Virus record (IMG/VR): IMGVR_UViG_3300007352_000001 | Coordinates: 1-64,000 of that record | DNA length: 64,000 nt | Direction: 5' to 3' (one strand) | Shown here: positions 1 to 64,000 of the stretch, piece after piece | Position numbering within the stretch: position 1 is the stretch's first letter | How the letters are laid out: each line of letters begins with the position of its first letter | Notes under the pieces: generated by a model | The model's input: only the letters and a program-made list of their open reading frames with translations | What the model was told of the DNA's origin: nothing | Databases searched by the model: none | Program-made: the position numbers and the translations under genes

Positions 1-1
1 C

Positions 2-415
2 GCCTGGCGCAAGATGCACGAGCTGGCGCACGCGATCACCAAGCCGATCGTCAACGCGAAGTACGGCGAGGCGCAGCGCATCGGCAAGCTCGGCCACCAC
101 CGCTCGATCCACGAGGCAGAGCGTTCGGTGGAGTGGGAGTGGCACGCCGCGCACAAGCAGCGCGAACTGTCGGCGCAGATCGGGGTGCACGTCCCGGATC
201 ACGTCTTCCACAAGGAGCTGAATACGGTCATGCACGACGCAGTGCACCGCGCCGTGACCGGGAAGTTCACCAACCCGGAGCAGGAAGGCTACGTGCCGCA
301 CAGCCACAAGGTGCCGCTGGCGACGGCGCTCGGGTTGATTCGTCACCACGCGCAGCGCATGGGCTTGACCGACCGCCACCAGACGTTCAAGAACTCGGCG
401 CGTGTCACGGCCTGA
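2..415 (+). CDS. His-rich hypothetical protein, 5'-truncated by window edge; HExxH motif
   Basis: Frame is open from the window start (AWRKMHELAH); about 17 His in the last 133 aa; HELAH motif. Confidence 0.6.
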   Translation, partial: AWRKMHELAHAITKPIVNAKYGEAQRIGKLGHHRSIHEAERSVEWEWHAAHKQRELSAQIGVHVPDHVFHKELNTVMHDAVHRAVTGKFTNPEQEGYVPHSHKVPLATALGLIRHHAQRMGLTDRHQTFKNSARVTA

Positions 416-571
416 ACTCCTGATCGAGAACGGTAAGGCGTGGGTGACCAAGGACGCGTGGTCGCTCGCCTGGCAGAGCGCACGAGGCCACTACCACGGC
501 GTCCACGAGGCGTGGCTCACGCTCGGCTGGGCGTGGTGTGGCCTCTACCGCATCCCGGTCTACATCGTCGG

Positions 572-898
572 ATGAGCCCACGGCGGACGGACCACGTCAG
601 CCTCTCTGATCCGGACTGGGTCGAGTACGTCTGCCGGAACACTGTCGGCCTGATGTTCTGCGACGCCTGCGGGCAGCAGCTCATCAACTACGCTGCAACG
701 CTTGGGCACAAGGGGCGGATCCAGCTGATCGGCATGACGAGAGGTCATGCACTGCTTGCACACCACGCGGCGCATAACCGGAGCCCACCGGCAACGCTCA
801 GTGTCCACGTTGCCGGTGGGGCGGTCCTGTGGGAATCAGGGCAACCGTGGCGGCGGGTTGGCTTCGCTAGCCGCCCCGGCGTCCCTGGGGTGGACTGA
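572..898 (+). CDS. hypothetical protein with CxxC and C-terminal VLWESG...RVGFASR module
   Basis: ATG at 572 inside the 440..898 ORF; CDAC; C-terminal module also found in 6130..6834. Confidence 0.55.
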   Translation: MSPRRTDHVSLSDPDWVEYVCRNTVGLMFCDACGQQLINYAATLGHKGRIQLIGMTRGHALLAHHAAHNRSPPATLSVHVAGGAVLWESGQPWRRVGFASRPGVPGVD

Positions 899-899
899 C

Positions 900-2564
900 T
901 TAGCTCTCCTCGTCGAGCTGCGCGCCGTTGCTGCGGCGCCGGGTGCCACTGCGCGCGGCGATGAACGCCCCGCTGCGCTCGATCAGCTCGGTGATACCGT
1001 CTCTGTGGCGCTCATCGAGCCGGCCGTCGCTGAACGCTGCCTGTGCTCCGCGCTGCAGCGCCGCGATGAGGTACGGCCCCGCGAAGGCCATGAACTCCTC
1101 GAACGGGTTGAACTCGTCCTTGCGCATCCGATCTTCCATGATCTGGCGGTGCTGCAGCATGGAGTCGGCGGCGACCAGGAGGTCGGTCGCGTTGACGAGC
1201 AGCGGCTGGTCGTCCTGGACGTAGCGAATCGCCGAGAGCTTCGCGCGCGTGATGATCTCGGAGATCATGGCCGGGATGATGCCGGTCAACCGCTCGCCGA
1301 CCTCGGTGAGGTCCGCGTCATCGGCGATGAGGCCGGCGCCGTAGGTGCGCACGAGGCGAATGGCTGCCTCGGCGTCCGGCGGCTCGATCTCGATGATGTC
1401 GTCGAAGCGGCCGGGGCGCAGCGCCGCCTCGTGGATCAGGTCGATGTTGTTGGTGGTGAGCACGGTGACGACCTTCGTGCCCTTCGAGCCGACGCCGTCC
1501 ATGATCTCCAGCAGCTGGTTGCCGTCGTCGTCGCGCTCTTCCATGTCGCGGTCGATGTCCTCGAAGAACACCATCGCCGGCTGGTACTGCTGCGCGAACT
1601 GCAGCGCCTTGGCCAGGTTGTCGCGGGCGTAGATGAACGTCCACCCGTGCTCGACCGCGATGATCGCCGCCTTGTAGGCGGTCATGGTCTTGCCGGTGCC
1701 GTAGGTGCCGTGCAGCAGCACGCCGCGCTTCAGGCCGACGCCCTCGCGCTCGCAGCGCGCGGTGTTGCGCAGCACGGTGAAGAGCGAGGCGTCGATGCGG
1801 TCCTCGATCCGCGTCGGCAGGACGAGGTGGGCGGGGTTGATGCCCTTCAGGTCGAGGAACTGCGGCCGGCGCATGATGTCGCGCTTCCTCGGGTCCGGGT
1901 CCTCGACGAACGAGATCTGGATCGCCCGGCCGCGGTAGATGCTGTTGCGCTGCAGCTCGATCGCCACCAGGTCGGCGATCGCCTTCACGATCGCAGCGTC
2001 GACGCGCTTGAACGAGCCCGAGAGCACGAACACGGTGCGGTCGGGCTTGATGGCGAGGCTCGTCTGCAGGACGGCCGTCGTGTCGGGCAGCTTGAACTTG
2101 CCCCAGATGACGTCACGCGTCTCGGTCGGGCTGACCTCGACGCCGACCGACGCGTTCTGGTTCTCCCACCAGAAGGCCTTCTCGGTCGAGGTGTAGCCGA
2201 ACTCGCGCTGGAGCACGGCCGCGAGCGCGTGCGCCCCGTCGTACGGGTGCGCGTTGTACTCGCGGTTGATCTCCAGCTCCTCGTCGTCGAGGTGCAGCCG
2301 GCGCGTGAGGATCTCGATGCCGGTCGCGTACGACATCCCTTCGGGCAGCGTGACGATCTTCTTGTCGGTCTGCGTGAACTGCACGTCGGTGTGCCCCGCA
2401 TCCGCTTCCGCCTGGAGATCCTCCAAGAGGGCCTGCAAGACGGCGCCTTTGCGGCGCGACTTGAACACGGCCCCGACGTCGGGCATGCCCTCCACGCCCT
2501 CGGCGCCGTCCATGCTCTCCATGGCACGTACCATCATCGGCTTCTTCCGTGCTGCTGTTGCCAT
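900..2564 (-). CDS. AAA+ ATPase (classical AAA clade)
   Basis: Walker A HGTYGTGKT, Walker B MVFFEDID, SRH TTNNIDLIHEAALRPGRFD; ATG at 2564 with purine-rich RBS. Confidence 0.92.
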   Translation of the reverse strand: MATAARKKPMMVRAMESMDGAEGVEGMPDVGAVFKSRRKGAVLQALLEDLQAEADAGHTDVQFTQTDKKIVTLPEGMSYATGIEILTRRLHLDDEELEINREYNAHPYDGAHALAAVLQREFGYTSTEKAFWWENQNASVGVEVSPTETRDVIWGKFKLPDTTAVLQTSLAIKPDRTVFVLSGSFKRVDAAIVKAIADLVAIELQRNSIYRGRAIQISFVEDPDPRKRDIMRRPQFLDLKGINPAHLVLPTRIEDRIDASLFTVLRNTARCEREGVGLKRGVLLHGTYGTGKTMTAYKAAIIAVEHGWTFIYARDNLAKALQFAQQYQPAMVFFEDIDRDMEERDDDGNQLLEIMDGVGSKGTKVVTVLTTNNIDLIHEAALRPGRFDDIIEIEPPDAEAAIRLVRTYGAGLIADDADLTEVGERLTGIIPAMISEIITRAKLSAIRYVQDDQPLLVNATDLLVAADSMLQHRQIMEDRMRKDEFNPFEEFMAFAGPYLIAALQRGAQAAFSDGRLDERHRDGITELIERSGAFIAARSGTRRRSNGAQLDEES

Positions 2565-2619
2565 TCGTTTCCCACCTTTCACCACAGGATAAGGCTCCCA
2601 GCCCCATGCCGGGAGACGG

Positions 2620-2997
2620 TTACGCGGCTGCGTCCTGAGACCGCACGATCGCGATGGCGAAGCCCGCGTCGCGTAGTGCGGCAATGATGTCGTCCGCTGA
2701 GCGCTTGCGCGCGTAGTTCACCTGCAAGAGCGCCCGCGTCGCTGCGTCCTGGCTGAGGATGTCGCCGCCGGTCTCGACCTGCTCGGCGGGGGCCTCGGTC
2801 GCGAGCCACTTGCTGCCCGACTCCCCCACCACGAGCTTGCTGCTGCAGAGCAGCCGGTTGTACTGCCGCACCCGCTCGATGATCTTCGTTTCTGTCTGCT
2901 GCGCGTGCTTGGGACAGAACTGCGGCGGGATGTCCGAGTAGATCGCGTAGACCGCGTGCGCGGTGCAGCCGTTGTAGCAGCAGGTGTACGTGGTCAC
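2620..2997 (-). CDS. small Cys/His zinc-finger-like hypothetical protein
   Basis: GTG overlaps the stop of the upstream gene (GTGA); CCYNGC...FCPKH. Confidence 0.55.
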   Translation of the reverse strand: MTTYTCCYNGCTAHAVYAIYSDIPPQFCPKHAQQTETKIIERVRQYNRLLCSSKLVVGESGSKWLATEAPAEQVETGGDILSQDAATRALLQVNYARKRSADDIIAALRDAGFAIAIVRSQDAAA

Positions 2998-3695
2998 GCG
3001 GCCACCGGCGTCGGCATGAGGCGCTCGAACGCGAGATTCCAAAACGCGCGCCAGAAGCCCATGACGTCGGTGAACCCGCGCACGGCCTCCACGCGCGTGT
3101 GCCGGTCGCGGATGTAGGGCAGGCACTTGCCGTGCGCCCAGATGATGTGCGACGGCTCGACCTGCACGTGGATGCGCAGGTACGGGTCGGTGTCGAGCAG
3201 CTCAGGGAAGCCGGCTTTCTTCACGACCTCCATGAGGATGAGCGTGATATCGAGCGCCGGGTGCTCGAAGCCGCTGACGAAACCGGTCGCTCGCGCCTCG
3301 GACATGCCCGGCAGCAACGACATGAAGTGCTCGATGATGGACTCGGCGCGCTCGTTCAGCACCAACGTCCCGCCCATCTTCTCGATCAGGTGCACGAGCA
3401 GATCGTAGTGGGGCTCGTGTCCCTCACCGGTCAGGCCGTCCTCTTCGAGGTAGTTCGCCATGAGCTGCTTGCGTGAGGGCTGGTCCGGGTACGCCGCAGC
3501 ACAGCTCAGCAAGATCTGCGGCGTCCGTCTGGAGAAGCTGTACCAGATGCAGAGGAACTCCAGCGCGCGATCGCGCGAGAGGGTCTGGACACCGTTCAGG
3601 CGAGCGAGGTATGGGTTCTGCTCCCCGTGCTGGTAGTCCGTGTACTGCGCGAAGGTGTCGAGGAACTGCGCTGCCTGTGCTTCGAGGTCCCGCAT
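2994..3695 (-). CDS. heme-oxygenase-like (PqqC/TenA/CADD-type) diiron enzyme
   Basis: All-helical, about 233 aa; ligand-like motifs NYLEEDG..EPHY, GFEH, YLRIHVQVEPSH. Confidence 0.7.
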   Translation of the reverse strand: MRDLEAQAAQFLDTFAQYTDYQHGEQNPYLARLNGVQTLSRDRALEFLCIWYSFSRRTPQILLSCAAAYPDQPSRKQLMANYLEEDGLTGEGHEPHYDLLVHLIEKMGGTLVLNERAESIIEHFMSLLPGMSEARATGFVSGFEHPALDITLILMEVVKKAGFPELLDTDPYLRIHVQVEPSHIIWAHGKCLPYIRDRHTRVEAVRGFTDVMGFWRAFWNLAFERLMPTPVAA

Positions 3696-3802
3696 GGTTG
3701 GTTCCCTTTCCCACAGAGTAGAGGTGATTGACCGGTGACGCGCGCGACAGGGCCAGCTAGCAGAGTTCTGCATCGGTTGTCCATCTTTTTCGGACTTGCG
3801 TT

Positions 3803-4042
3803 GTGACTTCTCCGACCTACACCCTGCAGGACCCCAACACGCAGACCGGGGAACTGGAGGCCTGCGTCGCCTTCCTGCAGTGGCAAGGGCTCCCCTGTCA
3901 GACCTTCTGCACCACCCAGGCGCTCAAGCACAGCAAGGGAGTGCGCCGACCGGTGTTACTTGACCGCAAGGGGAAACCCGTAGCGGTCGGCTTCTTCGAG
4001 ATCGTCAAGTGGATCACCGGCCAGGGCCTCGTACATTGCTAG
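3803..4042 (+). CDS. small glutaredoxin-like hypothetical protein
   Basis: 79 aa; RRPVLL..GKPVAVGFFEI resembles a glutaredoxin C-terminus, but no CxxC at the usual position. Confidence 0.4.
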   Translation: MTSPTYTLQDPNTQTGELEACVAFLQWQGLPCQTFCTTQALKHSKGVRRPVLLDRKGKPVAVGFFEIVKWITGQGLVHC

Positions 4043-4225
4043 ACCCCGGCAGTGAGTTTCGCTGGTGGCTGGCCTTCGGGTGTTGGGCCGTCTTCGCAGC
4101 CATCGTCTTGTGGAGACAGTGGCGGTAACGTGCGCGCCGCGCGGGCGCGCGACGACTCGGACCAACGGGCCGGCGACCTCCCGCCGAGTTGGTAGCAACG
4201 GCCGGACGGTCCGGCTGCCGCCCCT

Positions 4226-4246
4226 TTCTCCACAAGGTTGTCCACA
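4226..4246 (+). promoter_or_regulatory. two tandem DnaA-box-like 9-mers (TTCTCCACA, TTGTCCACA)
   Basis: Match to the high-GC DnaA box TT(G/C)TCCACA; 3-nt spacer; intergenic. Confidence 0.45.
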
Positions 4247-4295
4247 GGTTGATGCCGCCCACGTCCTGCGCGATAACCAGGGGCTGGAGGTGGTG

Positions 4296-4775
4296 ATGGA
4301 CGATGAGGGTCGGGTCTCCGCAGTCGAGTACCGCAAGCTCCCCACGCACGATTTTCTGATCTACTCGCGCGCGGCGCTGGAAGCATCGCACCCGCCCACG
4401 GTGCCGCACGTGGTCATCTCGATCACGGGCTACGACGAGAAGGTCGGGCACAAGGCGAACGTGCCGACCAACGAGCACACGTTGGGTATCCACCGGGAAG
4501 TCTTCGCTGACGTCTCACGCACCATGGGCGAGTGGGTGCGGATGACGCCGGAACAAGCCGAGCGGATCGTCGACTTCGTGCGCTCGCATCAGGAGCAGGT
4601 GCAGCTCGTGATCGTGCATTGCCAGGCGGGCATCTCCCGGTCCTCGGCGATTGCACTCGGGCTCCAGCTCCTGCTCGACAATCACATTCACACGGACTTC
4701 CGCGATCGCTACGTGCCGAACCTGCACGTGCTGCGGCTGATTCTGAATGCCGGACTCCGGCATCTCGACCGATGA
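4296..4775 (+). CDS. protein-tyrosine/dual-specificity phosphatase-like protein
   Basis: HCQAGISRS CX5R motif, VVISIT and C-terminal PN motif; GGAGG before ATG 4296. Confidence 0.88.
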   Translation: MDDEGRVSAVEYRKLPTHDFLIYSRAALEASHPPTVPHVVISITGYDEKVGHKANVPTNEHTLGIHREVFADVSRTMGEWVRMTPEQAERIVDFVRSHQEQVQLVIVHCQAGISRSSAIALGLQLLLDNHIHTDFRDRYVPNLHVLRLILNAGLRHLDR

Positions 4776-4785
4776 GGAGGTGAGG

Positions 4786-5139
4786 ATGATGAGTGCTTCG
4801 ATCTACACAGTACCAGGAGCCACGCCCGTTGCGGGCTCGGCCATGGGGAAGGCACCGGACGACTACCTGGCGCCGCTGCTGGGTCAACTCGATTCGGTGT
4901 TGTCGATGAGCGGGTACCTGCACGCGGAAGTGAGCTTGCTGGAACGCAGCATCGGCGTACTGGCCCCCGACGTGGTCAGCACCGGGGCGAAGGACGCGGC
5001 AGCCGCGCCGTCGGCCAGTGACTTCGCCGCCATGGTGGCGCAGAACCTGAGCCTGCTGTTGCTGCGCTTGCAGGCGGTGAACACGCGCATCTCTGGAGAC
5101 AGCGCGCCCCGTGTGGTTGGGCAGGGGCCGCAAGGCTGA
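4786..5139 (+). CDS. hypothetical protein
   Basis: GAGGAGG RBS; follows the phosphatase gene. Confidence 0.55.
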   Translation: MMSASIYTVPGATPVAGSAMGKAPDDYLAPLLGQLDSVLSMSGYLHAEVSLLERSIGVLAPDVVSTGAKDAAAAPSASDFAAMVAQNLSLLLLRLQAVNTRISGDSAPRVVGQGPQG

Positions 5140-5311
5140 GCCCAGCGCTGCACGCTGTTCTAGCCACGGATCCGCAGGCGCTGTGTCGCGGGTGCTGGCT
5201 GAAGATCAACATCCCCGCGGAGGAGTGGGACGCCATCCTCCGCGGGGACGTCGACGACACGATTGACCCCGAGGCGTTTCTGCACTGGCTCCGCACTGGT
5301 GAGGGTGATCC

Positions 5312-5839
5312 ATGCACATCAACGCCATCTTCCAGGCGCTCGTAGAAGCGCAGGCGAAGCCGCCATGCTGTGCCAAGATCTCGGATCCGCACGCATTGGA
5401 CGCACACATGATTCGTTTCCACCTCGGGAAGTCTCGCCACCAGACCTTCGAGCCTGATGCGGACTGGCGCACGGACAAGATGGGCAAGACCGCACCGGGA
5501 GCGCGCCAAGCACTCGACCGGTCCGAGCTAGGCGCCCCGTGGAAGCGCGCCCACGTGCCGATCGCGCAGTTCATGGATCGGCCTGCGCACGCACCGTCGT
5601 GTTGCACGCGCCCGAGCGATCACAGCTTTCGCATCAACGGTATCGACCACTGGGTGCGTCGCCGGCACAAGGGCGACGTCCAGCAAGCGTTGCGTCAGAA
5701 CCCTGTCGTGCTGGCCCAGAAGCCGGATGGGCAGCTCGACCTCGTCGACGGGTACCATCGCACGTTGCACGCCCAGGCCAAGGGGCACACGCACGTGCCA
5801 GCCGTCATCGTCCGCTCCACTGTCAACCGGTCATGGTGA
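5312..5839 (+). CDS. ParB/sulfiredoxin-like domain protein, His-rich
   Basis: NPVVL...LVDGYHR....AKG.THVPAVIV; N-terminal FQALVEA. Confidence 0.75.
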   Translation: MHINAIFQALVEAQAKPPCCAKISDPHALDAHMIRFHLGKSRHQTFEPDADWRTDKMGKTAPGARQALDRSELGAPWKRAHVPIAQFMDRPAHAPSCCTRPSDHSFRINGIDHWVRRRHKGDVQQALRQNPVVLAQKPDGQLDLVDGYHRTLHAQAKGHTHVPAVIVRSTVNRSW

Positions 5840-5842
5840 CGA

Positions 5843-6133
5843 ATGCCTGCCTCGGTGAGCTACATGGCCCTGGAGCGGGATAACCCGCGCCAATGGGATC
5901 CCGCGCAGTTGCTGCGCAAGCTGCTCGAAGACATCGAAGACGGGGAGTTCCACCCCGACAAGATGGTGATCGTCTGGAACGAGCAGCCGAAGGACGGCCC
6001 GTCCGGGATCCGGCCGCGCGTTGCGTACGCCGGCACCGAAGGGTATGAGGCTCTCGGCGTGATGCGGCTCGCCATGTGCGACATGGAGCACGGGCTGCTC
6101 GCGCAACAGCAAGCCAGTGAGGATGACGAGTGA
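5843..6133 (+). CDS. hypothetical protein
   Basis: Tightly packed ORF, overlaps the next gene. Confidence 0.6.
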   Translation: MPASVSYMALERDNPRQWDPAQLLRKLLEDIEDGEFHPDKMVIVWNEQPKDGPSGIRPRVAYAGTEGYEALGVMRLAMCDMEHGLLAQQQASEDDE

Positions 6134-6834
6134 GGGTGTCGTTCACGACATCATGGCCGATCACCACGAAGTCGGCGGCGGCGAACTACATGGCGCAAGC
6201 GCTGCGGGCCGAAGAGGACCTGAGCCTGTTCCAGCGTGGACTGCAGTTCTGGCTCACGCTCGGTAGTCCGTACAAGTCCACGCGCATGCCGACCATCACG
6301 CCGATCCAACGCGGCAGCACCGTCACGCCCGACGCGATCGAACAGTTCATCCGGCACGTCGAGTGCACCAAGGGTCAAGAGCGCCTCGCCGATGATGAGC
6401 CGTACGGCAACGCCACCAAGCCCAGTACGCCGCGCGCGTCGGCGGGGACGGTGGACCTGCGCGAGTGTGCCGGACCCAACCCGACGATCGCGATCCGCAT
6501 CGAGCACGGCCCCGTCTTGTGGGAGACCGGCTGGTACGAAGGCCGCGTCGGCTACACGAGCCGCAAAGAGCACCGGTGGGACAAAGGACTCACTGGGGAA
6601 GACGTCAGAGTCTCGCGCCGCCGGCAAGGGGTGGTCTACAACTTCGCGTGCCCCTCGTGCAGCGCTCCGGCCGATCCTTGCCAGACGCTTCGCAACGGTG
6701 GGCACCAGGGCGCGTGCATGAACCGGCACCTCTACCAGGTCTGTCGTCTGCACTTGCGGGCCGAGGCCGGCCACTCGATCACCGAGTTCGATGCGGACAC
6801 GTGCTCGTGCTGGATGCCGCGGCGCTACGCGTGA
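6130..6834 (+). CDS. hypothetical protein with C-terminal Cys/His cluster and VLWETG...GRVGYTSR module
   Basis: GTGA overlap; CPSC..C..C..C..H..C.C. Confidence 0.55.
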   Translation: MRVSFTTSWPITTKSAAANYMAQALRAEEDLSLFQRGLQFWLTLGSPYKSTRMPTITPIQRGSTVTPDAIEQFIRHVECTKGQERLADDEPYGNATKPSTPRASAGTVDLRECAGPNPTIAIRIEHGPVLWETGWYEGRVGYTSRKEHRWDKGLTGEDVRVSRRRQGVVYNFACPSCSAPADPCQTLRNGGHQGACMNRHLYQVCRLHLRAEAGHSITEFDADTCSCWMPRRYA

Positions 6835-7004
6835 TGACGCACCCCACCACCGTCTGCGACCAGGCGTCGCACGTGAACTGCGGTTGCCTGCTCTCTACTC
6901 CAACACGGGGTGAAGAGCCGAGCTTCATGGCCGAGATCCGAGCGGTAGACGCGTACTTCGATCGGCCGCGCTGGTGGCATCGCTTCTGGCCATGCCGTCG
7001 CTGA
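6834..7004 (+). CDS. small hypothetical protein
   Basis: TGATG coupling with the upstream gene. Confidence 0.35.
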   Translation: MTHPTTVCDQASHVNCGCLLSTPTRGEEPSFMAEIRAVDAYFDRPRWWHRFWPCRR

Positions 7005-7558
7005 ACCTCGGCGCGGCGAACACGCGCATCGCCGGCTTCCTCAACGTCGACGCCGACCCGCGCTGGCGCCCAGACGTCTGTGCGCTTCTGACCGAGGTCG
7101 AGTTCCACTCCTGCTCGATCGACCGGGTCTACTGCTCGCACACACTCGAACACCTGCCCTACCCCGAGGCGATCGCAGTGCTGCACAAGATCGGCCGGTG
7201 GATGAAGCCGGGCGGTACGCTCTGGCTCGCTGTGCCAGACTTCGAGCGGTTGTGCCTGATCGTGGCGATCGGTGAGGGTGACAGCGACTACATCCGCAAC
7301 CACTTCTACGGCAACACGCTGGAGCCGTGGAACCCGCACCGCAGTGGATGGACGCGACCCTACCTGACGCAGTGTCTTTCTGACGCCGGCTTCGAGGTCA
7401 TTCGAGACTTCGAGCCGTGGGTTCGCAACGTCGACGACTCGGGGGCAGACGCGTCCGGTGCCTGGTTCGAGTTGAGTAGCGGAGAGCGCGGCCCGCTCTC
7501 GCTCAATCTGGAGTGCCGGCGGCGGGAGGGCGAGGATGCGGGTGGACGCGAACCATGA
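6992..7558 (+). CDS. class I SAM-dependent methyltransferase (paralog of 15167..15748)
   Basis: LNLGA motif I, YCSHTLEH, MKPGGTLWLAVPD. Confidence 0.88.
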   Translation: MPSLNLGAANTRIAGFLNVDADPRWRPDVCALLTEVEFHSCSIDRVYCSHTLEHLPYPEAIAVLHKIGRWMKPGGTLWLAVPDFERLCLIVAIGEGDSDYIRNHFYGNTLEPWNPHRSGWTRPYLTQCLSDAGFEVIRDFEPWVRNVDDSGADASGAWFELSSGERGPLSLNLECRRREGEDAGGREP

Positions 7559-7799
7559 GCTGGCCAAGCACGTCGACATCTACTGCAACGGCCAGCTGCT
7601 CGATCATGTCGCCTGGGCCGACGACGTCGAGGGCGTCGTGAGCCAGTTCAAGTTGACCGCCGCGGGCCTGATCGACACCGCCTATGGCGAGCCCATCAAG
7701 CAGCGCACGGAAGGCACCGTTGAGATCTACCTGCGGCCGAACGCTCCGGATGCCGCGCGCAAGCTCTACTTCCGAGTCGCTGGGCTCTTGAAGGAGTGA
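7536..7799 (+). CDS. hypothetical protein
   Basis: GAGG RBS; beta-rich 87 aa. Confidence 0.6.
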   Translation: MRVDANHELAKHVDIYCNGQLLDHVAWADDVEGVVSQFKLTAAGLIDTAYGEPIKQRTEGTVEIYLRPNAPDAARKLYFRVAGLLKE

Positions 7800-7803
7800 C
7801 GTG

Positions 7804-8613
7804 ATGATACCGCGCGGACGCGCCGGCTACGAGTCGACCCCACGCCCCACGCCAGAAGGCAAAGCGGTGCGGCGCTTCGGCGCTCGGATGGCGAAGACCG
7901 ACCGGTGGGCAAACAAGCCCAGCAACAAGGTCGCCTATCAGTACGGCGACGGGATGGCGAAGCACTTCGAGCGGCCGGCACCCTACTTCCAGCATCAGCC
8001 GACCGGCCTCTACGTCCAGCAGCATTCCACGGTGATGGGCACCGACACGCGCCTGACCGGTGACGTGCAGTACTCGGTGCCGGGCATGGGACGCCTCGCG
8101 GTGATCAAACACGACGAGCTGCGTCCCGCCCCGCATGGCATGGACGTGCTGGCGGCGGCTCGGCACAACCGCACGATGACGCGTGGCGCGAAGTGGCCGG
8201 GGCCGGTTGGCCGGCTGGACTATCTCACGCGCAAGCACGAAGGGATCAACGTGCGCTGGGACGACATCCTCGCCGAGGCGTTGAAGAAGTCCTCACCGCT
8301 GCTCGGCAAGACCACCAACATGTTCGGGCCGACCTCGCAGAGCCCCGATGTCCACCAGCGCCTGCGCGCGGTCCTCAGCAACCCGACGCACGACACCTGG
8401 GACAACGCCCACGGCATCGTCGTCTCGCAACATGGAGGCCTCGGCGGCACGACCCTCTGGCAAGCGGTGCTGGCGGTCGACCCGAGCTTCCCGAACGTCG
8501 GTCCCCGGTCCGATGCGTCTGGTCGACGGTTGAAGGGGTGGGATCGAATCCCGGATCAAATGACGTTGGCGCGAGCGATCAAGCACGCCACGTCGCTCAA
8601 GCCGCGGCGCTAG
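7804..8613 (+). CDS. two-domain hypothetical protein
   Basis: AAGGAG RBS; N-terminal IPRGRAGYES; internal WDDILAEA linker. Confidence 0.65.
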   Translation: MIPRGRAGYESTPRPTPEGKAVRRFGARMAKTDRWANKPSNKVAYQYGDGMAKHFERPAPYFQHQPTGLYVQQHSTVMGTDTRLTGDVQYSVPGMGRLAVIKHDELRPAPHGMDVLAAARHNRTMTRGAKWPGPVGRLDYLTRKHEGINVRWDDILAEALKKSSPLLGKTTNMFGPTSQSPDVHQRLRAVLSNPTHDTWDNAHGIVVSQHGGLGGTTLWQAVLAVDPSFPNVGPRSDASGRRLKGWDRIPDQMTLARAIKHATSLKPRR

Positions 8614-8757
8614 TCGCGGCGGGTCTCACTGCGGTCTCTGCGGCGAAAACGTCACCGCACGATCACCGGCAGTTCACGGGTGCGGTGCTACCGACGGGAG
8701 AGGTACGCGCATGCAGCCGGGAGAAAGGGGGTTGGTCGCGAGTCTGCGGAGTGAGCG

Positions 8758-9126
8758 ATGAGATTCACGCTCCCGCCGCCGAAGCTCCTCGCCGAGATCA
8801 ACGGGCATCTCGAAGACTTCTTCACGGAGCACGACGAGGCCGATCTCACCAGCGCGCTCGATCTGCTCTGTGCGTTCTACGACGTCGCCCACCCCCGCGT
8901 ACTGTGGCGCCGCACGATCGACCGTGGGGTCACCCTCGGGATCACCTACCACCACAACACGCTCCACCTGATTCGCCCCGCGGTGTGGGTCACGCGCAAG
9001 CGCGACAACACCGAAGAGGAGTGGATCGAGACGTTCTGGCACGAGTGGTACCACGTCGTGCACTACGTCGATGACGAGACCAAGGCGGACCAGTTCGCGC
9101 GCCTCTGCATGGAGGTCGCCGCCTGA
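8758..9126 (+). CDS. minimal zincin-like HExxH metalloprotein
   Basis: ETFWHEWYH followed by E..ADQFA. Confidence 0.65.
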   Translation: MRFTLPPPKLLAEINGHLEDFFTEHDEADLTSALDLLCAFYDVAHPRVLWRRTIDRGVTLGITYHHNTLHLIRPAVWVTRKRDNTEEEWIETFWHEWYHVVHYVDDETKADQFARLCMEVAA

Positions 9127-10562
9127 TGCCACAGGGAAAGTCCGAAGGGGTCGTCCAGTGCCGCAAGTGCGGCACCCACAAGAACCTCTGCACCGACCGC
9201 TCGAACCGCAGCGGCGTGCGCAGCATCTGCCGCAAGTGTCAGCGGCAGGAGTGCAAAGACGGCCGCGCCCGTCGACGCTCGACCAACGGCGGCACGATCA
9301 AGCCGGCGTACCACGCCGCGATCGACGCCGATCAGATCACGCAAGAGACCGAGGGCAACTACGAAGTCGTCACCACGGTCTCGAAGACGATCCGCACCGT
9401 TCCGCAGCTGCTCGACGCGATCAAGGTGCCGCGCAGTGCGTTGCTGGTGAACGGCAGCAGCGAGTGGGTCGTTGACGGCAAGGAAGCGCGCAAGTGGGAT
9501 CAGGGCGTCATCATCGACGGCGTCCACCGCGTGGTCGAACTCTGGTACGTGAAGGTGAATCTCAAGCGCCGCCGTGCGGTGCCGATCGCCTTCGAGCCCA
9601 TCCGGCCGCTGACGCTCACCATCCACATCCCGAGCCGCGCCGACACAGCCCCGCCCGCGAGCTTGCGCCGCGCGCTCATCGTCCCGGACTCCCAGCACGG
9701 CTTCGCCCGTGACGTGCAGGGGCGGCTCGATCCGCTCCACGATCGCCAGGCCTGGGCCTGCATGGTCGAGATCGCCCGCTACGCGAAGCCCAACCGCGTC
9801 GTGTTCCTGGGCGACATGCTCGACATGACCGACTGGTCCGAGAAGTTCATCACCGGACCGGAGTTTCGCTCGGTCACTCAGCCGGCGCTGGTCGAGCTGG
9901 CGTGGAACTTCGCGCAGGTGAAGGCGACGCTCGTGCCGTACAAGCGCGAGCAACCGCATGGGGACTGGCTCGCCGGCAATCACGAGTGGCGCATGGTGAA
10001 GGCGTTCTACCAGCACCTGCGCGCGGCAGCGGAACTCCGGCCGATCGACGAGCCCGACGGGCCACCGATCTATTCCTTCGAGCGGTTGATGAAGCTGACT
10101 GAGAAGTTCGGCATCACCTACCACGACAAGTACCCCCACGCCGAGCTGTGGCTGAACGACAACCTGCGCATTTCCCACGGGGAGCGGGTGCGTGGCGAGT
10201 CCGGCGAGACCGCCAAGTCGGTCATCCGCGATGCGCGCTGCTCGGAGATCTACGGCCACGTGCACCGCATCGAGCAGATCCACAAGACGGTGCACCCGCG
10301 CCATGGCGCGGTCAGCTACGTCGCGTTCTGCCCTGGTACGCTCGCTCGCATCGACGGGACGGTGCCCGCGGCAACCAGCCGGGTGAACTGGCAGCAAGGG
10401 TTCGCGATCGTCGACTACGAGCCTGGCAACGGCCGCTTCTGGATCCAGTCCGTGCCGATCCACCCCGGCGGGTGGGCGATCTACGACGGCAAGGTGTTCC
10501 GCGGGAAGTTCAGCATGGCGGCGCTGCGTGCCGGCACGCCAGGATGGCGATGGGCAGCCTAG
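9126..10562 (+). CDS. calcineurin-like metallophosphoesterase with N-terminal zinc finger
   Basis: PDSQHG, LGDMLD, AGNHE, SHG, GHVHR motifs; N-terminal CRKC...CRKC. Confidence 0.9.
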   Translation: MPQGKSEGVVQCRKCGTHKNLCTDRSNRSGVRSICRKCQRQECKDGRARRRSTNGGTIKPAYHAAIDADQITQETEGNYEVVTTVSKTIRTVPQLLDAIKVPRSALLVNGSSEWVVDGKEARKWDQGVIIDGVHRVVELWYVKVNLKRRRAVPIAFEPIRPLTLTIHIPSRADTAPPASLRRALIVPDSQHGFARDVQGRLDPLHDRQAWACMVEIARYAKPNRVVFLGDMLDMTDWSEKFITGPEFRSVTQPALVELAWNFAQVKATLVPYKREQPHGDWLAGNHEWRMVKAFYQHLRAAAELRPIDEPDGPPIYSFERLMKLTEKFGITYHDKYPHAELWLNDNLRISHGERVRGESGETAKSVIRDARCSEIYGHVHRIEQIHKTVHPRHGAVSYVAFCPGTLARIDGTVPAATSRVNWQQGFAIVDYEPGNGRFWIQSVPIHPGGWAIYDGKVFRGKFSMAALRAGTPGWRWAA

Positions 10563-10564
10563 AG

Positions 10565-10834
10565 ATGACACCGATCGGTGCCGGGCCTCGCCGCGGCCGG
10601 CCGCGTACGCGGGGCCTGTTCCAGGAACTGGTCCGTTCCGCGGACAACGGAACAGGCCCAAAACTGGAACAGGCCGTGGTCTGCCCGGTCTGCCGGTACA
10701 GCAGCTTCACCGTGTTCGAGCGCTACCGCATCCGGAAGGACGCGGTCGCGTGGGGCGAGTGGTGCCAGGCGTGCGTGGAGCAGTTTGAGACGCGGGGCTG
10801 GTTCGTGCTGTCGATCGTCCCCGATCAGCCGTAA
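10565..10834 (+). CDS. zinc-ribbon hypothetical protein
   Basis: CPVC...CQAC; ATG 3 nt after the upstream stop. Confidence 0.55.
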   Translation: MTPIGAGPRRGRPRTRGLFQELVRSADNGTGPKLEQAVVCPVCRYSSFTVFERYRIRKDAVAWGEWCQACVEQFETRGWFVLSIVPDQP

Positions 10835-10979
10835 GCCCAGCAGCGACGATCAGGCGTTGGAGATCCGCAAGGGAGCGCACACGGCATCGCTGATTGTTCG
10901 CGCGATCGCGCTGGGTGCGGGGTGATCGCGATGCGCGGCAGGCCGCGCAACGCAGGCGGAACGGGACGGTCGCGAAACG

Positions 10980-11276
10980 TCACAGGAACTCCTCTCCCCT
11001 GCCTTCATCTTCGATGAAGCGGTAGATGATCTCGACGTCCTCCTCGTTGCGGCTGTAGCGCGTGACGAAGACCGCGAGCACATGCCGGACGCGCAACAGC
11101 CGTTGGGCTGTGCGAGTCGCATCCCGTTTCTGCGGCGACGTCCAGCCGATGTCTCGCTCGCCGAAACCGATCCCGGACTGGCAGCAGCCGCCGGCAACCT
11201 TTTCGAGCACGTGATCGAGCGCTGGATAGTGCTCGGCCGAGTACATCGCCTCGATCAAGTAGTATGGTCGGCTCAT
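10980..11276 (-). CDS. hypothetical protein
   Basis: ATGA overlap within a minus-strand operon. Confidence 0.6.
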   Translation of the reverse strand: MSRPYYLIEAMYSAEHYPALDHVLEKVAGGCCQSGIGFGERDIGWTSPQKRDATRTAQRLLRVRHVLAVFVTRYSRNEEDVEIIYRFIEDEGRGEEFL

Positions 11277-12119
11277 GTGTGCTTCACGTCGGTGAGCCCG
11301 AGCGCCTCGACGACCAGCTGCCGCATGCGGCGCCCGAGCGCATCCACACTGCCGTCGTGAAAGGTGTAGCGTCCAGGGTGGTGCTGCTTCACCATCGTCG
11401 TCCACGCCGCCTTGGCGGTCTTGCAGACGTAGACGTGATCCGCGTCAGTCATCGTCGTGCGCATCGGCGCTTCCGGCGGGAAGGTGACCACTCGGGCCGG
11501 GACACCGTCGACCAAGTGCTTGATCCGCGCGGCCTGGTTGTCCGGCAGGCCGACGACGTAGAGCTTCAGCTCGGCCGGGCGGTGCTCGGTGATCTCGATC
11601 CGCGACGGCTTGATGATGCCCTTGTTCGCCAGCTCGCCGATGATCTGCGCGAGCAGCTGGCGGTTGCGTTCGACCCGCGCCCCGAGCGCCGTGTTCAGCA
11701 TCGACATCCATCAGCGTGCCGATCAGGCGCGTCACGACCGTGGCCACGAGCTGGTCGGTGGACAGCTCGGCGAGTAGTTCCTCTGGTGTCGGCGGTGGGG
11801 GCGGTGGCTCAGGCGGTGGGGGCGGCTCCGGTGCCGGCGCGTCCGCACGCGCGAGCTTCTCCTGCACACCGATTGCGGCCTCGACCAGGCCGTCGGTGAA
11901 CCACTTCTCGCCGACCACGGAGATGATGCCGTTGCGCTGACGCTCGGCAGGCATCACCTCGGCCTGGGCGCGCAGCAAGAGCTTCACCGGCCCCTGTAGA
12001 CTGATCGGATCGTCGAGCCAGATTGCGACCGCTCGCGCGAGCACCGCGGCACGTTCGTCAGCGGTCCAGTCGATGCGCCGCCGTTTCTTCGTCGGATCGT
12101 TAGGGACGCCCTTCGGCAT
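11273..12119 (-). pseudogene. frameshifted hypothetical protein (ORFs 11445..12122 and 11273..11707 joined)
   Basis: CATCCATC duplication at 11705-11712; removing 4 nt (or 1 nt) joins ...LIGTLM to SMLNTAL... Confidence 0.55.
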
Positions 12120-12676
12120 CACGGCCTCCTACTCAACTCGAACTTGATGGCGCGCACGACGTCGCGAATCTTCTGCTCGTCATCGAGTCGCACGCTGATC
12201 CTGACCCCGGTCCCGTTGCCTAACGCCTCGACCTCGACTTTGTTGCTGCCAATCTCGCTGCCGAGCTGCTTCCACTTGCCGCGGGCGCGCTCACGCTCTC
12301 GGCGCTTCTCCGCGTCGACCTTCGCCGCCGCAATCCAGGTATCGAGGCGATCGAGCACGGCGTCGATCGGCACCGCGGCGAACGGATAGACCGCGCGGTA
12401 CTTCGGCCGGTCGGTGCTCCCGCCCCACTCGATCGCGACCCGCCACCGCTCGGGCAGCTCGATGTTGCGCTGTACGCGCGGCGGGTACACACGGTGCGTT
12501 GACAGCCGGAGCCGTAGGCGCTCCCCATCAACCGGATCGCTGACGTCGAGCCCGGAGAAGAGGGTTGGGTGGCCTTGCATCAGCTTGTGCCCGCGTCGGC
12601 GCAGGCCTTTGTTGAGCGCGTCGAGCACCTTGCCGGGCGCATTGGCGTTGAAAGCGACTGTCGGGCGACGGGCCAT
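12119..12676 (-). CDS. hypothetical protein
   Basis: Overlapping start/stop in the operon. Confidence 0.6.
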   Translation of the reverse strand: MARRPTVAFNANAPGKVLDALNKGLRRRGHKLMQGHPTLFSGLDVSDPVDGERLRLRLSTHRVYPPRVQRNIELPERWRVAIEWGGSTDRPKYRAVYPFAAVPIDAVLDRLDTWIAAAKVDAEKRRERERARGKWKQLGSEIGSNKVEVEALGNGTGVRISVRLDDEQKIRDVVRAIKFELSRRP

Positions 12677-12930
12677 CAGAAAATGATCTCCCCTGCGTCC
12701 TCGATCGGCATGCACTGCAGATGCGAGGTCTCGTAGCGGAGCACGACCTCGTGCTCGCGTTGCTCCGTGATCAGCACCACCTTGCCGTCGCGGATGAGCT
12801 TGTAGATGTGCGTGACCAAACGGACGCGGTACGCTCCATCGCCTGAGAGGAACGCATACGGCGGTTCCTCTGGCTGGCGATGATCCGGCACCATGATGAG
12901 GCGGGGCCGGCCTGCGTAGTCGCGTTCCAT
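12676..12930 (-). CDS. hypothetical protein
   Basis: ATG 12930; TGATG overlap downstream. Confidence 0.55.
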   Translation of the reverse strand: MERDYAGRPRLIMVPDHRQPEEPPYAFLSGDGAYRVRLVTHIYKLIRDGKVVLITEQREHEVVLRYETSHLQCMPIEDAGEIIF

Positions 12931-13087
12931 GTCGTCACGGGAGGTGGGTGAGAATCCAGGTCTGGTGCGTTGGCGACCAGTAGAGCGCGATGTGGTCGTG
13001 GATCTCGATGGGGTCACCATCCTTGAGCGTCGCTTCGTTGTGCAGGACGGTGTCCTGCGCGTAGAGGAAGGCCAGCAGTTCCACCTT

Positions 13088-13372
13088 TCAAGGCTGGACG
13101 CGCCGAAGCACGTCCAGGTCCCGTTCCGCGCCCTGTGTGATCAGCTCCCCTTTGCGCTTCTCGGCTTCGAGGCGCGCTTTGAGCAGCGCCACCGCCTCCG
13201 CGGGCGTCTCGCTGTAGAGCGTGTCGAAGTACGCCCGTGCGTAGTTGGTCAGCGGGCCGTCGTTCGAGCGGATCCGAGCATTCCCCTCGGTGAGCCCGAC
13301 CACGACGGCTTCGCTGATCGTCACCCGACCCTCGGTGATGAACGCGATGTAGACGACCTGTCCCTTCTTCAT
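13088..13372 (-). CDS. hypothetical protein (small beta-barrel plus coiled coil)
   Basis: MKKGQVVYI start; ATGA overlap. Confidence 0.6.
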   Translation of the reverse strand: MKKGQVVYIAFITEGRVTISEAVVVGLTEGNARIRSNDGPLTNYARAYFDTLYSETPAEAVALLKARLEAEKRKGELITQGAERDLDVLRRVQP

Positions 13373-13857
13373 GACCGCAGCCCGAGCCGCTTGGCGTGGT
13401 CGAGGTCGTGCACCGGGATCGGGATGGTCTCTCCTGTCGGCGTCGGGAGGAATACCACGCGCTTCAGGCTGCTAGCCTGCGCCGCCGGCACGTCGGTGAA
13501 CACCGACGCGTCGTCCGGTTCGTGGACCCGGATGGAGAGCACGGAGGAGACCGCGCGCAGCGGCAGCGTGATCTCCTGGCCCGGCTGGAACGTCAGGTTG
13601 GCGCGGGCGCCGATCACGGTGTCGGCCGCGACGCGCAGCCGCAAGGTGCCGCGCTCGTCGACGGCGAGCACCTCGGCGGTCGCCAGGATCTCGCTGGTGA
13701 CCTCGACGACCTGGTTGGCCGGGTAGTAGCCGATCTGGATCTGGACCTGGTCGCCCACAGCCGGCTCGTCGAACCGCTCGTAGAGGTAGCGGTAGCCGAC
13801 GACGTAGGCGCTGAACGGGAACGACGTGCGGTTGGCAGTGATCTCTACGCGTCTCAT
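13369..13857 (-). CDS. hypothetical protein
   Basis: AGGAGG RBS upstream of ATG 13857. Confidence 0.65.
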   Translation of the reverse strand: MRRVEITANRTSFPFSAYVVGYRYLYERFDEPAVGDQVQIQIGYYPANQVVEVTSEILATAEVLAVDERGTLRLRVAADTVIGARANLTFQPGQEITLPLRAVSSVLSIRVHEPDDASVFTDVPAAQASSLKRVVFLPTPTGETIPIPVHDLDHAKRLGLRS

Positions 13858-13892
13858 TGGGTTCCTCCTACCGGGACAAAAGTGCGAGAACT

Positions 13893-14237
13893 ATGCCATT
13901 AACGGTCCGCGATTGGAACGACGATGCGTCCGGATTCTACGCCGTAGATCACCGTCATCCCTTTGCCGCACCGTCCTACGTCGCTCGGGACGCACCACCG
14001 CCCGCCGGCTACGCCGCCCGGCACGTGCTGTCCTTCATGCGAGATGCTCAGATCGTGGCCACGGCCGAGCTGACCGTGGCCGAAGGCGTCTGCCATATCA
14101 GCTTCCTGACGTCCAGCGTGGGCGTCCAGCCGCTCCTGCGGCGCTTCCGTCAACTCTTCCCCGATGTTCGGACCTTCCGCGGCACGCGCAGCGGTGGGAT
14201 CCGCACGGGCTACCACGAGGTCCTTGCGCATGCGTGA
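13893..14237 (+). CDS. hypothetical protein
   Basis: Divergent from the minus operon; overlaps the next gene. Confidence 0.5.
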   Translation: MPLTVRDWNDDASGFYAVDHRHPFAAPSYVARDAPPPAGYAARHVLSFMRDAQIVATAELTVAEGVCHISFLTSSVGVQPLLRRFRQLFPDVRTFRGTRSGGIRTGYHEVLAHA

Positions 14238-14949
14238 TTGGCTCACCGAGGCGCGCCAGTTCCTGCCCTCGCGGGAGCGGCCCGTCGTGAACATGGAGAA
14301 GGGCGATACCTTCTTGCACCCGAAGCACGGCCAGCTGACGCGCCGGGAGACCGACGCGCTGCAGTTCCGCGGGGCGGACGCGATCCAGCAGATCCGCCGA
14401 AGCCCTGACGTGCACGGCAAGACGGGCAACGTCGACTGGATGGCGCTGCACAAGACGGCCACTGACTTCGGCTACCGCACCCGCTCGGTTTCCAAGGGGG
14501 TGCGCGCTTACGAGCATCCGCAGCTGCGCCACTCGCTCAAGATCTTCTACAACGACCCCTCGAACGACGCCTGGGCGTTCATCGCGGGCCGGCACCGGGT
14601 CGATCACAAGCGCGGCGCTGACGCCTGCCAGATTGGGTACTCGAACGAGGACCTCGGCACCTACCTCGCGCACGTGCACACGGCCCACGCTGAGGGCGGC
14701 AACCACCCCGAACTCTGCCAGCACACCGACCCACGCAAGCGGGGGATTCGGATCGACGTCGGCGAGTCGCGCTTCGCGCACCTGATCGACGCCGTGCTGA
14801 TCGAGCGCAGCCGCCACGGTGTCGGTGATGCGAAGCTCCACCACCAACACTCGCGGTGGTACGCCGCGCGCCCAACGCGCACCCGCGCACACCCCCTGCA
14901 GCAGTCCGACGCGTACCACAGCGGCTACGGGTACGGCGATGCACACTAA
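14230..14949 (+). CDS. His-rich hypothetical protein (candidate internal head protein)
   Basis: N-terminal MRDWLTEA; internal FAHLIDAVLIE; many His. Confidence 0.6.
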   Translation: MRDWLTEARQFLPSRERPVVNMEKGDTFLHPKHGQLTRRETDALQFRGADAIQQIRRSPDVHGKTGNVDWMALHKTATDFGYRTRSVSKGVRAYEHPQLRHSLKIFYNDPSNDAWAFIAGRHRVDHKRGADACQIGYSNEDLGTYLAHVHTAHAEGGNHPELCQHTDPRKRGIRIDVGESRFAHLIDAVLIERSRHGVGDAKLHHQHSRWYAARPTRTRAHPLQQSDAYHSGYGYGDAH

Positions 14950-14961
14950 GGAACTCTGGTG

Positions 14962-15144
14962 ATGGCGAGCAAAGAGCAGATCAACGCCGCAATCGAGCTG
15001 GTCATGCGCAAGGCGCCGATCGACCAAGTCACGGCTGCGCTGATCGAGGATCGCACCTTCCACGTCCGCGCGATCGGACAGGCGAAGGGACCGGGCGAGC
15101 CGCGTGCCGCGTCCGGGCTCAAGCGCACGCGCAAGCTCTGCTGA
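14962..15144 (+). CDS. small protein made mostly of the helical tag
   Basis: AAGGA RBS; INAAIELVMRKAPIDQVTAALIE. Confidence 0.6.
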   Translation: MASKEQINAAIELVMRKAPIDQVTAALIEDRTFHVRAIGQAKGPGEPRAASGLKRTRKLC

Positions 15145-15166
15145 AGCGCTGCCTGAACTGTGGATC

Positions 15167-15748
15167 GTGAAGCTGAACCTCGGCGCGCACGGTACGCGTC
15201 TCCCTGGCTTCCTCAGCGTCGATCTCCTGCCGGACACGCAGCCGGACATCGTTGGGAATCTCCTCACCATCGAGTTCGCCGACGCCTCGATCGAGGAGAT
15301 CTACTGCTCGCACACGCTGGAGCACTTCACGTACCTGCAGGCCTTCGCCCTACTGGAGAAGTTCGAGCGCTGGTTGATGCCCGAGGGCATTCTCTGGCTC
15401 GCCGTGCCGGACTTCGAGGCGCTCTGTCAGATCGTCACGGCCGGTGAAGGGCACAGCGCGCACATCCGCGGGCTCTTCTACGGCGGCGACCACTACGAGA
15501 CCGACGTGCACAAGAGCGGCTGGACCCGCCGCTTCCTGCGCGAGGTCCTCGAAGCACGAGGCTACGAGATCATCGGAGACTGGAACGCGTTCGTCACCAA
15601 CGCCGAAGGCGATGGCAGCGATGCGGCTGGGGTCTGGTTCGAGTGGAGTGACGGCCGGCGCCAAACGCTCTCGCTCAACTGGCGATGTCGGAAGGTGGGT
15701 GGCGGTGGCGCATCGAGAGCAGGCGGACTTCCTACACCGGGTGCGTGA
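15167..15748 (+). CDS. class I SAM-dependent methyltransferase (paralog of 6992..7558)
   Basis: KLNLGA, YCSHTLEH, ILWLAVPD. Confidence 0.88.
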   Translation: MKLNLGAHGTRLPGFLSVDLLPDTQPDIVGNLLTIEFADASIEEIYCSHTLEHFTYLQAFALLEKFERWLMPEGILWLAVPDFEALCQIVTAGEGHSAHIRGLFYGGDHYETDVHKSGWTRRFLREVLEARGYEIIGDWNAFVTNAEGDGSDAAGVWFEWSDGRRQTLSLNWRCRKVGGGGASRAGGLPTPGA

Positions 15749-16286
15749 GAAGTTCCCCGAGAGCTTCCGCGGCACGCGCGTCCTGGAGATTGGCTCCTAC
15801 AACGTCAACGGCACCCCGCGTGCCTTCTTCGAGCAGTGCGAGTACACCGGCCTCGATCTGCTGCCAGGGCCGGGCGTCGACGTCGTCGGCGTCGCACACG
15901 AGTACGATCTGCCGGACGCCAGCGTCGACGTCGTGCTCTCGTGCGAGTGCTTCGAGCACAACCCGTACTGGGCCGAGACGCTTGGCTGGATGGTGCGCGT
16001 CCTGCGCCCCGGCGGGCTCTGTGTCATCACCTGCGCTACCACCGGCCGTCCAGTGCACGGCACGTGGTCGACGGACGCCGACGGGCGGGCGGCACACGAG
16101 CAGTGGGTGACGTTGCCGAACGCGCAGTGCGAGCGGCCAGGGTGGGACCGCGACTACTACCGCAATCTCACCGAGGCCGACTTCCGCTCTGTGCTTTCGA
16201 TCGGCGGCGCGTTCACCGAGTACGTGTTCGAGATCGACACCAACCACTGTGACCTCTTCTTCTGGGGTCGGAAACGAGTCCGCTGA
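15705..16286 (+). CDS. class I SAM-dependent methyltransferase
   Basis: VLEIGSYNVNG, GLD..PGPGVD, SCECFEH, LRPGG. Confidence 0.88.
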   Translation: MAHREQADFLHRVREKFPESFRGTRVLEIGSYNVNGTPRAFFEQCEYTGLDLLPGPGVDVVGVAHEYDLPDASVDVVLSCECFEHNPYWAETLGWMVRVLRPGGLCVITCATTGRPVHGTWSTDADGRAAHEQWVTLPNAQCERPGWDRDYYRNLTEADFRSVLSIGGAFTEYVFEIDTNHCDLFFWGRKRVR

Positions 16287-17161
16287 TGCAAGTCGCCATT
16301 GGGGTTCCCAGCTGCATCTACCCAGAGGGGCTGTTCCACTTGGGGCGTTCGATTGCGGCGGCAACCCAGCACGATCACTACCGTTTGACGGTACTCCTCG
16401 ACGGCAACCGCGACTGGCAGCGGCTCGATCGCATGCCGGAGTATCAGGCGCGGTTCACCACGCTGAAGCTCCACGACGATCCCGAGACCGACCACCAGCG
16501 GATCGAGCGCAACAACCCGAACGTCGGCGACTACGCGTTCCTGCAGGGCTGGCATGCGGCCGGCACTGAAGTGATCCGTCACGCGGAGCGTCGCGGCGTC
16601 ATCGCGGCTTGGAACACGCTGGCGATGCATCTCCTCCAGACCGATGCCGACTACATCGTGATCATGAACGACGACGTGGTCGTGCAGCCTGGCTGGCTGA
16701 ACTACCTGCTGGGCTGCGCCAACAAGGGCTACCCGAAGGGCATCATGTTCGGCTTCGGCAGCGCCGGCACGCCGTCGCATCCTGGTCCGGCATGGCCGGG
16801 GCTGAAGGAAGAGAACTTCTGGGGGCCGTGTCTGTTCCTGCGCGCGAGCTGTGTGCGCGAGCTGATCGGCGATCGCGGCTGGGTGTTCAACCCCGAGTTC
16901 ACCGTCTTCAACTCCGACGGCTGGTTCATCCAAGAAGCCCTCGGCCGCGGCTTCGACATCGTCTCGATCGCCGACCCGCTGAAGCTGAGCACTGTCTGGC
17001 ACCGCTCGCTCGGGCACTGGGTGTACGACGAGGTCATGCGCGACCGTGCCCGCGTCGACGAGTACCACCGCGTCGGCAACTACCCGGCGGCGAACGGCAA
17101 GCTCTTCACCTACGTGCGGATGAACGACGCGTACGACGTCATCGACGAGAAGCTCCTCTAG
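16286..17161 (+). CDS. GT-A fold (GT2-like) glycosyltransferase
   Basis: GVIAAWN...DYIVIMNDDVVVQPGWL. Confidence 0.75.
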   Translation: MQVAIGVPSCIYPEGLFHLGRSIAAATQHDHYRLTVLLDGNRDWQRLDRMPEYQARFTTLKLHDDPETDHQRIERNNPNVGDYAFLQGWHAAGTEVIRHAERRGVIAAWNTLAMHLLQTDADYIVIMNDDVVVQPGWLNYLLGCANKGYPKGIMFGFGSAGTPSHPGPAWPGLKEENFWGPCLFLRASCVRELIGDRGWVFNPEFTVFNSDGWFIQEALGRGFDIVSIADPLKLSTVWHRSLGHWVYDEVMRDRARVDEYHRVGNYPAANGKLFTYVRMNDAYDVIDEKLL

Positions 17162-17198
17162 TTGACAAACTCCACAGATCCCTGCTGAATGGCAGACG

Positions 17199-17720
17199 AT
17201 GTCTGTCGCTCGGCGCCGCTTCCGCGCCCAAGTGGTTTGCTACGCGGTGATGTCGCACGTTGGCGGACCGTCCGCGAACCCGAAGCGGTTCGCTAATCTC
17301 ATGCAACGGCAGCTGAACGGCTGGTCGTCCGACACCGCAGCCAACCTTTATCTGCGCCCGATTGGTCTCGATCGCCGTGGCTGGCGGCAACGCGCGCAGG
17401 CGCCGCGGCGCTTTCTCCTTCGGCGCTACCAGCAGGTCGGGGTCAATCTCTCAGTGTACCGGGATCCCGCCAACGGCATCGCTTGGGTCGAGGACCACGA
17501 CACGGGCTTGCAGTATGGCGCCCACCCGTTCATTGAGATGCCACACGATGACCAATCGTTCCACGAACGGATCTTCTCGAAGCGCCAAGTCGAAAAGGCG
17601 TGGAACAAGCACTACGTCATCGGATACGTCCGCACCGATGACGCGCTCGCGACGATTGCGCGGCTCTACTGCCGCTGCAAAGGCAACCACGATGTCGACC
17701 CGCGCGCAGCGGCGGCGTAG
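17199..17720 (+). CDS. hypothetical protein
   Basis: 173-aa ORF; TTGACA upstream at 17162. Confidence 0.5.
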   Translation: MSVARRRFRAQVVCYAVMSHVGGPSANPKRFANLMQRQLNGWSSDTAANLYLRPIGLDRRGWRQRAQAPRRFLLRRYQQVGVNLSVYRDPANGIAWVEDHDTGLQYGAHPFIEMPHDDQSFHERIFSKRQVEKAWNKHYVIGYVRTDDALATIARLYCRCKGNHDVDPRAAAA

Positions 17721-18345
17721 GCGCACCCAGGGGCTGATGCCCGCCAAGCACCTGTCGGTTGTCGGCGGGGTCTACATCGGCAACGGGAAGTCGATCCCTG
17801 TGCGGCTGGTGGATTTCGACGGCGAGCGGCGTGAGCTGACGGTCGAGATCGTGGCGGACACCGACCACGAGATCAAACCGTTGAAGATGCTCTACATCGA
17901 CGGCCGCGCGTTCACGTACTTGCTGACGCAGCCGCACTTCCGGACCGACGGTGGTACGATTCGGTTCGTCTACCTCGAACACGTGGCCGGGACGTCGCTC
18001 ATCGACCAGCCGCGTAACTTCGCAGTGCAATACTGGCCCGCTCCGATTGCTGTCGCACAAGAGCTTGGGGTGCGCGGCACGCTCTACTGCGTTGCCGGCA
18101 CGCCACATCGCCAAGGGGGTACGTTGCCGCACAACGTGCACGACGAACACGAGGGCAAGCTCGAAGTCATGGGCTACGACCCGAGCCGCCAGATCACGCT
18201 CTACTTGAACAGCTCGCTGAACGTCTCGTGGCAATCACCCAGTGCCGCCCGTTTGTCCGCGTTGCTGCTGGACCGCCCGCAGCCTGGTCAGCTCGTGCTG
18301 CCGAGCACGCAGCTCCAGTACCAGCTCCCCATCGCCCATGAGTGA
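17692..18345 (+). CDS. hypothetical protein
   Basis: ORF with plausible composition; start uncertain. Confidence 0.55.
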   Translation: MSTRAQRRRRRTQGLMPAKHLSVVGGVYIGNGKSIPVRLVDFDGERRELTVEIVADTDHEIKPLKMLYIDGRAFTYLLTQPHFRTDGGTIRFVYLEHVAGTSLIDQPRNFAVQYWPAPIAVAQELGVRGTLYCVAGTPHRQGGTLPHNVHDEHEGKLEVMGYDPSRQITLYLNSSLNVSWQSPSAARLSALLLDRPQPGQLVLPSTQLQYQLPIAHE

Positions 18346-19180
18346 CGAGTACGACGACGTCGGCTTCGTGGCGCACCACACGCGGTTCCGGCACACCCCG
18401 AGTCTCGACCAGCACCGCACCCTTTTCCAATCGCTCCTCCGGCTCCCTGGCGTCGTGCCGTACCGGCAGAAGATGCAAGTCGGCCGCGATGAACAACACG
18501 GCTTGGGCGCCCTCGTGCAAGACCAGGCACGCCGCCGTGAGATCCTCGCGGAGATCCGGGCGATCGCAACTGACCACAAGGTCGGCATCGACCTCGTGCA
18601 GCGGCGCACCAGCGAGTACGTCGATCGCGTCTTGAAGGGCGAACTGCCCGGTCAGTACTCCGACGATCTCGCCGTGCAGAAGGCATGCGTCGGCTGCTCA
18701 GACATCGGCTACTTGGACGACGACGGGCTCTGCGCGAAGTGCATCGCGCGCGTGACCTACCACGTCGTCGACCACGAGACAGCCACCGACCGCTTCCACG
18801 TGGTGAATCAACTCTACGGCGTGCGTGTGTTCGCCTCGAACAACAAGGGCGAGGCCGACAGCGCGGCGCGTGACTGGACCGCCGGCCGGCGCGCGAAGGC
18901 CCGCCAGGGCATCTTCATGAACGCGGGCGAGGCGATCGACGCCGTCGCCCACGGGCAGCCGGTCCGCGGCGCCGCGAAGACGCTCACCAAGAAGACCTTC
19001 GTCCGCAATGACGTCGTCGAGTTCACTGATGGTGCGGGGATCCTGCAACGCGGAGTGGTCCTCCGTGCCCACCGTACGGTGCATGGGCTTGGGTATGTTG
19101 TCCAGGTCACCCGGACGCAGCACAATGTCTGGGTGGTGGCCGCGGATCTCCGCAAAGCGAACCCCGAGCACTGGCAATGA
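18338..19180 (+). CDS. multi-module hypothetical protein (zinc ribbon, internal helical tag, C-terminal SH3-like barrel)
   Basis: CVGC...CAKC; MNAGEAIDAVAHGQPV at 18917. Confidence 0.65.
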   Translation: MSDEYDDVGFVAHHTRFRHTPSLDQHRTLFQSLLRLPGVVPYRQKMQVGRDEQHGLGALVQDQARRREILAEIRAIATDHKVGIDLVQRRTSEYVDRVLKGELPGQYSDDLAVQKACVGCSDIGYLDDDGLCAKCIARVTYHVVDHETATDRFHVVNQLYGVRVFASNNKGEADSAARDWTAGRRAKARQGIFMNAGEAIDAVAHGQPVRGAAKTLTKKTFVRNDVVEFTDGAGILQRGVVLRAHRTVHGLGYVVQVTRTQHNVWVVAADLRKANPEHWQ

Positions 19181-19184
19181 TCCG

Positions 19185-19421
19185 GTGACCACGGAGCTGA
19201 AACGGAGCCGGTGCACGGTGCCTACCACCATCCACACCACCGCAGGCCAGTGCCACTTCGTCATGATCCCTGGCGGGTTCGTCGCCATCGTCCCTGGCCG
19301 GGTGGGTTGGTACTCGGTGCACTCTCGACAGTGCCCGGAGCCCACCGTGGATGAGCCGAACCGAGCCAGCCGATTCGCCCACGTCGACCGCGTTAGTCGC
19401 CGACTCGCCCGCAAGCGCTGA
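19185..19421 (+). CDS. small hypothetical protein with GRVGWYS motif
   Basis: GTG just after the upstream stop; motif at 19296. Confidence 0.4.
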   Translation: MTTELKRSRCTVPTTIHTTAGQCHFVMIPGGFVAIVPGRVGWYSVHSRQCPEPTVDEPNRASRFAHVDRVSRRLARKR

Positions 19422-19533
19422 CGCCACGTTGTACTGTCCTGCGTGCGGGCATCGCGGAGAGGCCCGTCGATGCAAACTCGTGTGCGCCAACCCCGCGTGC
19501 AGCGTGCAGATCATCCTGACGTGCGCGGACTGA
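19351..19533 (+). CDS. small zinc-ribbon protein
   Basis: CPACG...CKLVC....C......C. Confidence 0.5.
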   Translation: MSRTEPADSPTSTALVADSPASADATLYCPACGHRGEARRCKLVCANPACSVQIILTCAD

Positions 19534-19652
19534 TCCGCCACGAACCTGAAGTCGATCGGTCGTGCGCCGGCTGCGGGCGCATCGCCAAGAGCTGGGCACG
19601 GATGCCTCAGCCGAGCTACTGTGTCGTCTGCGCGGCACGATGGAGTGACTGA

Positions 19653-20243
19653 ATGAACCTGGCATTGGACGAGGGGCGTCAGCCCGGCCACTTCAACACC
19701 GCCAAGCGCAACGCGCGCAATGACGCGACGCGCCGCGGCCACAACCTCGGCACGTGGAACAACACGGGCTTCGGTGCGCACGTGGCGGTGTGCAAGGACT
19801 GCAACGCACAGGTGCGCGTGCGGATCACGCCCGACCAGAAGGAATCGTGGATCGAGTCGAAGCCGGCCCTGGCGACCGATTGGTCCGAGGGACAGCCAGA
19901 AGGTGGCGTCTGCCGCACGCGCAAGCCGACCTACGGCGGTGGTGGCCGCGGTGGAATGGCCGAGCACGTCATCGACGCCGTCATGAACGGCGCGGGGGTG
20001 CTCGAAGCGATCAAGGACTTCCGCACGGCCTATCCAGACGGTACCAAGGTGCCGATGACCGCCGACGATCACCGGCCGATCGGCCAGCGTCCACGTGGGC
20101 TCAACTACTCGCACCGCAAAGTGTTGAAGCAGATGCGGGCCACGGGCCGCACCGCGTACGACGACCTGCAGGCGCAGCAGAACCCTCGCCCGCATCTTCC
20201 GTGCGGAGGCTGCGGTCACCCGAACTGCGGCTACTGCGCCTGA
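19653..20243 (+). CDS. hypothetical protein with zinc ribbons and internal helical tag
   Basis: CKDC, CGGC..PNCGYC; MAEHVIDAVMNGAGV at 19956. Confidence 0.65.
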   Translation: MNLALDEGRQPGHFNTAKRNARNDATRRGHNLGTWNNTGFGAHVAVCKDCNAQVRVRITPDQKESWIESKPALATDWSEGQPEGGVCRTRKPTYGGGGRGGMAEHVIDAVMNGAGVLEAIKDFRTAYPDGTKVPMTADDHRPIGQRPRGLNYSHRKVLKQMRATGRTAYDDLQAQQNPRPHLPCGGCGHPNCGYCA

Positions 20244-20249
20244 AGGAGG

Positions 20250-20639
20250 TTGATCGTGCCGGTCAGTGACATCCGCAAGAATCACAAGGGGCACTTCTTC
20301 GATCGCGACACGATGCGGTTCTTCAAGAGCCGCGCCCATGACCGTTCGTACGAAGGCCCCGGTGGGCACTACTTCGTGACCAGCGAGCAGCAGCCGCGCT
20401 GGGGCGGTGGCCACCAGCGCCGGCACTACAAGGTGCGCAGCTACGACTCTGCGGCTGACCGCATCACCTCCGCGGGCGAGTTCCTCGGCTACAAGACCGC
20501 GCGCCGCGCGCATCGCGCTGCCTCGAAGCTCGCACTCACGCCGCGCAAGATGAAAGTCGCCGAGGCAGCCACTGCGTTGCTTGCCGGGACGCCTGTCGCC
20601 GAAGCGATTACGGCGATCGTCGAGGGCGAGCGCGAGTAG
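20250..20639 (+). CDS. conserved phage protein (HFF...TMRFF.SR type) with C-terminal helical tag
   Basis: AAGGAGG RBS; HFFDRDTMRFFKSR...YFVTSE recalled as a widespread uncharacterised phage domain. Confidence 0.7.
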   Translation: MIVPVSDIRKNHKGHFFDRDTMRFFKSRAHDRSYEGPGGHYFVTSEQQPRWGGGHQRRHYKVRSYDSAADRITSAGEFLGYKTARRAHRAASKLALTPRKMKVAEAATALLAGTPVAEAITAIVEGERE

Positions 20640-20640
20640 C

Positions 20641-22344
20641 ATGTCACTCTTTCGTAGGGCGGGGCACGCTGCCTGGATCGCTCCGTCCGGCGAAGTGCAC
20701 CCGCTCGACACCAACGAAGGCCACTGGCTCTGGGTGGAGAAGAATCGGCACCGGATTCCGGAGTCGCTCCATCGCCCGACCGCGGAGCAGACCGGCTACA
20801 ACATGATCCAGCGCGGCTGGATTCGTCAGGCAGCGCCGAACGCGTACCACATCGGCCGGCCGCAGGACGTCCGCCGCGTGCGCGATCACGTGCTCATGCA
20901 CCATCCGAAGCTGAAGACGGTCTTCGTCGATCAGATGGGCGGGCCGTCACGTGAGGTGGATGTGCACGAAGATCTCGAAGGGCTTGCTCAAGCGCGTGCC
21001 GCCACGCACCCGGCGCCGAGCGAGGCGCAGAAGCGCGCGGGCAACTACGCCAAGGGCAAGGTGCAGCTGCACGGGATGACGATCGCCATCGAGAACGCCA
21101 GGGGCTCGCTGCGCACCGGCGTCTCGAAGGCCGGAGTGCGCTGGTCGAACCGGATGAAGCACGACTACGGCTACATCCTGGGCACGCTCGGCAAGGACAA
21201 GGATCATCTCGACGCGTTCGTCGGACCGCACCACGAGTCGGAGCTGGTGCACGTCATCGACCAGTACCGTCCCGACAGCGGCGCCTTCGACGAGCACAAG
21301 ATCGTCTTCGGGGCGCGGTCAACAGCTGAGGCCAAGGACATCTACCACTCCAACTACGCGAAGGGGTGGAAAGGGCTGGGACACATCACGCCGATGCACG
21401 TCACCGAGTTCAAGGCCTGGTTGGCGCACCACAACACGATGAGCCCGATGCACGCACAGCGCCGCGCGCCGCACGACACCTTCCGCACGGTGCGCGAGGC
21501 GATCGCCGCCGTCGCGGACGGTGTCGCCCCGGCCGACGTCATCGAGTCAGGTTGGGACGATGCGGTCTATCTGCGTGGCCGGCACGGCGCGTGGCTGAGC
21601 CCGCGCGGGAACTTCCACCCGCTCCAGCGTGGCGAGCTACACAAGGACTGGGTGCACTCGCACGCCAAAGAGCTGGGCGTGAAGGTCCCCAAGCGTCCGG
21701 GCCGCACCGCACCAGGCATGGGCGACACCACCGAGGTCGAGCATGATCTTCTGCGCTCGGGCTGGGTGAAGAAGTCCGACGCCACGACGTACGAGGCGCA
21801 CTCGGCTGAGCCGCGCGTGCTGCGCAGTATCCGGCAGCACATGCGCGAGTATCACCCCGACGAGTCGCACTTCGCGTTGCAGGTCGGCAAGGTCGGGGCC
21901 GGCGCCACCGGTCACTACCTGCCGGTCTGGGAAGGCCTCGACGAGGGCGACGTCATCCGTCCGCCGGTGGCCTGGTGGAACGATCCAGTGCGCATCAAGT
22001 TGCCGATGAAGGGACAGGTGGTGCCGATCAGTCACGGCGTGCATGGCCGGACGCCCCGGCCGACCGCGACCCCCATTGACCCCGTTGCGTTCGAGAAGGG
22101 CGTTGCCAAGCTCCGCGGAGTCCGTGCGGCGCTCGACCACACTGAGCTGAGCCACCGCTCGAAGCTGCCGTGCCCGCAGTGCAAGGGGCCGACCTCCATG
22201 CGCGTGACGCGCCGCGCCACGATCCACACGTGCAAAGACGGGTGGTGCAAGCACGAGTTCACCAAGCCGCTCGCGGAAGAGCGCGAGCGCGATGCTGTCG
22301 CCGAGTGGCATCGTCGCCTCAAGCAAGCTCTCGGACAGGAGTGA
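20641..22344 (+). CDS. polyvalent-type multidomain protein: W-x-x-P-x-G domain, inorganic-pyrophosphatase-like domain, helical tag, second W-x-x-P-x-G domain, zinc ribbon
   Basis: PSEAQKRAGNYAKG...IEN..GS.R.G...DYGYI.GT.G.D.DHLD.F...FDEHK matches the polyvalent-protein InPase domain. Confidence 0.8.
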   Translation: MSLFRRAGHAAWIAPSGEVHPLDTNEGHWLWVEKNRHRIPESLHRPTAEQTGYNMIQRGWIRQAAPNAYHIGRPQDVRRVRDHVLMHHPKLKTVFVDQMGGPSREVDVHEDLEGLAQARAATHPAPSEAQKRAGNYAKGKVQLHGMTIAIENARGSLRTGVSKAGVRWSNRMKHDYGYILGTLGKDKDHLDAFVGPHHESELVHVIDQYRPDSGAFDEHKIVFGARSTAEAKDIYHSNYAKGWKGLGHITPMHVTEFKAWLAHHNTMSPMHAQRRAPHDTFRTVREAIAAVADGVAPADVIESGWDDAVYLRGRHGAWLSPRGNFHPLQRGELHKDWVHSHAKELGVKVPKRPGRTAPGMGDTTEVEHDLLRSGWVKKSDATTYEAHSAEPRVLRSIRQHMREYHPDESHFALQVGKVGAGATGHYLPVWEGLDEGDVIRPPVAWWNDPVRIKLPMKGQVVPISHGVHGRTPRPTATPIDPVAFEKGVAKLRGVRAALDHTELSHRSKLPCPQCKGPTSMRVTRRATIHTCKDGWCKHEFTKPLAEERERDAVAEWHRRLKQALGQE

Positions 22345-22346
22345 TC

Positions 22347-23822
22347 GTGAACCCAGGAGTGCGCCTCGCCATCGACTTCGCCACGCAAGGCACGCCGGTG
22401 AGCGTGCTCGCCGAGGCGCTCATCAACGAGATCACCAAGGGCCATCTGAGCGCCCTCATGGCGCACGACCCGCACGCCCTCATCTACCACCCGCAGATCG
22501 AGCAGGGCGGGGAGCGCGAGACGATCGACTGGCACACGCGCAAGAAGCGCAACCCCGGCGAGGACGTCACCCGCTACACTGACGATCTCCGTCCCGAGGT
22601 CCGTGCGCAGTTCCGCTCGCCGAAGGAAGGGGCGTACCGCAAGACCGACCTGACGGTGGTGAAGGCGCACATGGGCCACCCGCTCTACTCGCGTTCCGCG
22701 GTGGCCCCCAACCTCCACGGCAAGCCGAGCGGCCGGCCGGCGCCGTCGATCTCCGGGGAGCACCTCGACTTGATGACGCACGCGGCCAAGGGCCAGGCGG
22801 AATCGCGTCACTGGTACGAGCACATCGCGCCACACGTGCAGCGGATCTTCGACTCTCCGCACTACAAGGACTCACACATGATCATGGGCCTGCTGGCGGC
22901 GTACTCGCCGCAGACCCACCCGCACCCGAACGTCCACAAGGCACTGCGTGGCTGGCGCGATCTGATCCAGGGCAAGCCGCTGATCGGCTCGCACTCGGAC
23001 AACACCAACGCGCTGCGCGCCGCGCATGGGATGCACCTCTCGGGGCCGAAGGTCCACTGGTACAACCGCAACATGCAGCACGGCATCACGCCGACGGCGA
23101 CGACGCCGACCGGGGATCCGATCGGCTCGGTCGACCACCCGACCAACGATCGGCACATGAAGTACGCCTTCCTGCGCGACTACGACGACGAGACGGTGCA
23201 CCCAGAGCAGCACGTCGCGATCACGCAGGCGACGCGGCACGTCGCCAACAAGCTCGGCTGGGGCCAGCACCAGGCGCAGGCCGCGGTGTGGGCGCACGAC
23301 ATCCGTACCACGGGCCTGAACGATCCGTCGTTCCACACGCCGGGCTCGCCGTTCAAGAAGCTCTCGCAGCGCTACGGGGGCTACCTGCCGGTTGTCGACG
23401 ACAAGAAGCCGATCCAGGACTACGGCCAGTTCTTCCGCGAGAACGAGCACGCGCTGCGCGGCATGAAGCACGAGATGGATCAGTACCGCATGTACCACCC
23501 GAACTACCGTGAGCACGCTGGCAAGGGGACGCCGTTCCTCTTCCACCCGGCAGGTATTCGCGGCGCGGCGATCAAGTACGGCCACGAAGTCTCGGCCGAG
23601 CACTTGTCGAACGCGCGCGAGGGGAAAGCGGTCCTCACCGATCTGAAGAATCGCGACATCACCCGCACCGATCCCAAGTCGGGATGGGAGATCGGCCCGA
23701 CTTCCGGCGCCTTCACCGGTCGGAAGAAGGATGTCGTGCGGCCGAACGTGTCGTTCGTGCACCCGACGCAGAAGCGCGTCACCCGCAAGGACCTCAAGAA
23801 CCTGGAACCGGCACCGTTCTGA
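22347..23822 (+). CDS. His-rich protein with N-terminal helical tag and HhH-glycosylase-like (DUF7178-like) domain
   Basis: HWYE, LLAAYSPQ, LSGPKV, DRHM, AQAAVW motifs in order. Confidence 0.6.
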   Translation: MNPGVRLAIDFATQGTPVSVLAEALINEITKGHLSALMAHDPHALIYHPQIEQGGERETIDWHTRKKRNPGEDVTRYTDDLRPEVRAQFRSPKEGAYRKTDLTVVKAHMGHPLYSRSAVAPNLHGKPSGRPAPSISGEHLDLMTHAAKGQAESRHWYEHIAPHVQRIFDSPHYKDSHMIMGLLAAYSPQTHPHPNVHKALRGWRDLIQGKPLIGSHSDNTNALRAAHGMHLSGPKVHWYNRNMQHGITPTATTPTGDPIGSVDHPTNDRHMKYAFLRDYDDETVHPEQHVAITQATRHVANKLGWGQHQAQAAVWAHDIRTTGLNDPSFHTPGSPFKKLSQRYGGYLPVVDDKKPIQDYGQFFRENEHALRGMKHEMDQYRMYHPNYREHAGKGTPFLFHPAGIRGAAIKYGHEVSAEHLSNAREGKAVLTDLKNRDITRTDPKSGWEIGPTSGAFTGRKKDVVRPNVSFVHPTQKRVTRKDLKNLEPAPF

Positions 23823-24217
23823 TGGCCGAGTGGGAGCCGCTTCGCAAACACTGCTGGTCGATTGAGGGCCTGCCGGATGACCTCACGCTCAGTCTCGCGT
23901 GGATCAAGTCCGAACCAGGCCGCTGTGTCATCGGCTTCCGCAGCTGGGTGGATAAGCCGTCCGCGATGTTCGCCTTGCTGAAGGACTTCGCCCGCAAGCC
24001 GCTCATCATCGTGCAGTACGGGCCGTGGATGAGCGATGACCCTGACGGGGCGGTGGTGCGCCGCACGAAGGTGGCGTTCGACGAGATGAAACCGATGCCC
24101 TTCGACCTCGACTACGGTGCCGACCCACAGGCGCCGGACAAAGGTCAAACGTTCGAGTGCGTCCTGTTGACGCGCCCCGAATACACGCTCCTGCCCAATG
24201 CGCGCTCCGCGACCTGA
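23822..24217 (+). CDS. hypothetical protein
   Basis: TGATG coupling. Confidence 0.55.
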   Translation: MAEWEPLRKHCWSIEGLPDDLTLSLAWIKSEPGRCVIGFRSWVDKPSAMFALLKDFARKPLIIVQYGPWMSDDPDGAVVRRTKVAFDEMKPMPFDLDYGADPQAPDKGQTFECVLLTRPEYTLLPNARSAT

Positions 24218-24398
24218 GCAGGTCCTGCACGGCACGCTGCTCTTGCAGCGCCGGGTCACCATCGACCCACCGCTCCACGACGACGAGCCGTGGCAGATCC
24301 GTCTTCCGAACGGGAAACGGATCGCGGTCAGCGAGGAGACACTCCGTGCCTACGGCTTCGAGACACGGGCGCGTATCCCTGCCGTTGAACGCTGGTAG
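24198..24398 (+). CDS. small hypothetical protein
   Basis: 66-aa ORF in the operon. Confidence 0.45.
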   Translation: MRAPRPEQVLHGTLLLQRRVTIDPPLHDDEPWQIRLPNGKRIAVSEETLRAYGFETRARIPAVERW

Positions 24399-24427
24399 TT
24401 CGGCCCGTCCTGTGTCAGCGTCGGGCT

Positions 24428-24862
24428 ATGCCCGCCGCTGACGATCTCCAGGACTCACTCTCCACGACCAAGCGGTTGATGGAAGAGTTCGGGTTCACCA
24501 AAGAAGAGGTCCGGCAGCACTTCGAGAACGTGCAGGCGGACATGCAGCGCATGGGTGAGTCGAACGGGGAGCTTGCGGAGGCCGCTCGCTACCTCGTCGA
24601 CGAACTGCGGAAGGCGTACCCCAAGCGGGTCGGCGACTTCTCGCAGCACGGCCCCGCGTTGCCGGACGACCAGTTGCGGAAGGGGCGAGGGGATGGCGGG
24701 GCGGTACGACTGGTACAGCATTCCGAAGACGATCATTTACCACAACAACTGCCCGGACGGATTCACCGCCGCCTGGGTCGCTCACTCGAAGTTTGGCGAC
24801 CACGACGTCCAGTTCCACCCAGCCAACTTCGGCGAACCGCCGCCCGACGTCGCTGGCCATGA
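24428..24862 (+). CDS. hypothetical protein carrying the RVGDFSQHGPA tag
   Basis: Helical N-terminus; motif at about 24626; 3' part overlaps the DHH gene. Confidence 0.55.
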   Translation: MPAADDLQDSLSTTKRLMEEFGFTKEEVRQHFENVQADMQRMGESNGELAEAARYLVDELRKAYPKRVGDFSQHGPALPDDQLRKGRGDGGAVRLVQHSEDDHLPQQLPGRIHRRLGRSLEVWRPRRPVPPSQLRRTAARRRWP

Positions 24863-25520
24863 CGTCCTGATCGCGGACTTCAGCTACGCGCGCGACGTGC
24901 TCCAACTCTTGCACGGGCGCGCGAACTCGCTGCAGGTCCTCGATCACCACTTCAGCGCGGAGCAAGATCTGCGTGGCCTGCCGTTCTGTGTCTTCGACAT
25001 GGAGCGCAGTGGCGCGGGCCTCACCTGGGACACGCTCTTCCCGGACACGCCGCGGCCGTGGATCGTCGACTACATCGAAGATCACGACCTCTGGCGGTTC
25101 AAGCTGCCAGACTCCAGCGCCGTCCGTGGCTACCTCGGCAGCGTGCCGCGCACCTTCGAGGCCTACGACGCGCTGGTGCAGGTGCCACTCACCGAGGTGA
25201 TCGAGCACGGCCGCACGGTCGAGCGCTACGTCGCCAACCACGTCCGCGAGCTGGTCGACATGTTCGCCCGCCAGGTCGAGTTCGAGGGCATGCGCGTGTG
25301 GGCGATCAACCTGGGCGGACGCCTGGTGAGTGAGACCCTGCATGCGCTGAACGAGCGCTCGGCGGTGTCGGTGGCGTGGTGCCAGAAGCAAGACGGCAAG
25401 TACCTCTACTCGCTGCGGTCCAACGGAGACGTGGACGTGAGCGAACTCGCCCGCCACTACGGCGGCGGGGGCCACCGAACGGCTGCGGGCTTCCGCACAG
25501 ATCGGTGCCTCTGGCTGTAA
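24693..25520 (+). CDS. DHH/DHHA1 phosphoesterase
   Basis: YHNNCPDG, ADFS, LDHH, DHDLW, SLRS, GGGGHRTAAG. Confidence 0.93.
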   Translation: MAGRYDWYSIPKTIIYHNNCPDGFTAAWVAHSKFGDHDVQFHPANFGEPPPDVAGHDVLIADFSYARDVLQLLHGRANSLQVLDHHFSAEQDLRGLPFCVFDMERSGAGLTWDTLFPDTPRPWIVDYIEDHDLWRFKLPDSSAVRGYLGSVPRTFEAYDALVQVPLTEVIEHGRTVERYVANHVRELVDMFARQVEFEGMRVWAINLGGRLVSETLHALNERSAVSVAWCQKQDGKYLYSLRSNGDVDVSELARHYGGGGHRTAAGFRTDRCLWL

Positions 25521-25536
25521 CCCCCAAGGAGATTCG

Positions 25537-25719
25537 ATGCCCACCACGCATGAGCTAGCCGACCAGCTGCTCGACGCCATCGACAACGGCATGCCCGTCG
25601 ACGAAGCGGTCGAGGCCGCGATCAACGAAGCGCCCGCCAAGGGTCCGCGTATGATCCGGTTCGGCACGAGCAAAGAGCGCCTCGGCGCTCGCCCGATCGC
25701 ACAAGCACGCCAGCAGTAA
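25537..25719 (+). CDS. small protein made mostly of the helical tag
   Basis: AAGGAG RBS; LLDAIDNGMPVDEAVEAAINE. Confidence 0.65.
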   Translation: MPTTHELADQLLDAIDNGMPVDEAVEAAINEAPAKGPRMIRFGTSKERLGARPIAQARQQ

Positions 25720-25729
25720 GACGCAGGAG

Positions 25730-26314
25730 GTGGCGGTGGTGTGGCGGCGGTTTCTCATTCTTGCGCTACTCGTGTGCCCACGGCTCGCCCTGGGTGGTGA
25801 GCTGTACTTCGACCCGGCTGGTGCGATCCTCGACGACTGCGCCACGACGCTGAAGGGCGCGTCTACAGCCGCGCGCATCGCCGCCGTCGACTGTCCGTAC
25901 GTCAACGGCACGCAGCGCACGTTTTACTACGCCACCTGGTGGCCGGCCGGCGCGGGCGTGAACTGGACGCCGAAGGTCACCCACCAGACCAGCGCCACCG
26001 GGCGCGTGTGCTGGCGAGTACAGGCGACGGCACTGGCCGGTGCAGGCGCCTCGGGAAAGAGCCTCAACGACCTCACCTTCAGCGGCGGCGCGCTCTTCAA
26101 CACGAACTTCGCCTCGGCGAACGTATCGCTGGCAGTGACCGGCTCGTCGTTCACTCCGAAGCAGGGCGACGGGACCACCGACTGCAGCACGGTCACCTGC
26201 GCGGGCGCGCGAGTGCTGGTCAAGGTGCAGCGCGAGATGGACGACGGCAGCTGTGCGGCGACGCAGTCTGCGGTCACCGCGAACTTCCAAGGGCTGCTGC
26301 TCACGCATGACTAA
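25730..26314 (+). CDS. Cys-rich beta protein with signal peptide (paralog of the next gene)
   Basis: RRFLILALL..ALG signal; GELYFDP..CP..FYY..WT..GRVC. Confidence 0.7.
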   Translation: MAVVWRRFLILALLVCPRLALGGELYFDPAGAILDDCATTLKGASTAARIAAVDCPYVNGTQRTFYYATWWPAGAGVNWTPKVTHQTSATGRVCWRVQATALAGAGASGKSLNDLTFSGGALFNTNFASANVSLAVTGSSFTPKQGDGTTDCSTVTCAGARVLVKVQREMDDGSCAATQSAVTANFQGLLLTHD

Positions 26315-26897
26315 GTGGGCAGCGCTCGCCGTGTTCCTCTGGGCGAGCGCCGCGGGAGCGGGCGAGTACTACTTCGAGCCCGGCCAAGGACTCGTTGACG
26401 GCACGTGCAGCCGGAATGTTCGCGGCACTGGCGCCGAGCCGCGCACGCTGGTCCTCACCTGCCCCGACCATACCAGCAGCAACTTCTTCTACTACAACTT
26501 CTCGTACCCCGAGTCGGTCGGGGCTGGGTGGTCGCACATCTGGACTGGATCCTTGCAGTTTGAAGCCGTGGCACCTGGCCGCGTGTGCTTCTCGTTCTCC
26601 TTGTGGGTCATTGACGAGACGGTGCAGTCGCTCAGCAACCTGTCCCCGACGACGTTTGTGTCCTTCGCGACGCGGACCGTCTCGGCCGGTGAGGTGAACC
26701 AGACGCTCAGTGTGCCGATTGCGACGCTGCTCACCACGTTCGGTCAGAACTCCATCCCGGTTGGCTGCAACACGAACGATTGCCGCCGCCGTCGCGCCGT
26801 ATTGCGCATCGGCCGCGCGCCCAGCGCGTCGTGTGCGCCTGGACCAGCGAACACCGGTGCCATCGACCTTCAAGGGATTCGCTTGCGGTTCGACTGA
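26307..26897 (+). CDS. Cys-rich beta protein with signal peptide (paralog of the previous gene)
   Basis: MTKWAALAVFLWASAAGA signal; GEYYFEP..CP..FYY..WT..GRVC. Confidence 0.7.
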   Translation: MTKWAALAVFLWASAAGAGEYYFEPGQGLVDGTCSRNVRGTGAEPRTLVLTCPDHTSSNFFYYNFSYPESVGAGWSHIWTGSLQFEAVAPGRVCFSFSLWVIDETVQSLSNLSPTTFVSFATRTVSAGEVNQTLSVPIATLLTTFGQNSIPVGCNTNDCRRRRAVLRIGRAPSASCAPGPANTGAIDLQGIRLRFD

Positions 26898-27271
26898 TGA
26901 ACGAGGCGCGTAAGCCGCGGCGTCAGTTCCAGGTCAACGTCAACAGCCTCTGGCAGCCAGATGACTGGCAGACCGGTGCGTCGTTCTCCGTCGGCGGCAC
27001 CGGACCCGGCAAAGCCGCGCTGCAACGGATCCTGCGGGATCTCACGCCGCGCCCGAAGGGGAAGAAGAAGATGAACAACGAGAGCGCCGCAGAGGTGGTC
27101 ATCGCGCGCGTGATGAACGGCGAGCTGATCGAAGACGTGGTCGCCGAGATGACGCACTGGCCGGCAGTGCCGACCTATCGCGTTGTCCCCAAGCCGAAGC
27201 CGGCGCCGCAACCGAAGCCGCAAGTGAGTCCCAGCGCGCACGCGTCGATGCCGAAGTCGTGGGGCAAGTGA
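26897..27271 (+). CDS. hypothetical protein with internal helical tag
   Basis: TGATG coupling; MNNESAAEVVIARVMNGELIEDVVAE at 27071. Confidence 0.6.
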   Translation: MNEARKPRRQFQVNVNSLWQPDDWQTGASFSVGGTGPGKAALQRILRDLTPRPKGKKKMNNESAAEVVIARVMNGELIEDVVAEMTHWPAVPTYRVVPKPKPAPQPKPQVSPSAHASMPKSWGK

Positions 27272-27299
27272 GCGGCATCCAAGAAAGTGAGGTGGTGGG

Positions 27300-29036
27300 A
27301 TGATGCGGAAGTTGGTTCTGATCGTCGCAACGCTCCTGATTGCGAACACAGTCAGCGCGGAAAACTGGACGCAGTTCCGGCGCGATGAGCGCCACTCTGG
27401 CTGGGCCACGCTGACGCTCGATACGCCGCTGCATCTCGTCTACGACGGCACGCTGCGCTGGTACAAAAGCGGATGGGTGCCGTCCCCGGCCGTGCAGGTC
27501 GACAACCTGACGATCCGCAACGACACGGTGATGCTGATGGGCTCGGTCGCGGGCGGTGACCCCAAGCAAGCGCACGGCGCCGCGCGGTGGGCCGCGTACC
27601 TCTCGCGCTCGAAGAACTTCGCCAACGCCAAGCCAGGCGGACAGGCTGCCTACCGGCCGTCGCTCTATTTCCTGGAGAGCATCACCCCGAAAGCGGGCAT
27701 CGAGACGGACTCGGGGCACCACCCGTGCCAGTTCTCCATGGGCCTCACCGATGCCGGCGGCTGGATGATGGAGTCGGGCTTCCTGAAGTTCAGCGGCAAC
27801 GTCGTCAGCACGCGCATGCAGTCGGACATCTTCGGCCCGTCGATCTGTCGCGATGACGACTCCGAGGGCCTCTTCATCTCGCGCCAGCAGTGGCATGGCG
27901 GCGGCATGTACGCCCGCCGGCAACCTATGCGGAGCCAGGCCACGGGCACGGGGACGCTCTGGGCGCAGTGGGGCGCGGTCCCTGACGGCGACAACAGCGG
28001 CGACGTCCTCGGCTACACCATCGCCTACGATGCGGTGTACGCCGGCCAGTACCTCGTCAGCAACTTCGTCACCTCGGTCGGCAACCCGAAGAACCTGCCC
28101 AAGAACTACGAGTTCGCCCCAGAGGTCTCCGGCCTTTGCAGCTGGCAGCTGAATCCGCAGCAGCGCCTCTCGTGCCGGCCGGGCTCGTGGGGGCAACTGG
28201 CGACCGACGGGATCCGCCTGTGGACCTACGAGCAGACGCCGTACGAGCGCATCCCCGACGGCTACTGGCAGGTTGGCGGGGCCTCGCGAAAGCTCGTCGC
28301 GCTCAGCATCCCTGACCTGGTCACGATCTTCGAGGCGGATGTCGGCAACATCCCGCTGAACGTGCAGGACGCGCCGCTGGTCGGCCCGTCAGTGATCGCT
28401 ACGATCGCCTACCACAACGATCAGCCGTTCATCGAAGCGTACGACCAGGTGACGTTCACGAAGCTCTGGTCGCGCACCGTGCCGATAGTGCCGCGCTCGG
28501 GCGGCTGCGCCTACTGGCCGGCCCGTGGCACAGAGCAGGTCGTGCTTGCTGCCTCCGGCGACACCATCGTCGTCGCCTCCAACGGCATCAGCGTGCTCGA
28601 CGCCACCACGGGCGAGCTGCTCTTCCAGGACAAGCTCGGCACCACCTACTTCAATCCAGTCATCGCCGACGGGCAACTGTTCGTGCTCCGCGATGATTCT
28701 GGACCGGGGCAAGATCCGGTGACCAACAACTGCTCGGGCAATGCGCTGGAGGTGTGGGCGGGGGTCAACGTTCCGACCATCCCACTCACCCCGCCACCGA
28801 CCGCCAAGCCGACGCTCACCGGAACAGCCACGCGGATCCCGACGCGGACCGCCACGGAGACGCGCACGGCCACGCGTACACGGACGCCGAGGCCTACACG
28901 GACACCGACCACGACGCGCACGGGTACGCGCACCGCTTCACCGACGCGCACACCAAGCGCAGCGCCAGCGTCTCCCACGCCGACCGAGTGCACGTGTCCG
29001 TGTCCGTGCCCGCCGACGGCAATCGGAGCGCAGTGA
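27300..29036 (+). CDS. secreted PQQ-like beta-propeller protein with Pro/Thr-rich tail
   Basis: Signal peptide; NWTQFRRDERHSG; VLDATTGELLF; PVIADGQLFV; PT/RT repeats. Confidence 0.75.
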   Translation: MMRKLVLIVATLLIANTVSAENWTQFRRDERHSGWATLTLDTPLHLVYDGTLRWYKSGWVPSPAVQVDNLTIRNDTVMLMGSVAGGDPKQAHGAARWAAYLSRSKNFANAKPGGQAAYRPSLYFLESITPKAGIETDSGHHPCQFSMGLTDAGGWMMESGFLKFSGNVVSTRMQSDIFGPSICRDDDSEGLFISRQQWHGGGMYARRQPMRSQATGTGTLWAQWGAVPDGDNSGDVLGYTIAYDAVYAGQYLVSNFVTSVGNPKNLPKNYEFAPEVSGLCSWQLNPQQRLSCRPGSWGQLATDGIRLWTYEQTPYERIPDGYWQVGGASRKLVALSIPDLVTIFEADVGNIPLNVQDAPLVGPSVIATIAYHNDQPFIEAYDQVTFTKLWSRTVPIVPRSGGCAYWPARGTEQVVLAASGDTIVVASNGISVLDATTGELLFQDKLGTTYFNPVIADGQLFVLRDDSGPGQDPVTNNCSGNALEVWAGVNVPTIPLTPPPTAKPTLTGTATRIPTRTATETRTATRTRTPRPTRTPTTTRTGTRTASPTRTPSAAPASPTPTECTCPCPCPPTAIGAQ

Positions 29037-29395
29037 TGCCAGTCCTCGAAGACGGCACTGGCATTCTGTTCGATCCGCCGGAAGAGGACCCGTCTTTCGA
29101 TCAGGACCTGAAGGAAGAGGAAGCGATTCGCCCGAAGGAGGCGAACGTCTTCCAGTTGCAGATGGACAGCTTCGACTACTTCCAAGTGTTCTGGGTCGAT
29201 GCCCAGGGCGGCAAGCACTGGCAGGAGTTCGCAGACTACGCCGTGCTCGAACGGTGGGTGAAGCGCCAGGTCCGTGATGAGTGGCTCGCCGAGCAGGGGC
29301 TCACGATGATGTCGAACTTCCGACTCGCCGAGATCAACCTGCGTGACCGCACCGCCTTTCCGGTGCGCGGTTACAACAAGGTTGGCCAACTCTGA
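29036..29395 (+). CDS. hypothetical protein
   Basis: TGATG coupling; acidic. Confidence 0.6.
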   Translation: MPVLEDGTGILFDPPEEDPSFDQDLKEEEAIRPKEANVFQLQMDSFDYFQVFWVDAQGGKHWQEFADYAVLERWVKRQVRDEWLAEQGLTMMSNFRLAEINLRDRTAFPVRGYNKVGQL

Positions 29396-29439
29396 GCCTC
29401 GCGCGTCTGGGAAAGGAGTTTTGGCTCGGAGGTATCACG

Positions 29440-31660
29440 GTGAAAACGTCCCTACGTGGTTGCGCGCTCGCGCTCATGATCGTCGTCGCGCTGGCACAGG
29501 CTGCAGCAGGCGTGACGTACACCGTCACCAGCACCTGCGATACGGGCGACGCCTCTCCGGATGGGACGTGCAGTGACCCGTGCTGTCTGCGCGAATCCAT
29601 CGACGAGGTGAACGCTGGCAGTGGCGGCGACACCATCGCGTTCGCCATCCCCGGCGCCGGCCCGCACACCATCACGCTCGGCTCGGCCTTGCCGACGATC
29701 AGCAAGGCGAACACCGTCATTGACGGCACCACCCAGAGTGGGACGGTGTGCTGCACAGGCTGGGACTGTTCGGCCGCGGTGTGGAAGATCCGCATCGACG
29801 CGAACGGCGGGGACTTCAACATCATCGAGTTCACCCTGGGTGCGACCGACGCGATCGTGCGCGGTCTGGAACTGATCAACGACGACCCAGACGCAGAATA
29901 CGGTCTGACGTTCGACACGGTCGAGTCGGTCACCTGCAACAGCATCCACGGCGGGCGCGGCGGCATTGCGATGTCGAACGGCGGGACCATCGGTGGCGTT
30001 GGGGTCAACGACGCGAACGTCGTCTACGACACCGGGGAGTTTGGCCTCACCTCTCGCGGCACCACCGGCACGAACGTCATCACCGGCAACGTCGTCTGCT
30101 TGGCGCCCGACGGGGAGACCGACGGCGGGCCGATGAACTACGGCATCTACGCTGAAGACTCCGTCGACTTGGTGATCACCAACAATCTCGCCGCCAGCTG
30201 TGATGTGGCCGGCATTCTCACTCGCAGCAGCGGGACGGTCGACACGGTAGTGACCGAGAACACGCTAGGGCCGACGCGCAGTGGCGCAACCACCCACTGC
30301 TTCGGATTCACGGTGATCGAGGACAACGGCACCGGCACCAGCCTGAGCGACAACACGCTCTGCCCACAAATCGGCTGCTGCAACGTGACCGGACTCGAAG
30401 AGTTCGACGTGACCTGCGTCGACCACACCCTCGGCTCAGGCAATCCCTACTCTCAAGCGGACTGTCTGGAGATTGTGGGTGGGGTTGGCGGGGTGCCGAC
30501 GAGTTTCAACCCTGACGCTGTCTGCGACCCGGATGTGAGTGGTACCTGTCCGGCAGCGGTACCGACCGCCACGCCGACTGTCACGGCGACCGCCACCGCC
30601 ACGGCAACGCCCACGTCTGGAGGCCTGACCGACGTCGTTGTCGTGCCGGGCTCGCAAGAATGCCCATCACCGTACGAGACGTTGCTCGCCGGCCACGTGC
30701 CGTACGCGAGCATCGCCCAGCAGTTGCGCGGCGCGTGCCTGCAGCAGCCGCGCAACGAGTTCACGATCGGCCCGTGCGCGGTCTGTGGCAGCGCGCAGCA
30801 CGTCGCCATGGTGCTCGGACGCCAGACGTGCCCTGCCGGGTCCGCGACAGTGTCCGGCTCGATCTACACTTGGGCGGGCCTCTCGGATCAGTTGTGTTGG
30901 CCGACCCCGCCCGACGAAGTCGCGACGGCCGCGGGATCCTGTGTGCTGTGTCAGACGGACGACCCAGTGTTCTCGGTGCACGGGGCGGCAACCTGCCCCC
31001 AGCCCATTCACCGCCTACACCACCGGCAACGTCTACCAGTGGCCGTTGAAGCACCAGGCTGACGGGCTCTGCTGGACGTCCGCTCCGCAAGGGCTCGCCA
31101 CCACGGTCGGCCCGTGCGCCCTGTGCACCAACAGCGTGCGGCCGTTCACTGTGTACGGCACCAGCGCGTGCCCCGACGGCACAACGCAGGTCTACGCGGG
31201 AGGCATCTACCAGTACGGCCTCGGCCCGAAGGTCGATCGCGAGTGCTGGAAGAACCCACCGTCGGCGAGCGCCCTGCAGGTCGGCCCGTGTGCGCGGTGC
31301 GTGGGCAACGGCAAGGAAGTCACCATCAACGGACAGTACGGCTGCCCTGGTGGGTGGACGAAGCTCGCCGACGGGCAAGCCTACTCGTGGAGTCCTGCCC
31401 AGCGGCCGTCAGACCAGTGCTGGCAGCGCGCCCCGACGAACGTCCTGTCACAGCCGGTCGGCCCGTGCTCGCTCTGCCAGCCGTCGACCGACGTCGTCTC
31501 GCTGCTCGGCGCGACGCGCTGCCCCGACACCGCCATCACTACGATCTCCGGCAACGTGTACTTCTGGCCCGGAGGACTCGTCGACAACGCCTGCTGGGTA
31601 CAGCCGGCGTACGACACGACGATGTCCTACATGCCCTGCCAGCTGTGCGTGCTGCCGTAG
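29440..31660 (+). pseudogene. secreted CSLREA-domain/beta-helix protein with six Cys-rich repeats, interrupted by a +1 frameshift
   Basis: Signal peptide, YTVTS..D..D..PDGTC...CCLRESI, PT linker; C5 run at 30996-31000 splits repeat 3. Confidence 0.7.
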
Positions 31661-31679
31661 GTTCAAGAGGGAGCCTCAC

Positions 31680-31964
31680 ATGCTCGATCCGTCCGGAAGC
31701 CGCGACTTCCTCGTCATCGACGCGGTGCCTCGCATCGGCGGCGATCTTCCCGGTGCGGATGACACCGGGGTGCCGCGCGCGGCCGGCCCTATCTCCATCG
31801 CGCATCCGCTTCAGGCTGGGGAGCGCGTTCGTACCCTGTCCGGCATGGCTGTCGTGCTGGGCGTCACCGGATCCCGCGCAACCCTGCGACTGGATCATAC
31901 CTTCGACGAGATCGTCGTGAACGCCAGCGGCTCCTCCGGTAGCCACTGGAGCACCTCGGTCTAA
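31680..31964 (+). CDS. small SH3-like hypothetical protein
   Basis: GAGGGAG RBS; LQAGERVRT..G.AVV. Confidence 0.55.
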   Translation: MLDPSGSRDFLVIDAVPRIGGDLPGADDTGVPRAAGPISIAHPLQAGERVRTLSGMAVVLGVTGSRATLRLDHTFDEIVVNASGSSGSHWSTSV

Positions 31965-31988
31965 CAACCCCACAGGAGGGAACGCACC

Positions 31989-32402
31989 ATGAGTGGAGCG
32001 ACTTCGTTCGCCCAGCTGGTCGCGGCCCACATGGACGGGATGCACCCGACGTCTGTCGTCGAGAGCATGCTGGGTCCGGATCGCACGGACGACTTCACCA
32101 GTGACGACGTGCGAGCCCGCGAGTTCACCCGCATCGCCTCGCAAGCAGCGTCGGCCTTCCCGTACATCGGGCCGGACTGGATCGGCACGATCGCGCAGGC
32201 AGTCCGCCAGGCTGATGCGCAGGGCATGCAGGAACTCGTCCGCATGTCTACCCAGAACCGTGATCAGTATGCGGGCACCGCCCGCATCGACTCTGACGGG
32301 TCGTTCGCGCTCTGGGACGCGATTCTCAAGGGGCTGCTCGCGGTGCCGACCACCCAGCTGCCGCCGCCCGCCCCGCCGCTGAACACGGCCCCGCTTCCGT
32401 AA
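31989..32402 (+). CDS. hypothetical protein with N-terminal helical tag
   Basis: AGGAGG RBS; FAQLVAAHMDGMHPTSVVES. Confidence 0.7.
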   Translation: MSGATSFAQLVAAHMDGMHPTSVVESMLGPDRTDDFTSDDVRAREFTRIASQAASAFPYIGPDWIGTIAQAVRQADAQGMQELVRMSTQNRDQYAGTARIDSDGSFALWDAILKGLLAVPTTQLPPPAPPLNTAPLP

Positions 32403-32406
32403 GGTC

Positions 32407-32631
32407 GTGGCGATCTACCCGGATACCTCGGAGTTCGAGCATCCGGAGTTCACTGAAGCGGATCTCCCTGCGCTGCGTACGCACCTCGAAAACGCCGCGC
32501 AGCAGTTGGAGCTAGCGCTCCGACTGACCACCCACACGTCCAACCACAACCTGCGCGCCTGGCAATCGCGGATCGCGAATCTGCGCCACGGCGTGCACGG
32601 GCTGCTGAACCAGCTCCGGCATCGGTTCTAG
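32407..32631 (+). CDS. small helical hypothetical protein
   Basis: 74-aa ORF. Confidence 0.5.
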   Translation: MAIYPDTSEFEHPEFTEADLPALRTHLENAAQQLELALRLTTHTSNHNLRAWQSRIANLRHGVHGLLNQLRHRF

Positions 32632-32655
32632 CCCGACTTTCCCAGGAGGTTCATC

Positions 32656-33528
32656 ATGCAGAGTTCCGGTCGCCGGCAGCTGTCGGCACCCAAGGGGACT
32701 GCGTTCACCGGCACGGGTGTGATGGCGGCTTCGACGTCGGCTACGGTCTACGCCAACGCCAACACCACGCTCACGGCCAACGCGGCAAAGGCAGCGACGA
32801 GCATCGCCGTCGCCGAACGCCGCGGCATCCAGGCGTCGCAGTCGCTGATCGTCGGCTTCGGAGCCGATTCGCAAGAAGTCGTCACCGTCGACGGTGGGTA
32901 CTCGCCGGCCACCGGCGCGGGCTCGGTCACGGTGTCGGCGCTCAAGAAGGCACACCTCGACAACGAGACGGTCGTCGAGCAGCTGTCGAACACCCCGGTC
33001 ATGCCGGGCACGGTGGTCGTGAAGTCCGGCTCGGATGTCGCTGGCGTCGACGACGGCGCTGGCAACCTGGTCGCCAGCGGCGTTGCCGACCCGATCAGCA
33101 CCGGCACGATCGACTACACCAGCGGCGCGGTCAGCGTGACGTTCGGTGGGTCGTCGTCGCGCACCATGACCTACAACGGCGACAAGTTCTCCGACCAGGG
33201 CGCGATCGACTCGCTCGACGGCTCGGGGTTCTACCGCAACTTCCAGGTCCTGCAGTACACGCGCTTCGACGCGCCGGACAACGTCGCGCTCAAGAACCTC
33301 GGCACCACCACGGTCAGCTGGCTCGTCGAGAAGTCGCTGAACGGTGGCAAGTCGTTCAAGAGCGCGGGCAAGTCGGGCACGCTCAGCTCGCTCGCCAAGG
33401 CCGTGTCGATGCTCAACTCGGGCGCCGGCACGGACATGGTGCGCATCCGCGCTGGCGCTGCGTCCACGGGTTCGTCGTCGGTCCTCGAAGTCGACACGTA
33501 CTCGGACATCTCGGACAACGGCCAGTAA
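32656..33528 (+). CDS. putative virion structural protein
   Basis: AGGAGG RBS; Ser/Thr/Gly/Ala-rich beta protein; shares a domain with the capsid-protein insertion. Confidence 0.65.
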   Translation: MQSSGRRQLSAPKGTAFTGTGVMAASTSATVYANANTTLTANAAKAATSIAVAERRGIQASQSLIVGFGADSQEVVTVDGGYSPATGAGSVTVSALKKAHLDNETVVEQLSNTPVMPGTVVVKSGSDVAGVDDGAGNLVASGVADPISTGTIDYTSGAVSVTFGGSSSRTMTYNGDKFSDQGAIDSLDGSGFYRNFQVLQYTRFDAPDNVALKNLGTTTVSWLVEKSLNGGKSFKSAGKSGTLSSLAKAVSMLNSGAGTDMVRIRAGAASTGSSSVLEVDTYSDISDNGQ

Positions 33529-33564
33529 GCCGGCGTCCGCCCAACTCACAGGTCACGATCGCCG

Positions 33565-34377
33565 ATGCCTGGTCCGGATTTCGCCGTCGACGGCTTGTCT
33601 CCCACTCAAGTGCCGGGGCTGGGTCTCCAGCCCCGGTCACTCGGGAGCTGCAACAAGTGCCGCTACTACGGCGAGCCGGCGTTCGACGATCGCTGCCCTC
33701 AGTGCGGAGATCCTATGGAACTGAAGACGCCTGCAAATCCTGCTGCCGACACGCGTACCAACGCGCCAGGCAGTCAGCCGCAGGCGCCCGCGGCGCTCAC
33801 CTCGTCCGCCGACCAATCGACCATGGAATCCATGGTCGAGGGGGCTGACGGACTGGAGTGCGCCTTCTGCGGGTTGGTCATGGGCCTCGAAGAGGAGTGC
33901 TGCCCGCGGTGCGGGCTCACGGTGGAAAACACCGAGAGTTCTTTCGCAGCCAGTGCCTCCTCGCCGAAGTCCTACCAGCCTGGCGGGCTCCTGCCTTCCG
34001 AAGATCATCCCATGAACTGCGCAGCCTGCGGCATGCCCGTGGGTGAGTCGCTCTGCAACAACTGCGGCTTCCGTGCAGTCAGCGAAGACGAGGACCTCTC
34101 GTGGTCCGACATCGTCTCGCCGGCTGTCCACGCGAACTCCCGCTTCGCGGTCTCGGCCGCGATGCAGTGCGACGAGCAGGGACTGAAGCAGCTGGCCAAC
34201 TCGCTCGTCTGGGGCGAGGACGGTCAGCGGCAGCTCGACCCGGAACAGCTGGCCGGCGAGCCGCCCAAGTGGCTCCCAGCACAGCACGAGTCGCTCTGGC
34301 GCGATCTCGTCACGGACCACTCGTACACCACGTACCGTGACGCGGTCTTCGCGCTCAAGCGCGAACTCCTGGCCTGA
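33565..34377 (+). CDS. multi-zinc-ribbon protein
   Basis: Three CxxC...CxxCG ribbons. Confidence 0.65.
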   Translation: MPGPDFAVDGLSPTQVPGLGLQPRSLGSCNKCRYYGEPAFDDRCPQCGDPMELKTPANPAADTRTNAPGSQPQAPAALTSSADQSTMESMVEGADGLECAFCGLVMGLEEECCPRCGLTVENTESSFAASASSPKSYQPGGLLPSEDHPMNCAACGMPVGESLCNNCGFRAVSEDEDLSWSDIVSPAVHANSRFAVSAAMQCDEQGLKQLANSLVWGEDGQRQLDPEQLAGEPPKWLPAQHESLWRDLVTDHSYTTYRDAVFALKRELLA

Positions 34378-34391
34378 CGGAGGGAACGGCG

Positions 34392-34679
34392 ATGGCAACC
34401 ATTCTCGTTCCCGGACAAGTTCCGAAGCGCGCGACCGACGGCCAGCCGCTGGCGTCGTCGAGCGACCTGAAGCCGCGATCGGAGGGGCCAGTCACGCCCT
34501 CCCAGCCGCTGCAGGTCGGCGACATCGTCGACACCAAGGACAACCGTCGTGCGCAAGTCGTCGCTGTGTCTGGGCAGCGCGCGACGCTGCTCTTCGAGCA
34601 CCTCGACCACACCGGCTACGGCGACGGCTTGATCACCGTCGACGCGTCCGGCTCGACCGGTTCGACGGGGCCGCTGTAA
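34392..34679 (+). CDS. small KOW/SH3-like protein
   Basis: GGAGG RBS; LQVGDIVDT...RAQVVAV. Confidence 0.6.
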   Translation: MATILVPGQVPKRATDGQPLASSSDLKPRSEGPVTPSQPLQVGDIVDTKDNRRAQVVAVSGQRATLLFEHLDHTGYGDGLITVDASGSTGSTGPL

Positions 34680-34683
34680 GCCC

Positions 34684-36294
34684 ATGTCGGATCCCGTTAC
34701 CTCCCCGCTCCTGCTGGAGGAGACGCGCATCTTCACGCCCCAGATCGTGGAGCGCGCAACGCCCGGTGGTCGTCTGCGACTGCAAGGCATCTACCAGCTC
34801 GGCGAGGTCGTCAACCAGAACAAGCGTCGGTACCCGAACCCGCTCTGGGATCGGTTGCTGGGGGAAGGTTCCGCGTTTCAGAACCGCGTCCGCGCTCGCC
34901 GTGTACTCGGCGAACTCGGGCACCCCAAGGACGGCAAGACGCTCCTCGAACGCGTCTCGCACCTGATCACCAAGACCTGGATCGACCCCAACGGGCGGCG
35001 TGACTGTCTCGCCTGCGAGCAGAGCCTCAACCCCGGCCACTACCACGTCATGGCCGAGGAAGAGGTGCTCAACACGCCGCACGGGAAGATCCTGGGCGAA
35101 CTCTACGAAGCTCAGGTCGAAACCGGCGTTTCCTCGCGTGGCCGCGGCACGCTCGTCCCGATGGGCGAGTACTCCAACGTCAACGACGACTACGCCATGG
35201 AGACCTTTGACCACGTGCTCGATCCGAGCACGCCTGGTGCGATGCCGCGCGTCGTGTCCGAGAACGTCGTCGGCGTCATCTCCCGCTTCGCCAACTGCGA
35301 CGCCACCCCTGCGGAACTGCAGGGGTACCGTTCCATCCTGGCTGAGGTGACCGAATCGGCCGCGCCCGAGATCCGTTCCAACGCCCACGCGGTGATGGAA
35401 GCGATCGAGGTGCGTCTTGCCAACGCGAGTCGTGGACAGGTGCAGTGCTCGGTGCCGGCGTCGGCACCCCTGCTGCACATGTCCGACAGTGATTCTCGCG
35501 TCGAGTCCCCTCTCGCCGCAACCCCAACCCTGGAGGCACGCATGACCATCACCAAGGACCTGCCCGAGGTCCGTGCGATTGTCGCCGAGGCCGTCCGCGA
35601 GCACGAGGCATCGCTCCGCACGCAGTTTGACACCGCCATGTCCGAGATGGTCGCGACGGTGGAGAGCCTGCAGCAGGAGCTGCTCGCGTCGCAGCAGCGC
35701 AATGAGGCTGCTGACCTCGTCGGCAATGAGCTGGTCTCCCAGCTCAAGGAAACGAATCTGAAGCTCACGGCGTACTCGACCGCGAACAGCGGTGGGCATG
35801 ACGTGCTGCAGAAGTTCGACACCGCCAAGGGCGTGATCGAGGAACTCATCGAGCACGTCCGCAGCCTGCGCTACGCCGAGGCCCGCGCCGATGCGGCCGA
35901 GCGTCTCCTCTCCGAGGTGGTCGCTCGCACGCAGCGCGAGCATCTGATGGCGCACGTCGACCGCCTGCTCCAGGTGGTCCCCGAAGAGCACGTCGGCCGC
36001 GTGAAGCCGTTCCTCACCGAGGCGAGCAGCATCGCCGAGGCGAACCGTCGCTTCTCCACCGTCACCGCCGCGCTCATCACCGAGGCGCCGGAGACCGAAC
36101 AGCCGGCCGCGGTGCGTACCGACGGCGCACTCCCGCCGACCGCGGGACACCACGCCGCCGCCCTCACCGAGTCGACCACGCTCGTCGGCACTCCTACCCA
36201 GGGGACGCAGGCCGGGCAGCAGGTCAACGAGAGCGTGAACATCACCCGCGCGATGGTGCGCCGGCTGTCCGGCCGCACCGCCGTCGGCGCGTAA
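34684..36294 (+). CDS. gp21: T4 gp21-type prohead protease fused to a scaffold-like coiled coil
   Basis: NQNKRRYP, GELGHP, LNTPHGKI, GVSSRGRG, FDHVLDPST; coiled-coil C-terminal half; directly upstream of the capsid gene. Confidence 0.9.
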   Translation: MSDPVTSPLLLEETRIFTPQIVERATPGGRLRLQGIYQLGEVVNQNKRRYPNPLWDRLLGEGSAFQNRVRARRVLGELGHPKDGKTLLERVSHLITKTWIDPNGRRDCLACEQSLNPGHYHVMAEEEVLNTPHGKILGELYEAQVETGVSSRGRGTLVPMGEYSNVNDDYAMETFDHVLDPSTPGAMPRVVSENVVGVISRFANCDATPAELQGYRSILAEVTESAAPEIRSNAHAVMEAIEVRLANASRGQVQCSVPASAPLLHMSDSDSRVESPLAATPTLEARMTITKDLPEVRAIVAEAVREHEASLRTQFDTAMSEMVATVESLQQELLASQQRNEAADLVGNELVSQLKETNLKLTAYSTANSGGHDVLQKFDTAKGVIEELIEHVRSLRYAEARADAAERLLSEVVARTQREHLMAHVDRLLQVVPEEHVGRVKPFLTEASSIAEANRRFSTVTAALITEAPETEQPAAVRTDGALPPTAGHHAAALTESTTLVGTPTQGTQAGQQVNESVNITRAMVRRLSGRTAVGA

Positions 36295-36333
36295 GCGCCA
36301 GGTGCGTTCACCCAACCCCCAACGAGGTACTAC

Positions 36334-37860
36334 ATGATCACTGCCAATCTGGTGGAACAGACGAGTGGTCGTGGCCTGAGCGACAACTTCCTGTCGCTGG
36401 GTCGCGTCCTCTCCGAGGAGCGCTGGGCCGACTACTGCAACGACCCCGAGATCCCCATCGCAGAAGACGCGACCCGCTACGGTCTCGCGTGCATGCTGGA
36501 GAATCTCGATCGCTTCCTCGGTCAACTCGACGAGACCACGCGCGCGGTCGCGATCGGCGACTTCCAGAAGTACGCCTTCCCCCTCGTCCGCGCCATCTTC
36601 CCTGAACTCGTCGCGAACAGCCTGGTGTCGGTGCAGCCGATGCTCGGCCCCACGAGCCTGATCTTCTACCTGGACTTCGTCTACGGGACGAACAAGGGCT
36701 CGGTGCGTCGCGGTGACACCGCCTTCTCGGCGGTGGCGCGCGGCCCGAACAACCCATCGTACACCTCGCCGAACGTCGACGAGGAGCAGGTCGCGACTGG
36801 CGACGGCACCACGGTGGCGTTCACCGCGAACATCTCCTTCACCCCGATCGTTCCGTCCTCGATCGTCATCACCGACGGCATCCAGGTCGTGACCGACAAC
36901 GGGGCGGGCGGTGTGACCGGCGACGCGTCGGCCGGCTCGGTCAACTACGCCAACGGGTCGCTGGCCGTCACCTTCAGCTCGGCGCCGTCGTCGGGCACCC
37001 CGATCACCGTGTCGTACACGTACGACATGGAAGCCAACCCCCTCCTGCCGGAGATGGACCTGGTGCTGCAGAGCACCCCGGTCATGGCCCGGCCGCGCAA
37101 GCTCAAGACCAAGTGGTCGCTGGAGGCGGCGTTCAACCTCCGCTCGCTGCATGGTCTGGAGGCTGAGGTCGAGTTGACTTCGGCCGTCGGCAGCGAGATC
37201 CGCTTCGAGATCGACCGCGAGGTCATTCTCGATCTGCAGAAGCTCGCGGGCGCGGGCTCGGTGTTCTGGAACAAGGACCTGCCGCAGGGCGTGTCCTTCA
37301 CCGAGCAGAAGCTGTCGATCATCGACACCTTCGTCACCGCCTCGAACCTCATCCACAAGACGACTGGTCGCGGCACCGCCACCTGGATCCTCGGTGGCGA
37401 GGGCGTGGCCAACGTCATCGAGACTCTGCCCGGCTTCGTGCCGACGCCGGGTCTCCCGAGCGGTCTCGTCAAGGGCGTGTACCGCGCGGGCCGTCTGAAC
37501 GGGCGCTGGGACTTCTTCAAGGACCCGTTCTACACGGACAACTTCTTCATGATGGGCTACAAGGGCATGAGCTTCCTGGAAGCCGGCTACGTGTACGCCC
37601 CGTACATCCCGCTCTACACCACGCCGACGATCGTCCTGGACGACTTCATCGCGCGCAAGGGTCTCGCCACGCAGTACGGCAAGAAGGCGGTGAACCCGCT
37701 CTTCTACGTCACCGGTGAGGTCGACCGCGGTCTCGCTCTGGAGACCAAGGCTGGTGTCGCCGCGGGCACCATCTCGTCGAGCGGTCAGGCCGTCCTGACC
37801 CACGGTTCGGCGAAGGAAGACCTCGGCCTGGCAACGGGCCGCGGCGTCTTCGGCATCTGA
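36334..37860 (+). CDS. gp23: T4 gp23-type major capsid protein
   Basis: LVSVQPMLGPTSLIF, RKLKTKWSLEAA, EIRFEIDREVI, AGYVYAPYIPL, KGLATQYG. Confidence 0.96.
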   Translation: MITANLVEQTSGRGLSDNFLSLGRVLSEERWADYCNDPEIPIAEDATRYGLACMLENLDRFLGQLDETTRAVAIGDFQKYAFPLVRAIFPELVANSLVSVQPMLGPTSLIFYLDFVYGTNKGSVRRGDTAFSAVARGPNNPSYTSPNVDEEQVATGDGTTVAFTANISFTPIVPSSIVITDGIQVVTDNGAGGVTGDASAGSVNYANGSLAVTFSSAPSSGTPITVSYTYDMEANPLLPEMDLVLQSTPVMARPRKLKTKWSLEAAFNLRSLHGLEAEVELTSAVGSEIRFEIDREVILDLQKLAGAGSVFWNKDLPQGVSFTEQKLSIIDTFVTASNLIHKTTGRGTATWILGGEGVANVIETLPGFVPTPGLPSGLVKGVYRAGRLNGRWDFFKDPFYTDNFFMMGYKGMSFLEAGYVYAPYIPLYTTPTIVLDDFIARKGLATQYGKKAVNPLFYVTGEVDRGLALETKAGVAAGTISSSGQAVLTHGSAKEDLGLATGRGVFGI

Positions 37861-37862
37861 TC

Positions 37863-37885
37863 GAAGCGGGAGGTGGGCTCGCTTC
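37863..37885 (+). terminator. hairpin after the capsid gene (possible terminator or stability element)
   Basis: GAAGCGGG...CTCGCTTC stem; no U-tract. Confidence 0.35.
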
Positions 37886-37925
37886 GGTGAGTCCACCTCC
37901 GTCCTTCCCCACCACGGAGGATTAC

Positions 37926-38264
37926 ATGGATCCAAGCAACAGCGGCGAGTGGATCAAGCTCTTCTCCACGCTCGACATGGGCGTGATGGTCGCCATCGGC
38001 ATCATCGCTCTGATCTGCGAGCGCGCCTCGAAGGTCAACGACGCCATGGCCCTCCTGATCCCGCTCGCTCTCGGCACCGCCTGGGGCATGCTCGAAGCGT
38101 CGCAGCAAGGCTGGGGAGAACCGTACGTGATCGCCAAGGGGGCGCTCATGAACGGCGCCGGTGCCTCAGTCGCCGCGCAGCTCGTCAGCCAGGGCTGGGA
38201 CAAGTTCATCGAGAAGGTCTCAGGCAGCAAGACGACTCCTCCACCGCCACCGCCTGGCGCGTAA
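37926..38264 (+). CDS. holin-like small membrane protein
   Basis: GGAGG RBS; about 3 hydrophobic segments and a charged/Pro tail. Confidence 0.5.
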   Translation: MDPSNSGEWIKLFSTLDMGVMVAIGIIALICERASKVNDAMALLIPLALGTAWGMLEASQQGWGEPYVIAKGALMNGAGASVAAQLVSQGWDKFIEKVSGSKTTPPPPPPGA

Positions 38265-38277
38265 CACCGGACGACCC

Positions 38278-38796
38278 ATGTCGTTCATCAACTGGCTATT
38301 CCAGTCCGACTGGATGCCGCACCGCTACTGTGTGCTCGGCAACCCGTGGCTGGTGTGGCCGCAGGTGATCGCGGACGCCATCATCGCCTTGTCGTTCATC
38401 ACGATGCCCTTCGCGATTGCCCAGTTCGTCAACAAGAACCATGAGAAGCTCGTGGCAGCGGGCATCGGGTTCGTCCGGCTCTTCGCGCTGCTGGAACTGT
38501 TCATGTTCTGTTGCGGCGTCCGGCACCTCGTGCAGGTCTACACCATGTTCGTCGGCGCCTACGTGCTCGATGAGATGGTCACCCTCGTCACCGCCTGCTT
38601 CGCACTCCCCACAGCGGTCGCCGTGTTCTGGGGCGTCTCACGGGCCAACTTCATGTGGGCGGACTCGCTCGTCATCGAGCGGTTGGAACGGGCCATGACC
38701 CGATTGGCGGGGATCATCGTGCGCATTCGTCCGAAGAGCACCATCATTCCACAACCCGACACCATCATCACCCATGAGACGGCCCCCTCCCCATGA
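38278..38796 (+). CDS. stand-alone ethylene-receptor-like membrane sensor domain
   Basis: WMPHRYC..PWLVW..IADAIIALSF..MP; FMFCCGVRHL; 3 TM segments; no kinase domain. Confidence 0.75.
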   Translation: MSFINWLFQSDWMPHRYCVLGNPWLVWPQVIADAIIALSFITMPFAIAQFVNKNHEKLVAAGIGFVRLFALLELFMFCCGVRHLVQVYTMFVGAYVLDEMVTLVTACFALPTAVAVFWGVSRANFMWADSLVIERLERAMTRLAGIIVRIRPKSTIIPQPDTIITHETAPSP

Positions 38797-39269
38797 CCGA
38801 GCAGTCGTCGACCGACCTGGAGTTGGTCGAGGACTTCGCCATCGTCGCCCAGGACTTGCGCGAGGCTGTGACGCAGCTGCGCCGGCTGAACGCCTCTCCT
38901 CCCCCACCGGCCGAGGAGAAGACCTGGAAGCAAGTGATGGTGAACGTCCTCGGCACCATCATCGCGTCGCTGCTCTCCGCAGCGTTCGGCGCCTACCTCG
39001 GGCTCGCCGTGAAGATGGGACAGATCGACCGTATCCTTGAAGATCTCGCCAAGACCGACACGCGTCACGCCGAGGAAGCGGAGCAGTTCGAGCAGCGCGC
39101 TTCGCGCGACCAAGAAGACACCCAACGCATCATCGACGACCTGCGCTCCAAGCAACAGGACCTTGTCGCTGAGGTGGTGGGATTGAAGTCCACTGACCGG
39201 CTGCACGAGCGGGAACTCGACTCGTATGAGCGCCGGCTCGCCACCGTGGAGTCCCGGCCGCACAAATGA
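38793..39269 (+). CDS. single-TM coiled-coil protein (lysis-accessory-like)
   Basis: One TM segment then a long coiled coil; ATGA coupling. Confidence 0.55.
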   Translation: MTEQSSTDLELVEDFAIVAQDLREAVTQLRRLNASPPPPAEEKTWKQVMVNVLGTIIASLLSAAFGAYLGLAVKMGQIDRILEDLAKTDTRHAEEAEQFEQRASRDQEDTQRIIDDLRSKQQDLVAEVVGLKSTDRLHERELDSYERRLATVESRPHK

Positions 39270-40003
39270 CCGACGTTCAGCCGCTCCTCCAACCGAAGAA
39301 GCTCGTCGAGGACGACCTCAAGACCTACGTCTTGCACATGCTCGGTGCGCCGTTCGTCACCGTCGAGGTCAAGCCCGAGCAGATCACCACGTTCATCACG
39401 AGCGGCCTGGAGCGGTACTCGCGCCTGATGCCCAAGCTCCGCTACTTCTCGATCCCAGCGTTTGCCGGCATCCAGGAGTACGAGCTGCCGCGCGACACCA
39501 TCGGCTTCGGTGTGTGCGACGTGATGATCCCGCGCCTCGATCCGATCGCGCCATTGCTGCTGAGCAGCGGCCCGCGCCTCGACATTTTCGGCTACCGGTA
39601 CTCCTACCCCTACCGCGACATCTCCGAGCTGTACATCGACTACTTCTACTTCAAGGAAGCCACGCGCATCCTCTCGGCCGACTTCGACTGGGAGTACCTC
39701 GATGGCGCAATCCGCATCCATCCGAAGCCTGACGAGCCGTTCCCGCTGACCTACGTGAGCGCGTTCCCGCGCGACCTCGACTCGTTTCCCGCGGACGACT
39801 TCGACTGGTTGAAGGACTACGTGCTCGGCAGCGTGAAGGTGGCCGTCGGTCATGCGCGCCGGAAGTTCGGCACGATTCCTGGTGCGCAGACCGGGCAACA
39901 GCTCGACGGCGCGCAGATGATCAGCGAAGGCATGCAGATGGTGAAGGACGCGGAAGAAGACCTGCTGCTCCGTACGCCGCCCTTCCCGCTGTGGCGTACC
40001 TGA
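39266..40003 (+). CDS. gp13: neck/head-completion protein (T4 gp13-like)
   Basis: LKTYVLHMLGAPFVTVEV..EQI; WLKDY...K..G..RRKF..IPG...LDG. Confidence 0.85.
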   Translation: MTDVQPLLQPKKLVEDDLKTYVLHMLGAPFVTVEVKPEQITTFITSGLERYSRLMPKLRYFSIPAFAGIQEYELPRDTIGFGVCDVMIPRLDPIAPLLLSSGPRLDIFGYRYSYPYRDISELYIDYFYFKEATRILSADFDWEYLDGAIRIHPKPDEPFPLTYVSAFPRDLDSFPADDFDWLKDYVLGSVKVAVGHARRKFGTIPGAQTGQQLDGAQMISEGMQMVKDAEEDLLLRTPPFPLWRT

Positions 40004-40470
40004 TGCCGCCGATCGAAGAGACGCCGCAAAGCGTTCCCACCCAGGACGTGCCGCTGGCCGGTGGCCGGCAAGACCTGGAGTTCGTCATCACCACCAACGC
40101 CGAGCAGTTCACCTACCTCTACCCGGCACTGCGCTTCTTGCCGCTCGACCGCACGCGCGACTCCGACCCGCTCTACCGTGAGAAGGTGAAGCCGGTCTTC
40201 CTCGACCCGGTCACAATCCCGACCTACGTCGAGCTGCAGCCGCAGCTGAAGCTGCTCAAGCGCTTCGGGATCGAAGAAGAGCAGGAAGCGATCGCTGTGT
40301 GGTCCTGCCGGCACCTGAACCAGTACAAGCTCGATCCGAAGACGGGTGACCGCCTGCAGTACTTCAACATCCTCTTCGAGCTGTTGACCGTGAAGCTCAC
40401 CGACTACTTCCTCTCAACCCAGGTGCCGCTGAACAAGGTGGCGACCCTGAAGCAGGTGGCGCAACGATGA
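40003..40470 (+). CDS. neck protein (T4 gp14-like)
   Basis: Follows gp13; DPLYRE, LKRFGIE, PKTGDRL. Confidence 0.65.
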   Translation: MPPIEETPQSVPTQDVPLAGGRQDLEFVITTNAEQFTYLYPALRFLPLDRTRDSDPLYREKVKPVFLDPVTIPTYVELQPQLKLLKRFGIEEEQEAIAVWSCRHLNQYKLDPKTGDRLQYFNILFELLTVKLTDYFLSTQVPLNKVATLKQVAQR

Positions 40471-41729
40471 CGAATCCTCTCCGCGCGGTTGTGGATGCGA
40501 TCGCCAAGGACTACACGGCGTACTCGACCGGCGACGTCGACCGGATCAGCGGCGTGATTCGTCAACGGCTGGAGCGCACCCATCCGCACTTGGTGAGCGG
40601 GGCCACGAGCGGTTCTGTCGATGTGCACGTGCATGACCACTTCCGTGAGCGCGACGCGCGCCACCGCCGGCAGTTCTATCGCGAGGAGTTCGAGGGTATG
40701 GTGAGCCCGATCTGGGAAGGTGTGCTCAGCGAGATGCCGATCATCGGCGGGACCAGCTACAGCGACCATCCGCACCCCGAGGTGTACACGCACCTGGAGA
40801 ACGCGCGCCTGCGCGGCACGCGGCTGAAGATCACCTACGGCGACGTGAAGACTGGCCGTTCGTGGGAAGATCCCAGCGAGACCGAGCAGCTGAAGCGCCG
40901 GCCTGGCTGGATCCGCGCCTACGGCGCCCTCGGCAAGATCGGTCGGTCGATGGGACCGACGAAGATCCCTCTGGAGATCCCCACCGCGCGCTCGATGGGT
41001 GGCGGTGGGTTGCTCGTCAGCAACATCGTCAAGATCGAGCACGCCAACAAGAAGCACGGTGGTCTGATCTGGCAGCACCCCAAGTACCATGTCGGCAGCA
41101 ATCGCGTCGGCGACGCCAGCGCGGGCGGACCGCCAACGTCGGTGGGCGAAGCGATCCTACAGCGCATCATGTACGCACACGAGGACGTGCGCGACGTGAT
41201 CGAACAGCTGACGCGTCCCGACCTCGACGAGGCTGAGAAGCCGGCCGCGCGGTTGATCGACAGCGTGCGTCCGCACGATCGCGTCACCTATCTGATCCAC
41301 GCCGGCACCGGCCGCAACGGGCCGGAGTGGAAGCAGCACACCGGCCGGGTCGTCATGGTGAAGCCGAGCGGGCACGATCACCTGGTCGTCAACGGTGGTG
41401 GGCGCCACGGGACACCGCACGTGGTCACGCACGACACGCTGCTGAAGGTGCACACGCGCAAGGTCGACGGGCCGAGGCCGTTACCAGCCACTGCCAAGCG
41501 CGACCCACACGGCTTCAGCGAAGCCAAGGTGCGCGACACGGCCAACGAGCTGGGCTGCGAGCACTGCGGTGGGCGGGCGAAGTTCTCCTACGGCACCGCC
41601 GGCAAGATGCACTACGCGTGCACCACGCCAACATGTGGCAAGATCACCAGCAAGCGCGTGCTCGGGAGCGCAGGCGCGACCGCGGACCCGTACGGCTCGC
41701 GCTTCCTCGTCCCACCGTCGCGCCGATGA
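40467..41729 (+). CDS. His-rich multidomain protein carrying both the RVG tag and the helical tag
   Basis: RVGDASAGGPP at 41103 followed by GEAILQRIM..EDVRDVIE; SH3-like and zinc-ribbon modules. Confidence 0.7.
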   Translation: MTNPLRAVVDAIAKDYTAYSTGDVDRISGVIRQRLERTHPHLVSGATSGSVDVHVHDHFRERDARHRRQFYREEFEGMVSPIWEGVLSEMPIIGGTSYSDHPHPEVYTHLENARLRGTRLKITYGDVKTGRSWEDPSETEQLKRRPGWIRAYGALGKIGRSMGPTKIPLEIPTARSMGGGGLLVSNIVKIEHANKKHGGLIWQHPKYHVGSNRVGDASAGGPPTSVGEAILQRIMYAHEDVRDVIEQLTRPDLDEAEKPAARLIDSVRPHDRVTYLIHAGTGRNGPEWKQHTGRVVMVKPSGHDHLVVNGGGRHGTPHVVTHDTLLKVHTRKVDGPRPLPATAKRDPHGFSEAKVRDTANELGCEHCGGRAKFSYGTAGKMHYACTTPTCGKITSKRVLGSAGATADPYGSRFLVPPSRR

Positions 41730-41920
41730 TGGTTCCCGACGCACCAGAACTCATTGACCAGTTGCTCTCAGTCGCACTGCGACTCGGCTGGCGCGTCGCG
41801 GTGCTGCCCAATCACCCCGGCGGCATGATCATGGGCACCGACGCGTACATGAACGCGGTGCAGGACGAACTCACCGGCGAGAAGCTCCAAGTCTACGAGC
41901 AAGTCGCCGGGCTCTGCTAG
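41726..41920 (+). CDS. small hypothetical protein
   Basis: ATGA coupling. Confidence 0.5.
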   Translation: MMVPDAPELIDQLLSVALRLGWRVAVLPNHPGGMIMGTDAYMNAVQDELTGEKLQVYEQVAGLC

Positions 41921-41928
41921 GAGGATCC

Positions 41929-42132
41929 ATGGCCGGCCACGTCTACATGACGACGCAGTTCGCTCTGAGCGCACGGGTGCCGGGGATGCTGATCACCGAC
42001 GACCCCATCCGCGCAGGGTTCGACTGGCATCACCTCTACCGGGACCAGGTGAACCCTCGGCTGCGCCGGCTGCGCGAGCCCGAACGAACCCGCGAGTCCC
42101 TCGACCGTCTGCCCTACTACCAACGGGCGTGA
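41929..42132 (+). CDS. small hypothetical protein
   Basis: AGGAGG RBS. Confidence 0.55.
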   Translation: MAGHVYMTTQFALSARVPGMLITDDPIRAGFDWHHLYRDQVNPRLRRLREPERTRESLDRLPYYQRA

Positions 42133-42163
42133 GCAGAACAGGCCGAGACTGCGGGCACCCTTG

Positions 42164-42442
42164 CTACGAAGCGAGTAGCGAGCAGAAAAACTCGCGCTGT
42201 GGCTGGTCCAACTCCTGGACCTGGTCGTAGAGCGAGACGACTTGCGCAAGCCGCGGCGGCTGGTGGGCAACCCTCGGTTCGGTCCGGACCGTCGGCTTGA
42301 CCGTGAGCCGCCGCGCGGTCGCGCGCTTCGGCCCAGCTCCGTTGCCGGCGGTAGCCGCTGCCGCGCGACGTTTCGCGTGGCGCTCGGTGGCGAGCTTGCT
42401 CAAGTGCGCTCGCATCTCCTTGCTCATCCTGCGTCGTGCCAT
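42164..42442 (-). CDS. small basic, probably nucleic-acid-binding protein
   Basis: AAGGAGG RBS; RRRMSKEMRAHLSKLATERHAKRRA. Confidence 0.65.
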   Translation of the reverse strand: MARRRMSKEMRAHLSKLATERHAKRRAAAATAGNGAGPKRATARRLTVKPTVRTEPRVAHQPPRLAQVVSLYDQVQELDQPQREFFCSLLAS

Positions 42443-42506
42443 GTTTCCTCCTTCGCTGTGAGGTCCTAGTGCAGACCTCTTCAGCCTATGTCTTGGCTAG
42501 GTGATC

Positions 42507-42809
42507 ATGCCAACTACGGTTCCGCAAGCCATCCAAGCGGTTTTGGACGGACATTCCACAAAAAGTCTGGTGGAAGCCCTCCTCGAAGGCCGCAAAATCA
42601 CCCGGTGGTGGCAGGCGCATGCTGGGGACCTCGTGACCGACATCACGATGGGACAACCGGCCGGCGTCGGGCGCGTGAAGCGCCAAGACAAGAATGCCCG
42701 CGTGGAAGTCGAGTGGCTGTCTCACCCGCACTACAAGGGCAGGACGTTCACGCACACCCAAGGGGAACTGCGGAAGCTGCGCAAGCCTGGGGAAGGGAGC
42801 CAGCAATGA
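42507..42809 (+). CDS. helical tag plus SH3-like domain protein
   Basis: QAIQAVLDGHSTKSLVEALLE, then AGDLV...GRV...VEVEW. Confidence 0.7.
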   Translation: MPTTVPQAIQAVLDGHSTKSLVEALLEGRKITRWWQAHAGDLVTDITMGQPAGVGRVKRQDKNARVEVEWLSHPHYKGRTFTHTQGELRKLRKPGEGSQQ

Positions 42810-43234
42810 CCGATACCAACCGCGTGAAGTACGTCGGCCTCGGAGATCTCATCCGACTGACGACGAAGTCCATCGACGATGGCATGAAGGTCGGTCTGCG
42901 ACACAAGCTGACGCAGACCTCCGAGCAGCTCACCACTCAGGTCCTCGACGAGGAGCAGGTGCGAGCGGTGCTCGACGACCTGCAAGCCTTCGCGCCGTTG
43001 CGCGAGACGATCGACGCCGTCCGTCACGCGATCCGCACTTCCCGCGACCTGCAAACCTTCTGCTCGACGATGCTGCGCTACGTCGAGGAACAGGGCGAGA
43101 TGGCGGCGCAGACGATGCGCTCGATGCCGGACCGTCCACAGGGCAACAACCCACAGACTGCGAGCGGTGAGCACTACCACCGCGCGCAGGACGAGATGGA
43201 GCGCCTGGCGTGGGACTTGATCAACCAGTCGTAA
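42806..43234 (+). CDS. hypothetical protein
   Basis: ATGA coupling; helical. Confidence 0.6.
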   Translation: MTDTNRVKYVGLGDLIRLTTKSIDDGMKVGLRHKLTQTSEQLTTQVLDEEQVRAVLDDLQAFAPLRETIDAVRHAIRTSRDLQTFCSTMLRYVEEQGEMAAQTMRSMPDRPQGNNPQTASGEHYHRAQDEMERLAWDLINQS

Positions 43235-43238
43235 GCCA

Positions 43239-43859
43239 ATGGCGATCCCGGACATCACAGCGATGGGCATCTACGTAGATCACGGGCGCAACCTCCGCGG
43301 AAAGCTGATGGTCGAGCACGGCGCGTGGATCGCGCTCGGCCGTACCAAGTTCGACACGGTCGACTACCCGTGGTCGAACGAAGGCGCGCCGCCGGCCGAG
43401 AGCGCCACCGACGACGAGTTCACCATCGACAACGAGATGACCTCACCGCTCGGCAGTCAGGTGATGGTGCCGTTCAAGAAGGCGACCATCTGCGCGATGG
43501 TGAAGCAGGACGCGGAAGGAACCATCGAGTTCGGTTCGCAGACCTGGAAGGTGTCGACCGAGGCGGACGCCAAGCACATCTACTTCAAGTTCATCATCGA
43601 GCCCGAGGACTTCGAGCCGCTGTCGGGGACACCGCACCAAGGTTTCCCAGCCATCCTCGGCTATCGCCGGCTCGAAGTGCATCTCGGCACGGTGCAGAAC
43701 GCGCAGTTCGCGAGCGATCTCACCTCGCGGCGCAAGCTCGTGCTCGCGACGACTCCTGGCGGCAGTGATCTCGGCCGACTCTTGTTCGTGTCGAATGAGG
43801 TCTTGCAGAACCGACTGCCGGAAGAGCGGCACGTCATCGAGATTCTCCTCCTCGCATGA
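43239..43859 (+). CDS. baseplate wedge-like structural protein (T4 gp8-like N-terminus)
   Basis: WIALGRT...PWSNEGAPP. Confidence 0.55.
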   Translation: MAIPDITAMGIYVDHGRNLRGKLMVEHGAWIALGRTKFDTVDYPWSNEGAPPAESATDDEFTIDNEMTSPLGSQVMVPFKKATICAMVKQDAEGTIEFGSQTWKVSTEADAKHIYFKFIIEPEDFEPLSGTPHQGFPAILGYRRLEVHLGTVQNAQFASDLTSRRKLVLATTPGGSDLGRLLFVSNEVLQNRLPEERHVIEILLLA

Positions 43860-44194
43860 GCACGCTGCTGACGTTGAGCGGAACGATCATCCGCACCACC
43901 GACATCGAGAACCGCGCCTACCTGCCGGTCTCGGCCCAGGACACGATCACCGCCGACGAGTTGAGCACGGTGGGCATCGCGCCGACCGGTTCGTTCGTTG
44001 CCTCGTTCGTCCAGGTGCCGACCGGCTCGTTCGTCGCCTTGCAAGCGGACCGTCCGGTCGACCTCACGCTGAACGGCTTGGAGCCGCTGCGCGTGCGCGA
44101 GATCTATCTCAGCGGCACGCGGGTCCTTGGCATCACGATCTCGAACCCTGACGCCCAGAATCCGGTGAAGGTCCGGCTGCTGGTGGGAGGCTGA
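43856..44194 (+). CDS. small beta-rich putative structural protein
   Basis: ATGA coupling; resembles the next gene (VKVRLLVGG end). Confidence 0.6.
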   Translation: MSTLLTLSGTIIRTTDIENRAYLPVSAQDTITADELSTVGIAPTGSFVASFVQVPTGSFVALQADRPVDLTLNGLEPLRVREIYLSGTRVLGITISNPDAQNPVKVRLLVGG

Positions 44195-44196
44195 CC

Positions 44197-44550
44197 ATGG
44201 CGCGGTTTCGCACCCGCACGGAGATCTACCGCGCGGACACGCGCGACCTTGTCAAGCTCGCCATCTGGCAAGGCTTCGCAGAAGTCGACCAGACGCAGGA
44301 TCTGCAGCTGGTGCTCCCGATGTCGGGCAGCACCGTCACGCTCGACCCGGCCAACTACGGCATGACGCGGTTCGAGGAAGTGTACCTGGAGAGCGAGCAG
44401 GAGATCACCGTCACGCTCGAAGGGACCACGACCGCCGAGCTGCAGCTCGAACAGATGCTCATCCTGCGCGGCACCGACATCGCCTCGATCACGCTGTTCA
44501 GCGCGTGGCCGGTCGAGACCAGGGTGCACGTCATCCTGGGAGGCAGCTGA
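44197..44550 (+). CDS. small beta-rich putative structural protein
   Basis: GGAGG RBS; TRVHVILGGS end. Confidence 0.6.
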   Translation: MARFRTRTEIYRADTRDLVKLAIWQGFAEVDQTQDLQLVLPMSGSTVTLDPANYGMTRFEEVYLESEQEITVTLEGTTTAELQLEQMLILRGTDIASITLFSAWPVETRVHVILGGS

Positions 44551-45107
44551 TGTACACGCCCCAGGGCCTCACCTGGGTCTCGGCAGGCCAGCGTGATGCC
44601 CAAGGGCGCCTGCGCCGCGGCACGGTGCCGTGGGATTCCGTGAAGCCGATTCGGTACAAGAACCCGATCGGCCCCCACACCACCGCTGTGCGGCACACGA
44701 TCTTGATCCGCGATCATCACTTCGGTGGTCCTACCGGGACACCTAACACGCTCGGGTTCGGCGGGAGCCTTGGCCCGGTGACGCGCAAGGACATTGGCCG
44801 AACCCTCACCGTCGACAAGCTGCCTGACGGGCGGTGGATCGACCACATCAGCACGGAGAAAGCTGTGGCACAAACCCGAGTTGGTGACGCGAGTCGCCGT
44901 GGTTCCGATTGGAAGAAGCGCAACGAGGCAGTCGAAGAGAACTTCGGCGCGATCTATCACCACCACTTCGCCGTCCCGGCCACGGGCATCTCGGCGCAGC
45001 GGCCGTGGTCGCGTCAGGACTTTCGCGACTACTACCAACAGCACCCCGATCTGCCGCAGCTCGTCGGTGACGAACTCGCAGAGCAGATCCGGAAGGTCTT
45101 CGAGTAA
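44550..45107 (+). CDS. hypothetical protein with RVGDASRRG motif
   Basis: TGATG coupling; motif at 44877. Confidence 0.6.
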   Translation: MYTPQGLTWVSAGQRDAQGRLRRGTVPWDSVKPIRYKNPIGPHTTAVRHTILIRDHHFGGPTGTPNTLGFGGSLGPVTRKDIGRTLTVDKLPDGRWIDHISTEKAVAQTRVGDASRRGSDWKKRNEAVEENFGAIYHHHFAVPATGISAQRPWSRQDFRDYYQQHPDLPQLVGDELAEQIRKVFE

Positions 45108-45124
45108 GCCTTCCCTGACGGAGG

Positions 45125-47773
45125 ATGAGCATGAGCAACTGGTACACGGACCGCCTGAACGACGTGTCGGCGATTCGCCAGGCACACTACGGGCGCACCG
45201 ATCACGGCCGGCCGTTTCAGGTGAACGAGTCGGTGCAGCTCACCGCACGTGTGGTCACTGAGAGCGCAACGCTGCCACCCTACATCACCGGCCGCGTCAC
45301 GTCGCTCGATGAACACGGCGTGACGGTCGACTTCAGTGGCTACGGCAAGCAGCGTCTCGGCGAGGCCGTCGCGCGCGACTTCCTGGTCGGCTACCGGAAC
45401 CACACCCCGGTCGACGTCCTGTCGCGCATGATGGGCAAGGGGCCGAACAAGCTCCACGAGTTCAAGGTTGGCGACACGGTCACCGACCGCCACGGGGCGG
45501 CGTTGGTGATCGAGCGCATCGACCCGAACACGCAGACGGCGATGCTGACCGACGGCTCGCACCTCTACCCGCGGCCGATCCGCGAGTTGAAGCTGGCGGG
45601 AGGCGGCGCCGCGATCGGCGGCGGCAAGGTGGTCGCCGAGCGTGGCAAGCAGGGCAACGGCAAGCAAGGCACTCTGCAGGAAGAGGGCGAGCGCCAGACC
45701 GTTGGGTCCGACGGGATCGCGCCAGGCACGAAGGTGCGCGTCACGAGCATCGACCCGATGTTCAACCAGTGGCGCCGGTTCGCTGTGCAGCAAGGCGAAG
45801 CGGAAGGCATCGTCGGCCAGGAAGGCACCGTGATCGCCGCGATGTACCCGACGGGCGTCGGGGCCGGTGGGCAGTCGCAGGGCGAGACGATGTACCGCGT
45901 ACTCTTCCCGTTCGGCGGCAAGAAGGACCTCTCGGCGAAGGAACTCGCCATGGGGGGAATGGGCGGTGACGGCCTCGTTCGCGAGTCCGTGAACCGGGGG
46001 TTGCTTCGGCGCCCCGGCCAGCGCCCGATCGACGAATCGCTCCTAGAGGAAGGATCGGCGTTCAGTCGCCGGCACTACGAGCGCATCGCGGACCTGATCC
46101 GCGAGTCGAGCATCCCCGAGAACGATCGACACGAGATCGTGCAGAGCTTCGGCCGCACGTTCATGAACGACAATCCCTACTACGACCACGCGCGGTTCGC
46201 CTCGCGCGTGCACAACGACATGGAAGGGGCCGGTCGGCAGTCGCGCCAGGGCATCACGGCGACGCCGACGCAGCGCCACTTCGTCGAGGTGGCGCGCACG
46301 CTGCGCGAGGCGCACATCAACCAGGACTCGCGCAACAAGCTGGTCCAGGCGTTCGGTCGGCACTTCAGCGGCCTCAACGAGCGCTACAAGCACCACGTCT
46401 TCCACAAAGCCGCTGGTGGGGTCGGGGATCCGATGGCCGGGCTGCACGAGGCCGGTGGGGTGACCCAAGGCTCAGTCATTCGCCAGCCGAAGCCGGTGAC
46501 CGACAAGTCGGTCAAGGCGGCGACCAAGCCGCGGGCAATGGCGTCGAAGATCGGGCAGACCGTCAAGACCGGCGGCACGGGCGGGGTCGTGGTCGGCGAA
46601 GAGAAGGGGCTGCTCAAGGTGCTGACCGACGATGGGCGGCAGGTCTTCGTCAACGAGTCGGTGCTGATGGCGCCGGCCGGTGGCCAGGCTCGCTGGACCC
46701 CTCCGCAGACCGAGTACAACGCGCCGCCCATCGCGCTCGCGGTCGGCTCGACCATCAACTTCGATGGCCGCTCGGGCGTCGTGGTCGAGGCCGGTCCCGC
46801 CTCGTGCCGCGTCCTGATGGACAACGGTGAGGACCTCCGTGTCGCCACCCGCTCGCTCGCCCTCGCCGAGGGTGAGAAGCCGGCGTTCTTGAAGGACAAG
46901 GACGACGACAACGACGACTCGGGTTCCAAGAAGAAGGACGAGAAGTCGGGGTCCAAGGACAAGTCCGGCTCCAAGGACAAGGACGACGACGAAGACGAGG
47001 ATGAGGACGACGACAAGAAGGACGAGAGCGTCGGCATGATGGCGCCGCAGTCGATGGGCCTCACCGCACCGTCGCTCGCACGTCCGGCTGGCGCCGCCCA
47101 AGCCCTCGAAGGTCAGACGATCGACGTCGCTGGGCAGCCGGCGATGATCCTCGGATTCACCAAGTTCAACCAGGCCGGGCAACCGACCGAGGCCCGCGTC
47201 GCCTACGAAGGCGGCAAGGAAGGGCTCGTCACGCTCGCAGAGAAGCGCGTGGACGAGTCGATGCAACTCGCCAAAGGGCTGACTCGCCGGCTCATGCGGG
47301 CGGACAACGCTGCGCGTGTGAGCGCGCAGAGCGGCACGGTCGACCGCCAGGTCGCCCAGGTCGCCGCCCGTCTGCGCCCAGTCAGCGAGAACAACCATCG
47401 CGCCCGCGCGGTCGACCTCGACCAGAGCAACGCGCTGGCGATGTCCGCGATCCAGCCGAACGGCCAGATCGTGAACCCGGAGATGGCCCAAGCGCTCGCC
47501 ATGGTGCAAACCAAGCTCGGCAACTCGCCGGCCGTCAAGCAGGCGGAAGGTGTCCTCGCTGGCGTGCGCCAGCCGGGCGCGGCATCGCCCAAGGCGATGA
47601 GCGAGGAGCAACTCAGCGAGGAGCGTCGCCGCGCGCTCACACGCGGCCTCGTGCGCAGCGTGAAGGAAGGCAAGGGCTTCAGCCCCTCGCGGCCGATCGT
47701 CACCTCGACGGGCACGGCCGTCACCGAAGACGTGCTCGCCGGGGCGCAGTTTGTCCCGAACACCGAGATCTGA
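45125..47773 (+). CDS. large multi-module protein (several KOW/SH3-like barrels, a duplicated helical domain, many hydrophobic-x-E sites); candidate prohead-core polyprotein
   Basis: GGAGG RBS; FKVGDTV, IAPGTKVRV, KIGQTV, LAVGSTI, LEGQTI starts; VNES/VTES/VRES/IDES/VDES; D/K-rich stretch. Confidence 0.75.
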   Translation: MSMSNWYTDRLNDVSAIRQAHYGRTDHGRPFQVNESVQLTARVVTESATLPPYITGRVTSLDEHGVTVDFSGYGKQRLGEAVARDFLVGYRNHTPVDVLSRMMGKGPNKLHEFKVGDTVTDRHGAALVIERIDPNTQTAMLTDGSHLYPRPIRELKLAGGGAAIGGGKVVAERGKQGNGKQGTLQEEGERQTVGSDGIAPGTKVRVTSIDPMFNQWRRFAVQQGEAEGIVGQEGTVIAAMYPTGVGAGGQSQGETMYRVLFPFGGKKDLSAKELAMGGMGGDGLVRESVNRGLLRRPGQRPIDESLLEEGSAFSRRHYERIADLIRESSIPENDRHEIVQSFGRTFMNDNPYYDHARFASRVHNDMEGAGRQSRQGITATPTQRHFVEVARTLREAHINQDSRNKLVQAFGRHFSGLNERYKHHVFHKAAGGVGDPMAGLHEAGGVTQGSVIRQPKPVTDKSVKAATKPRAMASKIGQTVKTGGTGGVVVGEEKGLLKVLTDDGRQVFVNESVLMAPAGGQARWTPPQTEYNAPPIALAVGSTINFDGRSGVVVEAGPASCRVLMDNGEDLRVATRSLALAEGEKPAFLKDKDDDNDDSGSKKKDEKSGSKDKSGSKDKDDDEDEDEDDDKKDESVGMMAPQSMGLTAPSLARPAGAAQALEGQTIDVAGQPAMILGFTKFNQAGQPTEARVAYEGGKEGLVTLAEKRVDESMQLAKGLTRRLMRADNAARVSAQSGTVDRQVAQVAARLRPVSENNHRARAVDLDQSNALAMSAIQPNGQIVNPEMAQALAMVQTKLGNSPAVKQAEGVLAGVRQPGAASPKAMSEEQLSEERRRALTRGLVRSVKEGKGFSPSRPIVTSTGTAVTEDVLAGAQFVPNTEI

Positions 47774-47831
47774 TCACTCGGCCGCTCACCCGCGGCCAAC
47801 AGCAACCCCTGATGTGGGGAGGAGGTGGGTC

Positions 47832-48209
47832 ATGTTGAAGGCCACTCGGGATCGCTCACTGGTGGCGGTCCTCCTGGTGCTGCTGGCGTTTGCGAACGCC
47901 AGCTGTTCGGCCATGCCCTCGTGGCTCGGCGGCACGACGCCGCAGACGCTCGATGAGGGGATTGCCACCGGCTACGTCACCCTGACGGCAGCCAATCGGA
48001 CGTTCGCCACGCTGGTCCAGTCCAAGGTGTTCAGCCCTGAAGACGCGCAGTCCGTGTCGAAGGAGTTGGACAACGCCGGCTTGTACCTGCGCCAGGCGAA
48101 GGGCGCGCTCGCCAACAAGGATCCGGACTCCGCAGAGGAGTATCTGAGCCTGGCGACGCAGATTCTCCAGCTCGTGAACAACGAGCTGGCCAAGCGGTCG
48201 GCGAAGTAG
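47832..48209 (+). CDS. putative lipoprotein
   Basis: GGAGG RBS; hydrophobic signal ending ANAS-C. Confidence 0.65.
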   Translation: MLKATRDRSLVAVLLVLLAFANASCSAMPSWLGGTTPQTLDEGIATGYVTLTAANRTFATLVQSKVFSPEDAQSVSKELDNAGLYLRQAKGALANKDPDSAEEYLSLATQILQLVNNELAKRSAK

Positions 48210-48246
48210 TTCACCCGGAACGTTGGGTGGTGGAGGAGGTGAGGTC

Positions 48247-48468
48247 ATGAATCCGGAAATGATCGCGCAGATCATTCAGTACATCCTGCTCGGGATCCAG
48301 GTCTCCGAGCAGCTGCTGAAGGCGTCCGCAGAGTTGAAGGACGTCCTGGCAACCGCTCGCGCCGCGGGCGGGGTCACCGACGAGCAGTGGGCTGAACTGG
48401 AAGCCAAGCTCGCCGACGCGGAAGCGGCACGGCGCGCAGCCGTCGCACAGGCGGCGGACGGCCAGTAA
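48247..48468 (+). CDS. small helical protein, likely partner of the lipoprotein
   Basis: GGAGG RBS. Confidence 0.6.
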   Translation: MNPEMIAQIIQYILLGIQVSEQLLKASAELKDVLATARAAGGVTDEQWAELEAKLADAEAARRAAVAQAADGQ

Positions 48469-48470
48469 CC

Positions 48471-49079
48471 GTGTGGTTGCTGGGCCTCGCGGCCTGGTTC
48501 TTCCTGTGCGAGCCGGCGTGGGCACAAGAGCCTACGCCGGCTCCAACAGGTGCCGCCGCAGAATACGACCGCAGCGCGTGGCCGCTGTGGACTGATGAAG
48601 ATCGAGATCGGGAGGACGCGCGCACGGAGGTGCTGATTCGCGACTCACTGATCCCGCCGCGCGTGTTCGTGAACAACCGCGGCAACCGATTGGTCAGCGA
48701 GGGCGTGTGGGTCTGTCCCTACACTGGACAGGTCATGACCGACCCGCGCCAACTCGACATCGACCACATGGTACCGCTCGGCTACGCGTTCCACGCGGGC
48801 GGCAAGGACTGGACGCGTGAGCAGCGCCAGGCCTATGCGAACTGGCTCCAAGATCCGAATCACCTGAAAGCGGTGAGCGCCTCAGCCAATCGCTCGAAGA
48901 GCGATCAAGGTCCGGCCGAGTGGAAGCCGCCGCTGAAGACGACCTGGTGCGAGTACGCGATTGCGTTCGCGGAGGTCGCGACCACGTGGCACTTGACGTT
49001 GCCGCCGGCTGATGCGCATGCGATCGTCGAGATGATCGCGACCTGCCCGCTCTCCAACCGGTGGGATCTCCGCGAGTAA
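48471..49079 (+). CDS. secreted HNH-type nuclease (DUF1524-like)
   Basis: Signal peptide; CPYTG, DIDHMVPL, AVSASANRSKSDQGP.EW.PP..WCEYA. Confidence 0.85.
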   Translation: MWLLGLAAWFFLCEPAWAQEPTPAPTGAAAEYDRSAWPLWTDEDRDREDARTEVLIRDSLIPPRVFVNNRGNRLVSEGVWVCPYTGQVMTDPRQLDIDHMVPLGYAFHAGGKDWTREQRQAYANWLQDPNHLKAVSASANRSKSDQGPAEWKPPLKTTWCEYAIAFAEVATTWHLTLPPADAHAIVEMIATCPLSNRWDLRE

Positions 49080-49163
49080 CACGATCGACGAAGTGCCGGC
49101 TCTAGCTACGCCGCCGGCAAGCAGGTAGAGCAGAGCAGAGACGTCGCTCGGCCAGATGGAGAC

Positions 49164-49241
49164 CGGGGTGTAGGGCAGCCAGGCCAGCCCACCTGCCTTG
49201 GGAGCAGGTTGCCGCAGGTTCAAATCCTGCCACCCCGACCA
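49164..49241 (+). tRNA. tRNA-Pro(TGG), CCA encoded
   Basis: Acceptor CGGGGTG/CACCCCG; anticodon arm CCTGC-CTTGGGA-GCAGG; GGTTCAAATCC T-arm. Confidence 0.93.
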
Positions 49242-49242
49242 T

Positions 49243-50037
49243 CTAGGCGACGACCCGATCGACGCGCTTCACGGGCGCATCAACGGCGTAGAGCGGTGAC
49301 AAGTGCCGCGGCTTCATGGTCGCGATGAAGTGCTCGCGCCAGCCGCGGGCAAACGCATCGAGATCCTCGATCGACTGCACCACGAGCTGTCCGTGCGCCG
49401 CGTGCCGGATGCTGGTGCGCACCACCTGCTGCGCCAGCTCGTGCGCTTCGCTCCAGGTCGCCGTGCGGCCGAGGTAGGTGTCGATGCGCTCCCAGAGCTG
49501 CTCGCGCTTCTCGGGGGGAATCACCCGAGCGTGTCGATCCAAGGCTGAGGCCGACCGGATGGCCTTGCCGCGGGTGCGGTCCTCCTCGGAGACGTCCTCG
49601 ACCGGCGCGCCAGGCTTCGGGATGTTCAGTGCCGCGGCGATCTCACAGCGGCGCTGATGGGCGAGCTGCTCGTAGCGCTCGTGGCAGTCGACACAGAGCG
49701 CGACGACGTCGTACGAGTTTCGAGAGCCCAGGCGGTTGGGAAACCACCGCCGGTAGCAGTACGGCACGATGTGGTGCTTGGTGAGCCGCTCAGTGACTCC
49801 ACAGACGGCGCAGTGGTTCGCCCGCGGCAAGAGCATGTAGGCGTTGCCCTTGTCGCCCGGACCGTTCGGCTCGAAGGTGAGCCGGATCTGCTTGTCGCCG
49901 ACGTACTCGGCGAGGTTGTTGCGCAGGTAGAAGTTCACCTTGCGCTGTGATGCTCGACACAATGGCTCCCCCTCACGGGTGAGGATCAACCAGTTGTCGA
50001 ACAGGACCCCCCGCCTCGCCTTCAACCGCCACCGCAT
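49243..50037 (-). CDS. HNH-like protein resembling the EXD2 C-terminal domain
   Basis: G.PLC....K..FY, RLTFEP, CAVCG, HHIVPYCYRRWFP, NSYDVVALCVDCH, HG..VV, WREHF..MKPRHL. Confidence 0.75.
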   Translation of the reverse strand: MRWRLKARRGVLFDNWLILTREGEPLCRASQRKVNFYLRNNLAEYVGDKQIRLTFEPNGPGDKGNAYMLLPRANHCAVCGVTERLTKHHIVPYCYRRWFPNRLGSRNSYDVVALCVDCHERYEQLAHQRRCEIAAALNIPKPGAPVEDVSEEDRTRGKAIRSASALDRHARVIPPEKREQLWERIDTYLGRTATWSEAHELAQQVVRTSIRHAAHGQLVVQSIEDLDAFARGWREHFIATMKPRHLSPLYAVDAPVKRVDRVVA

Positions 50038-50057
50038 GGCACAGGAGAATAGGCACG

Positions 50058-50321
50058 ATGGCCGACCGCGTCCAGGTCCAGTCAGAAACGACCACCTCCG
50101 TCGGTGTTGGGCCTGGTCTGGTGCGCCCGTTGGCGCTGCAGCACAGCGGCCTCGCTGACGAGTTCTTCCACCGCTTCGGCCGCATGCACCCCGGCGGCAT
50201 CCAACAGGCCTTCTCCGACTTTGCCCACGCGCGCGACCTCTCCAGGGACGACGCCGAACAGTTGCGCACCCGGCTGCATCAGGTGTACGGTCTCACCGGC
50301 ATTGCGACGCGTGTCTGGTGA
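50058..50321 (+). CDS. hypothetical protein
   Basis: AGGAG upstream; first gene before the tag array. Confidence 0.55.
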   Translation: MADRVQVQSETTTSVGVGPGLVRPLALQHSGLADEFFHRFGRMHPGGIQQAFSDFAHARDLSRDDAEQLRTRLHQVYGLTGIATRVW

Positions 50322-50330
50322 GGTGAGGGC

Positions 50331-50555
50331 ATGGGTGAGGGTGGGGACTTTTCCTTTGTCGATCTAGGAGAGCAGTGCACCAGCGACCGCGCGCTGGCGA
50401 TCCGGTTCCTCTGGGAGAGCATGCAGGCCGGCCTCATGCAGCTAGACGAAGTGCGCGCCGGCCTCGACCTCCCACTGATCGGGCAGCCGCCTGGCCGTGT
50501 TGGTGACTTCTCGAAGAGCGGTCCAGCGCCGCTCAGCTTGCCAGGATACTGCTGA
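50331..50555 (+). CDS. tag-array protein 1 (tail GRVGDFSKSGPAPLSLPGYC)
   Basis: Shared C-terminal motif; TGATG coupling. Confidence 0.7.
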   Translation: MGEGGDFSFVDLGEQCTSDRALAIRFLWESMQAGLMQLDEVRAGLDLPLIGQPPGRVGDFSKSGPAPLSLPGYC

Positions 50556-50905
50556 TGCTCACGCGCAAGCGTCTGCTCGCCGCGGTGAAGTACCCGACCC
50601 GGTACGATGACCGCTGGCGTGAAGAGAGCTGGCCGGTCATCCGGTTCACGACCGACCAGATGTCCGAGCTGAAGCTAGGGGATCGCATCAGTGTCGACGT
50701 CGGCAAGGCGAGACAGAGCCGCATCTACGTCGTCGACTCGATCACGCACACCCCCGAGGGCGGGACCAACATCAGTGCCCACATGCCGATTCTCGGCGAC
50801 GCACCAGGTGAGAAGACCTACGACGTCTTGCTCGGGCCACCGAAAGGGCGTGTCGGGTTCTTCTCGAACGACGGCCCCGCGCCGAAGACTGCGAGCTGTC
50901 CGTGA
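50555..50905 (+). CDS. tag-array protein 2 (tail GRVGFFSNDGPAPKTASCP)
   Basis: Shared C-terminal motif. Confidence 0.75.
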   Translation: MLTRKRLLAAVKYPTRYDDRWREESWPVIRFTTDQMSELKLGDRISVDVGKARQSRIYVVDSITHTPEGGTNISAHMPILGDAPGEKTYDVLLGPPKGRVGFFSNDGPAPKTASCP

Positions 50906-51139
50906 ATGGGCGATCGCCTTCCAGATTTCTTCCACAACGGCACGTTCGACTTCGAGCCGCTGACGCGGCATCTCGACGAACTCGGTTGGCAGACCGAGGC
51001 CGCAATGCGTCAGTTCGCGCGATTGGCGGCGCTCGCTTTCCGTATTCCCGAGGAGTACCTCGTGCCGCCGATCCCGACTGGGAGAGTGGGGTCGTACTCG
51101 GAGGGTGGACCAGCGGCGCGCACAGCACTGCGGCCATGA
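50906..51139 (+). CDS. tag-array protein 3 (tail GRVGSYSEGGPAARTALRP)
   Basis: Shared motif; ATG directly after the previous stop. Confidence 0.75.
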   Translation: MGDRLPDFFHNGTFDFEPLTRHLDELGWQTEAAMRQFARLAALAFRIPEEYLVPPIPTGRVGSYSEGGPAARTALRP

Positions 51140-51366
51140 TCCCGAAGGGCGAGAAGCCGTTGACGCGCAACCAGCAACGCATCGTCAACGCGCTGAAGGT
51201 CATCGGTGAGAAGGGCCTCCTCGATCATCCAGTAGAAGATTTGACCGAGAGCGAAGACGTGCGCAGAGCTGTGGCAGTGCTCAAGAAGTTCTTGGTGCCG
51301 AAGAACGGCCGCGTCGGGTACTACTCGCAGCACGGACCGGCGAAGTCGACGAGTCGCTTCCCATGA
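51136..51366 (+). CDS. tag-array protein 4 (tail GRVGYYSQHGPAKSTSRFP)
   Basis: Shared motif; ATGA coupling. Confidence 0.75.
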   Translation: MIPKGEKPLTRNQQRIVNALKVIGEKGLLDHPVEDLTESEDVRRAVAVLKKFLVPKNGRVGYYSQHGPAKSTSRFP

Positions 51367-51635
51367 GCGGCAGCGGACCGGTGATGACGTGCGTCCAGTG
51401 CGGGAAGATCGGTCTGTTCCTACGCTCGGACAACCTCTGCGATCACTGCTGGAAGCAGCTCATGCACGCTCGTAACTACGGGATGACCGGCAGGCAGTTC
51501 CGAGACATCATCGAGGCGAGCCACATCGCGATGCCGGCGCCGATCCCTGACTGGATCACGGTGCTATTCCCAGCGGGGCGCGTCGGCTTCTTCTCGCAGT
51601 TCGGGCCGGCGCTGCGTACCGACACGCACCCATGA
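51363..51635 (+). CDS. tag-array protein 5, zinc ribbon (tail GRVGFFSQFGPALRTDTHP)
   Basis: CVQC...CDHC; shared motif; ATGA coupling. Confidence 0.75.
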   Translation: MSGSGPVMTCVQCGKIGLFLRSDNLCDHCWKQLMHARNYGMTGRQFRDIIEASHIAMPAPIPDWITVLFPAGRVGFFSQFGPALRTDTHP

Positions 51636-51904
51636 AAGACGCCCCGCCACCGAAAGGGGTCGTCTGGGTCGACCGGGAGGGCGTCCGCGTCCAGAACATC
51701 GAGGACTTCGAGTGGTACCGTGAGCACATCGAGAAGCCGCTGAAGGCTCTCATGGAACGCTCCGGCCAAGAGGTCATCCCCCTACGTGGATGGACGTTCA
51801 CGCCGGACGGCAAGTGGGCGATCAGCAAGAAGCTCCCTGTGCACGGAAGCGCCGGTTCCTATTCGATCAACGGTCCGGCAGACTCGACGAAGACATGTCC
51901 TTGA
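51632..51904 (+). CDS. tag-array protein 6 (tail GSAGSYSINGPADSTKTCP)
   Basis: Shared motif variant; ATGA coupling. Confidence 0.72.
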   Translation: MKDAPPPKGVVWVDREGVRVQNIEDFEWYREHIEKPLKALMERSGQEVIPLRGWTFTPDGKWAISKKLPVHGSAGSYSINGPADSTKTCP

Positions 51905-52194
51905 TCGACGAGTTCCCAGCCTTGCGCGGCTGGTACAAGATCACGCCACAGGCGGTCGAGTTGCGTGGCCGGGGAATCTCGCCGCTTGCGCCGATACATG
52001 TGTGTACCGGTCCGCCGGTGATCGAGTGCCAGTTTGACGACGATCGCTTGAAGCTCGAAGAATACCTGCGCCGGCAGATGAACGAGGAAGCCTGGCGGCT
52101 CGACATGCAGCTGCGACACTTCCGTGGGCGGCTAGGAAGCGTCGGCTCGTTTTCGCTCCAAGGACCTGCGCCGCGAACGGAGAACTACCCGTGA
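51895..52194 (+). CDS. tag-array protein 7 (tail GSVGSFSLQGPAPRTENYP)
   Basis: Shared motif variant; 10-nt overlap. Confidence 0.72.
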   Translation: MSLIDEFPALRGWYKITPQAVELRGRGISPLAPIHVCTGPPVIECQFDDDRLKLEEYLRRQMNEEAWRLDMQLRHFRGRLGSVGSFSLQGPAPRTENYP

Positions 52195-52379
52195 TGGACT
52201 CTGGGACGACCTATAAGCGTGGCCCTGCCCGCACCGGTGGTGAACAAGACGTGATCTCGCGCCGCTGGCGCAAGATGCTCTGCTACTGCGTCCGCACGGG
52301 CGTCACGGCGAAGATCAAGCGCGGCATCCGCCGCCGCGAACGCCGCGAGGGGCGGCACGAGGCACAGAGCGAATGGTAA
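52194..52379 (+). CDS. small basic hypothetical protein
   Basis: TGATG coupling; Arg-rich. Confidence 0.55.
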   Translation: MDSGTTYKRGPARTGGEQDVISRRWRKMLCYCVRTGVTAKIKRGIRRRERREGRHEAQSEW

Positions 52380-52966
52380 ACGAACGCTTCTTCGATCGCT
52401 CCGGGCCAGATGGGCTCGAAGGTGGGCAGGGCGGGGTCGCTGGCGGCTCTCCTAACTCCGAGTTCTCCGGTGGTGGCGCGAACAGCCAAGCCGGTCGTTG
52501 TCCGAGCTGCAACGCCAACTTCCCAGTCGACGATCCGAACCGGACGACGTTCTGCCCTGAGTGCGGGCAGCAGCGGCAGGGCGTGGTGGCGACGGCGGCA
52601 GCCCAGCAGCGCGGCGGGTGGGGCGTCTACGGCACTGGCCGGCCGGGCTATCTGCGTGTACCGGGCGGGCCGATCTCGACCAATGAAATGGCCGGCAAGC
52701 TCCGGCTCAAGTATCTCGGCGGCAATCTCTTCGAGATGGAGATGCAGGGCGCGACGCTCGAACACGCGCTCTCATCGTCGCACTCGGTGATGTCGCATCG
52801 CCTGCGGGCTCTTGGTATGAACCAGGATCGCGTGATGCAGACGCTGATCCACTGGCTCTTCAACGAGGCCAAGGCGGGACAGGAGTACGTGTGGGATCTC
52901 GCAGGCGGCACGCGTATGGTGGTCGACGAACGCGGTTTTCGTCGCCACGTCGAAGTTTCGGAATAA
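52373..52966 (+). CDS. zinc-ribbon hypothetical protein
   Basis: CPSC...CPECG. Confidence 0.65.
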   Translation: MVNERFFDRSGPDGLEGGQGGVAGGSPNSEFSGGGANSQAGRCPSCNANFPVDDPNRTTFCPECGQQRQGVVATAAAQQRGGWGVYGTGRPGYLRVPGGPISTNEMAGKLRLKYLGGNLFEMEMQGATLEHALSSSHSVMSHRLRALGMNQDRVMQTLIHWLFNEAKAGQEYVWDLAGGTRMVVDERGFRRHVEVSE

Positions 52967-53199
52967 CCGACGACTTCGACGACGTCCCGGAGTTGAACAG
53001 CCTCCCGAAGCTCGACATCGAGTTCGCCCCGCCGGTGAAGCGCCGCTCGCGGCGACTCGACGGCTGGACGCACCAAGACAGACCCTTGCGTGTCGAGGGC
53101 GTCGCCCCACCAGCAATCGACCGGCGCAAGCCGTTGCGCCGCGGACAAGTCGGCTACGCCTCGCGTGGCCGGCGCAAGAGGACGATCGACGATGCGTGA
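52963..53199 (+). CDS. small protein with GQVGYASR motif; apparent ATA start
   Basis: In-frame ATA overlaps the upstream TAA (ATAA); fills the gap exactly. Confidence 0.4.
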   Translation: MTDDFDDVPELNSLPKLDIEFAPPVKRRSRRLDGWTHQDRPLRVEGVAPPAIDRRKPLRRGQVGYASRGRRKRTIDDA

Positions 53200-53707
53200 T
53201 GTCTCCGCGGCGATCAGTGCGATTCTCGACGGCGCGGCCGTGCCGGTGATCGCCGAGGCGATGATGCGCATGGGCATGGGTGCCCCGCCGCCGGTCAACA
53301 CCGGCGCCACCGGCGAAGCCGAGGATCGCAAGCACGCCGCGTGGATCGAGCCCAACGGCCGTACGCACGTGCTCGGCAGGGAAGAGATTCACGGCGACTG
53401 GGCCACGGCACGGCCCGAGATGTGGCCCAAGCGAGCGTACGCGGTCTACCGCGCCGCGGCCGGCCGCGGCGACGACACCTACCACGACGAATCGCGGCAA
53501 ATGAGCCGCATGATGAAGGCCGGGTGGGTGCGCAAGGCTGGCGCCGCCGCGTACCACGTCCACGCCCGCGAGCAGATCCCACGGGTCCTCGCCCACGTGC
53601 GCCGCTGGCATCCAGACGTCGACGAGTTCCATGTCGACGTCGGCTCGCCGAAGATCAAGACGACGGTCACGATGAACGCGCACACCGGGTGGCCGGTGCG
53701 GAGGTAG
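53192..53707 (+). CDS. helical tag plus W-x-x-P-x-G domain protein
   Basis: AAISAILDGAAVPVIAEA; AWIEPNG...H..W...AGWVRK. Confidence 0.7.
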   Translation: MRDVSAAISAILDGAAVPVIAEAMMRMGMGAPPPVNTGATGEAEDRKHAAWIEPNGRTHVLGREEIHGDWATARPEMWPKRAYAVYRAAAGRGDDTYHDESRQMSRMMKAGWVRKAGAAAYHVHAREQIPRVLAHVRRWHPDVDEFHVDVGSPKIKTTVTMNAHTGWPVRR

Positions 53708-53715
53708 ACTGACTC

Positions 53716-55266
53716 ATGCCCATGGACGCTTCGCCCTACCAAGCTCAAGGACCGGGTGACCCGAGCGCAGGCGCGGGGCCTCCGGCGTCGCAGAATCCGC
53801 CGCCGCCAGGCCCACCACAGGTCCCTGGGGCGCCGGATCCGCGCATGCAGCCGTTTGGGCAGCAGGCGTCGCCCGGCAACTTCCTGCAGCAGATCCGACA
53901 GTTCTCGGCGGACTGTGCCCAGGTCGAAGAGATCGTCACCGAGCTGCAGAAGCTCCTGCTGCAGATCAAGATGTCGATGCCGCCCGATCGCGTCGAGGCC
54001 ACGACCCAGGCGATGGGGCAGCTGCTCGCGGCGCAGTCTGGGCTCACCGGTGCTCGCATGGTGCTGGAGATGGCCACGATGCCGCAGCAGCAAGCCGGTG
54101 CCGGCGGTGGCGGTGTGCGAGAGGACAAGACGCCCGAGCCGACGACGTTCACCGCGCTTGTCGAACAGGCGGGCAAAGCAAAGTTCGGCCTGCCTCATGC
54201 GCCGCGGCGCTACACCTGCCAGGACTGCGGCCAAGAGCAGAAGATCTCGACCAACCACACCGACGACGTATCGGACTACTGCCGCGGCTGTTCGTGGAAG
54301 CCGTCGTTCGGCAAGACGGGCCACAACATCCCCGCGCTCGGTGGGCATACCTACCGCCGCTTCTCCTACGTCGGTGAACTGAAGGAATCCGCCGATGACA
54401 TCGAGCGCACGCTCGGGGTTGGTCGCTACGCTCGGCCGCAGACCGCCGCTGATCGCAAGCTCATCCGCGACTTCCTGGCGCCGAACACGACGGCAACGGC
54501 AGATGCATGGGCACGCCGGCCGGCCGGTCCGGTGACCACGCACGCCCGCTCGCCGTTCCAGCTGTCGATCCAGAAGACCGCCCTCGGGAAGAAAGGCGGC
54601 GTGCACGAAGCGCTCGCGACGACCTCGCACCACATGAGCGGGGGCGGTGGCACCGCGACGCAGACGCTCACCATCCCTGAGCGCGAGTACCAGATCCGCG
54701 AGTTCACTGACGGGCCGGTCACCCGTTACGAGCTGTCGCGCATCGGCAATGACCTACGGGCGCAGGTGCCGATCTACGTGTTCCATGACCAGAAGACCGG
54801 CGCGTGGAAGTCGACGCTTTTCCAGGAAGACGACGGAGGCGGCGATCGCCACGCCGAGCTGGTGAAGCGCTGGCTCTTCCAGGGCCGGCCGGCACGCATC
54901 ACCGACGCCATGGAACCGGTTGGCGGCTCGCCGCCAGCGTGGCCGTTCATGGACAACGACGGCTACGAGCGGCCAGGCTTCCACTCGACCCAGCGGCCGG
55001 TGGGAATCCCCGATCCAGGTCCGGGCCAGGGGCACTATGCCGAGTCGTCGTTCGGCGCGCTTGTTGACGAGACCAAGCGGTTCTCGAAGAGCGAGGTGGT
55101 GGCGTCGCTGCGCCAGCACGCACAGGACATCCGCGACGGCAAGATCAAGACGCGCTCGCCGAACGATGAGCCGCACACCATCATTGGCCCCGACGGCAAG
55201 CCGCACATCCCTCGTGGCCGTGTCGGGGCTGCCTCGCGCGTGCGCGTGAAGAAAGGCCGCGTATGA
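53716..55266 (+). CDS. multi-module protein (Pro/Gln-rich N-terminus, zinc ribbon, FxALV[DE] linkers, C-terminal GRVGAASR)
   Basis: GGAGG RBS; CQDC...CRGC; VRED, LKES, VHEA linkers. Confidence 0.7.
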   Translation: MPMDASPYQAQGPGDPSAGAGPPASQNPPPPGPPQVPGAPDPRMQPFGQQASPGNFLQQIRQFSADCAQVEEIVTELQKLLLQIKMSMPPDRVEATTQAMGQLLAAQSGLTGARMVLEMATMPQQQAGAGGGGVREDKTPEPTTFTALVEQAGKAKFGLPHAPRRYTCQDCGQEQKISTNHTDDVSDYCRGCSWKPSFGKTGHNIPALGGHTYRRFSYVGELKESADDIERTLGVGRYARPQTAADRKLIRDFLAPNTTATADAWARRPAGPVTTHARSPFQLSIQKTALGKKGGVHEALATTSHHMSGGGGTATQTLTIPEREYQIREFTDGPVTRYELSRIGNDLRAQVPIYVFHDQKTGAWKSTLFQEDDGGGDRHAELVKRWLFQGRPARITDAMEPVGGSPPAWPFMDNDGYERPGFHSTQRPVGIPDPGPGQGHYAESSFGALVDETKRFSKSEVVASLRQHAQDIRDGKIKTRSPNDEPHTIIGPDGKPHIPRGRVGAASRVRVKKGRV

Positions 55267-55631
55267 GCTTCCAACGGCTCGTCGACCAAGTCATCGAGTC
55301 TGACAAGGACCCGTCGCACGCCAAGGCGCCGTCGCTCGGGCAGATGAGCAGTCAGTTCTCCTCGCGCTTGCGGATGCCAGGGAAGATGCCACGGCTCGGC
55401 AGCCTCCGGCCTGGTACGGGCCGCGCGCTCCCGCTCGCCAACCTCCGACCACAGTTGCACCAGGGCCAGCACGCGATCCACGGCCCTGGGGACCTCAAGC
55501 CGAAGTTCCGTTTCCACTCGCAAGCGATCGCCGGGCGCGTCGCGCAACTCCTCTCGATGCGCTCGAAACAGAAGCACGAAGTCCGGTTGAGTCCAGTGGC
55601 GCAGCGCCATCCTTTCGCGCCAACGGGCTAA
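55263..55631 (+). CDS. basic protein with N-terminal MSFQRLVDQVIES
   Basis: ATGA coupling. Confidence 0.6.
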   Translation: MSFQRLVDQVIESDKDPSHAKAPSLGQMSSQFSSRLRMPGKMPRLGSLRPGTGRALPLANLRPQLHQGQHAIHGPGDLKPKFRFHSQAIAGRVAQLLSMRSKQKHEVRLSPVAQRHPFAPTG

Positions 55632-55768
55632 CCACCAGCCGACGGCCTGCTCTGCCCAGCTCGCCGACCCGGCGCGTCCTGCGGGAGCGCCCTCCCCCGG
55701 CGCTCCCGTAGTCGACCTGTTCAGCACGGGAGGCTTACCCGTGCGGCAGCACCAACGGAGACAAGCAC

Positions 55769-56662
55769 ATGGCGCTGCTGGACATCTTCCGTATCTACGA
55801 TCGGCACGTGGTCGACTTCGTTCGACACACCGTGAATCCGATCATCACGCAGTTGGACGTCGATGTCAGTGACGACGTCTCCTTCGCTTCGCCCGAGCGT
55901 CCCTACGCGGCTCGCGGCAACAATCCCCAATCTCGTGAACAAGCAGAACGCACCAAGCACGTCTCCGGCCTGATCGGAGACTTCCAATACGACGACCTGG
56001 TCGGCCAGACCGAGACGACGATCGACGAGCAGCGCGGCGTGCAGACCTTTGCCACGCCACGAGTGTCAGTCACGCGGCTCACCTGGCAGTTCTCCTCCGC
56101 ACGCAACAACACCGTGCCGGTCCGCCGGCTCCGGGTGTGGGATGCGGACGGCAAGCAGAACTTCTACCTGCAGACCGCCAAGGGCATCCGTCCGTGGGAT
56201 CTGCACTACCAGCTCGACTTCCAGACGCGCTTTCGCGAGGACATGAACCAGCTCCTGCGCTGGTACCTGTACCACCCGGACCAGACCTACTCGATCCAGG
56301 TGGACTTCCGGTACCCGTGGGGCTTCAAGTCCATCCCGCTGCAGTTCGATCAGATCGTCGACAACTCCGACATCGAGACCGGCGAGAAGGAACGCGCGAT
56401 CCGCTACACCATCCCCATGACCGTTGAGGGGTGGATGCTCGAAGCGTACGAGACCGAGCGGGACATTCCGTTCGACTCGGTCGCGCCGAACTTCTGGCTC
56501 ACGCAGAAGACCCGCATCGCCAAGACGGTCTGCATTCAGCACGCGCTGGCGTCGTTCGACGCCGCCGGCAACGTGCGCTCCTCCACCATCATCGAGCTGC
56601 CCGAGACGTGTTTCTCCGGAAGCACCATCGCGCTCCAAGGCAGTGGGAGCACGACGATCTAA
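55769..56662 (+). CDS. tail terminator/sheath stabilizer (T4 gp15-like)
   Basis: FASPER, PRVSVTR, PWDLHYQLDF, DMNQL, RYTIPMTVEGW. Confidence 0.7.
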   Translation: MALLDIFRIYDRHVVDFVRHTVNPIITQLDVDVSDDVSFASPERPYAARGNNPQSREQAERTKHVSGLIGDFQYDDLVGQTETTIDEQRGVQTFATPRVSVTRLTWQFSSARNNTVPVRRLRVWDADGKQNFYLQTAKGIRPWDLHYQLDFQTRFREDMNQLLRWYLYHPDQTYSIQVDFRYPWGFKSIPLQFDQIVDNSDIETGEKERAIRYTIPMTVEGWMLEAYETERDIPFDSVAPNFWLTQKTRIAKTVCIQHALASFDAAGNVRSSTIIELPETCFSGSTIALQGSGSTTI

Positions 56663-57162
56663 TGCGCCCCTCCGATCTCACCAAACAGGTCCACCGTGCG
56701 CTCAAGGAAGAGTGGGACCGGTTGAAGGAGCAAGAAGGGAAGAAGCTCGCGCGCGAGTTCAAGAATGACCTGCGCACGCGCATCAAGCTCCAGGCCTTCA
56801 CCAGCTGGGTGCCTCTCTCACCCGAATACAAGAAGCGCAAGGAGAAGCTCGGGCTCGACCCGCGCACGCTGATGGCACGGGGCGACTACGTCAACTCGAT
56901 CCGGATCCGCCGCACAACCGAGAACACCTACGTCGTCGACGTGCCGCAGACCGTCAAGCACTACTCCGGTCTCACCTACAAGGAGCTGGCGGCGGTGCAC
57001 GAGTACGGCAGCAAGAAGGCGCACATCCCGGCTCGGCCGCATTGGCGTCCCACCATCCGTCGCTACCAGGCTCGCAAGCGCGAGCTGGAGAAGGCGATGC
57101 AGGAGAAGCTCGTGCAGCGGGTCGAGAAGCGCGTGAAGGCCTCGCTCAGCGGTGGGAGCTAG
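56662..57162 (+). CDS. tail completion/neck protein (HK97 gp10 / virion morphogenesis-like)
   Basis: WVPLSP.Y..RK, AAVHEYG...HIPARPHWRP. Confidence 0.75.
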   Translation: MRPSDLTKQVHRALKEEWDRLKEQEGKKLAREFKNDLRTRIKLQAFTSWVPLSPEYKKRKEKLGLDPRTLMARGDYVNSIRIRRTTENTYVVDVPQTVKHYSGLTYKELAAVHEYGSKKAHIPARPHWRPTIRRYQARKRELEKAMQEKLVQRVEKRVKASLSGGS

Positions 57163-57737
57163 AGCGCGACCAGGAGCCCGGTAGAGACGATCAGGATCAA
57201 CACGAAGAGCATCACCCAACGGGTTGCAATGATCCGAATGCTGATGTCCTGGCCGAAAAACTCCGTGCTCTTCTTGCGACGACGCTGCCCGTCGACCGGC
57301 TCTAAGACGATGCTCTTGATCAGGCACATGCGCCGGAAGAAGTAGACCCACATCGGCACGAAGGTCGCCAAGAACAGGACGCCAATCACGACGTGCAAGA
57401 TGTCCTCGCCCGCCACCTTCCAGACGATCAGGGCGAGCGTGACCTTGCCGGTTGTCGAGGCTAAGAACTGGTCCGCGGCCACGCCCAACTCTTTCGCCAC
57501 CGTGGTGAAAGCGAGAGCGATGTCCTTGCCGAGCTGTGCCCAGTCGCTCACGCGTTCAGGGGTCAGTGCGCCGAGCGCGTTGGGGTCTACAGTCGGGGTG
57601 GAACGCATCCGCTCAGCCTGCTGGGCCAGGTCCAGCTTCTGCATCTCTGACAGCCCGCTCGTGTCAACGGTGACAGCAGCGAATGCTCCACTGCTGAACA
57701 CCAGGGCTCCTACGACGATCGCCACCGTCATCCTCAT
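57159..57737 (-). CDS. membrane protein with signal peptide
   Basis: Signal peptide plus 2-3 TM segments; ATGA coupling to pyrE. Confidence 0.7.
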   Translation of the reverse strand: MRMTVAIVVGALVFSSGAFAAVTVDTSGLSEMQKLDLAQQAERMRSTPTVDPNALGALTPERVSDWAQLGKDIALAFTTVAKELGVAADQFLASTTGKVTLALIVWKVAGEDILHVVIGVLFLATFVPMWVYFFRRMCLIKSIVLEPVDGQRRRKKSTEFFGQDISIRIIATRWVMLFVLILIVSTGLLVAL

Positions 57738-58294
57738 CGCTGTCCTCCATCCTCTTCTCGGCGAAACGCTTCGATGTCGCTCTTCGTCACAAGCGCGGTG
57801 CAGGGGACGTCCAGCTCGTCCTCGATCCGGCGTCGCCCACCTTCCTCGCGGTCAACGCACGCGAGCACCATCAAGACCTTCAGTTGCGCGGCTTTGCATG
57901 CTGCCGCCGCTCGTAGCACGCTTCCACCGGTGGTGATCACGTCCTCAACGAGGATCACGCGGTCGTTCGGTCGTGTCGGGCCGGTGATGACGCTGGTGTC
58001 GAGCCCGTGGTCCTTGGGCTCGCGGCGTACGCTGAACCAGTAGAGGTCCGGGCACAGTGCGAGCACCGCAACTGCCATCGGGTCCGCACCGAGCGCCGGC
58101 CCGCCAACGCCATGGGCAGAGCCAGGGAGTGGACCAATCAGGTCGACCAGCGCCGGCATGATGTCCCCGCGGCGCAGCGCCTTGCTGGCGTCAATCAAGA
58201 CGGGGCTACGTCCACCCGAGGACAGCTTGAAGTCGCCCGTGCGGTAGGAGAACGCGGCGAGTGCTGCCAGGAGTCGTCTTCGGCTCGGATTCAT
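57734..58294 (-). CDS. pyrE: orotate phosphoribosyltransferase
   Basis: GDFKLSSG, VRREPKDHG loop, VILVEDVITTGGS PRPP motif, VDREEG; GAGGAG RBS before ATG 58294. Confidence 0.88.
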   Translation of the reverse strand: MNPSRRRLLAALAAFSYRTGDFKLSSGGRSPVLIDASKALRRGDIMPALVDLIGPLPGSAHGVGGPALGADPMAVAVLALCPDLYWFSVRREPKDHGLDTSVITGPTRPNDRVILVEDVITTGGSVLRAAAACKAAQLKVLMVLACVDREEGGRRRIEDELDVPCTALVTKSDIEAFRREEDGGQR

Positions 58295-58306
58295 GGCTCC
58301 TCGAAA

Positions 58307-58379
58307 TGTCCCCGACGGGAATCGAACCCGTGTTGCCGACGTGAAAGGCCGGTGTCCTAGACCGCTAGACGACGGGGAC
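58307..58379 (-). tRNA. tRNA-Glu(TTC), no encoded CCA
   Basis: GTCCCCG/CGGGGAC acceptor; CCGGC-CTTTCAC-GTCGG anticodon arm; GGTTCGATTCC. Confidence 0.92.
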
Positions 58380-58384
58380 TGAAG

Positions 58385-58466
58385 TGCGAAGAGGGGGAGT
58401 CGAACCCCCACGGATTGCTCCACTAGGCCCTCGACCTAGCGCGTCTGCCAGTTCCGCCATCCTCGC
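58385..58466 (-). tRNA. tRNA-Leu(GAG), long variable arm, C at position 33
   Basis: GCGAGGA/TCTTCGC acceptor; CTAGG-TCGAGGG-CCTAG. Confidence 0.88.
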
Positions 58467-58507
58467 CAATGCTGTCAGAAAACTGTGCTGGTTTTTCTGA
58501 CAAGGAG

Positions 58508-58592
58508 TGCGCGGAGAGGGACTTGAACCCCCACGCCGTGTGGCCGGCAACAGGTTTTGAGCCTGCCGTGTCTGCGATTCCACCATCCGCGC
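58508..58592 (-). tRNA. tRNA-Leu(CAA), long variable arm
   Basis: GCGCGGA/TCCGCGC acceptor; GCAGG-CTCAAAA-CCTGT. Confidence 0.92.
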
Positions 58593-59150
58593 TTACTGTC
58601 CATTCCACCCGGCCGCAGTGATCTCGCCGCGGTGTTCGTGCAACATCTCGTTGAGCGGGAGGATCGGCTCTTCTCCCACCAGCTGCCGTTTCATCAGTCG
58701 ATCGTACAACAGCACGTTCACCGCTGCACTCAAGTTCAAGCAGTGGAAGCTCGGGATGTGGACGAAGCGGTGACAGAGTGTGCGGTACGCTGGCGGCACG
58801 GCGCCGTCTTCCGGACCAAACACGTAGACTGGGCGCGCCGGATGCTCGAAAGTCGTCAGCGGCTCTGAGTGCTCAAAGAGATCGACGCACACCGGCGTGC
58901 AGTCCACCGGCAAGGCGTCGAACGGCCGCTCACTACGCTGCCAGTTCACGGCTGCGTACCCTTTCATGCGTTCCTCACGTGGCAGGCGTTCGTACTCATC
59001 GCCGGTCACACGAGTGCCGGTCCAGAAGAGGGTCGATACGCCGAAGCACGACAGCGCGCGGATCGCTGCGCCAACGTTGTGCGAGTACTTCGGGTCGACC
59101 AGGACGACCGCAGGAACCTCCAACCGTTTCATCGTCACACCAGCGGACAT
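58593..59150 (-). CDS. SPOUT (SpoU/TrmL-like) RNA 2'-O-methyltransferase
   Basis: VVLVDPKYSHNVGAAIR, FGPEDGA, VHIP..CLNLSAAV..LLYD; single domain; start at 59132, 59150 or 59159. Confidence 0.88.
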   Translation of the reverse strand: MSAGVTMKRLEVPAVVLVDPKYSHNVGAAIRALSCFGVSTLFWTGTRVTGDEYERLPREERMKGYAAVNWQRSERPFDALPVDCTPVCVDLFEHSEPLTTFEHPARPVYVFGPEDGAVPPAYRTLCHRFVHIPSFHCLNLSAAVNVLLYDRLMKRQLVGEEPILPLNEMLHEHRGEITAAGWNGQ

Positions 59151-59313
59151 CGTTCGCATAGCTCTGTGTTGGTTGTCAACGCTGAGCTTCCGCCCGTCCC
59201 CTAACCTTCGCGCTCTCTCATTCGACTCCATGTGACCGAACCATCCTTGGGCGGATGGGTCGGCCTGCCCTGATGGCGTTGGGAGAGGCGACCACCACAG
59301 GAGGGGTGCGCCT

Positions 59314-61068
59314 ATGGCCACCGCATTCGTCTCTCCCGGTGTGTTTGTCCGGGAGATCGACCAATCCCTGTACGTCCGGCAGCTGTCGGATACGTCTTTG
59401 GGAGTGGTCGGTACCGCCAGCTGGGGTCCGGTCAACGAACCGCAGCTGATCACCAGTGTCAACCAGCTGCTCAACACCTTCGGTCCACCACTCGGACTCG
59501 ACACGAGCAACGCCTACGGCACCGCCGTCCACCCGATGATCAACACGGTCATGCGCTACCTGCGCAAGGGTCGTCGCGCGTGGGTCGTACGTGTCGAGGG
59601 GTCGGGCAGCAACTCGGCCGTGGAAGCCAACGTCGATCTCTACGCGATCGCCGGATCGGGCTCGGGGCCGTCGATTGCAGTGAACGCCAAGCACGGCGGC
59701 ACCTACGGCAACCAGATCCGCCTGCGGATCTCGAACGGCACGATCACTGGCCGCAAGAAGCTGACCGTCTACCTCGGCTCGCCGAACGACGCCGCGGTCC
59801 TGCAACAGGTCGAGACGTTCGACAACCTGAAGAAGACCAACGAGGCGGCCACCGCGACGACGTCGACCGACGTCGACTCATGGCTGACCAAGATCAACGG
59901 CGTCTCGGCGTACATCGAGGTCGCGCAGGGTGGTGACATCACCAACCAGCCCGACAACGTGAACCAGTCCGAGCCGGCGTCGGCGGGTCTCCAAGACGCG
60001 TCCGATCTCACCAACTCGGCCGATCAGCTCGACACCAACGACACGTTCTACAGCTTCGCGAACGGCGCCGACGGTGTGGGGCAGGTCTCGGACTCCGACT
60101 TCATCGGCACGCCGACGGGCGGGCCGAACGGGCAACCGTCTGGTCTGCACTGCTTCGACAACGCGGAAGCGTTCGTCGTCAACGTGCTGGCCGTGCCGGG
60201 CGCCCAGAAGCACTTCAACTCGACCGAGCACATCCGGCCGGGGCACACGTCGGCCATCGTCAACGCCCTCCAGTCCGTCTGCCTGATCCGGCAGGACTCG
60301 ATGGCACTGGTCGACCCACCGATCGCGCTCACGCCGACGCAGGTCGCGCACTGGCACAACGGCGACTTCAACCTCGACGGCACCGACGAGTCGGCGGCGT
60401 TCAACTCGAACCTCCTGGCGCTCCACTACCCGTGGGTCCAGGTGTTCGACGAGTTCACCGGCACCAACGTCTACCTCCCGCCATCGGCGTTCGTCGCCGA
60501 GGCGATCGCCAACACGGACTTCGTCTCGGATCCGTGGTTCGCACCGGCTGGTCTCAACCGTGCCCGGATCGAGGCGGCGATCAAGGCCGAGCGCACGCTC
60601 ACCCAGGGCGAGCGCGACTTCCTCTACTCGGGCGGCAACGTCATCAACCCGATCGCCACGTTCCAGGGCACCGGGCTGGTGATCTGGGGACAGCGCACGA
60701 TGCAGCGGCAAGCCACCGCGCTCGACCGCATCAACGTGCGCCGCATGCTGCTCATCCTCCGCAAGCTGATCGCCACGGCGTGTCAGTCGCTCGTCTTCGA
60801 GCCGAACGACGCGACGCTCTGGCGGCGTTTCCGTGGCCTCGTCTCGCCGTTCTTGGAGGCGGTGCAGAACCGCCGCGGCATCACGCAGTTCCGTGTGATC
60901 TGCGACGAGACCACCAACACCCCTGACGTCATCGAGCAGAACCAGATGATCGGGAAGATCTTCATTCAGCCGACCAAGACGGCTGAGATCCTGGTCATCG
61001 ACTTCGTGCTGACGCCACAGGGGGCGCAGTTCCAAGAGATCGTCCAGTCGCTCGGCGGCTCGGTCTGA
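59314..61068 (+). CDS. gp18: tail sheath protein (T4 gp18-like)
   Basis: FVSPGVFVREID, WGPVNEP, PWFAPAGLNR, WGQRT, RINVRR, FEPND, PTKTAE. Confidence 0.97.
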   Translation: MATAFVSPGVFVREIDQSLYVRQLSDTSLGVVGTASWGPVNEPQLITSVNQLLNTFGPPLGLDTSNAYGTAVHPMINTVMRYLRKGRRAWVVRVEGSGSNSAVEANVDLYAIAGSGSGPSIAVNAKHGGTYGNQIRLRISNGTITGRKKLTVYLGSPNDAAVLQQVETFDNLKKTNEAATATTSTDVDSWLTKINGVSAYIEVAQGGDITNQPDNVNQSEPASAGLQDASDLTNSADQLDTNDTFYSFANGADGVGQVSDSDFIGTPTGGPNGQPSGLHCFDNAEAFVVNVLAVPGAQKHFNSTEHIRPGHTSAIVNALQSVCLIRQDSMALVDPPIALTPTQVAHWHNGDFNLDGTDESAAFNSNLLALHYPWVQVFDEFTGTNVYLPPSAFVAEAIANTDFVSDPWFAPAGLNRARIEAAIKAERTLTQGERDFLYSGGNVINPIATFQGTGLVIWGQRTMQRQATALDRINVRRMLLILRKLIATACQSLVFEPNDATLWRRFRGLVSPFLEAVQNRRGITQFRVICDETTNTPDVIEQNQMIGKIFIQPTKTAEILVIDFVLTPQGAQFQEIVQSLGGSV

Positions 61069-61076
61069 TCTCAGTC

Positions 61077-61121
61077 GGCCCCGGCGTCGGTTACCGCAAC
61101 GACGCCGGGGCCTCTCCCTTC
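61077..61121 (+). terminator. intrinsic terminator-like hairpin between convergent genes
   Basis: 13-bp perfect stem GGCCCCGGCGTCG/CGACGCCGGGGCC followed by a pyrimidine tract. Confidence 0.7.
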
Positions 61122-61124
61122 ACG

Positions 61125-61649
61125 TCACGGTGTACAGAAGCCGAAGTCCTCGCTGCACTTCGCCTTCACGCGCCCACGGACCTGCACCTGACGTCCCAAC
61201 CCGTCGCGGTAGGAGTAGAAGAAGTCACCGTCGCTGCTGGTGAAGCGAAGCGACGGCCCGGACCCACTGAATCGCCACTCTTCGGCCATGCCGCCGACGA
61301 GCACGTTCTGGGTGGAGAGATCGACGGTGTCACTGCCCAGGACACCGGTGAACAGGAAGCGCCGCGTGAGTCCGGCTTCCTGCTCGCGGCCACGGAACGT
61401 GACCGTGTCCGCATCAGCATTGAGCGGGCAGTTCACGTCGAAGTCGATGATGCGCAAGGACTCGGGGTCGCCGCCGGCCGGCGGAACCCACTCGATCAGG
61501 TTCAGTCCGCCGTGGCACGAGATGGTCTCGCGGTTGCCGTCGATCACCCGAGTGCCCTTGATCTTCGCCGTACCGATGAACTGCGCGCTGGCCGTGCTAG
61601 CCGCGGTCAGAACGAGCGCGGCGAGTACGAGTTTCTGCAGTCGATACAT
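61125..61649 (-). CDS. secreted beta-rich protein
   Basis: MYRLQKLVLAALVLTAASTASA signal peptide; 4 Cys. Confidence 0.7.
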   Translation of the reverse strand: MYRLQKLVLAALVLTAASTASAQFIGTAKIKGTRVIDGNRETISCHGGLNLIEWVPPAGGDPESLRIIDFDVNCPLNADADTVTFRGREQEAGLTRRFLFTGVLGSDTVDLSTQNVLVGGMAEEWRFSGSGPSLRFTSSDGDFFYSYRDGLGRQVQVRGRVKAKCSEDFGFCTP

Positions 61650-61741
61650 TGTGGTTTCCCCCCACAAAGCTGAGGTGCATTGGCATTCGCACACGATAGC
61701 CCCCACGTGTGCGAGGGGGACCACGACAGTTCATCAGGGTG

Positions 61742-63313
61742 TCACTCGGTCAAATACGCACGGAAGCGTATGCGATCGCCGTACACCACTTCGAGTTCGT
61801 GCCCGTCGGGCCAGCGCTCTTCTGCGCGCGGTGCCCACGGCAGATACCGACCGAGGAAGAAGAACGCCGCTGGCGGGGTGACATCGCCCCAGGCGCCATC
61901 CTCGGCCGCACGAAACTCGCGCGATCGGTCCCGTGCATCCAAATCCCCAGCAAGGAAGCGGAGCGTCTCGTAGTGCACGCTCCAGCGGTCGGAGAAGAAG
62001 TTGACCTGCGTGCCCGCCGGCAAGGTGACCACCTGCTCGGCGAAGAGCCGCAGTTCGGGTGCAAAGACGTGCTCGGCCTCTTCGGTCTTGAGCGACGCCG
62101 GGTAACGCAAGATGTCCACCGCGGCACTGAGAGCGAGAATCGCCCCGAGCGCGGCCGTCCACTGGTAGCGCTTGGAGTGCCACAAGGCGCCGAGCGGCAG
62201 CGCCGCCAGGAACGCGATGAACGGCGCGAGCGCCAGCGTGCGTCGGAAGTCGCCGTTGCCAGTGGTCAGGATCGCTCCCCACGGGAAGATCAAGACAGCT
62301 GCGCAGCAGACGGCGCACGCCCAGTCGAACCGGCGATGCCAAGCCAGCACGAAGCCGACAGCGGCGGCGATCGAGATCAGTGGGTTGATCGGTGGGAAGC
62401 CTGGACTGGACAGGCCGTCACCGAAGTCTGGGCGCCCGCCAGCGAGAAGCCCAACAACGAACTTCCCTAGCTCGGCGATGATGAGCGCCACGCGCTCCCA
62501 CCAGTGCGCCGCGGCCAGCCACTCCTCGGACGTGAAGATCATCAGGCCGGAAGCGCGGTTGAAGTACTGCTGTGGGTTCTCGACCGCATACAAGATCATC
62601 GGCACCACCGCGGTGCTCACCGCCACCGCGAAAATGGTCGCCCGCGCCAGGTAGCGATCAGACGGCTCACGGATTTTCGCCAGCACGAACATAGCCGCGT
62701 AGAGCGCAAAGGTGAGTGGATAGGCGTTGTACGTGTAGATCCCCAAGCCTGCGAGGAACCCCGCGGCCAGGGACAGCCCTGGGTGCGCACGGGTACGCAG
62801 CGCGTAGGTGAGCACGATGCAGGTCGCCAGCATCACCAGCGGCCAACTCGCCACCATGTAGCCGGTGCGGCTCAGGTGGAAGTGCCACGGCATGCACGCC
62901 AGCAGGAAGGCGGCGATGGTCGCCTGTGGGCGTGAGAACCAGAGCAACCCGAGCACGTAGGTGAGCACCACCGTGGCGATACCGAGGACCGCGATCGCCC
63001 CACGCAGCGTCGTCATCGAGACACCGAAGACAGAGAAGACGGCGGCGACCCAGTAGAGCGGCCCGGCCGGTTGCCCCAGTCCGCTGGGGTAGACGTAGGG
63101 ACCGATCCAGCCTTCGTCGAGGATGCGCTGGGCATCGAGCCCGGTGAGCGCCTCATCGCCGTGGAGACCGAACGGCACGTCGCCGATCCCCACCAAGCGG
63201 ACCAGTGCGGCGAAGACCGCCACCACCAGCCCCAGGCTGATGGTCAGCGCCCGCTCCCGCGTCGCCGTCGCCACCCCTGCCTGCGCCGGGGCGGCGGCAA
63301 CCCGAAACATCAT
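61742..63313 (-). CDS. GT-C fold membrane glycosyltransferase (GT39/ArnT-like)
   Basis: LVRL..G.VP.GLHGDEA, many TM segments, PWHFHLSR, GIYTY. Confidence 0.85.
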   Translation of the reverse strand: MMFRVAAAPAQAGVATATRERALTISLGLVVAVFAALVRLVGIGDVPFGLHGDEALTGLDAQRILDEGWIGPYVYPSGLGQPAGPLYWVAAVFSVFGVSMTTLRGAIAVLGIATVVLTYVLGLLWFSRPQATIAAFLLACMPWHFHLSRTGYMVASWPLVMLATCIVLTYALRTRAHPGLSLAAGFLAGLGIYTYNAYPLTFALYAAMFVLAKIREPSDRYLARATIFAVAVSTAVVPMILYAVENPQQYFNRASGLMIFTSEEWLAAAHWWERVALIIAELGKFVVGLLAGGRPDFGDGLSSPGFPPINPLISIAAAVGFVLAWHRRFDWACAVCCAAVLIFPWGAILTTGNGDFRRTLALAPFIAFLAALPLGALWHSKRYQWTAALGAILALSAAVDILRYPASLKTEEAEHVFAPELRLFAEQVVTLPAGTQVNFFSDRWSVHYETLRFLAGDLDARDRSREFRAAEDGAWGDVTPPAAFFFLGRYLPWAPRAEERWPDGHELEVVYGDRIRFRAYLTE

Positions 63314-63435
63314 GGTCGGCGCGTAGCATACCTCTTCAGCTTTTGTCCAGCACCACCTCACCACCCCACCACACTGACGGCACCGGTCGTCATTAACCGC
63401 GGCCTTTTTGTGAGCCGCGAAGCGAGGTCACCCGC

Positions 63436-64000
63436 ATGGGTATCCATGTCTTGGCAACGAACCTGGCGCAGCAGAATGGGTTCTTCGAGCCCCAGCGCCA
63501 GCACAACTGGAACCTGGAGATCACGGGTATCGGCGACGGCAACGACGCCGAGATCATCTCGCTCTCGCTCGCCAACGGATTCATTCCCCAGGTGGCGAAC
63601 GAAGAGGTCGAGATCCCGTACGGCAACGAGCGCGTGTACGTCGCCGGCAAGGCTGTCTGGGCAGCCGGTACGGTGACGGTGCGCGACTGGGTGGACCGTC
63701 GCACGGCGGCAGTGCTCTACAACTGGCGTCTGCAGGTCTACAACCCGGTCACCGGTCGCATCGGTCTGGCGAGCCAGTACAAGAAGAAGGCCTTCGTGGT
63801 CCTCTTCGGCCCGAACCAGGACGAGATCGGCGGCGTAGTTTCCAACCCGAAGATGGAACGGGAATGGGAGCTGATCGGCTGCTGGCCGCAGACGGTCAAC
63901 TACGCCGCGAACGGACTCGACATGTCGTCCAGCGGACAGGTCATGATCGAGCTGAACCTGCGCTACGACAAGGCCATCGCAACGCAGATCGAGTCGGCTG
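63436..64000 (+). CDS. gp19: tail tube protein (T4 gp19-like), 3'-truncated by window end
   Basis: Not in the ORF track because no stop is reached; MGIHVL..FEPQRQHNW..EIPYGN..YVAGK..YNW...VYNPVTG..G....YKK..W.LIGCWP..LRYDKA. Confidence 0.9.
   Translation, partial: MGIHVLATNLAQQNGFFEPQRQHNWNLEITGIGDGNDAEIISLSLANGFIPQVANEEVEIPYGNERVYVAGKAVWAAGTVTVRDWVDRRTAAVLYNWRLQVYNPVTGRIGLASQYKKKAFVVLFGPNQDEIGGVVSNPKMEREWELIGCWPQTVNYAANGLDMSSSGQVMIELNLRYDKAIATQIESA

What the first reader, a model, noticed from the sequence alone, without database searches (positions are those of the whole stretch)
50331..52194. Seven tandem unrelated mini-genes sharing one C-terminal peptide tail: candidate undescribed tagging/docking system
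Seen: seven consecutive genes of 74-116 aa, all abutting or overlapping (TGATG, TGA-ATG, three ATGA, one 10-nt overlap). Their N-termini are unrelated (one is a zinc ribbon, one a beta-barrel). Their tails are GRVGDFSKSGPAPLSLPGYC*, GRVGFFSNDGPAPKTASCP*, GRVGSYSEGGPAARTALRP*, GRVGYYSQHGPAKSTSRFP*, GRVGFFSQFGPALRTDTHP*, GSAGSYSINGPADSTKTCP* and GSVGSFSLQGPAPRTENYP*. Six of seven have exactly 7 residues after GPA, with Thr at +3 and Pro as the last residue. The Gly, Arg, Val and Pro codons vary synonymously (GGC/GGG/GGA/GGT, CGT/AGA/CGC, CCA/CCC/CCG/CCT), so the conservation is at peptide level, not DNA level. Inference: a portable C-terminal signal that delivers different cargo to one partner. 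Options include a virion docking site, an AAA+/protease degron, a modifying enzyme acting on the invariant Ser, or an effector-display cassette. I do not recognise the motif from any known family.
Basis: partly seen in the sequence, partly recalled or inferred. Interest (0 to 1): 0.95.

Follow-up and report, generated by a model that had tools for sequence, protein, structure and literature searches.

The report
Seven phage mini-proteins, one shared tail
Seven back-to-back small genes of an uncultured T4-like giant phage encode apparently unrelated proteins that all end in the same 19-20-residue peptide; selection keeps that peptide at the protein level and it matches no known family, so it is probably a docking tag whose partner is still unknown.

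Summary
Seven abutting or overlapping genes (50331-52194, + strand; 74-116 aa) end in G-[RS]-[VA]-G-x-[FY]-S-x-x-G-P-A-x-x-T-x-x-x-P-stop.

Conservation is at the peptide level. Third codon positions of the invariant residues are close to random. There is no shared RNA structure. In a close relative (Logan SRR24775931) all seven genes recur in the same order. Tails and bodies there have equal dS (0.66 and 0.67), but tail dN is half the body dN (0.09 against 0.20, p = 2e-4).

The bodies show no similarity to each other (BLAST, hhalign) or to any Pfam, PHROG or NCBIfam family. A tail profile searched against 1.84 billion proteins, the PDB, IMG/VR and metagenome contigs finds only these seven proteins.

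The array plus one more small gene is a lineage-specific insertion. It sits between two conserved genes of the structural block of a 241-kb phage with a gp23-type capsid. More distant relatives have an empty or nearly empty slot there.

Best reading, which is inferred and not shown: an exposed C-terminal docking peptide brings different small accessory proteins to one partner. The likeliest partner is the assembling virion, by analogy with the T4 internal-protein targeting sequence. Other hubs, a degron, a modification site, a nascent-chain coupling element and strand co-assembly remain open.

The parts
50331..50555 (+). g1, 74 aa, acidic (pI 4.2). Variant tail at 50493-50552: 8 residues after GPA, ending L-P-G-Y-C. 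It has its own Shine-Dalgarno (SD) site.
   Evidence: The ortholog in L009 is only 48% identical overall, but the tail, including its last five residues, is kept.
50555..50905 (+). g2, 116 aa, basic. Predicted beta-rich body; tail at 50846-50902.
   Evidence: No homologue other than itself among 5.8 billion proteins.
50906..51139 (+). g3, 77 aa. Tail at 51080-51136. No SD site; its start follows the g2 stop directly (TGA-ATG).
51136..51366 (+). g4, 76 aa, basic (pI 10). Small helical body (helices 11-25 and 40-53) with a coil tail at 51307-51363. ATGA overlap with g3.
   Evidence: pLDDT 69; tail about 50
51363..51635 (+). g5, 90 aa. N-terminal CxxC...CxxC zinc-ribbon-like body; tail at 51576-51632. 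ATGA overlap.
51632..51904 (+). g6, 90 aa. Tail at 51845-51901, the G-S-A-G variant. ATGA overlap.
51895..52194 (+). g7, 99 aa. Tail at 52135-52191, the G-S-V-G variant. 10-nt overlap with g6.
   Evidence: The ortholog P0009 is 84% identical.
52194..52379 (+). dn62, a 61-aa very basic protein without the tail. It is part of the same lineage-specific insertion.
   Evidence: It is absent from L117, L118 and L119 and present in the close relative L008.
50058..50321 (+). up87, the conserved gene on the left edge of the insertion slot. It has no tail.
   Evidence: 91% identical in L009. A homologue in L119 lies directly next to the dn197 homologue.
52373..52966 (+). dn197, the conserved zinc-ribbon protein on the right edge of the slot. 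It has no tail.
   Evidence: 38-49% identical homologues in L117, L118 and L119.
24428..24692 (+). ORF8, a possible eighth carrier 26 kb away. It is a helical small protein with the core motif at 24623-24658. There is no stop 7 codons later; the frame runs on over the DHH phosphoesterase gene.

Best explanation
Shown: the seven ORFs are real protein-coding genes. Each is a different small body (helical, zinc-ribbon-like or beta-rich) joined through a Pro-rich stretch to the same 19-20-residue C-terminal peptide. Selection keeps that peptide as amino acids, not as DNA or RNA. The array is an accessory insertion in the structural gene block of a T4-like jumbo phage.

Inferred: the tail is an exposed, flexible short linear motif that docks all seven proteins onto one common partner. 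Its fixed register to the C-terminus (Ser at -13, GPA at -10 to -8, Thr at -5, Pro at -1) would reflect a binding groove that also reads the chain end.

Most likely partner (inferred from context and analogy only): the assembling virion, that is the prohead core or capsid interior. The seven would then be packaged accessory or ejected proteins. This would be a C-terminal counterpart of the N-terminal capsid targeting sequence shared by the otherwise diverse T4 internal proteins.

g3-g7 have no Shine-Dalgarno (SD) sites and abutting or overlapping stop and start codons. This implies chained, coupled translation of the set from one message.
For: Real genes under selection: coding GC3 in all seven. 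Same seven genes in the same order in a second phage. Body dN/dS is about 0.30.

Peptide-level tail: third-position identity is 0.43 against about 0.34-0.40 expected. Tail dN is 0.091 against body dN 0.201, at equal dS of 0.661 and 0.669; Fisher p = 1.7e-4 for nonsynonymous and p = 1.0 for synonymous changes. In all 11 complete 19-residue tails, G1, G4, S7, G10, P11, A12, T15 and P19 are invariant.

No RNA element: junction z-scores run from -1.7 to +1.9. The RNAalifold consensus is -0.21 kcal/mol with no covariation.

Unrelated bodies: all pairwise BLAST E-values are above 0.28. All hhalign probabilities are 7% or less. g4 is predicted helical with a low-confidence coil tail; g2 is predicted beta-rich at low confidence.

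Context: the array lies in a co-directional block between the S77 prohead protease and gp23-type capsid protein (34.7-37.9 kb) and the gp15-like, sheath and tube genes (55.8-64 kb).

Accessory nature: the array genes are 48-84% identical between the two phages, against 91-100% for the flanking genes. Phages with 46-65% identical sheath proteins lack the array while keeping the flanking genes in synteny.

Precedents: T4 internal proteins are a diverse set that share only a capsid targeting sequence (PMC3012670). Encapsulin cargo proteins carry short C-terminal targeting peptides that bind an HK97-fold shell (PMC8346489).
Against: There is no direct evidence for any partner. No virion proteomics exist, and co-folding was not possible with these tools.

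The T4 targeting sequence is N-terminal and is removed by the prohead protease. No conserved protease site precedes these tails.

The tails do not resemble the encapsulin targeting-peptide consensus beyond chance.

Relatives assemble virions without the array, so the tail has no essential structural role.

ORF8 carries the motif internally, not at a chain end. Half-motifs occur at an N-terminus and inside other proteins. Both fit a general hub-binding motif at least as well as a capsid tag.

Only 64 kb of the 241-kb genome could be read.
Confidence: 0.35

Rival explanations
1. The tail is a docking peptide, but for a partner outside the virion. Candidates are a phage or host hub such as the sliding clamp, RNA polymerase or a chaperone. 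Alternatively it is a C-terminal degron read by an AAA+ unfoldase or protease, giving all seven proteins the same lifetime.
For: In T4, gp55, gp33 (112 aa) and the DNA polymerase share interchangeable C-terminal clamp-binding motifs on flexible linkers (PMC2988020). The window encodes an AAA ATPase at 900-2684 on the minus strand. The motif or half-motif also occurs internally and at an N-terminus in other proteins, as hub-binding motifs often do.
Against: The tail profile finds no other protein among 1.84 billion, a set that did return all seven of this contig's tail proteins. So no called protein in that library, such as a polymerase or sigma factor, carries the full tail. T4 clamp motifs are hydrophobic and acidic; this tail is Gly- and Pro-rich with Arg. 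Known bacterial C-terminal degrons, as I recall them, end in nonpolar residues, not Pro. The array sits among structural genes, not replication or early genes.
Confidence: 0.25
2. The seven are old tandem duplicates of one gene. The tail is what remains of a common fold, or a strand that lets the seven proteins assemble with each other by beta-strand complementation or amyloid-like templating. It would not be a tag for a third party.
For: Tandem arrangement within one insertion slot. Synonymous sites between the paralog tails are saturated, so the duplications would be old. The alternating small and aromatic residues of the core could form a strand. The close chaining of the genes suits subunits of one assembly.
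Against: No residual similarity between bodies. Lengths and predicted secondary-structure classes differ, and only g5 has the Cys pairs. Amyloid signalling motifs are about 25 aa, depleted in Pro, and paired with an NLR N-terminus in the neighbouring gene (10.1101/2020.01.06.895854). Here Pro is invariant at two positions and no such partner gene is adjacent.
Confidence: 0.12
3. The tail acts while it is still inside the ribosome. This nascent-chain motif, ending in Pro-TGA, would slow termination so that the ribosome restarts on the abutting start codon. That would enforce coupled translation of genes that lack ribosome-binding sites.
For: g3-g7 have essentially no SD site (0 to -2.8 kcal/mol, against a window median of -5.9), and their stop and start codons abut or overlap. 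All seven stops are TGA, against 57% in the window. Pro is the last residue in six of seven, and the distance from the motif to the stop is fixed. From my own knowledge: C-terminal Pro slows termination, and TnaC needs fixed Trp-to-Pro spacing. ORF8 places the motif 12 codons before the next gene's start without ending there.
Against: TGA is forced by the ATGA overlaps. Untagged genes in the window also overlap. g1 ends in Cys yet is followed by a coupled gene. g7's tail precedes a gene that has a good SD site. Seven full-size domain proteins each carrying an arrest peptide has no precedent. The bodies are themselves under purifying selection, so the products matter as proteins.
Confidence: 0.08
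4. The tail is a recognition site for a modifying enzyme that acts on the invariant Ser or Thr (phosphorylation, glycosylation), or for a processing peptidase. It would be a shared modification sequon.
For: Ser7 and Thr15 are invariant in all 11 complete 19-residue tails. The window encodes a dual-specificity protein phosphatase (4065-4775), a GT2 glycosyltransferase (16286-17161) and a PMT_2-like GT-C enzyme (61742-63364, minus strand).
Against: No kinase or transferase is adjacent to the array. PMT-type enzymes act on exported proteins, and the seven have no signal peptides. No NCBIfam or Pfam precursor or sorting-signal model matches. The Gly and Pro residues are as invariant as Ser and Thr, which fits a shape-specific binding site.
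Confidence: 0.07
5. The repeat is a nucleic-acid element, such as a DNA repeat, promoter, terminator or RNA structure, that happens to lie in coding sequence.
For: The Ser codon is TCG in all seven tails. G-rich first and second codon positions give some DNA identity.
Against: Third positions are near random. dS in the tails equals dS in the bodies. There is no consensus RNA fold and no covariation. No terminator or promoter signal coincides with the tails.
Confidence: 0.01

Closest known systems
Capsid targeting sequence (CTS) of the T4 internal proteins IPI, IPII and IPIII
   Same: T4-type phage with a gp23 capsid and an S77 prohead protease. Small proteins of about 75-190 aa, diverse and fast-evolving, share only a short terminal peptide. 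They are accessory proteins (anti-restriction in T4) rather than essential parts (PMC3012670).
   Different: The CTS is N-terminal, about 10 residues, and is cut off by the prohead protease. This tail is C-terminal, 19-20 residues, with no conserved cleavage site before it. Packaging is not shown here.
Family 1 encapsulin targeting peptides (cargo-loading peptides)
   Same: A short C-terminal peptide on unrelated cargo proteins, attached by a flexible linker, binds the inner face of an HK97-fold shell. It is rich in Gly, Ser and small hydrophobic residues (PMC8346489).
   Different: Similarity to the published consensus is not above chance for six of seven tails. No Linocin_M18 or other encapsulin shell family appeared in the Pfam scans of the window proteins I called. 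The shell here is a gp23-type capsid, which lacks the N-terminal helix that forms the encapsulin binding pocket.
[quoted passage not shown]
   Same: In T4-family phages, unrelated proteins, one of only 112 aa, carry an interchangeable C-terminal docking peptide on an unstructured linker (PMC2988020).
   Different: Those motifs are hydrophobic and acidic and sit on replication and transcription proteins. Here the carriers are seven proteins with no known relatives inside the structural block, and no other protein in the searched library has the tail.
Bacterial and fungal amyloid signalling motifs (BASS)
   Same: A short motif at the C-terminus of small effector proteins, Gly-rich with patterned hydrophobic residues, and lineage-restricted.
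   Different: BASS motifs are about 25 aa, depleted in Pro, and paired with the same motif at the N-terminus of an adjacent NLR/STAND gene. None of these features holds here.

Membership tests
T4 internal-protein CTS system | Short shared peptide at the N-terminus, ending in a prohead-protease site (L/I-x-E) | tested here: not met
   The shared peptide is C-terminal. The N-termini of the seven differ. [LI]-x-E triplets occur in six of the seven bodies, at non-conserved places and at about the frequency chance predicts (my reading of the sequences).
T4 internal-protein CTS system | The proteins are found inside the mature head and are ejected with the DNA | not testable with these tools
   The phage is uncultured and no proteome exists.
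T4 internal-protein CTS system | The phage has a gp23-type capsid, an S77 prohead protease and a scaffolding core | tested here: met
   PF07068 at E 5e-59 and PF03420 at E 9e-13; PHROGs 138 and 207.
Family 1 encapsulin targeting peptide | C-terminal location on cargo, after a flexible linker | tested here: met
Family 1 encapsulin targeting peptide | Match to the targeting-peptide consensus quoted in PMC8346489 | tested here: not met
   Shuffle test p = 0.19-0.47 for six tails. g7 gives p = 0.017, which is not significant after correction for seven tests.
Family 1 encapsulin targeting peptide | Encapsulin (Linocin_M18) shell gene nearby | tested here: not met
   No such family in the Pfam scans of the window proteins I called. 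The rest of the genome was not seen.
Clamp-binding C-terminal motif (T4 type) | The same motif at the C-terminus of the phage DNA polymerase and late transcription factors | tested here: inconclusive
   The tail profile hits only the seven proteins among 1.84 billion, which argues against it. The polymerase, gp55, gp33 and gp45 genes of this phage lie outside the window and were not read.
Amyloid signalling motif (BASS) | Pro-depleted motif of about 25 aa, repeated at the N-terminus of an adjacent NLR/STAND gene | tested here: not met
   Two invariant Pro residues in the tail. No adjacent STAND gene. The AAA ATPase with weak nSTAND matches lies 48 kb away on the other strand and lacks the motif.
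Known C-terminal sorting signals and RiPP (ribosomally synthesised, post-translationally modified peptide) precursor families | Match to a curated Pfam or NCBIfam model; a transmembrane helix or a maturase gene next door | tested here: not met
   No hits at E of 0.1 or below. The proteins are hydrophilic. No maturase among the neighbours.
Full-length paralog family | Detectable similarity outside the tail | tested here: not met
   BLAST E-values above 0.28. hhalign probabilities of 7% or less on alignments of each body with its ortholog, tails removed. Power is limited by the short lengths and two-sequence alignments.

The most novel reading that the evidence does not exclude
A previously unseen cargo-loading system in a tailed phage. 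A portable 19-residue C-terminal peptide, unrelated in sequence to the T4 targeting sequence or to encapsulin targeting peptides, would load a changeable set of small effector proteins into the virion for co-injection. This would be a natural, modular, encapsulin-style tag that works on a gp23-type capsid.
Probability: 0.25. Interest if true: 0.8.

Novelty: new variant of a known kind. Interest (0 to 1): 0.62.

Why it matters
If the tail is a loading or docking tag, it is a compact, transferable address label found in nature on at least seven different bodies. It could help identify the effector set a jumbo phage delivers or co-regulates. It could also be used to place foreign proteins at the same site.

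It would also show that T4-like phages have arrived more than once at the design 'diverse small proteins plus one shared terminal peptide', this time at the opposite end of the chain.

If instead the tail acts in the ribosome, it would be a new kind of peptide-encoded translational coupling device.

Either way, a strictly conserved 12-residue core that is absent from 1.84 billion other proteins marks a specific molecular interaction that has not been described.

Tried and rejected
1. DNA or RNA repeat: rejected. Third positions are near random, dS is equal in tails and bodies, and there is no fold or covariation.

2. Known families: nothing in Pfam, PHROGs or NCBIfam for the seven proteins and their neighbours. 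The tail profile finds nothing in the PDB. A Foldseek search with the g4 model finds nothing.

3. More carriers elsewhere. The tail profile against 1.84 billion representative proteins finds the seven plus one spurious repeat protein. Two degenerate DNA patterns in IMG/VR find only the source contig plus chance hits that are out of frame or inside a transposase gene. The second pattern in metagenome contigs gives 106 loci, all chance, none with the first half of the motif.

4. Homologues of a body: g2 has none.

5. Structure prediction: the g2 model is too poor to use. The g4 model is moderate.

6. Encapsulin targeting-peptide resemblance: not above chance.

7. T4 late promoter TATAAATA, sigma-70 promoters, terminators and AT-rich islands gave no information on timing of expression.

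8. Arrays with different bodies or a different tail at the same place in relatives: not found; the slot is empty or holds one gene.

9. Polyprotein by frameshifting at the junctions: considered from the frame order. There is no shared slippery sequence, so I did not pursue it.

10. I did not walk along the remaining 177 kb of the contig.
Full report
**What the window is.** The window is the first 64 kb of IMG/VR contig IMGVR_UViG_3300007352_000001 (241,426 bp, 66% GC). Window and contig coordinates coincide. The window encodes:
- a gp23-type major capsid protein (36334-37860; PF07068, E 5e-59);
- an S77 prohead protease domain at the start of a 536-aa ORF (34684-36294);
- a gp15-like tail-sheath stabiliser (55769-56662);
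- a tail sheath (59314-61068);
- a probable tube protein running off the window end, called by eye only.

The capsid protein is at most 38% identical to that of any sequenced phage. No phage in GenBank resembles the region at the DNA level apart from the tRNA. This is therefore a deep-branching, uncultured T4-like jumbo phage of unknown host.

**The observation.**
- There are seven + strand ORFs of 74, 116, 77, 76, 90, 90 and 99 aa from 50331 to 52194.
- The junctions are TGATG, TGA-ATG, ATGA three times, and one 10-nt overlap.
- Each ORF ends in G-[RS]-[VA]-G-x-[FY]-S-x-x-G-P-A, followed by seven residues with Thr third and Pro last. g1 instead has eight residues ending in Cys.
- A Pro-rich stretch usually precedes the motif.
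- A degenerate DNA pattern for the first twelve tail codons occurs six times in the window and never in 100 shuffles.

**Are they genes, and at what level is the tail conserved?**
- All seven frames have the GC3-high coding signature of this genome.
- Among the seven paralogous tails, the six invariant residues are identical at codon positions 1 and 2. At position 3 they are only 43% identical, close to the 34-40% expected from codon usage.
- Each mini-protein is a singleton cluster in a 15-billion-protein collection. Near-identical variants of g7 and of the upstream 87-aa protein led to two short contigs from one Logan assembly (SRR24775931; L008, L009).
- Those contigs carry the same seven genes in the same order, and every tail present is intact. 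The g2 copy is split between the two contigs.
- Nei-Gojobori counts over the orthologous pairs give body dN 0.201 and dS 0.669, and tail dN 0.091 and dS 0.661. The nonsynonymous deficit in the tails is significant (Fisher p = 1.7e-4). Synonymous change is the same in tails and bodies (p = 1.0).
- In all 11 complete 19-residue tails, G1, G4, S7, G10, P11, A12, T15 and P19 never vary.
- The junction regions are no more stable as RNA than shuffled sequence (z from -1.7 to +1.9). Eleven aligned tails give a consensus fold of -0.21 kcal/mol with no compensatory change.

The conservation is therefore on the peptide.

**Are the bodies related?**
- With the tails removed, all pairwise BLAST E-values exceed 0.28.
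- hhalign on alignments of each body with its ortholog gives probabilities of 7% or less.
- g5 alone has two Cys pairs and a sub-threshold zinc-ribbon match.
- g4 is predicted as a small helical domain with a low-confidence coil tail (pLDDT 69).
- g2 is predicted mostly as strands, but at pLDDT 42, with faint matches to the SH3-like DfrB fold.
- Isoelectric points range from 4.2 to 10, and none of the seven is hydrophobic.

Within the limited power available for such short proteins, they are not full-length paralogs. An origin by tandem duplication followed by extreme divergence cannot be excluded.

**How widespread is it?**
- No Pfam, PHROG or NCBIfam model matches any of the seven. These libraries include C-terminal sorting-signal and peptide-precursor families.
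- A 31-position profile of the tails was searched without a word filter against 1.84 billion representative proteins. It returned the seven themselves (E 5e-11 to 7e-8) and one unrelated repeat protein. It found nothing in the PDB.
- Two independent degenerate DNA patterns, one for each half of the tail, found only the source contig in IMG/VR. The other hits were out of frame or inside a transposase gene.
- In metagenome contigs there were 106 single chance hits, none with the other half of the motif.
- g2 has no homologue at all in 5.8 billion proteins.

The tail is confined, as far as public data go, to this phage and one close relative.

**Genomic setting.** I fetched three phages whose sheath proteins are 65%, 60% and 46% identical (L117, L118, L119).
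- They keep the 882-aa protein, dn197, dn516, the 122-aa protein, gp15 and the sheath in the same order (the 122-aa protein matched only in L117 and L118). A homologue of up87 was detected only in L119.
- They have no homologue of g1-g7, dn62, dn205 or the nucleases, and no protein with the motif.
- In L119 the up87 homologue directly abuts the dn197 homologue.
- The slot is also empty in L118 and holds one 93-aa gene in L117.

The seven genes plus dn62 are thus a lineage-specific insertion into a variable slot inside the structural block. Just upstream lie a tRNA-Pro, an HNH endonuclease on the opposite strand and a GH-E/HNH nuclease. Between the two array-bearing phages the array proteins are 48-84% identical. 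The flanking proteins are 91% and 100% identical. This fits accessory, fast-evolving genes.

**Translation.** up87 and g1 have good Shine-Dalgarno (SD) complementarity (-7.4 and -7.3 kcal/mol). g2 is weak (-4.1). g3-g7 have essentially none (0 to -2.8). dn62 has -6.6. The inner genes must therefore be translated by stop-start coupling as a chain. No promoter or terminator signal could be placed.

**Mechanism.** What is shown: a peptide module with a fixed register to the chain end, under stronger constraint than its carriers, sits on bodies that look unrelated, in an accessory cassette among virion genes.

The simplest reading is an exposed short linear motif that docks all seven proteins to one site. 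I rank the assembling virion first as the partner (about 0.35 for the whole statement), for three reasons:
- the array sits in the co-directional structural block;
- the carriers have the size, diversity and evolutionary tempo of T4 internal proteins, which 'share only a capsid targeting sequence' (PMC3012670);
- C-terminal loading peptides for HK97-fold shells exist in encapsulins (PMC8346489).

These are analogies, not tests. The T4 signal is N-terminal and is cleaved off. The tails do not match the encapsulin consensus beyond chance.

**Rival readings.**
- *Another hub or a degron (0.25).* T4 itself provides the precedent of interchangeable C-terminal clamp-binding tails on gp43, gp55 and gp33 (PMC2988020). 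However, no other protein in the searched library carries this tail.
- *Strand co-assembly or a remnant of common ancestry (0.12).* The amyloid-signalling criteria are not met.
- *A nascent-chain element that slows termination at Pro-TGA to drive reinitiation on genes without SD sites (0.08).* The SD data, the fixed spacing and ORF8 make this attractive, but g1, g7 and the selection on the bodies argue against it.
- *A modification sequon on the invariant Ser or Thr (0.07).* The window does encode a protein phosphatase and two glycosyltransferases.
- *A nucleic-acid element (0.01).* This is rejected.

**Extra copies.**
- ORF8 (24428-24692) is coding by GC3. It carries the core motif 26 kb away, but its frame runs on over the next gene.
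- The 516-aa protein just downstream of the array ends with a half-motif that its homologues lack.
- Half-motifs occur three more times, against 0.4 expected.

These extra copies hint that the first half of the tail may be a more general binding motif in this phage.

**Verdict.** The feature is real, statistically solid and under selection, with no described counterpart in sequence. In kind it resembles known portable terminal targeting peptides, so I rate it a new variant of a known kind. Its partner and function remain inferred. It is restricted to one phage lineage, which limits its generality but not its interest as a mechanism.

Noticed in passing
window 24428-24860 (+): ORF8 is a small helical protein with coding-type GC3. 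It carries the core tail motif (24623-24658) but lacks the stop 7 codons later. Its frame overlaps the DHH phosphoesterase gene (ATG 24693) for 55 codons, and in that stretch only the DHH frame looks coding.
   Followed up: partly
window 55210-55266 (+): The 516-aa protein downstream of the array ends with a half-motif (P-R-G-R-V-G-A-A-S) 10 residues before its stop. Its 748-aa and 773-aa homologues in L117 and L118 end differently.
   Followed up: partly
window 6541, 7816, 19296 (+): The first half of the motif (G-R-[VA]-G, an aromatic residue, then Ser) recurs three times. One copy is inside a 234-aa protein, one is at residues 5-11 of the protein 7804-8613 (which has a strong Shine-Dalgarno site), and one is in a small ORF. 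That is 3 observed against 0.4 in codon shuffles.
   Followed up: partly
window 52194-52379 (+): dn62, the very basic 61-aa protein that closes the insertion, has Y-K-R-G-P-A-R-T near its N-terminus. This faintly resembles the second half of the tail. The relative has G-P-L at that place.
   Followed up: no
window 48471-50037: Directly upstream of the array lie a GH-E/HNH nuclease with a hydrophobic N-terminus (48471-49079), a tRNA-Pro(UGG) (49164-49241) and an HNH endonuclease on the opposite strand (49243-50037). These are marks of a plastic, mobile-element-prone spot.
   Followed up: partly
window 34684-36294 (+): The prohead protease ORF is 536 aa, but the S77 domain covers only residues 31-187. 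The long C-terminal extension may be a fused scaffold-like part.
   Followed up: no
window 4065-4775, 6974-7558, 16286-17161 (+), 61742-63364 (-): The phage encodes a dual-specificity protein phosphatase, a methyltransferase, a GT2 glycosyltransferase and a PMT_2-like GT-C membrane glycosyltransferase.
   Followed up: no
window, members of alignment A4 (not mapped to coordinates): Among 32 further window proteins, single members match PHROGs for a DarB-like antirestriction protein (E 1e-39), an endolysin, a minor head protein and a head-tail adaptor. One matches Pfam InPase (E 9e-51).
   Followed up: no
window 58307-58592 (-): A cluster of three tRNA genes, Glu(UUC), Leu(GAG) and Leu(CAA), lies on the minus strand between the gp15-like gene and the sheath gene.
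   Followed up: no
L117 3515-4966; L118 2818-4503; L119 4771-5925: The slot between the up87-like and dn197-like genes varies among relatives. It is empty in L118 (where an up87-like C-terminal sequence, judged by eye, ends a 440-aa protein) and in L119. In L117 it holds one 93-aa Lys-rich protein plus 370 nt without a called gene.
   Followed up: partly
database protein P0008: This 199-aa metagenomic protein has four tandem 22-residue repeats that begin P-P-G-[SR]-V-G-F-F. It was the only hit to the tail profile besides the seven, and it looks like a translated DNA repeat, unrelated to the array.
   Followed up: partly

Follow-up and report, generated by a model that had tools for sequence, protein, structure and literature searches.

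TrmL is the tRNA Cm34/cmnm5Um34 2'-O-methyltransferase; in E. coli it depends on i6A37, with A36-A37-A38 as the required context, and the members of the TrmJ/YjtD family are tRNA Nm32 enzymes. Transesterifying nucleases require the 2'-OH, and in the Pnkp/Hen1 system a 2'-O-methyl group at the cleavage site makes the tRNA immune to transesterifying ribotoxins. Interest in defences that cleave tRNA is growing (PrrC, retron effectors, PARIS, VapC and Cas13 are among the examples), and the known phage answers to such cleavage are repair, replacement tRNAs and mutations of the anticodon loop. U33 is near-universal in tRNAs, and tRNA arrays are plastic regions that collect accessory genes. Mitochondria are the home of tRNA punctuation, in which tRNA genes directly flank open reading frames and their excision defines the ends of the mRNAs. 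Phage tRNAs evade host tRNases via changes in the anticodon loop (van den Berg et al. 2023, PMC10264068), and genes for the modification and ligation of tRNA have been noted in some huge phages (PMC7162821).

The locus described here lies in the first 64 kb (the window, 64,000 nucleotides) of a source record of 241,426 bp, which has direct terminal repeats and a CheckV completeness of 100%, indicating a complete genome. It has 65% GC and 24 tRNA genes distributed over eleven clusters. Judging from the tail sheath, gp15-like and tail-completion genes, the phage is a contractile-tailed myovirus; it is giant and of soil type. A cassette of 2.1 kb on the minus strand is placed between the plus-strand tail-completion and sheath genes, in the order SpoU gene, tRNA-Leu(CAA), tRNA-Leu(GAG), tRNA-Glu(UUC), PyrE-type phosphoribosyltransferase gene and membrane protein gene. 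The coordinates confirm the succession of tRNA-Leu(GAG), tRNA-Glu and the PyrE-type gene on one strand that the preliminary description had given. The features of the locus are as follows.

57148 to 59307, minus strand: the whole cassette, a moron-like accessory module (tblastx collinearity with the relative L153)
58593 to 59150, minus strand: SpoU-family (PF00588) methyltransferase gene, 185 aa (Pfam, AF2 model, motifs)
58508 to 58592, minus strand: tRNA-Leu(CAA), class II (ARAGORN; Infernal 51.9 bits, model positions 1-71)
58384 to 58466, minus strand: tRNA-Leu(GAG) (ARAGORN; Infernal 44.2 bits)
58307 to 58379, minus strand: tRNA-Glu(UUC) (ARAGORN; Infernal 62.5 bits)
57734 to 58294, minus strand: PyrE-type orotate phosphoribosyltransferase gene, 186 aa (TIGR00336, phrog_32468)
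57159 to 57737, minus strand: predicted membrane protein, 192 aa, last gene of the cassette (phrog_19575, E=5e-20; hydrophobic segments)
59151 to 59313, no strand: divergent intergenic region between the SpoU and tail sheath genes, presumed promoter region of the cassette
59314 to 61068, plus strand: tail sheath gene, flanking (Phage_sheath_1C, Phage_sheath_1)
56431 to 57162, plus strand: tail-completion/Neck1-like gene, flanking (phrog_222, phrog_26, phrog_5), the real start of which is probably downstream of 56431

The SpoU frame comprises 185 codons (59150-58596) followed by a TAA stop (58595-58593) and has a GC3 of 0.77; alignment with homologues suggests that translation may start at ATG 59132 instead of ATG 59150. 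tRNA-Leu(CAA) has the anticodon loop CUCAAAA (A36-A37-A38), the discriminator A and a D-loop, AAUCGCAG, without the GG pair, and its 3' ends by ARAGORN and by Infernal/Rfam RF00005 are one base apart (58507 vs 58508). A spacer of 40 nt separates it from tRNA-Leu(GAG), and tRNA-Glu(UUC) begins 4 nt past the latter. On inspection of the sequence, none of the three cassette tRNAs has an encoded CCA end, and this 241-kb genome was found to encode neither a CCA-adding enzyme nor a further SpoU gene. Codon use is the ordinary reason for carrying these tRNAs, with UUG, CUC and UUA accounting for 15.8%, 39% and 0.4% of the Leu codons of the phage, respectively. The PyrE-type protein scores 105 bits against TIGR00336 (cut-off 106.8), is 30% identical to E. 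coli PyrE over its full length and retains the PRPP loop. Its ATG lies 12 nt after the discriminator base of tRNA-Glu, with GAGGAG in between, and its TGA overlaps the ATG of the next gene (ATGA), whose family, phrog_19575, is annotated as of unknown function.

The nearest relative, and the only close one found, is L153, whose sheath protein is 58% identical. By tblastx, positions 52694-57147 of the window match L153 55-4938 and positions 59308-60927 match L153 4995-6647, and between these two blocks L153 has 57 nt and no tRNA. Because L153 is collinear on both sides and has no cassette, the 2.1-kb unit is an accessory insertion. When the cassette was checked for movement as a unit, the pyrE-like gene adjoined no SpoU homologue, and the membrane protein gave a single weak match, in L003. 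The region 59151-59313 is presumed to hold the promoter of the cassette. A scan gave no sigma-70-like site there and no usable promoter or terminator, and an 11-mer search of the region upstream of the SpoU gene gave no recurring phage promoter motif. In a search of public sequencing runs no RNA run came up, and only three DNA runs did, each sharing 5-9% of the words.

The stop codon of the SpoU gene directly precedes G1 of tRNA-Leu(CAA), as the preliminary description had it. The junction reads GGACAG TAA/GCGCGGA with a gap of 0 nt, and ARAGORN and Infernal/Rfam RF00005 both place the 5' end of the tRNA at 58592. Three other well-supported junctions of this kind are found in the 241-kb genome, and Infernal agrees on the tRNA border in each. 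The upstream genes are an ORF of 327 aa that contains a SAM-lyase/DUF3293 domain (TAG/G1 of tRNA-Ser(GCU), genome 104788/104787), one of 275 aa (TGA/G1 of tRNA-Trp, genome 154571/154572) and one of 73 aa whose GC pattern resembles that of coding sequence (TAA/G1 of tRNA-Phe, genome 127795/127796). With the SpoU gene this makes four, plus a doubtful fifth at a tRNA-Ile (116099/116098), where the upstream frame has no clear coding signal. All other co-oriented ORF-to-tRNA gaps in the genome are 38-84 nt and nothing falls between, so the distribution is bimodal. With per-junction probabilities of 1-5%, the binomial p for four zero gaps among nine co-oriented ones ranges from 1e-6 to 6e-4. The SpoU-tRNA junction is beyond chance, yet it is not unique to the SpoU gene: the genome as a whole makes a habit of flush contact with tRNAs, and such contact does not mark an enzyme-substrate pair. 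At the other end of the tRNA groups, the next start codon follows the last tRNA by 6-18 nt in five clusters. Across the related phage loci, a gap of 0 is the commonest single value (4/80), and short gaps are generally common.

This layout suggests that the tRNAs would serve as punctuation of the operon. The SpoU gene would head an accessory operon of 2.1 kb within the tail module and is probably co-transcribed with the tRNA genes. The tRNAs at such junctions would lack separate transcription signals, and the operon RNAs would be cut at the ORF borders by RNase P and by 3' processing. The SpoU gene is co-oriented and contiguous with the three tRNA genes, and therefore an RNase P cut at G1 would make the UAA the very end of the methyltransferase mRNA; 5' processing at this stop had been proposed before, and the zero gap fits it. 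At the distal end, once the CCA-less tRNA-Glu had been trimmed at its 3' side, the pyrE-like gene would keep a 12-nt leader that holds only its ribosome-binding site. These flush stop/tRNA and closely spaced tRNA/start junctions suggest that in some large phages tRNA processing divides the operons into mRNAs, a mode of operon cutting that, among the literature searched, is described solely for organelles; no report of tRNA punctuation in phages was found there. If true, RNase P release at the stop/tRNA junction would amount to tRNA punctuation in a bacterial virus.

The preliminary description had also called the gene TrmL-like. That it is of the ribose-methyltransferase type is borne out: the protein scores 61.9 bits against Pfam SpoU_methylase (PF00588, cut-off 29.7), its SPOUT domain begins at residue 13, and its AF2 model, built on 40 homologues, has a SPOUT fold with a pLDDT of 87. 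The catalytic motifs are intact, with N25, R31, E114, D115 and G116 invariant in the 40 homologues and N139 present in at least 90% of them. The hallmark of the family is a nearly invariant arginine-rich insert, RLPREERMKGY (residues 55-65), and its closest members have in common a C-terminal tail that ends in GW(D/N)GK; in the SpoU protein the tail is ~35 aa long and follows residue 157. On the basis of these motifs and the predicted fold, the protein is probably a SAM-dependent 2'-O-methyltransferase of RNA ribose, and it belongs to a distinct SpoU clade.

The assignment to TrmL did not hold, nor did any other curated subfamily take the protein in. TrmL (TIGR00185/PRK10358) was rejected on a score of 15.5 bits against a cut-off of 190.6 and on the insert and tail, compared with the minimal ~155-aa SPOUT domain. 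TrmJ/YjtD gives the best curated match (TIGR00050, 38.6 bits) and was likewise rejected, the score being under the cut-off of 167.15 and the protein having a 35-aa tail and no C-terminal extension domain. For TrmH (Gm18), PRK11081 matches 10 of the 40 family members weakly (best E 7.7e-5), and the N-terminal extension of TrmH is absent. The RlmB/TsnR type was set aside on a TIGR00186 score of 15.3 bits (cut-off 160) and on the lack of an N-terminal L30e-like RNA-binding domain. Across the family as a whole, TIGR00185 matches 32/40 members, weakly (best E 7e-10), and TIGR00050 matches 39/40 (best E 5e-13). The family profile against PDB gave TrmJ at 5e-6, TrmH at 1e-5 and TrmL at 1e-4 to 2e-2, the top matches being P. 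aeruginosa TrmJ. With hhalign, single E. coli references scored 42-56 throughout, and the best score came from a Terriglobales TrmJ. Foldseek of the AF2 model matched TrmH, TrmJ, TrmL and AviRb with a probability of 1.0 and TM of 0.6-0.68, and E values were alike (~1e-9 to 1e-8) for these four and TARBP1. PHROGs holds no family for the SpoU protein.

A phylogeny among TrmL, TrmH and TrmJ had been proposed as a check on this identity. In the maximum-likelihood tree a single clade (SH-aLRT 93, stem 2.6 changes per column) takes in all 40 family members and leaves outside E. coli TrmL, the TrmJ/YjtD group together with the Terriglobales TrmJ orthologues, and the TrmH/RlmB/YfiF group. The references of this tree are E. 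coli proteins and Terriglobales paralogues only, the tree is unrooted, and the branch of E. coli TrmL is very long, so the tree separates these groups without ordering them. Profile, fold and tree are thus alike in showing no preference for TrmL.

A word search returned 3,425 relatives of ~180 aa, many of which are named 'TrmL' by the JGI pipeline and 'TrmH family' by NCBI; this family of >3,400 members has no characterised representative, and the automated 'TrmL' labels on it lack support. In IMG/VR, 47 loci hold a relative, most on contigs of 40-545 kb and one on a contig of 13.6 kb. Many of the uncultured phage contigs with the clade exceed 100 kb and most have 20-50 tRNAs. Among GenBank phages, the uncultured phage LR756511 (595 kb) has the single family member, which lies away from any tRNA, and Mycobacterium phage WXIN gives a further, distant match. 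Among 185,579 species genomes there were 481 matching stretches, and the best 80 of the 481 all lie in MAGs, of many phyla. The closest among the matches listed are from Terriglobales MAGs (soil Acidobacteriota), with 61-66% identity. As far as these sequence searches go, the clade is carried mainly by large, tRNA-rich phages.

In the tree, whose root is not fixed, phage copies surround the Terriglobales copies, which lie in chromosomal, poorly conserved neighbourhoods. The sole conserved neighbour of the bacterial copies is a BCS1-like AAA ATPase (10 Terriglobales loci), and TROVE/Ro60 stands near one bacterial copy; neither is informative on function. Five Terriglobales genomes with the family each have a separate TrmJ, over the curated cut-off in 3/5 and just below it in 2/5, as well as several further SpoU paralogues. 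No TrmL above the curated cut-off was found in these five genomes, so a TrmL-like role is possible there.

The association of the family with tRNAs is frequent but does not define it, because most loci have no tRNA nearby. Of the 47 IMG/VR records, 43 hold tRNAs, mostly 23-40 in those at least 90% complete. Within ~4 kb of the gene there are 93 tRNAs, all co-oriented with it, against 36 expected (39 non-redundant records); the expectation takes each record's overall tRNA density and ignores the clustering of tRNAs, and the 2.6-fold enrichment is descriptive. About 1/3 of the phage records have a tRNA near the gene and ~2/3 have none within ~4 kb. In the bacterial MAGs, 10 of the 80 loci listed have a tRNA within 3 kb (three of the ten are phage-like tRNA arrays) and 70 do not. 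Where relatives do adjoin tRNAs, the contact can be equally close: tRNA-Arg(UCU) follows at gap 0 in L008 and tRNA-Cys(GCA) at gap 1 in L106, and the gene overlaps tRNA-Ile(GAU) by 10 nt in L032 and tRNA-Gly(GCC) by 21 nt in L034. tRNA-Leu(CAA) directly follows the gene only in the present genome, and in L013 one lies 1.6 kb away. The recurrent theme is location inside a tRNA array, not a tRNA-Leu neighbour.

The pairing with tRNA-Leu(CAA) that had been read as an enzyme-plus-substrate cassette is therefore not conserved, the relatives adjoining Arg, Ile, Gly or Cys tRNAs or none. Because the TrmL identity fails, the pairing is unconserved and the zero gap is common to unrelated genes of the genome, an enzyme beside its canonical substrate is not the best reading of the locus. 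Our assessment is that the most likely function of the SpoU protein is 2'-O-methylation of tRNA, a view we hold with moderate confidence and in which tRNA as the substrate is deduced from gene context. The substrate class would be tRNA of the phage and/or the host, and the specificity would either extend beyond tRNA-Leu or lie elsewhere.

Among the alternatives, methylation of rRNA in the manner of RlmB or TsnR would serve, for example, host ribosome tuning or protection against ribotoxins or thiopeptides, and its proximity to tRNAs would be hitch-hiking in a plastic region. The SpoU superfamily includes rRNA 2'-O-methyltransferases, RlmB and AviRb/TsnR-type structures match as well as the tRNA enzymes do, and tRNA and rRNA targets are not separable by sequence, fold or tree; in addition, the majority of homologues lie away from tRNAs and the closest of those listed come from soil Acidobacteriota. 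But at 185 aa the protein is missing the N-terminal RNA-binding domain of RlmB, TsnR and AviRb, the phages that carry it are strikingly rich in tRNAs, and on several branches of the tree the gene turns up again within tRNA arrays and in the same orientation as these, and we regard an rRNA target as unlikely.

It is similarly doubtful that the adjacency means nothing, i.e., that a host-derived SpoU paralogue was taken up as a moron and that the zero gap is due to compaction. This would agree with the accessory nature of the cassette (absent from L153), with its unconserved gene content, no pyrE-like gene lying beside any homologue, with the position of the closest listed relatives in Terriglobales MAGs and with the short gaps around tRNAs in related phages. 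Plain compaction, however, does not predict a bimodal set of gaps (0 or 38-84 nt), the phage copies enclose the chromosomal Terriglobales copies and not the reverse (in an unrooted tree), and the motifs are strictly conserved in a family of this size.

The weakest alternative, in which a TrmL orthologue forms Cm34 in the neighbouring tRNA-Leu(CAA) and so pairs an enzyme with its canonical substrate to give a nuclease-resistant tRNA, can draw on the JGI label of many homologues, on C34 and the A36-A37-A38 context for i6A37 in that tRNA, on the good use of UUG in the phage and on the five family-bearing Terriglobales genomes without TrmL above the cut-off, but it is very improbable in view of the TIGR00185 score, the higher rank of TrmJ and TrmH in the PDB profile search, the indifference of hhalign and Foldseek, the place of E. 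coli TrmL outside the clade, the conserved insert and tail that a minimal TrmL does not have, the varying neighbour tRNAs of relatives (several with G34, not a TrmL target) and the zero-gap junctions at unrelated genes.

The phage shows further signs of a conflict over tRNAs. In Infernal alignments, three tRNAs of the genome have C33: tRNA-Leu(GAG) of the cassette, whose loop UCGAGGG has C instead of U at loop position 2, tRNA-Ile(GAU) at 233565, and a 76-nt tRNA with a UGA anticodon at 133107. In the related loci, 10/106 tRNAs are without U33 (nine with C33 and one with A33). The genome also encodes an RtcB RNA ligase (273 bits) and an Rnl2-type ligase-like ORF; no linkage of the SpoU gene with RtcB was seen. 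These features also agree with the tRNA-related genes noted in some huge phages (PMC7162821). They are circumstantial, but with the precedent of Pnkp/Hen1 and the need of transesterifying nucleases for the 2'-OH they make it plausible that a ribose methyltransferase shields tRNA, and the SpoU enzyme may in this way protect against anticodon nucleases. We put forward more tentatively, and as a whole think it improbable, the fuller model in which the SpoU clade would 2'-O-methylate many tRNA anticodon loops against host nucleases, as one of three layers of tRNA counter-defence beside nuclease-insensitive C33 tRNAs and repair by RtcB, with its mRNA freed and timed by RNase P. If it were true, chemical shielding of tRNA would be a fourth phage answer to tRNA cleavage, and the SpoU family is a concrete candidate for it, within reach of ordinary biochemistry. 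Separately, the SAM-lyase-like domain encoded in the same genome would, if co-expressed, oppose a SAM-dependent enzyme.

Compared with the known systems, the SpoU protein is like TrmL (YibK/CspR) in its PF00588 domain of the SPOUT alpha/beta knot superfamily, its small size and the same three SAM/catalytic motifs, and Foldseek matches it to the TrmL structure 4JAL with a probability of 1.0 and TM of ~0.62. It differs in its 11-residue conserved insert and ~35-aa C-terminal tail, and it is no nearer to TrmL than to TrmJ, TrmH or RlmB. To TrmJ it is marginally the best match everywhere, with an N-terminal SPOUT domain followed by a tail, but it does not have the ~80-aa C-terminal domain of TrmJ and falls in a separate clade. 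As in bacterial Pnkp/Hen1 RNA repair, the phage also carries an RNA ligase (RtcB); whereas Hen1 has a Rossmann fold and acts on the broken end during repair, the phage enzyme is SPOUT-class and would need to act pre-emptively on intact tRNA. The C33 tRNAs fit the published idea of escape from tRNases, in that anticodon loops of phage-encoded tRNAs deviate here as well (PMC10264068), although that study treats sequence changes and not enzymatic methylation, and C33 is not discussed in it. The flush contact of ORFs with tRNAs resembles mitochondrial punctuation, since excision by RNase P and RNase Z would define the mRNA ends. Unlike in mitochondria, the setting is a dsDNA phage that would use bacterial processing enzymes, its stop codons are complete whereas mitochondrial ones are finished by polyadenylation, and the punctuation is found at only some of the phage genes.

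Three tRNAs in the 241-kb phage genome carry C33 instead of U33, the latter being near-universal in tRNAs (L141 to L147 below denote stretches of this genome):

Window 58384-58466, minus strand: tRNA-Leu(GAG), anticodon loop UCGAGGG
Genome 133107-133182 (L143:7114-7181): UGA-anticodon tRNA, anticodon loop CCUGAAA
Genome 233565-233640 (L145:2566-2640): tRNA-Ile(GAU), anticodon loop CCGAUAA

Among the 106 tRNAs of related phage loci carrying SpoU, 9 have C33 and 1 has A33. C33 tRNAs may escape nucleases that cleave beside U33. The D-loop of tRNA-Leu(CAA) (window 58508-58592), AAUCGCAG, is without the G18-G19 pair, which would remove the normal elbow contact between G19 and C56; the tRNA still scores 51.9 bits with Infernal. 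A minus-strand tRNA at genome 110444-110517 (L141:7446-7518; Infernal 52 bits) has an 8-nt anticodon loop, CUCUGGGU, and is assigned a 4-base anticodon by ARAGORN; it could be a Pro, Gln or frameshift-suppressor tRNA. The cassette tRNAs do not encode CCA, yet a CCA-adding enzyme was not found in the phage genome. The genome does contain RNA-ligase matches:

Genome 160875-162158: RtcB RNA ligase, 273 bits
Genome 137067-137612: Rnl2-type RNA-ligase-like ORF, 28.8 bits

In four IMG/VR phage loci (L040, L041, L043 and L049), a CUA-anticodon tRNA of the amber-suppressor type, labeled 'Pyl' by ARAGORN, lies in the same array as the SpoU homolog, about 2 kb downstream of it, which hints at TAG recoding in these phages. 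Among bacterial copies of the family, a BCS1-like AAA ATPase gene is found directly 3' of SpoU in 10 Terriglobales loci (L052:1417-2688 and nine others), and a TROVE/Ro60 gene two genes downstream in one Sulfotelmatobacter MAG (L002:8338-9663).

Further genes of the phage lie near tRNAs or the sheath gene:

Window 49164-49241: tRNA-Pro(UGG)
Window 49243-50037: convergent ORF, weakly matching HNH endonucleases (phrog_8446, E=1e-5)
Genome 104788-105771 (L141:1792-2772), minus strand: ORF with an S-AdoMet-lyase/DUF3293 domain, 29.7 bits (cut-off 28)
Window 61745-63364, minus strand: 540-aa multi-pass membrane protein, borderline PMT_2 glycosyltransferase match (25.9 bits vs 26.1)

The HNH-matching ORF lies 1 nt beyond the tRNA-Pro(UGG) 3' end and may be a tRNA-adjoining homing endonuclease. 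The lyase-like ORF ends flush with tRNA-Ser(GCU); a SAM-degrading enzyme together with a SAM-dependent methyltransferase in one genome is odd, unless their expression times differ. The PMT_2-like gene is located just past the sheath gene, and tail modules do not usually contain such a gene.

Zero-gap junctions between a stop codon and a tRNA also occur elsewhere in the genome:

Genome 154571/154572 (L142): stop to tRNA-Trp
Genome 127795/127796 (L143): stop to tRNA-Phe
Genome 116099/116098 (L147): stop to tRNA-Ile, doubtful

At the other end, a start codon follows 6-18 nt past the last tRNA in five tRNA clusters. This layout of stop-to-tRNA and tRNA-to-start junctions resembles tRNA punctuation.
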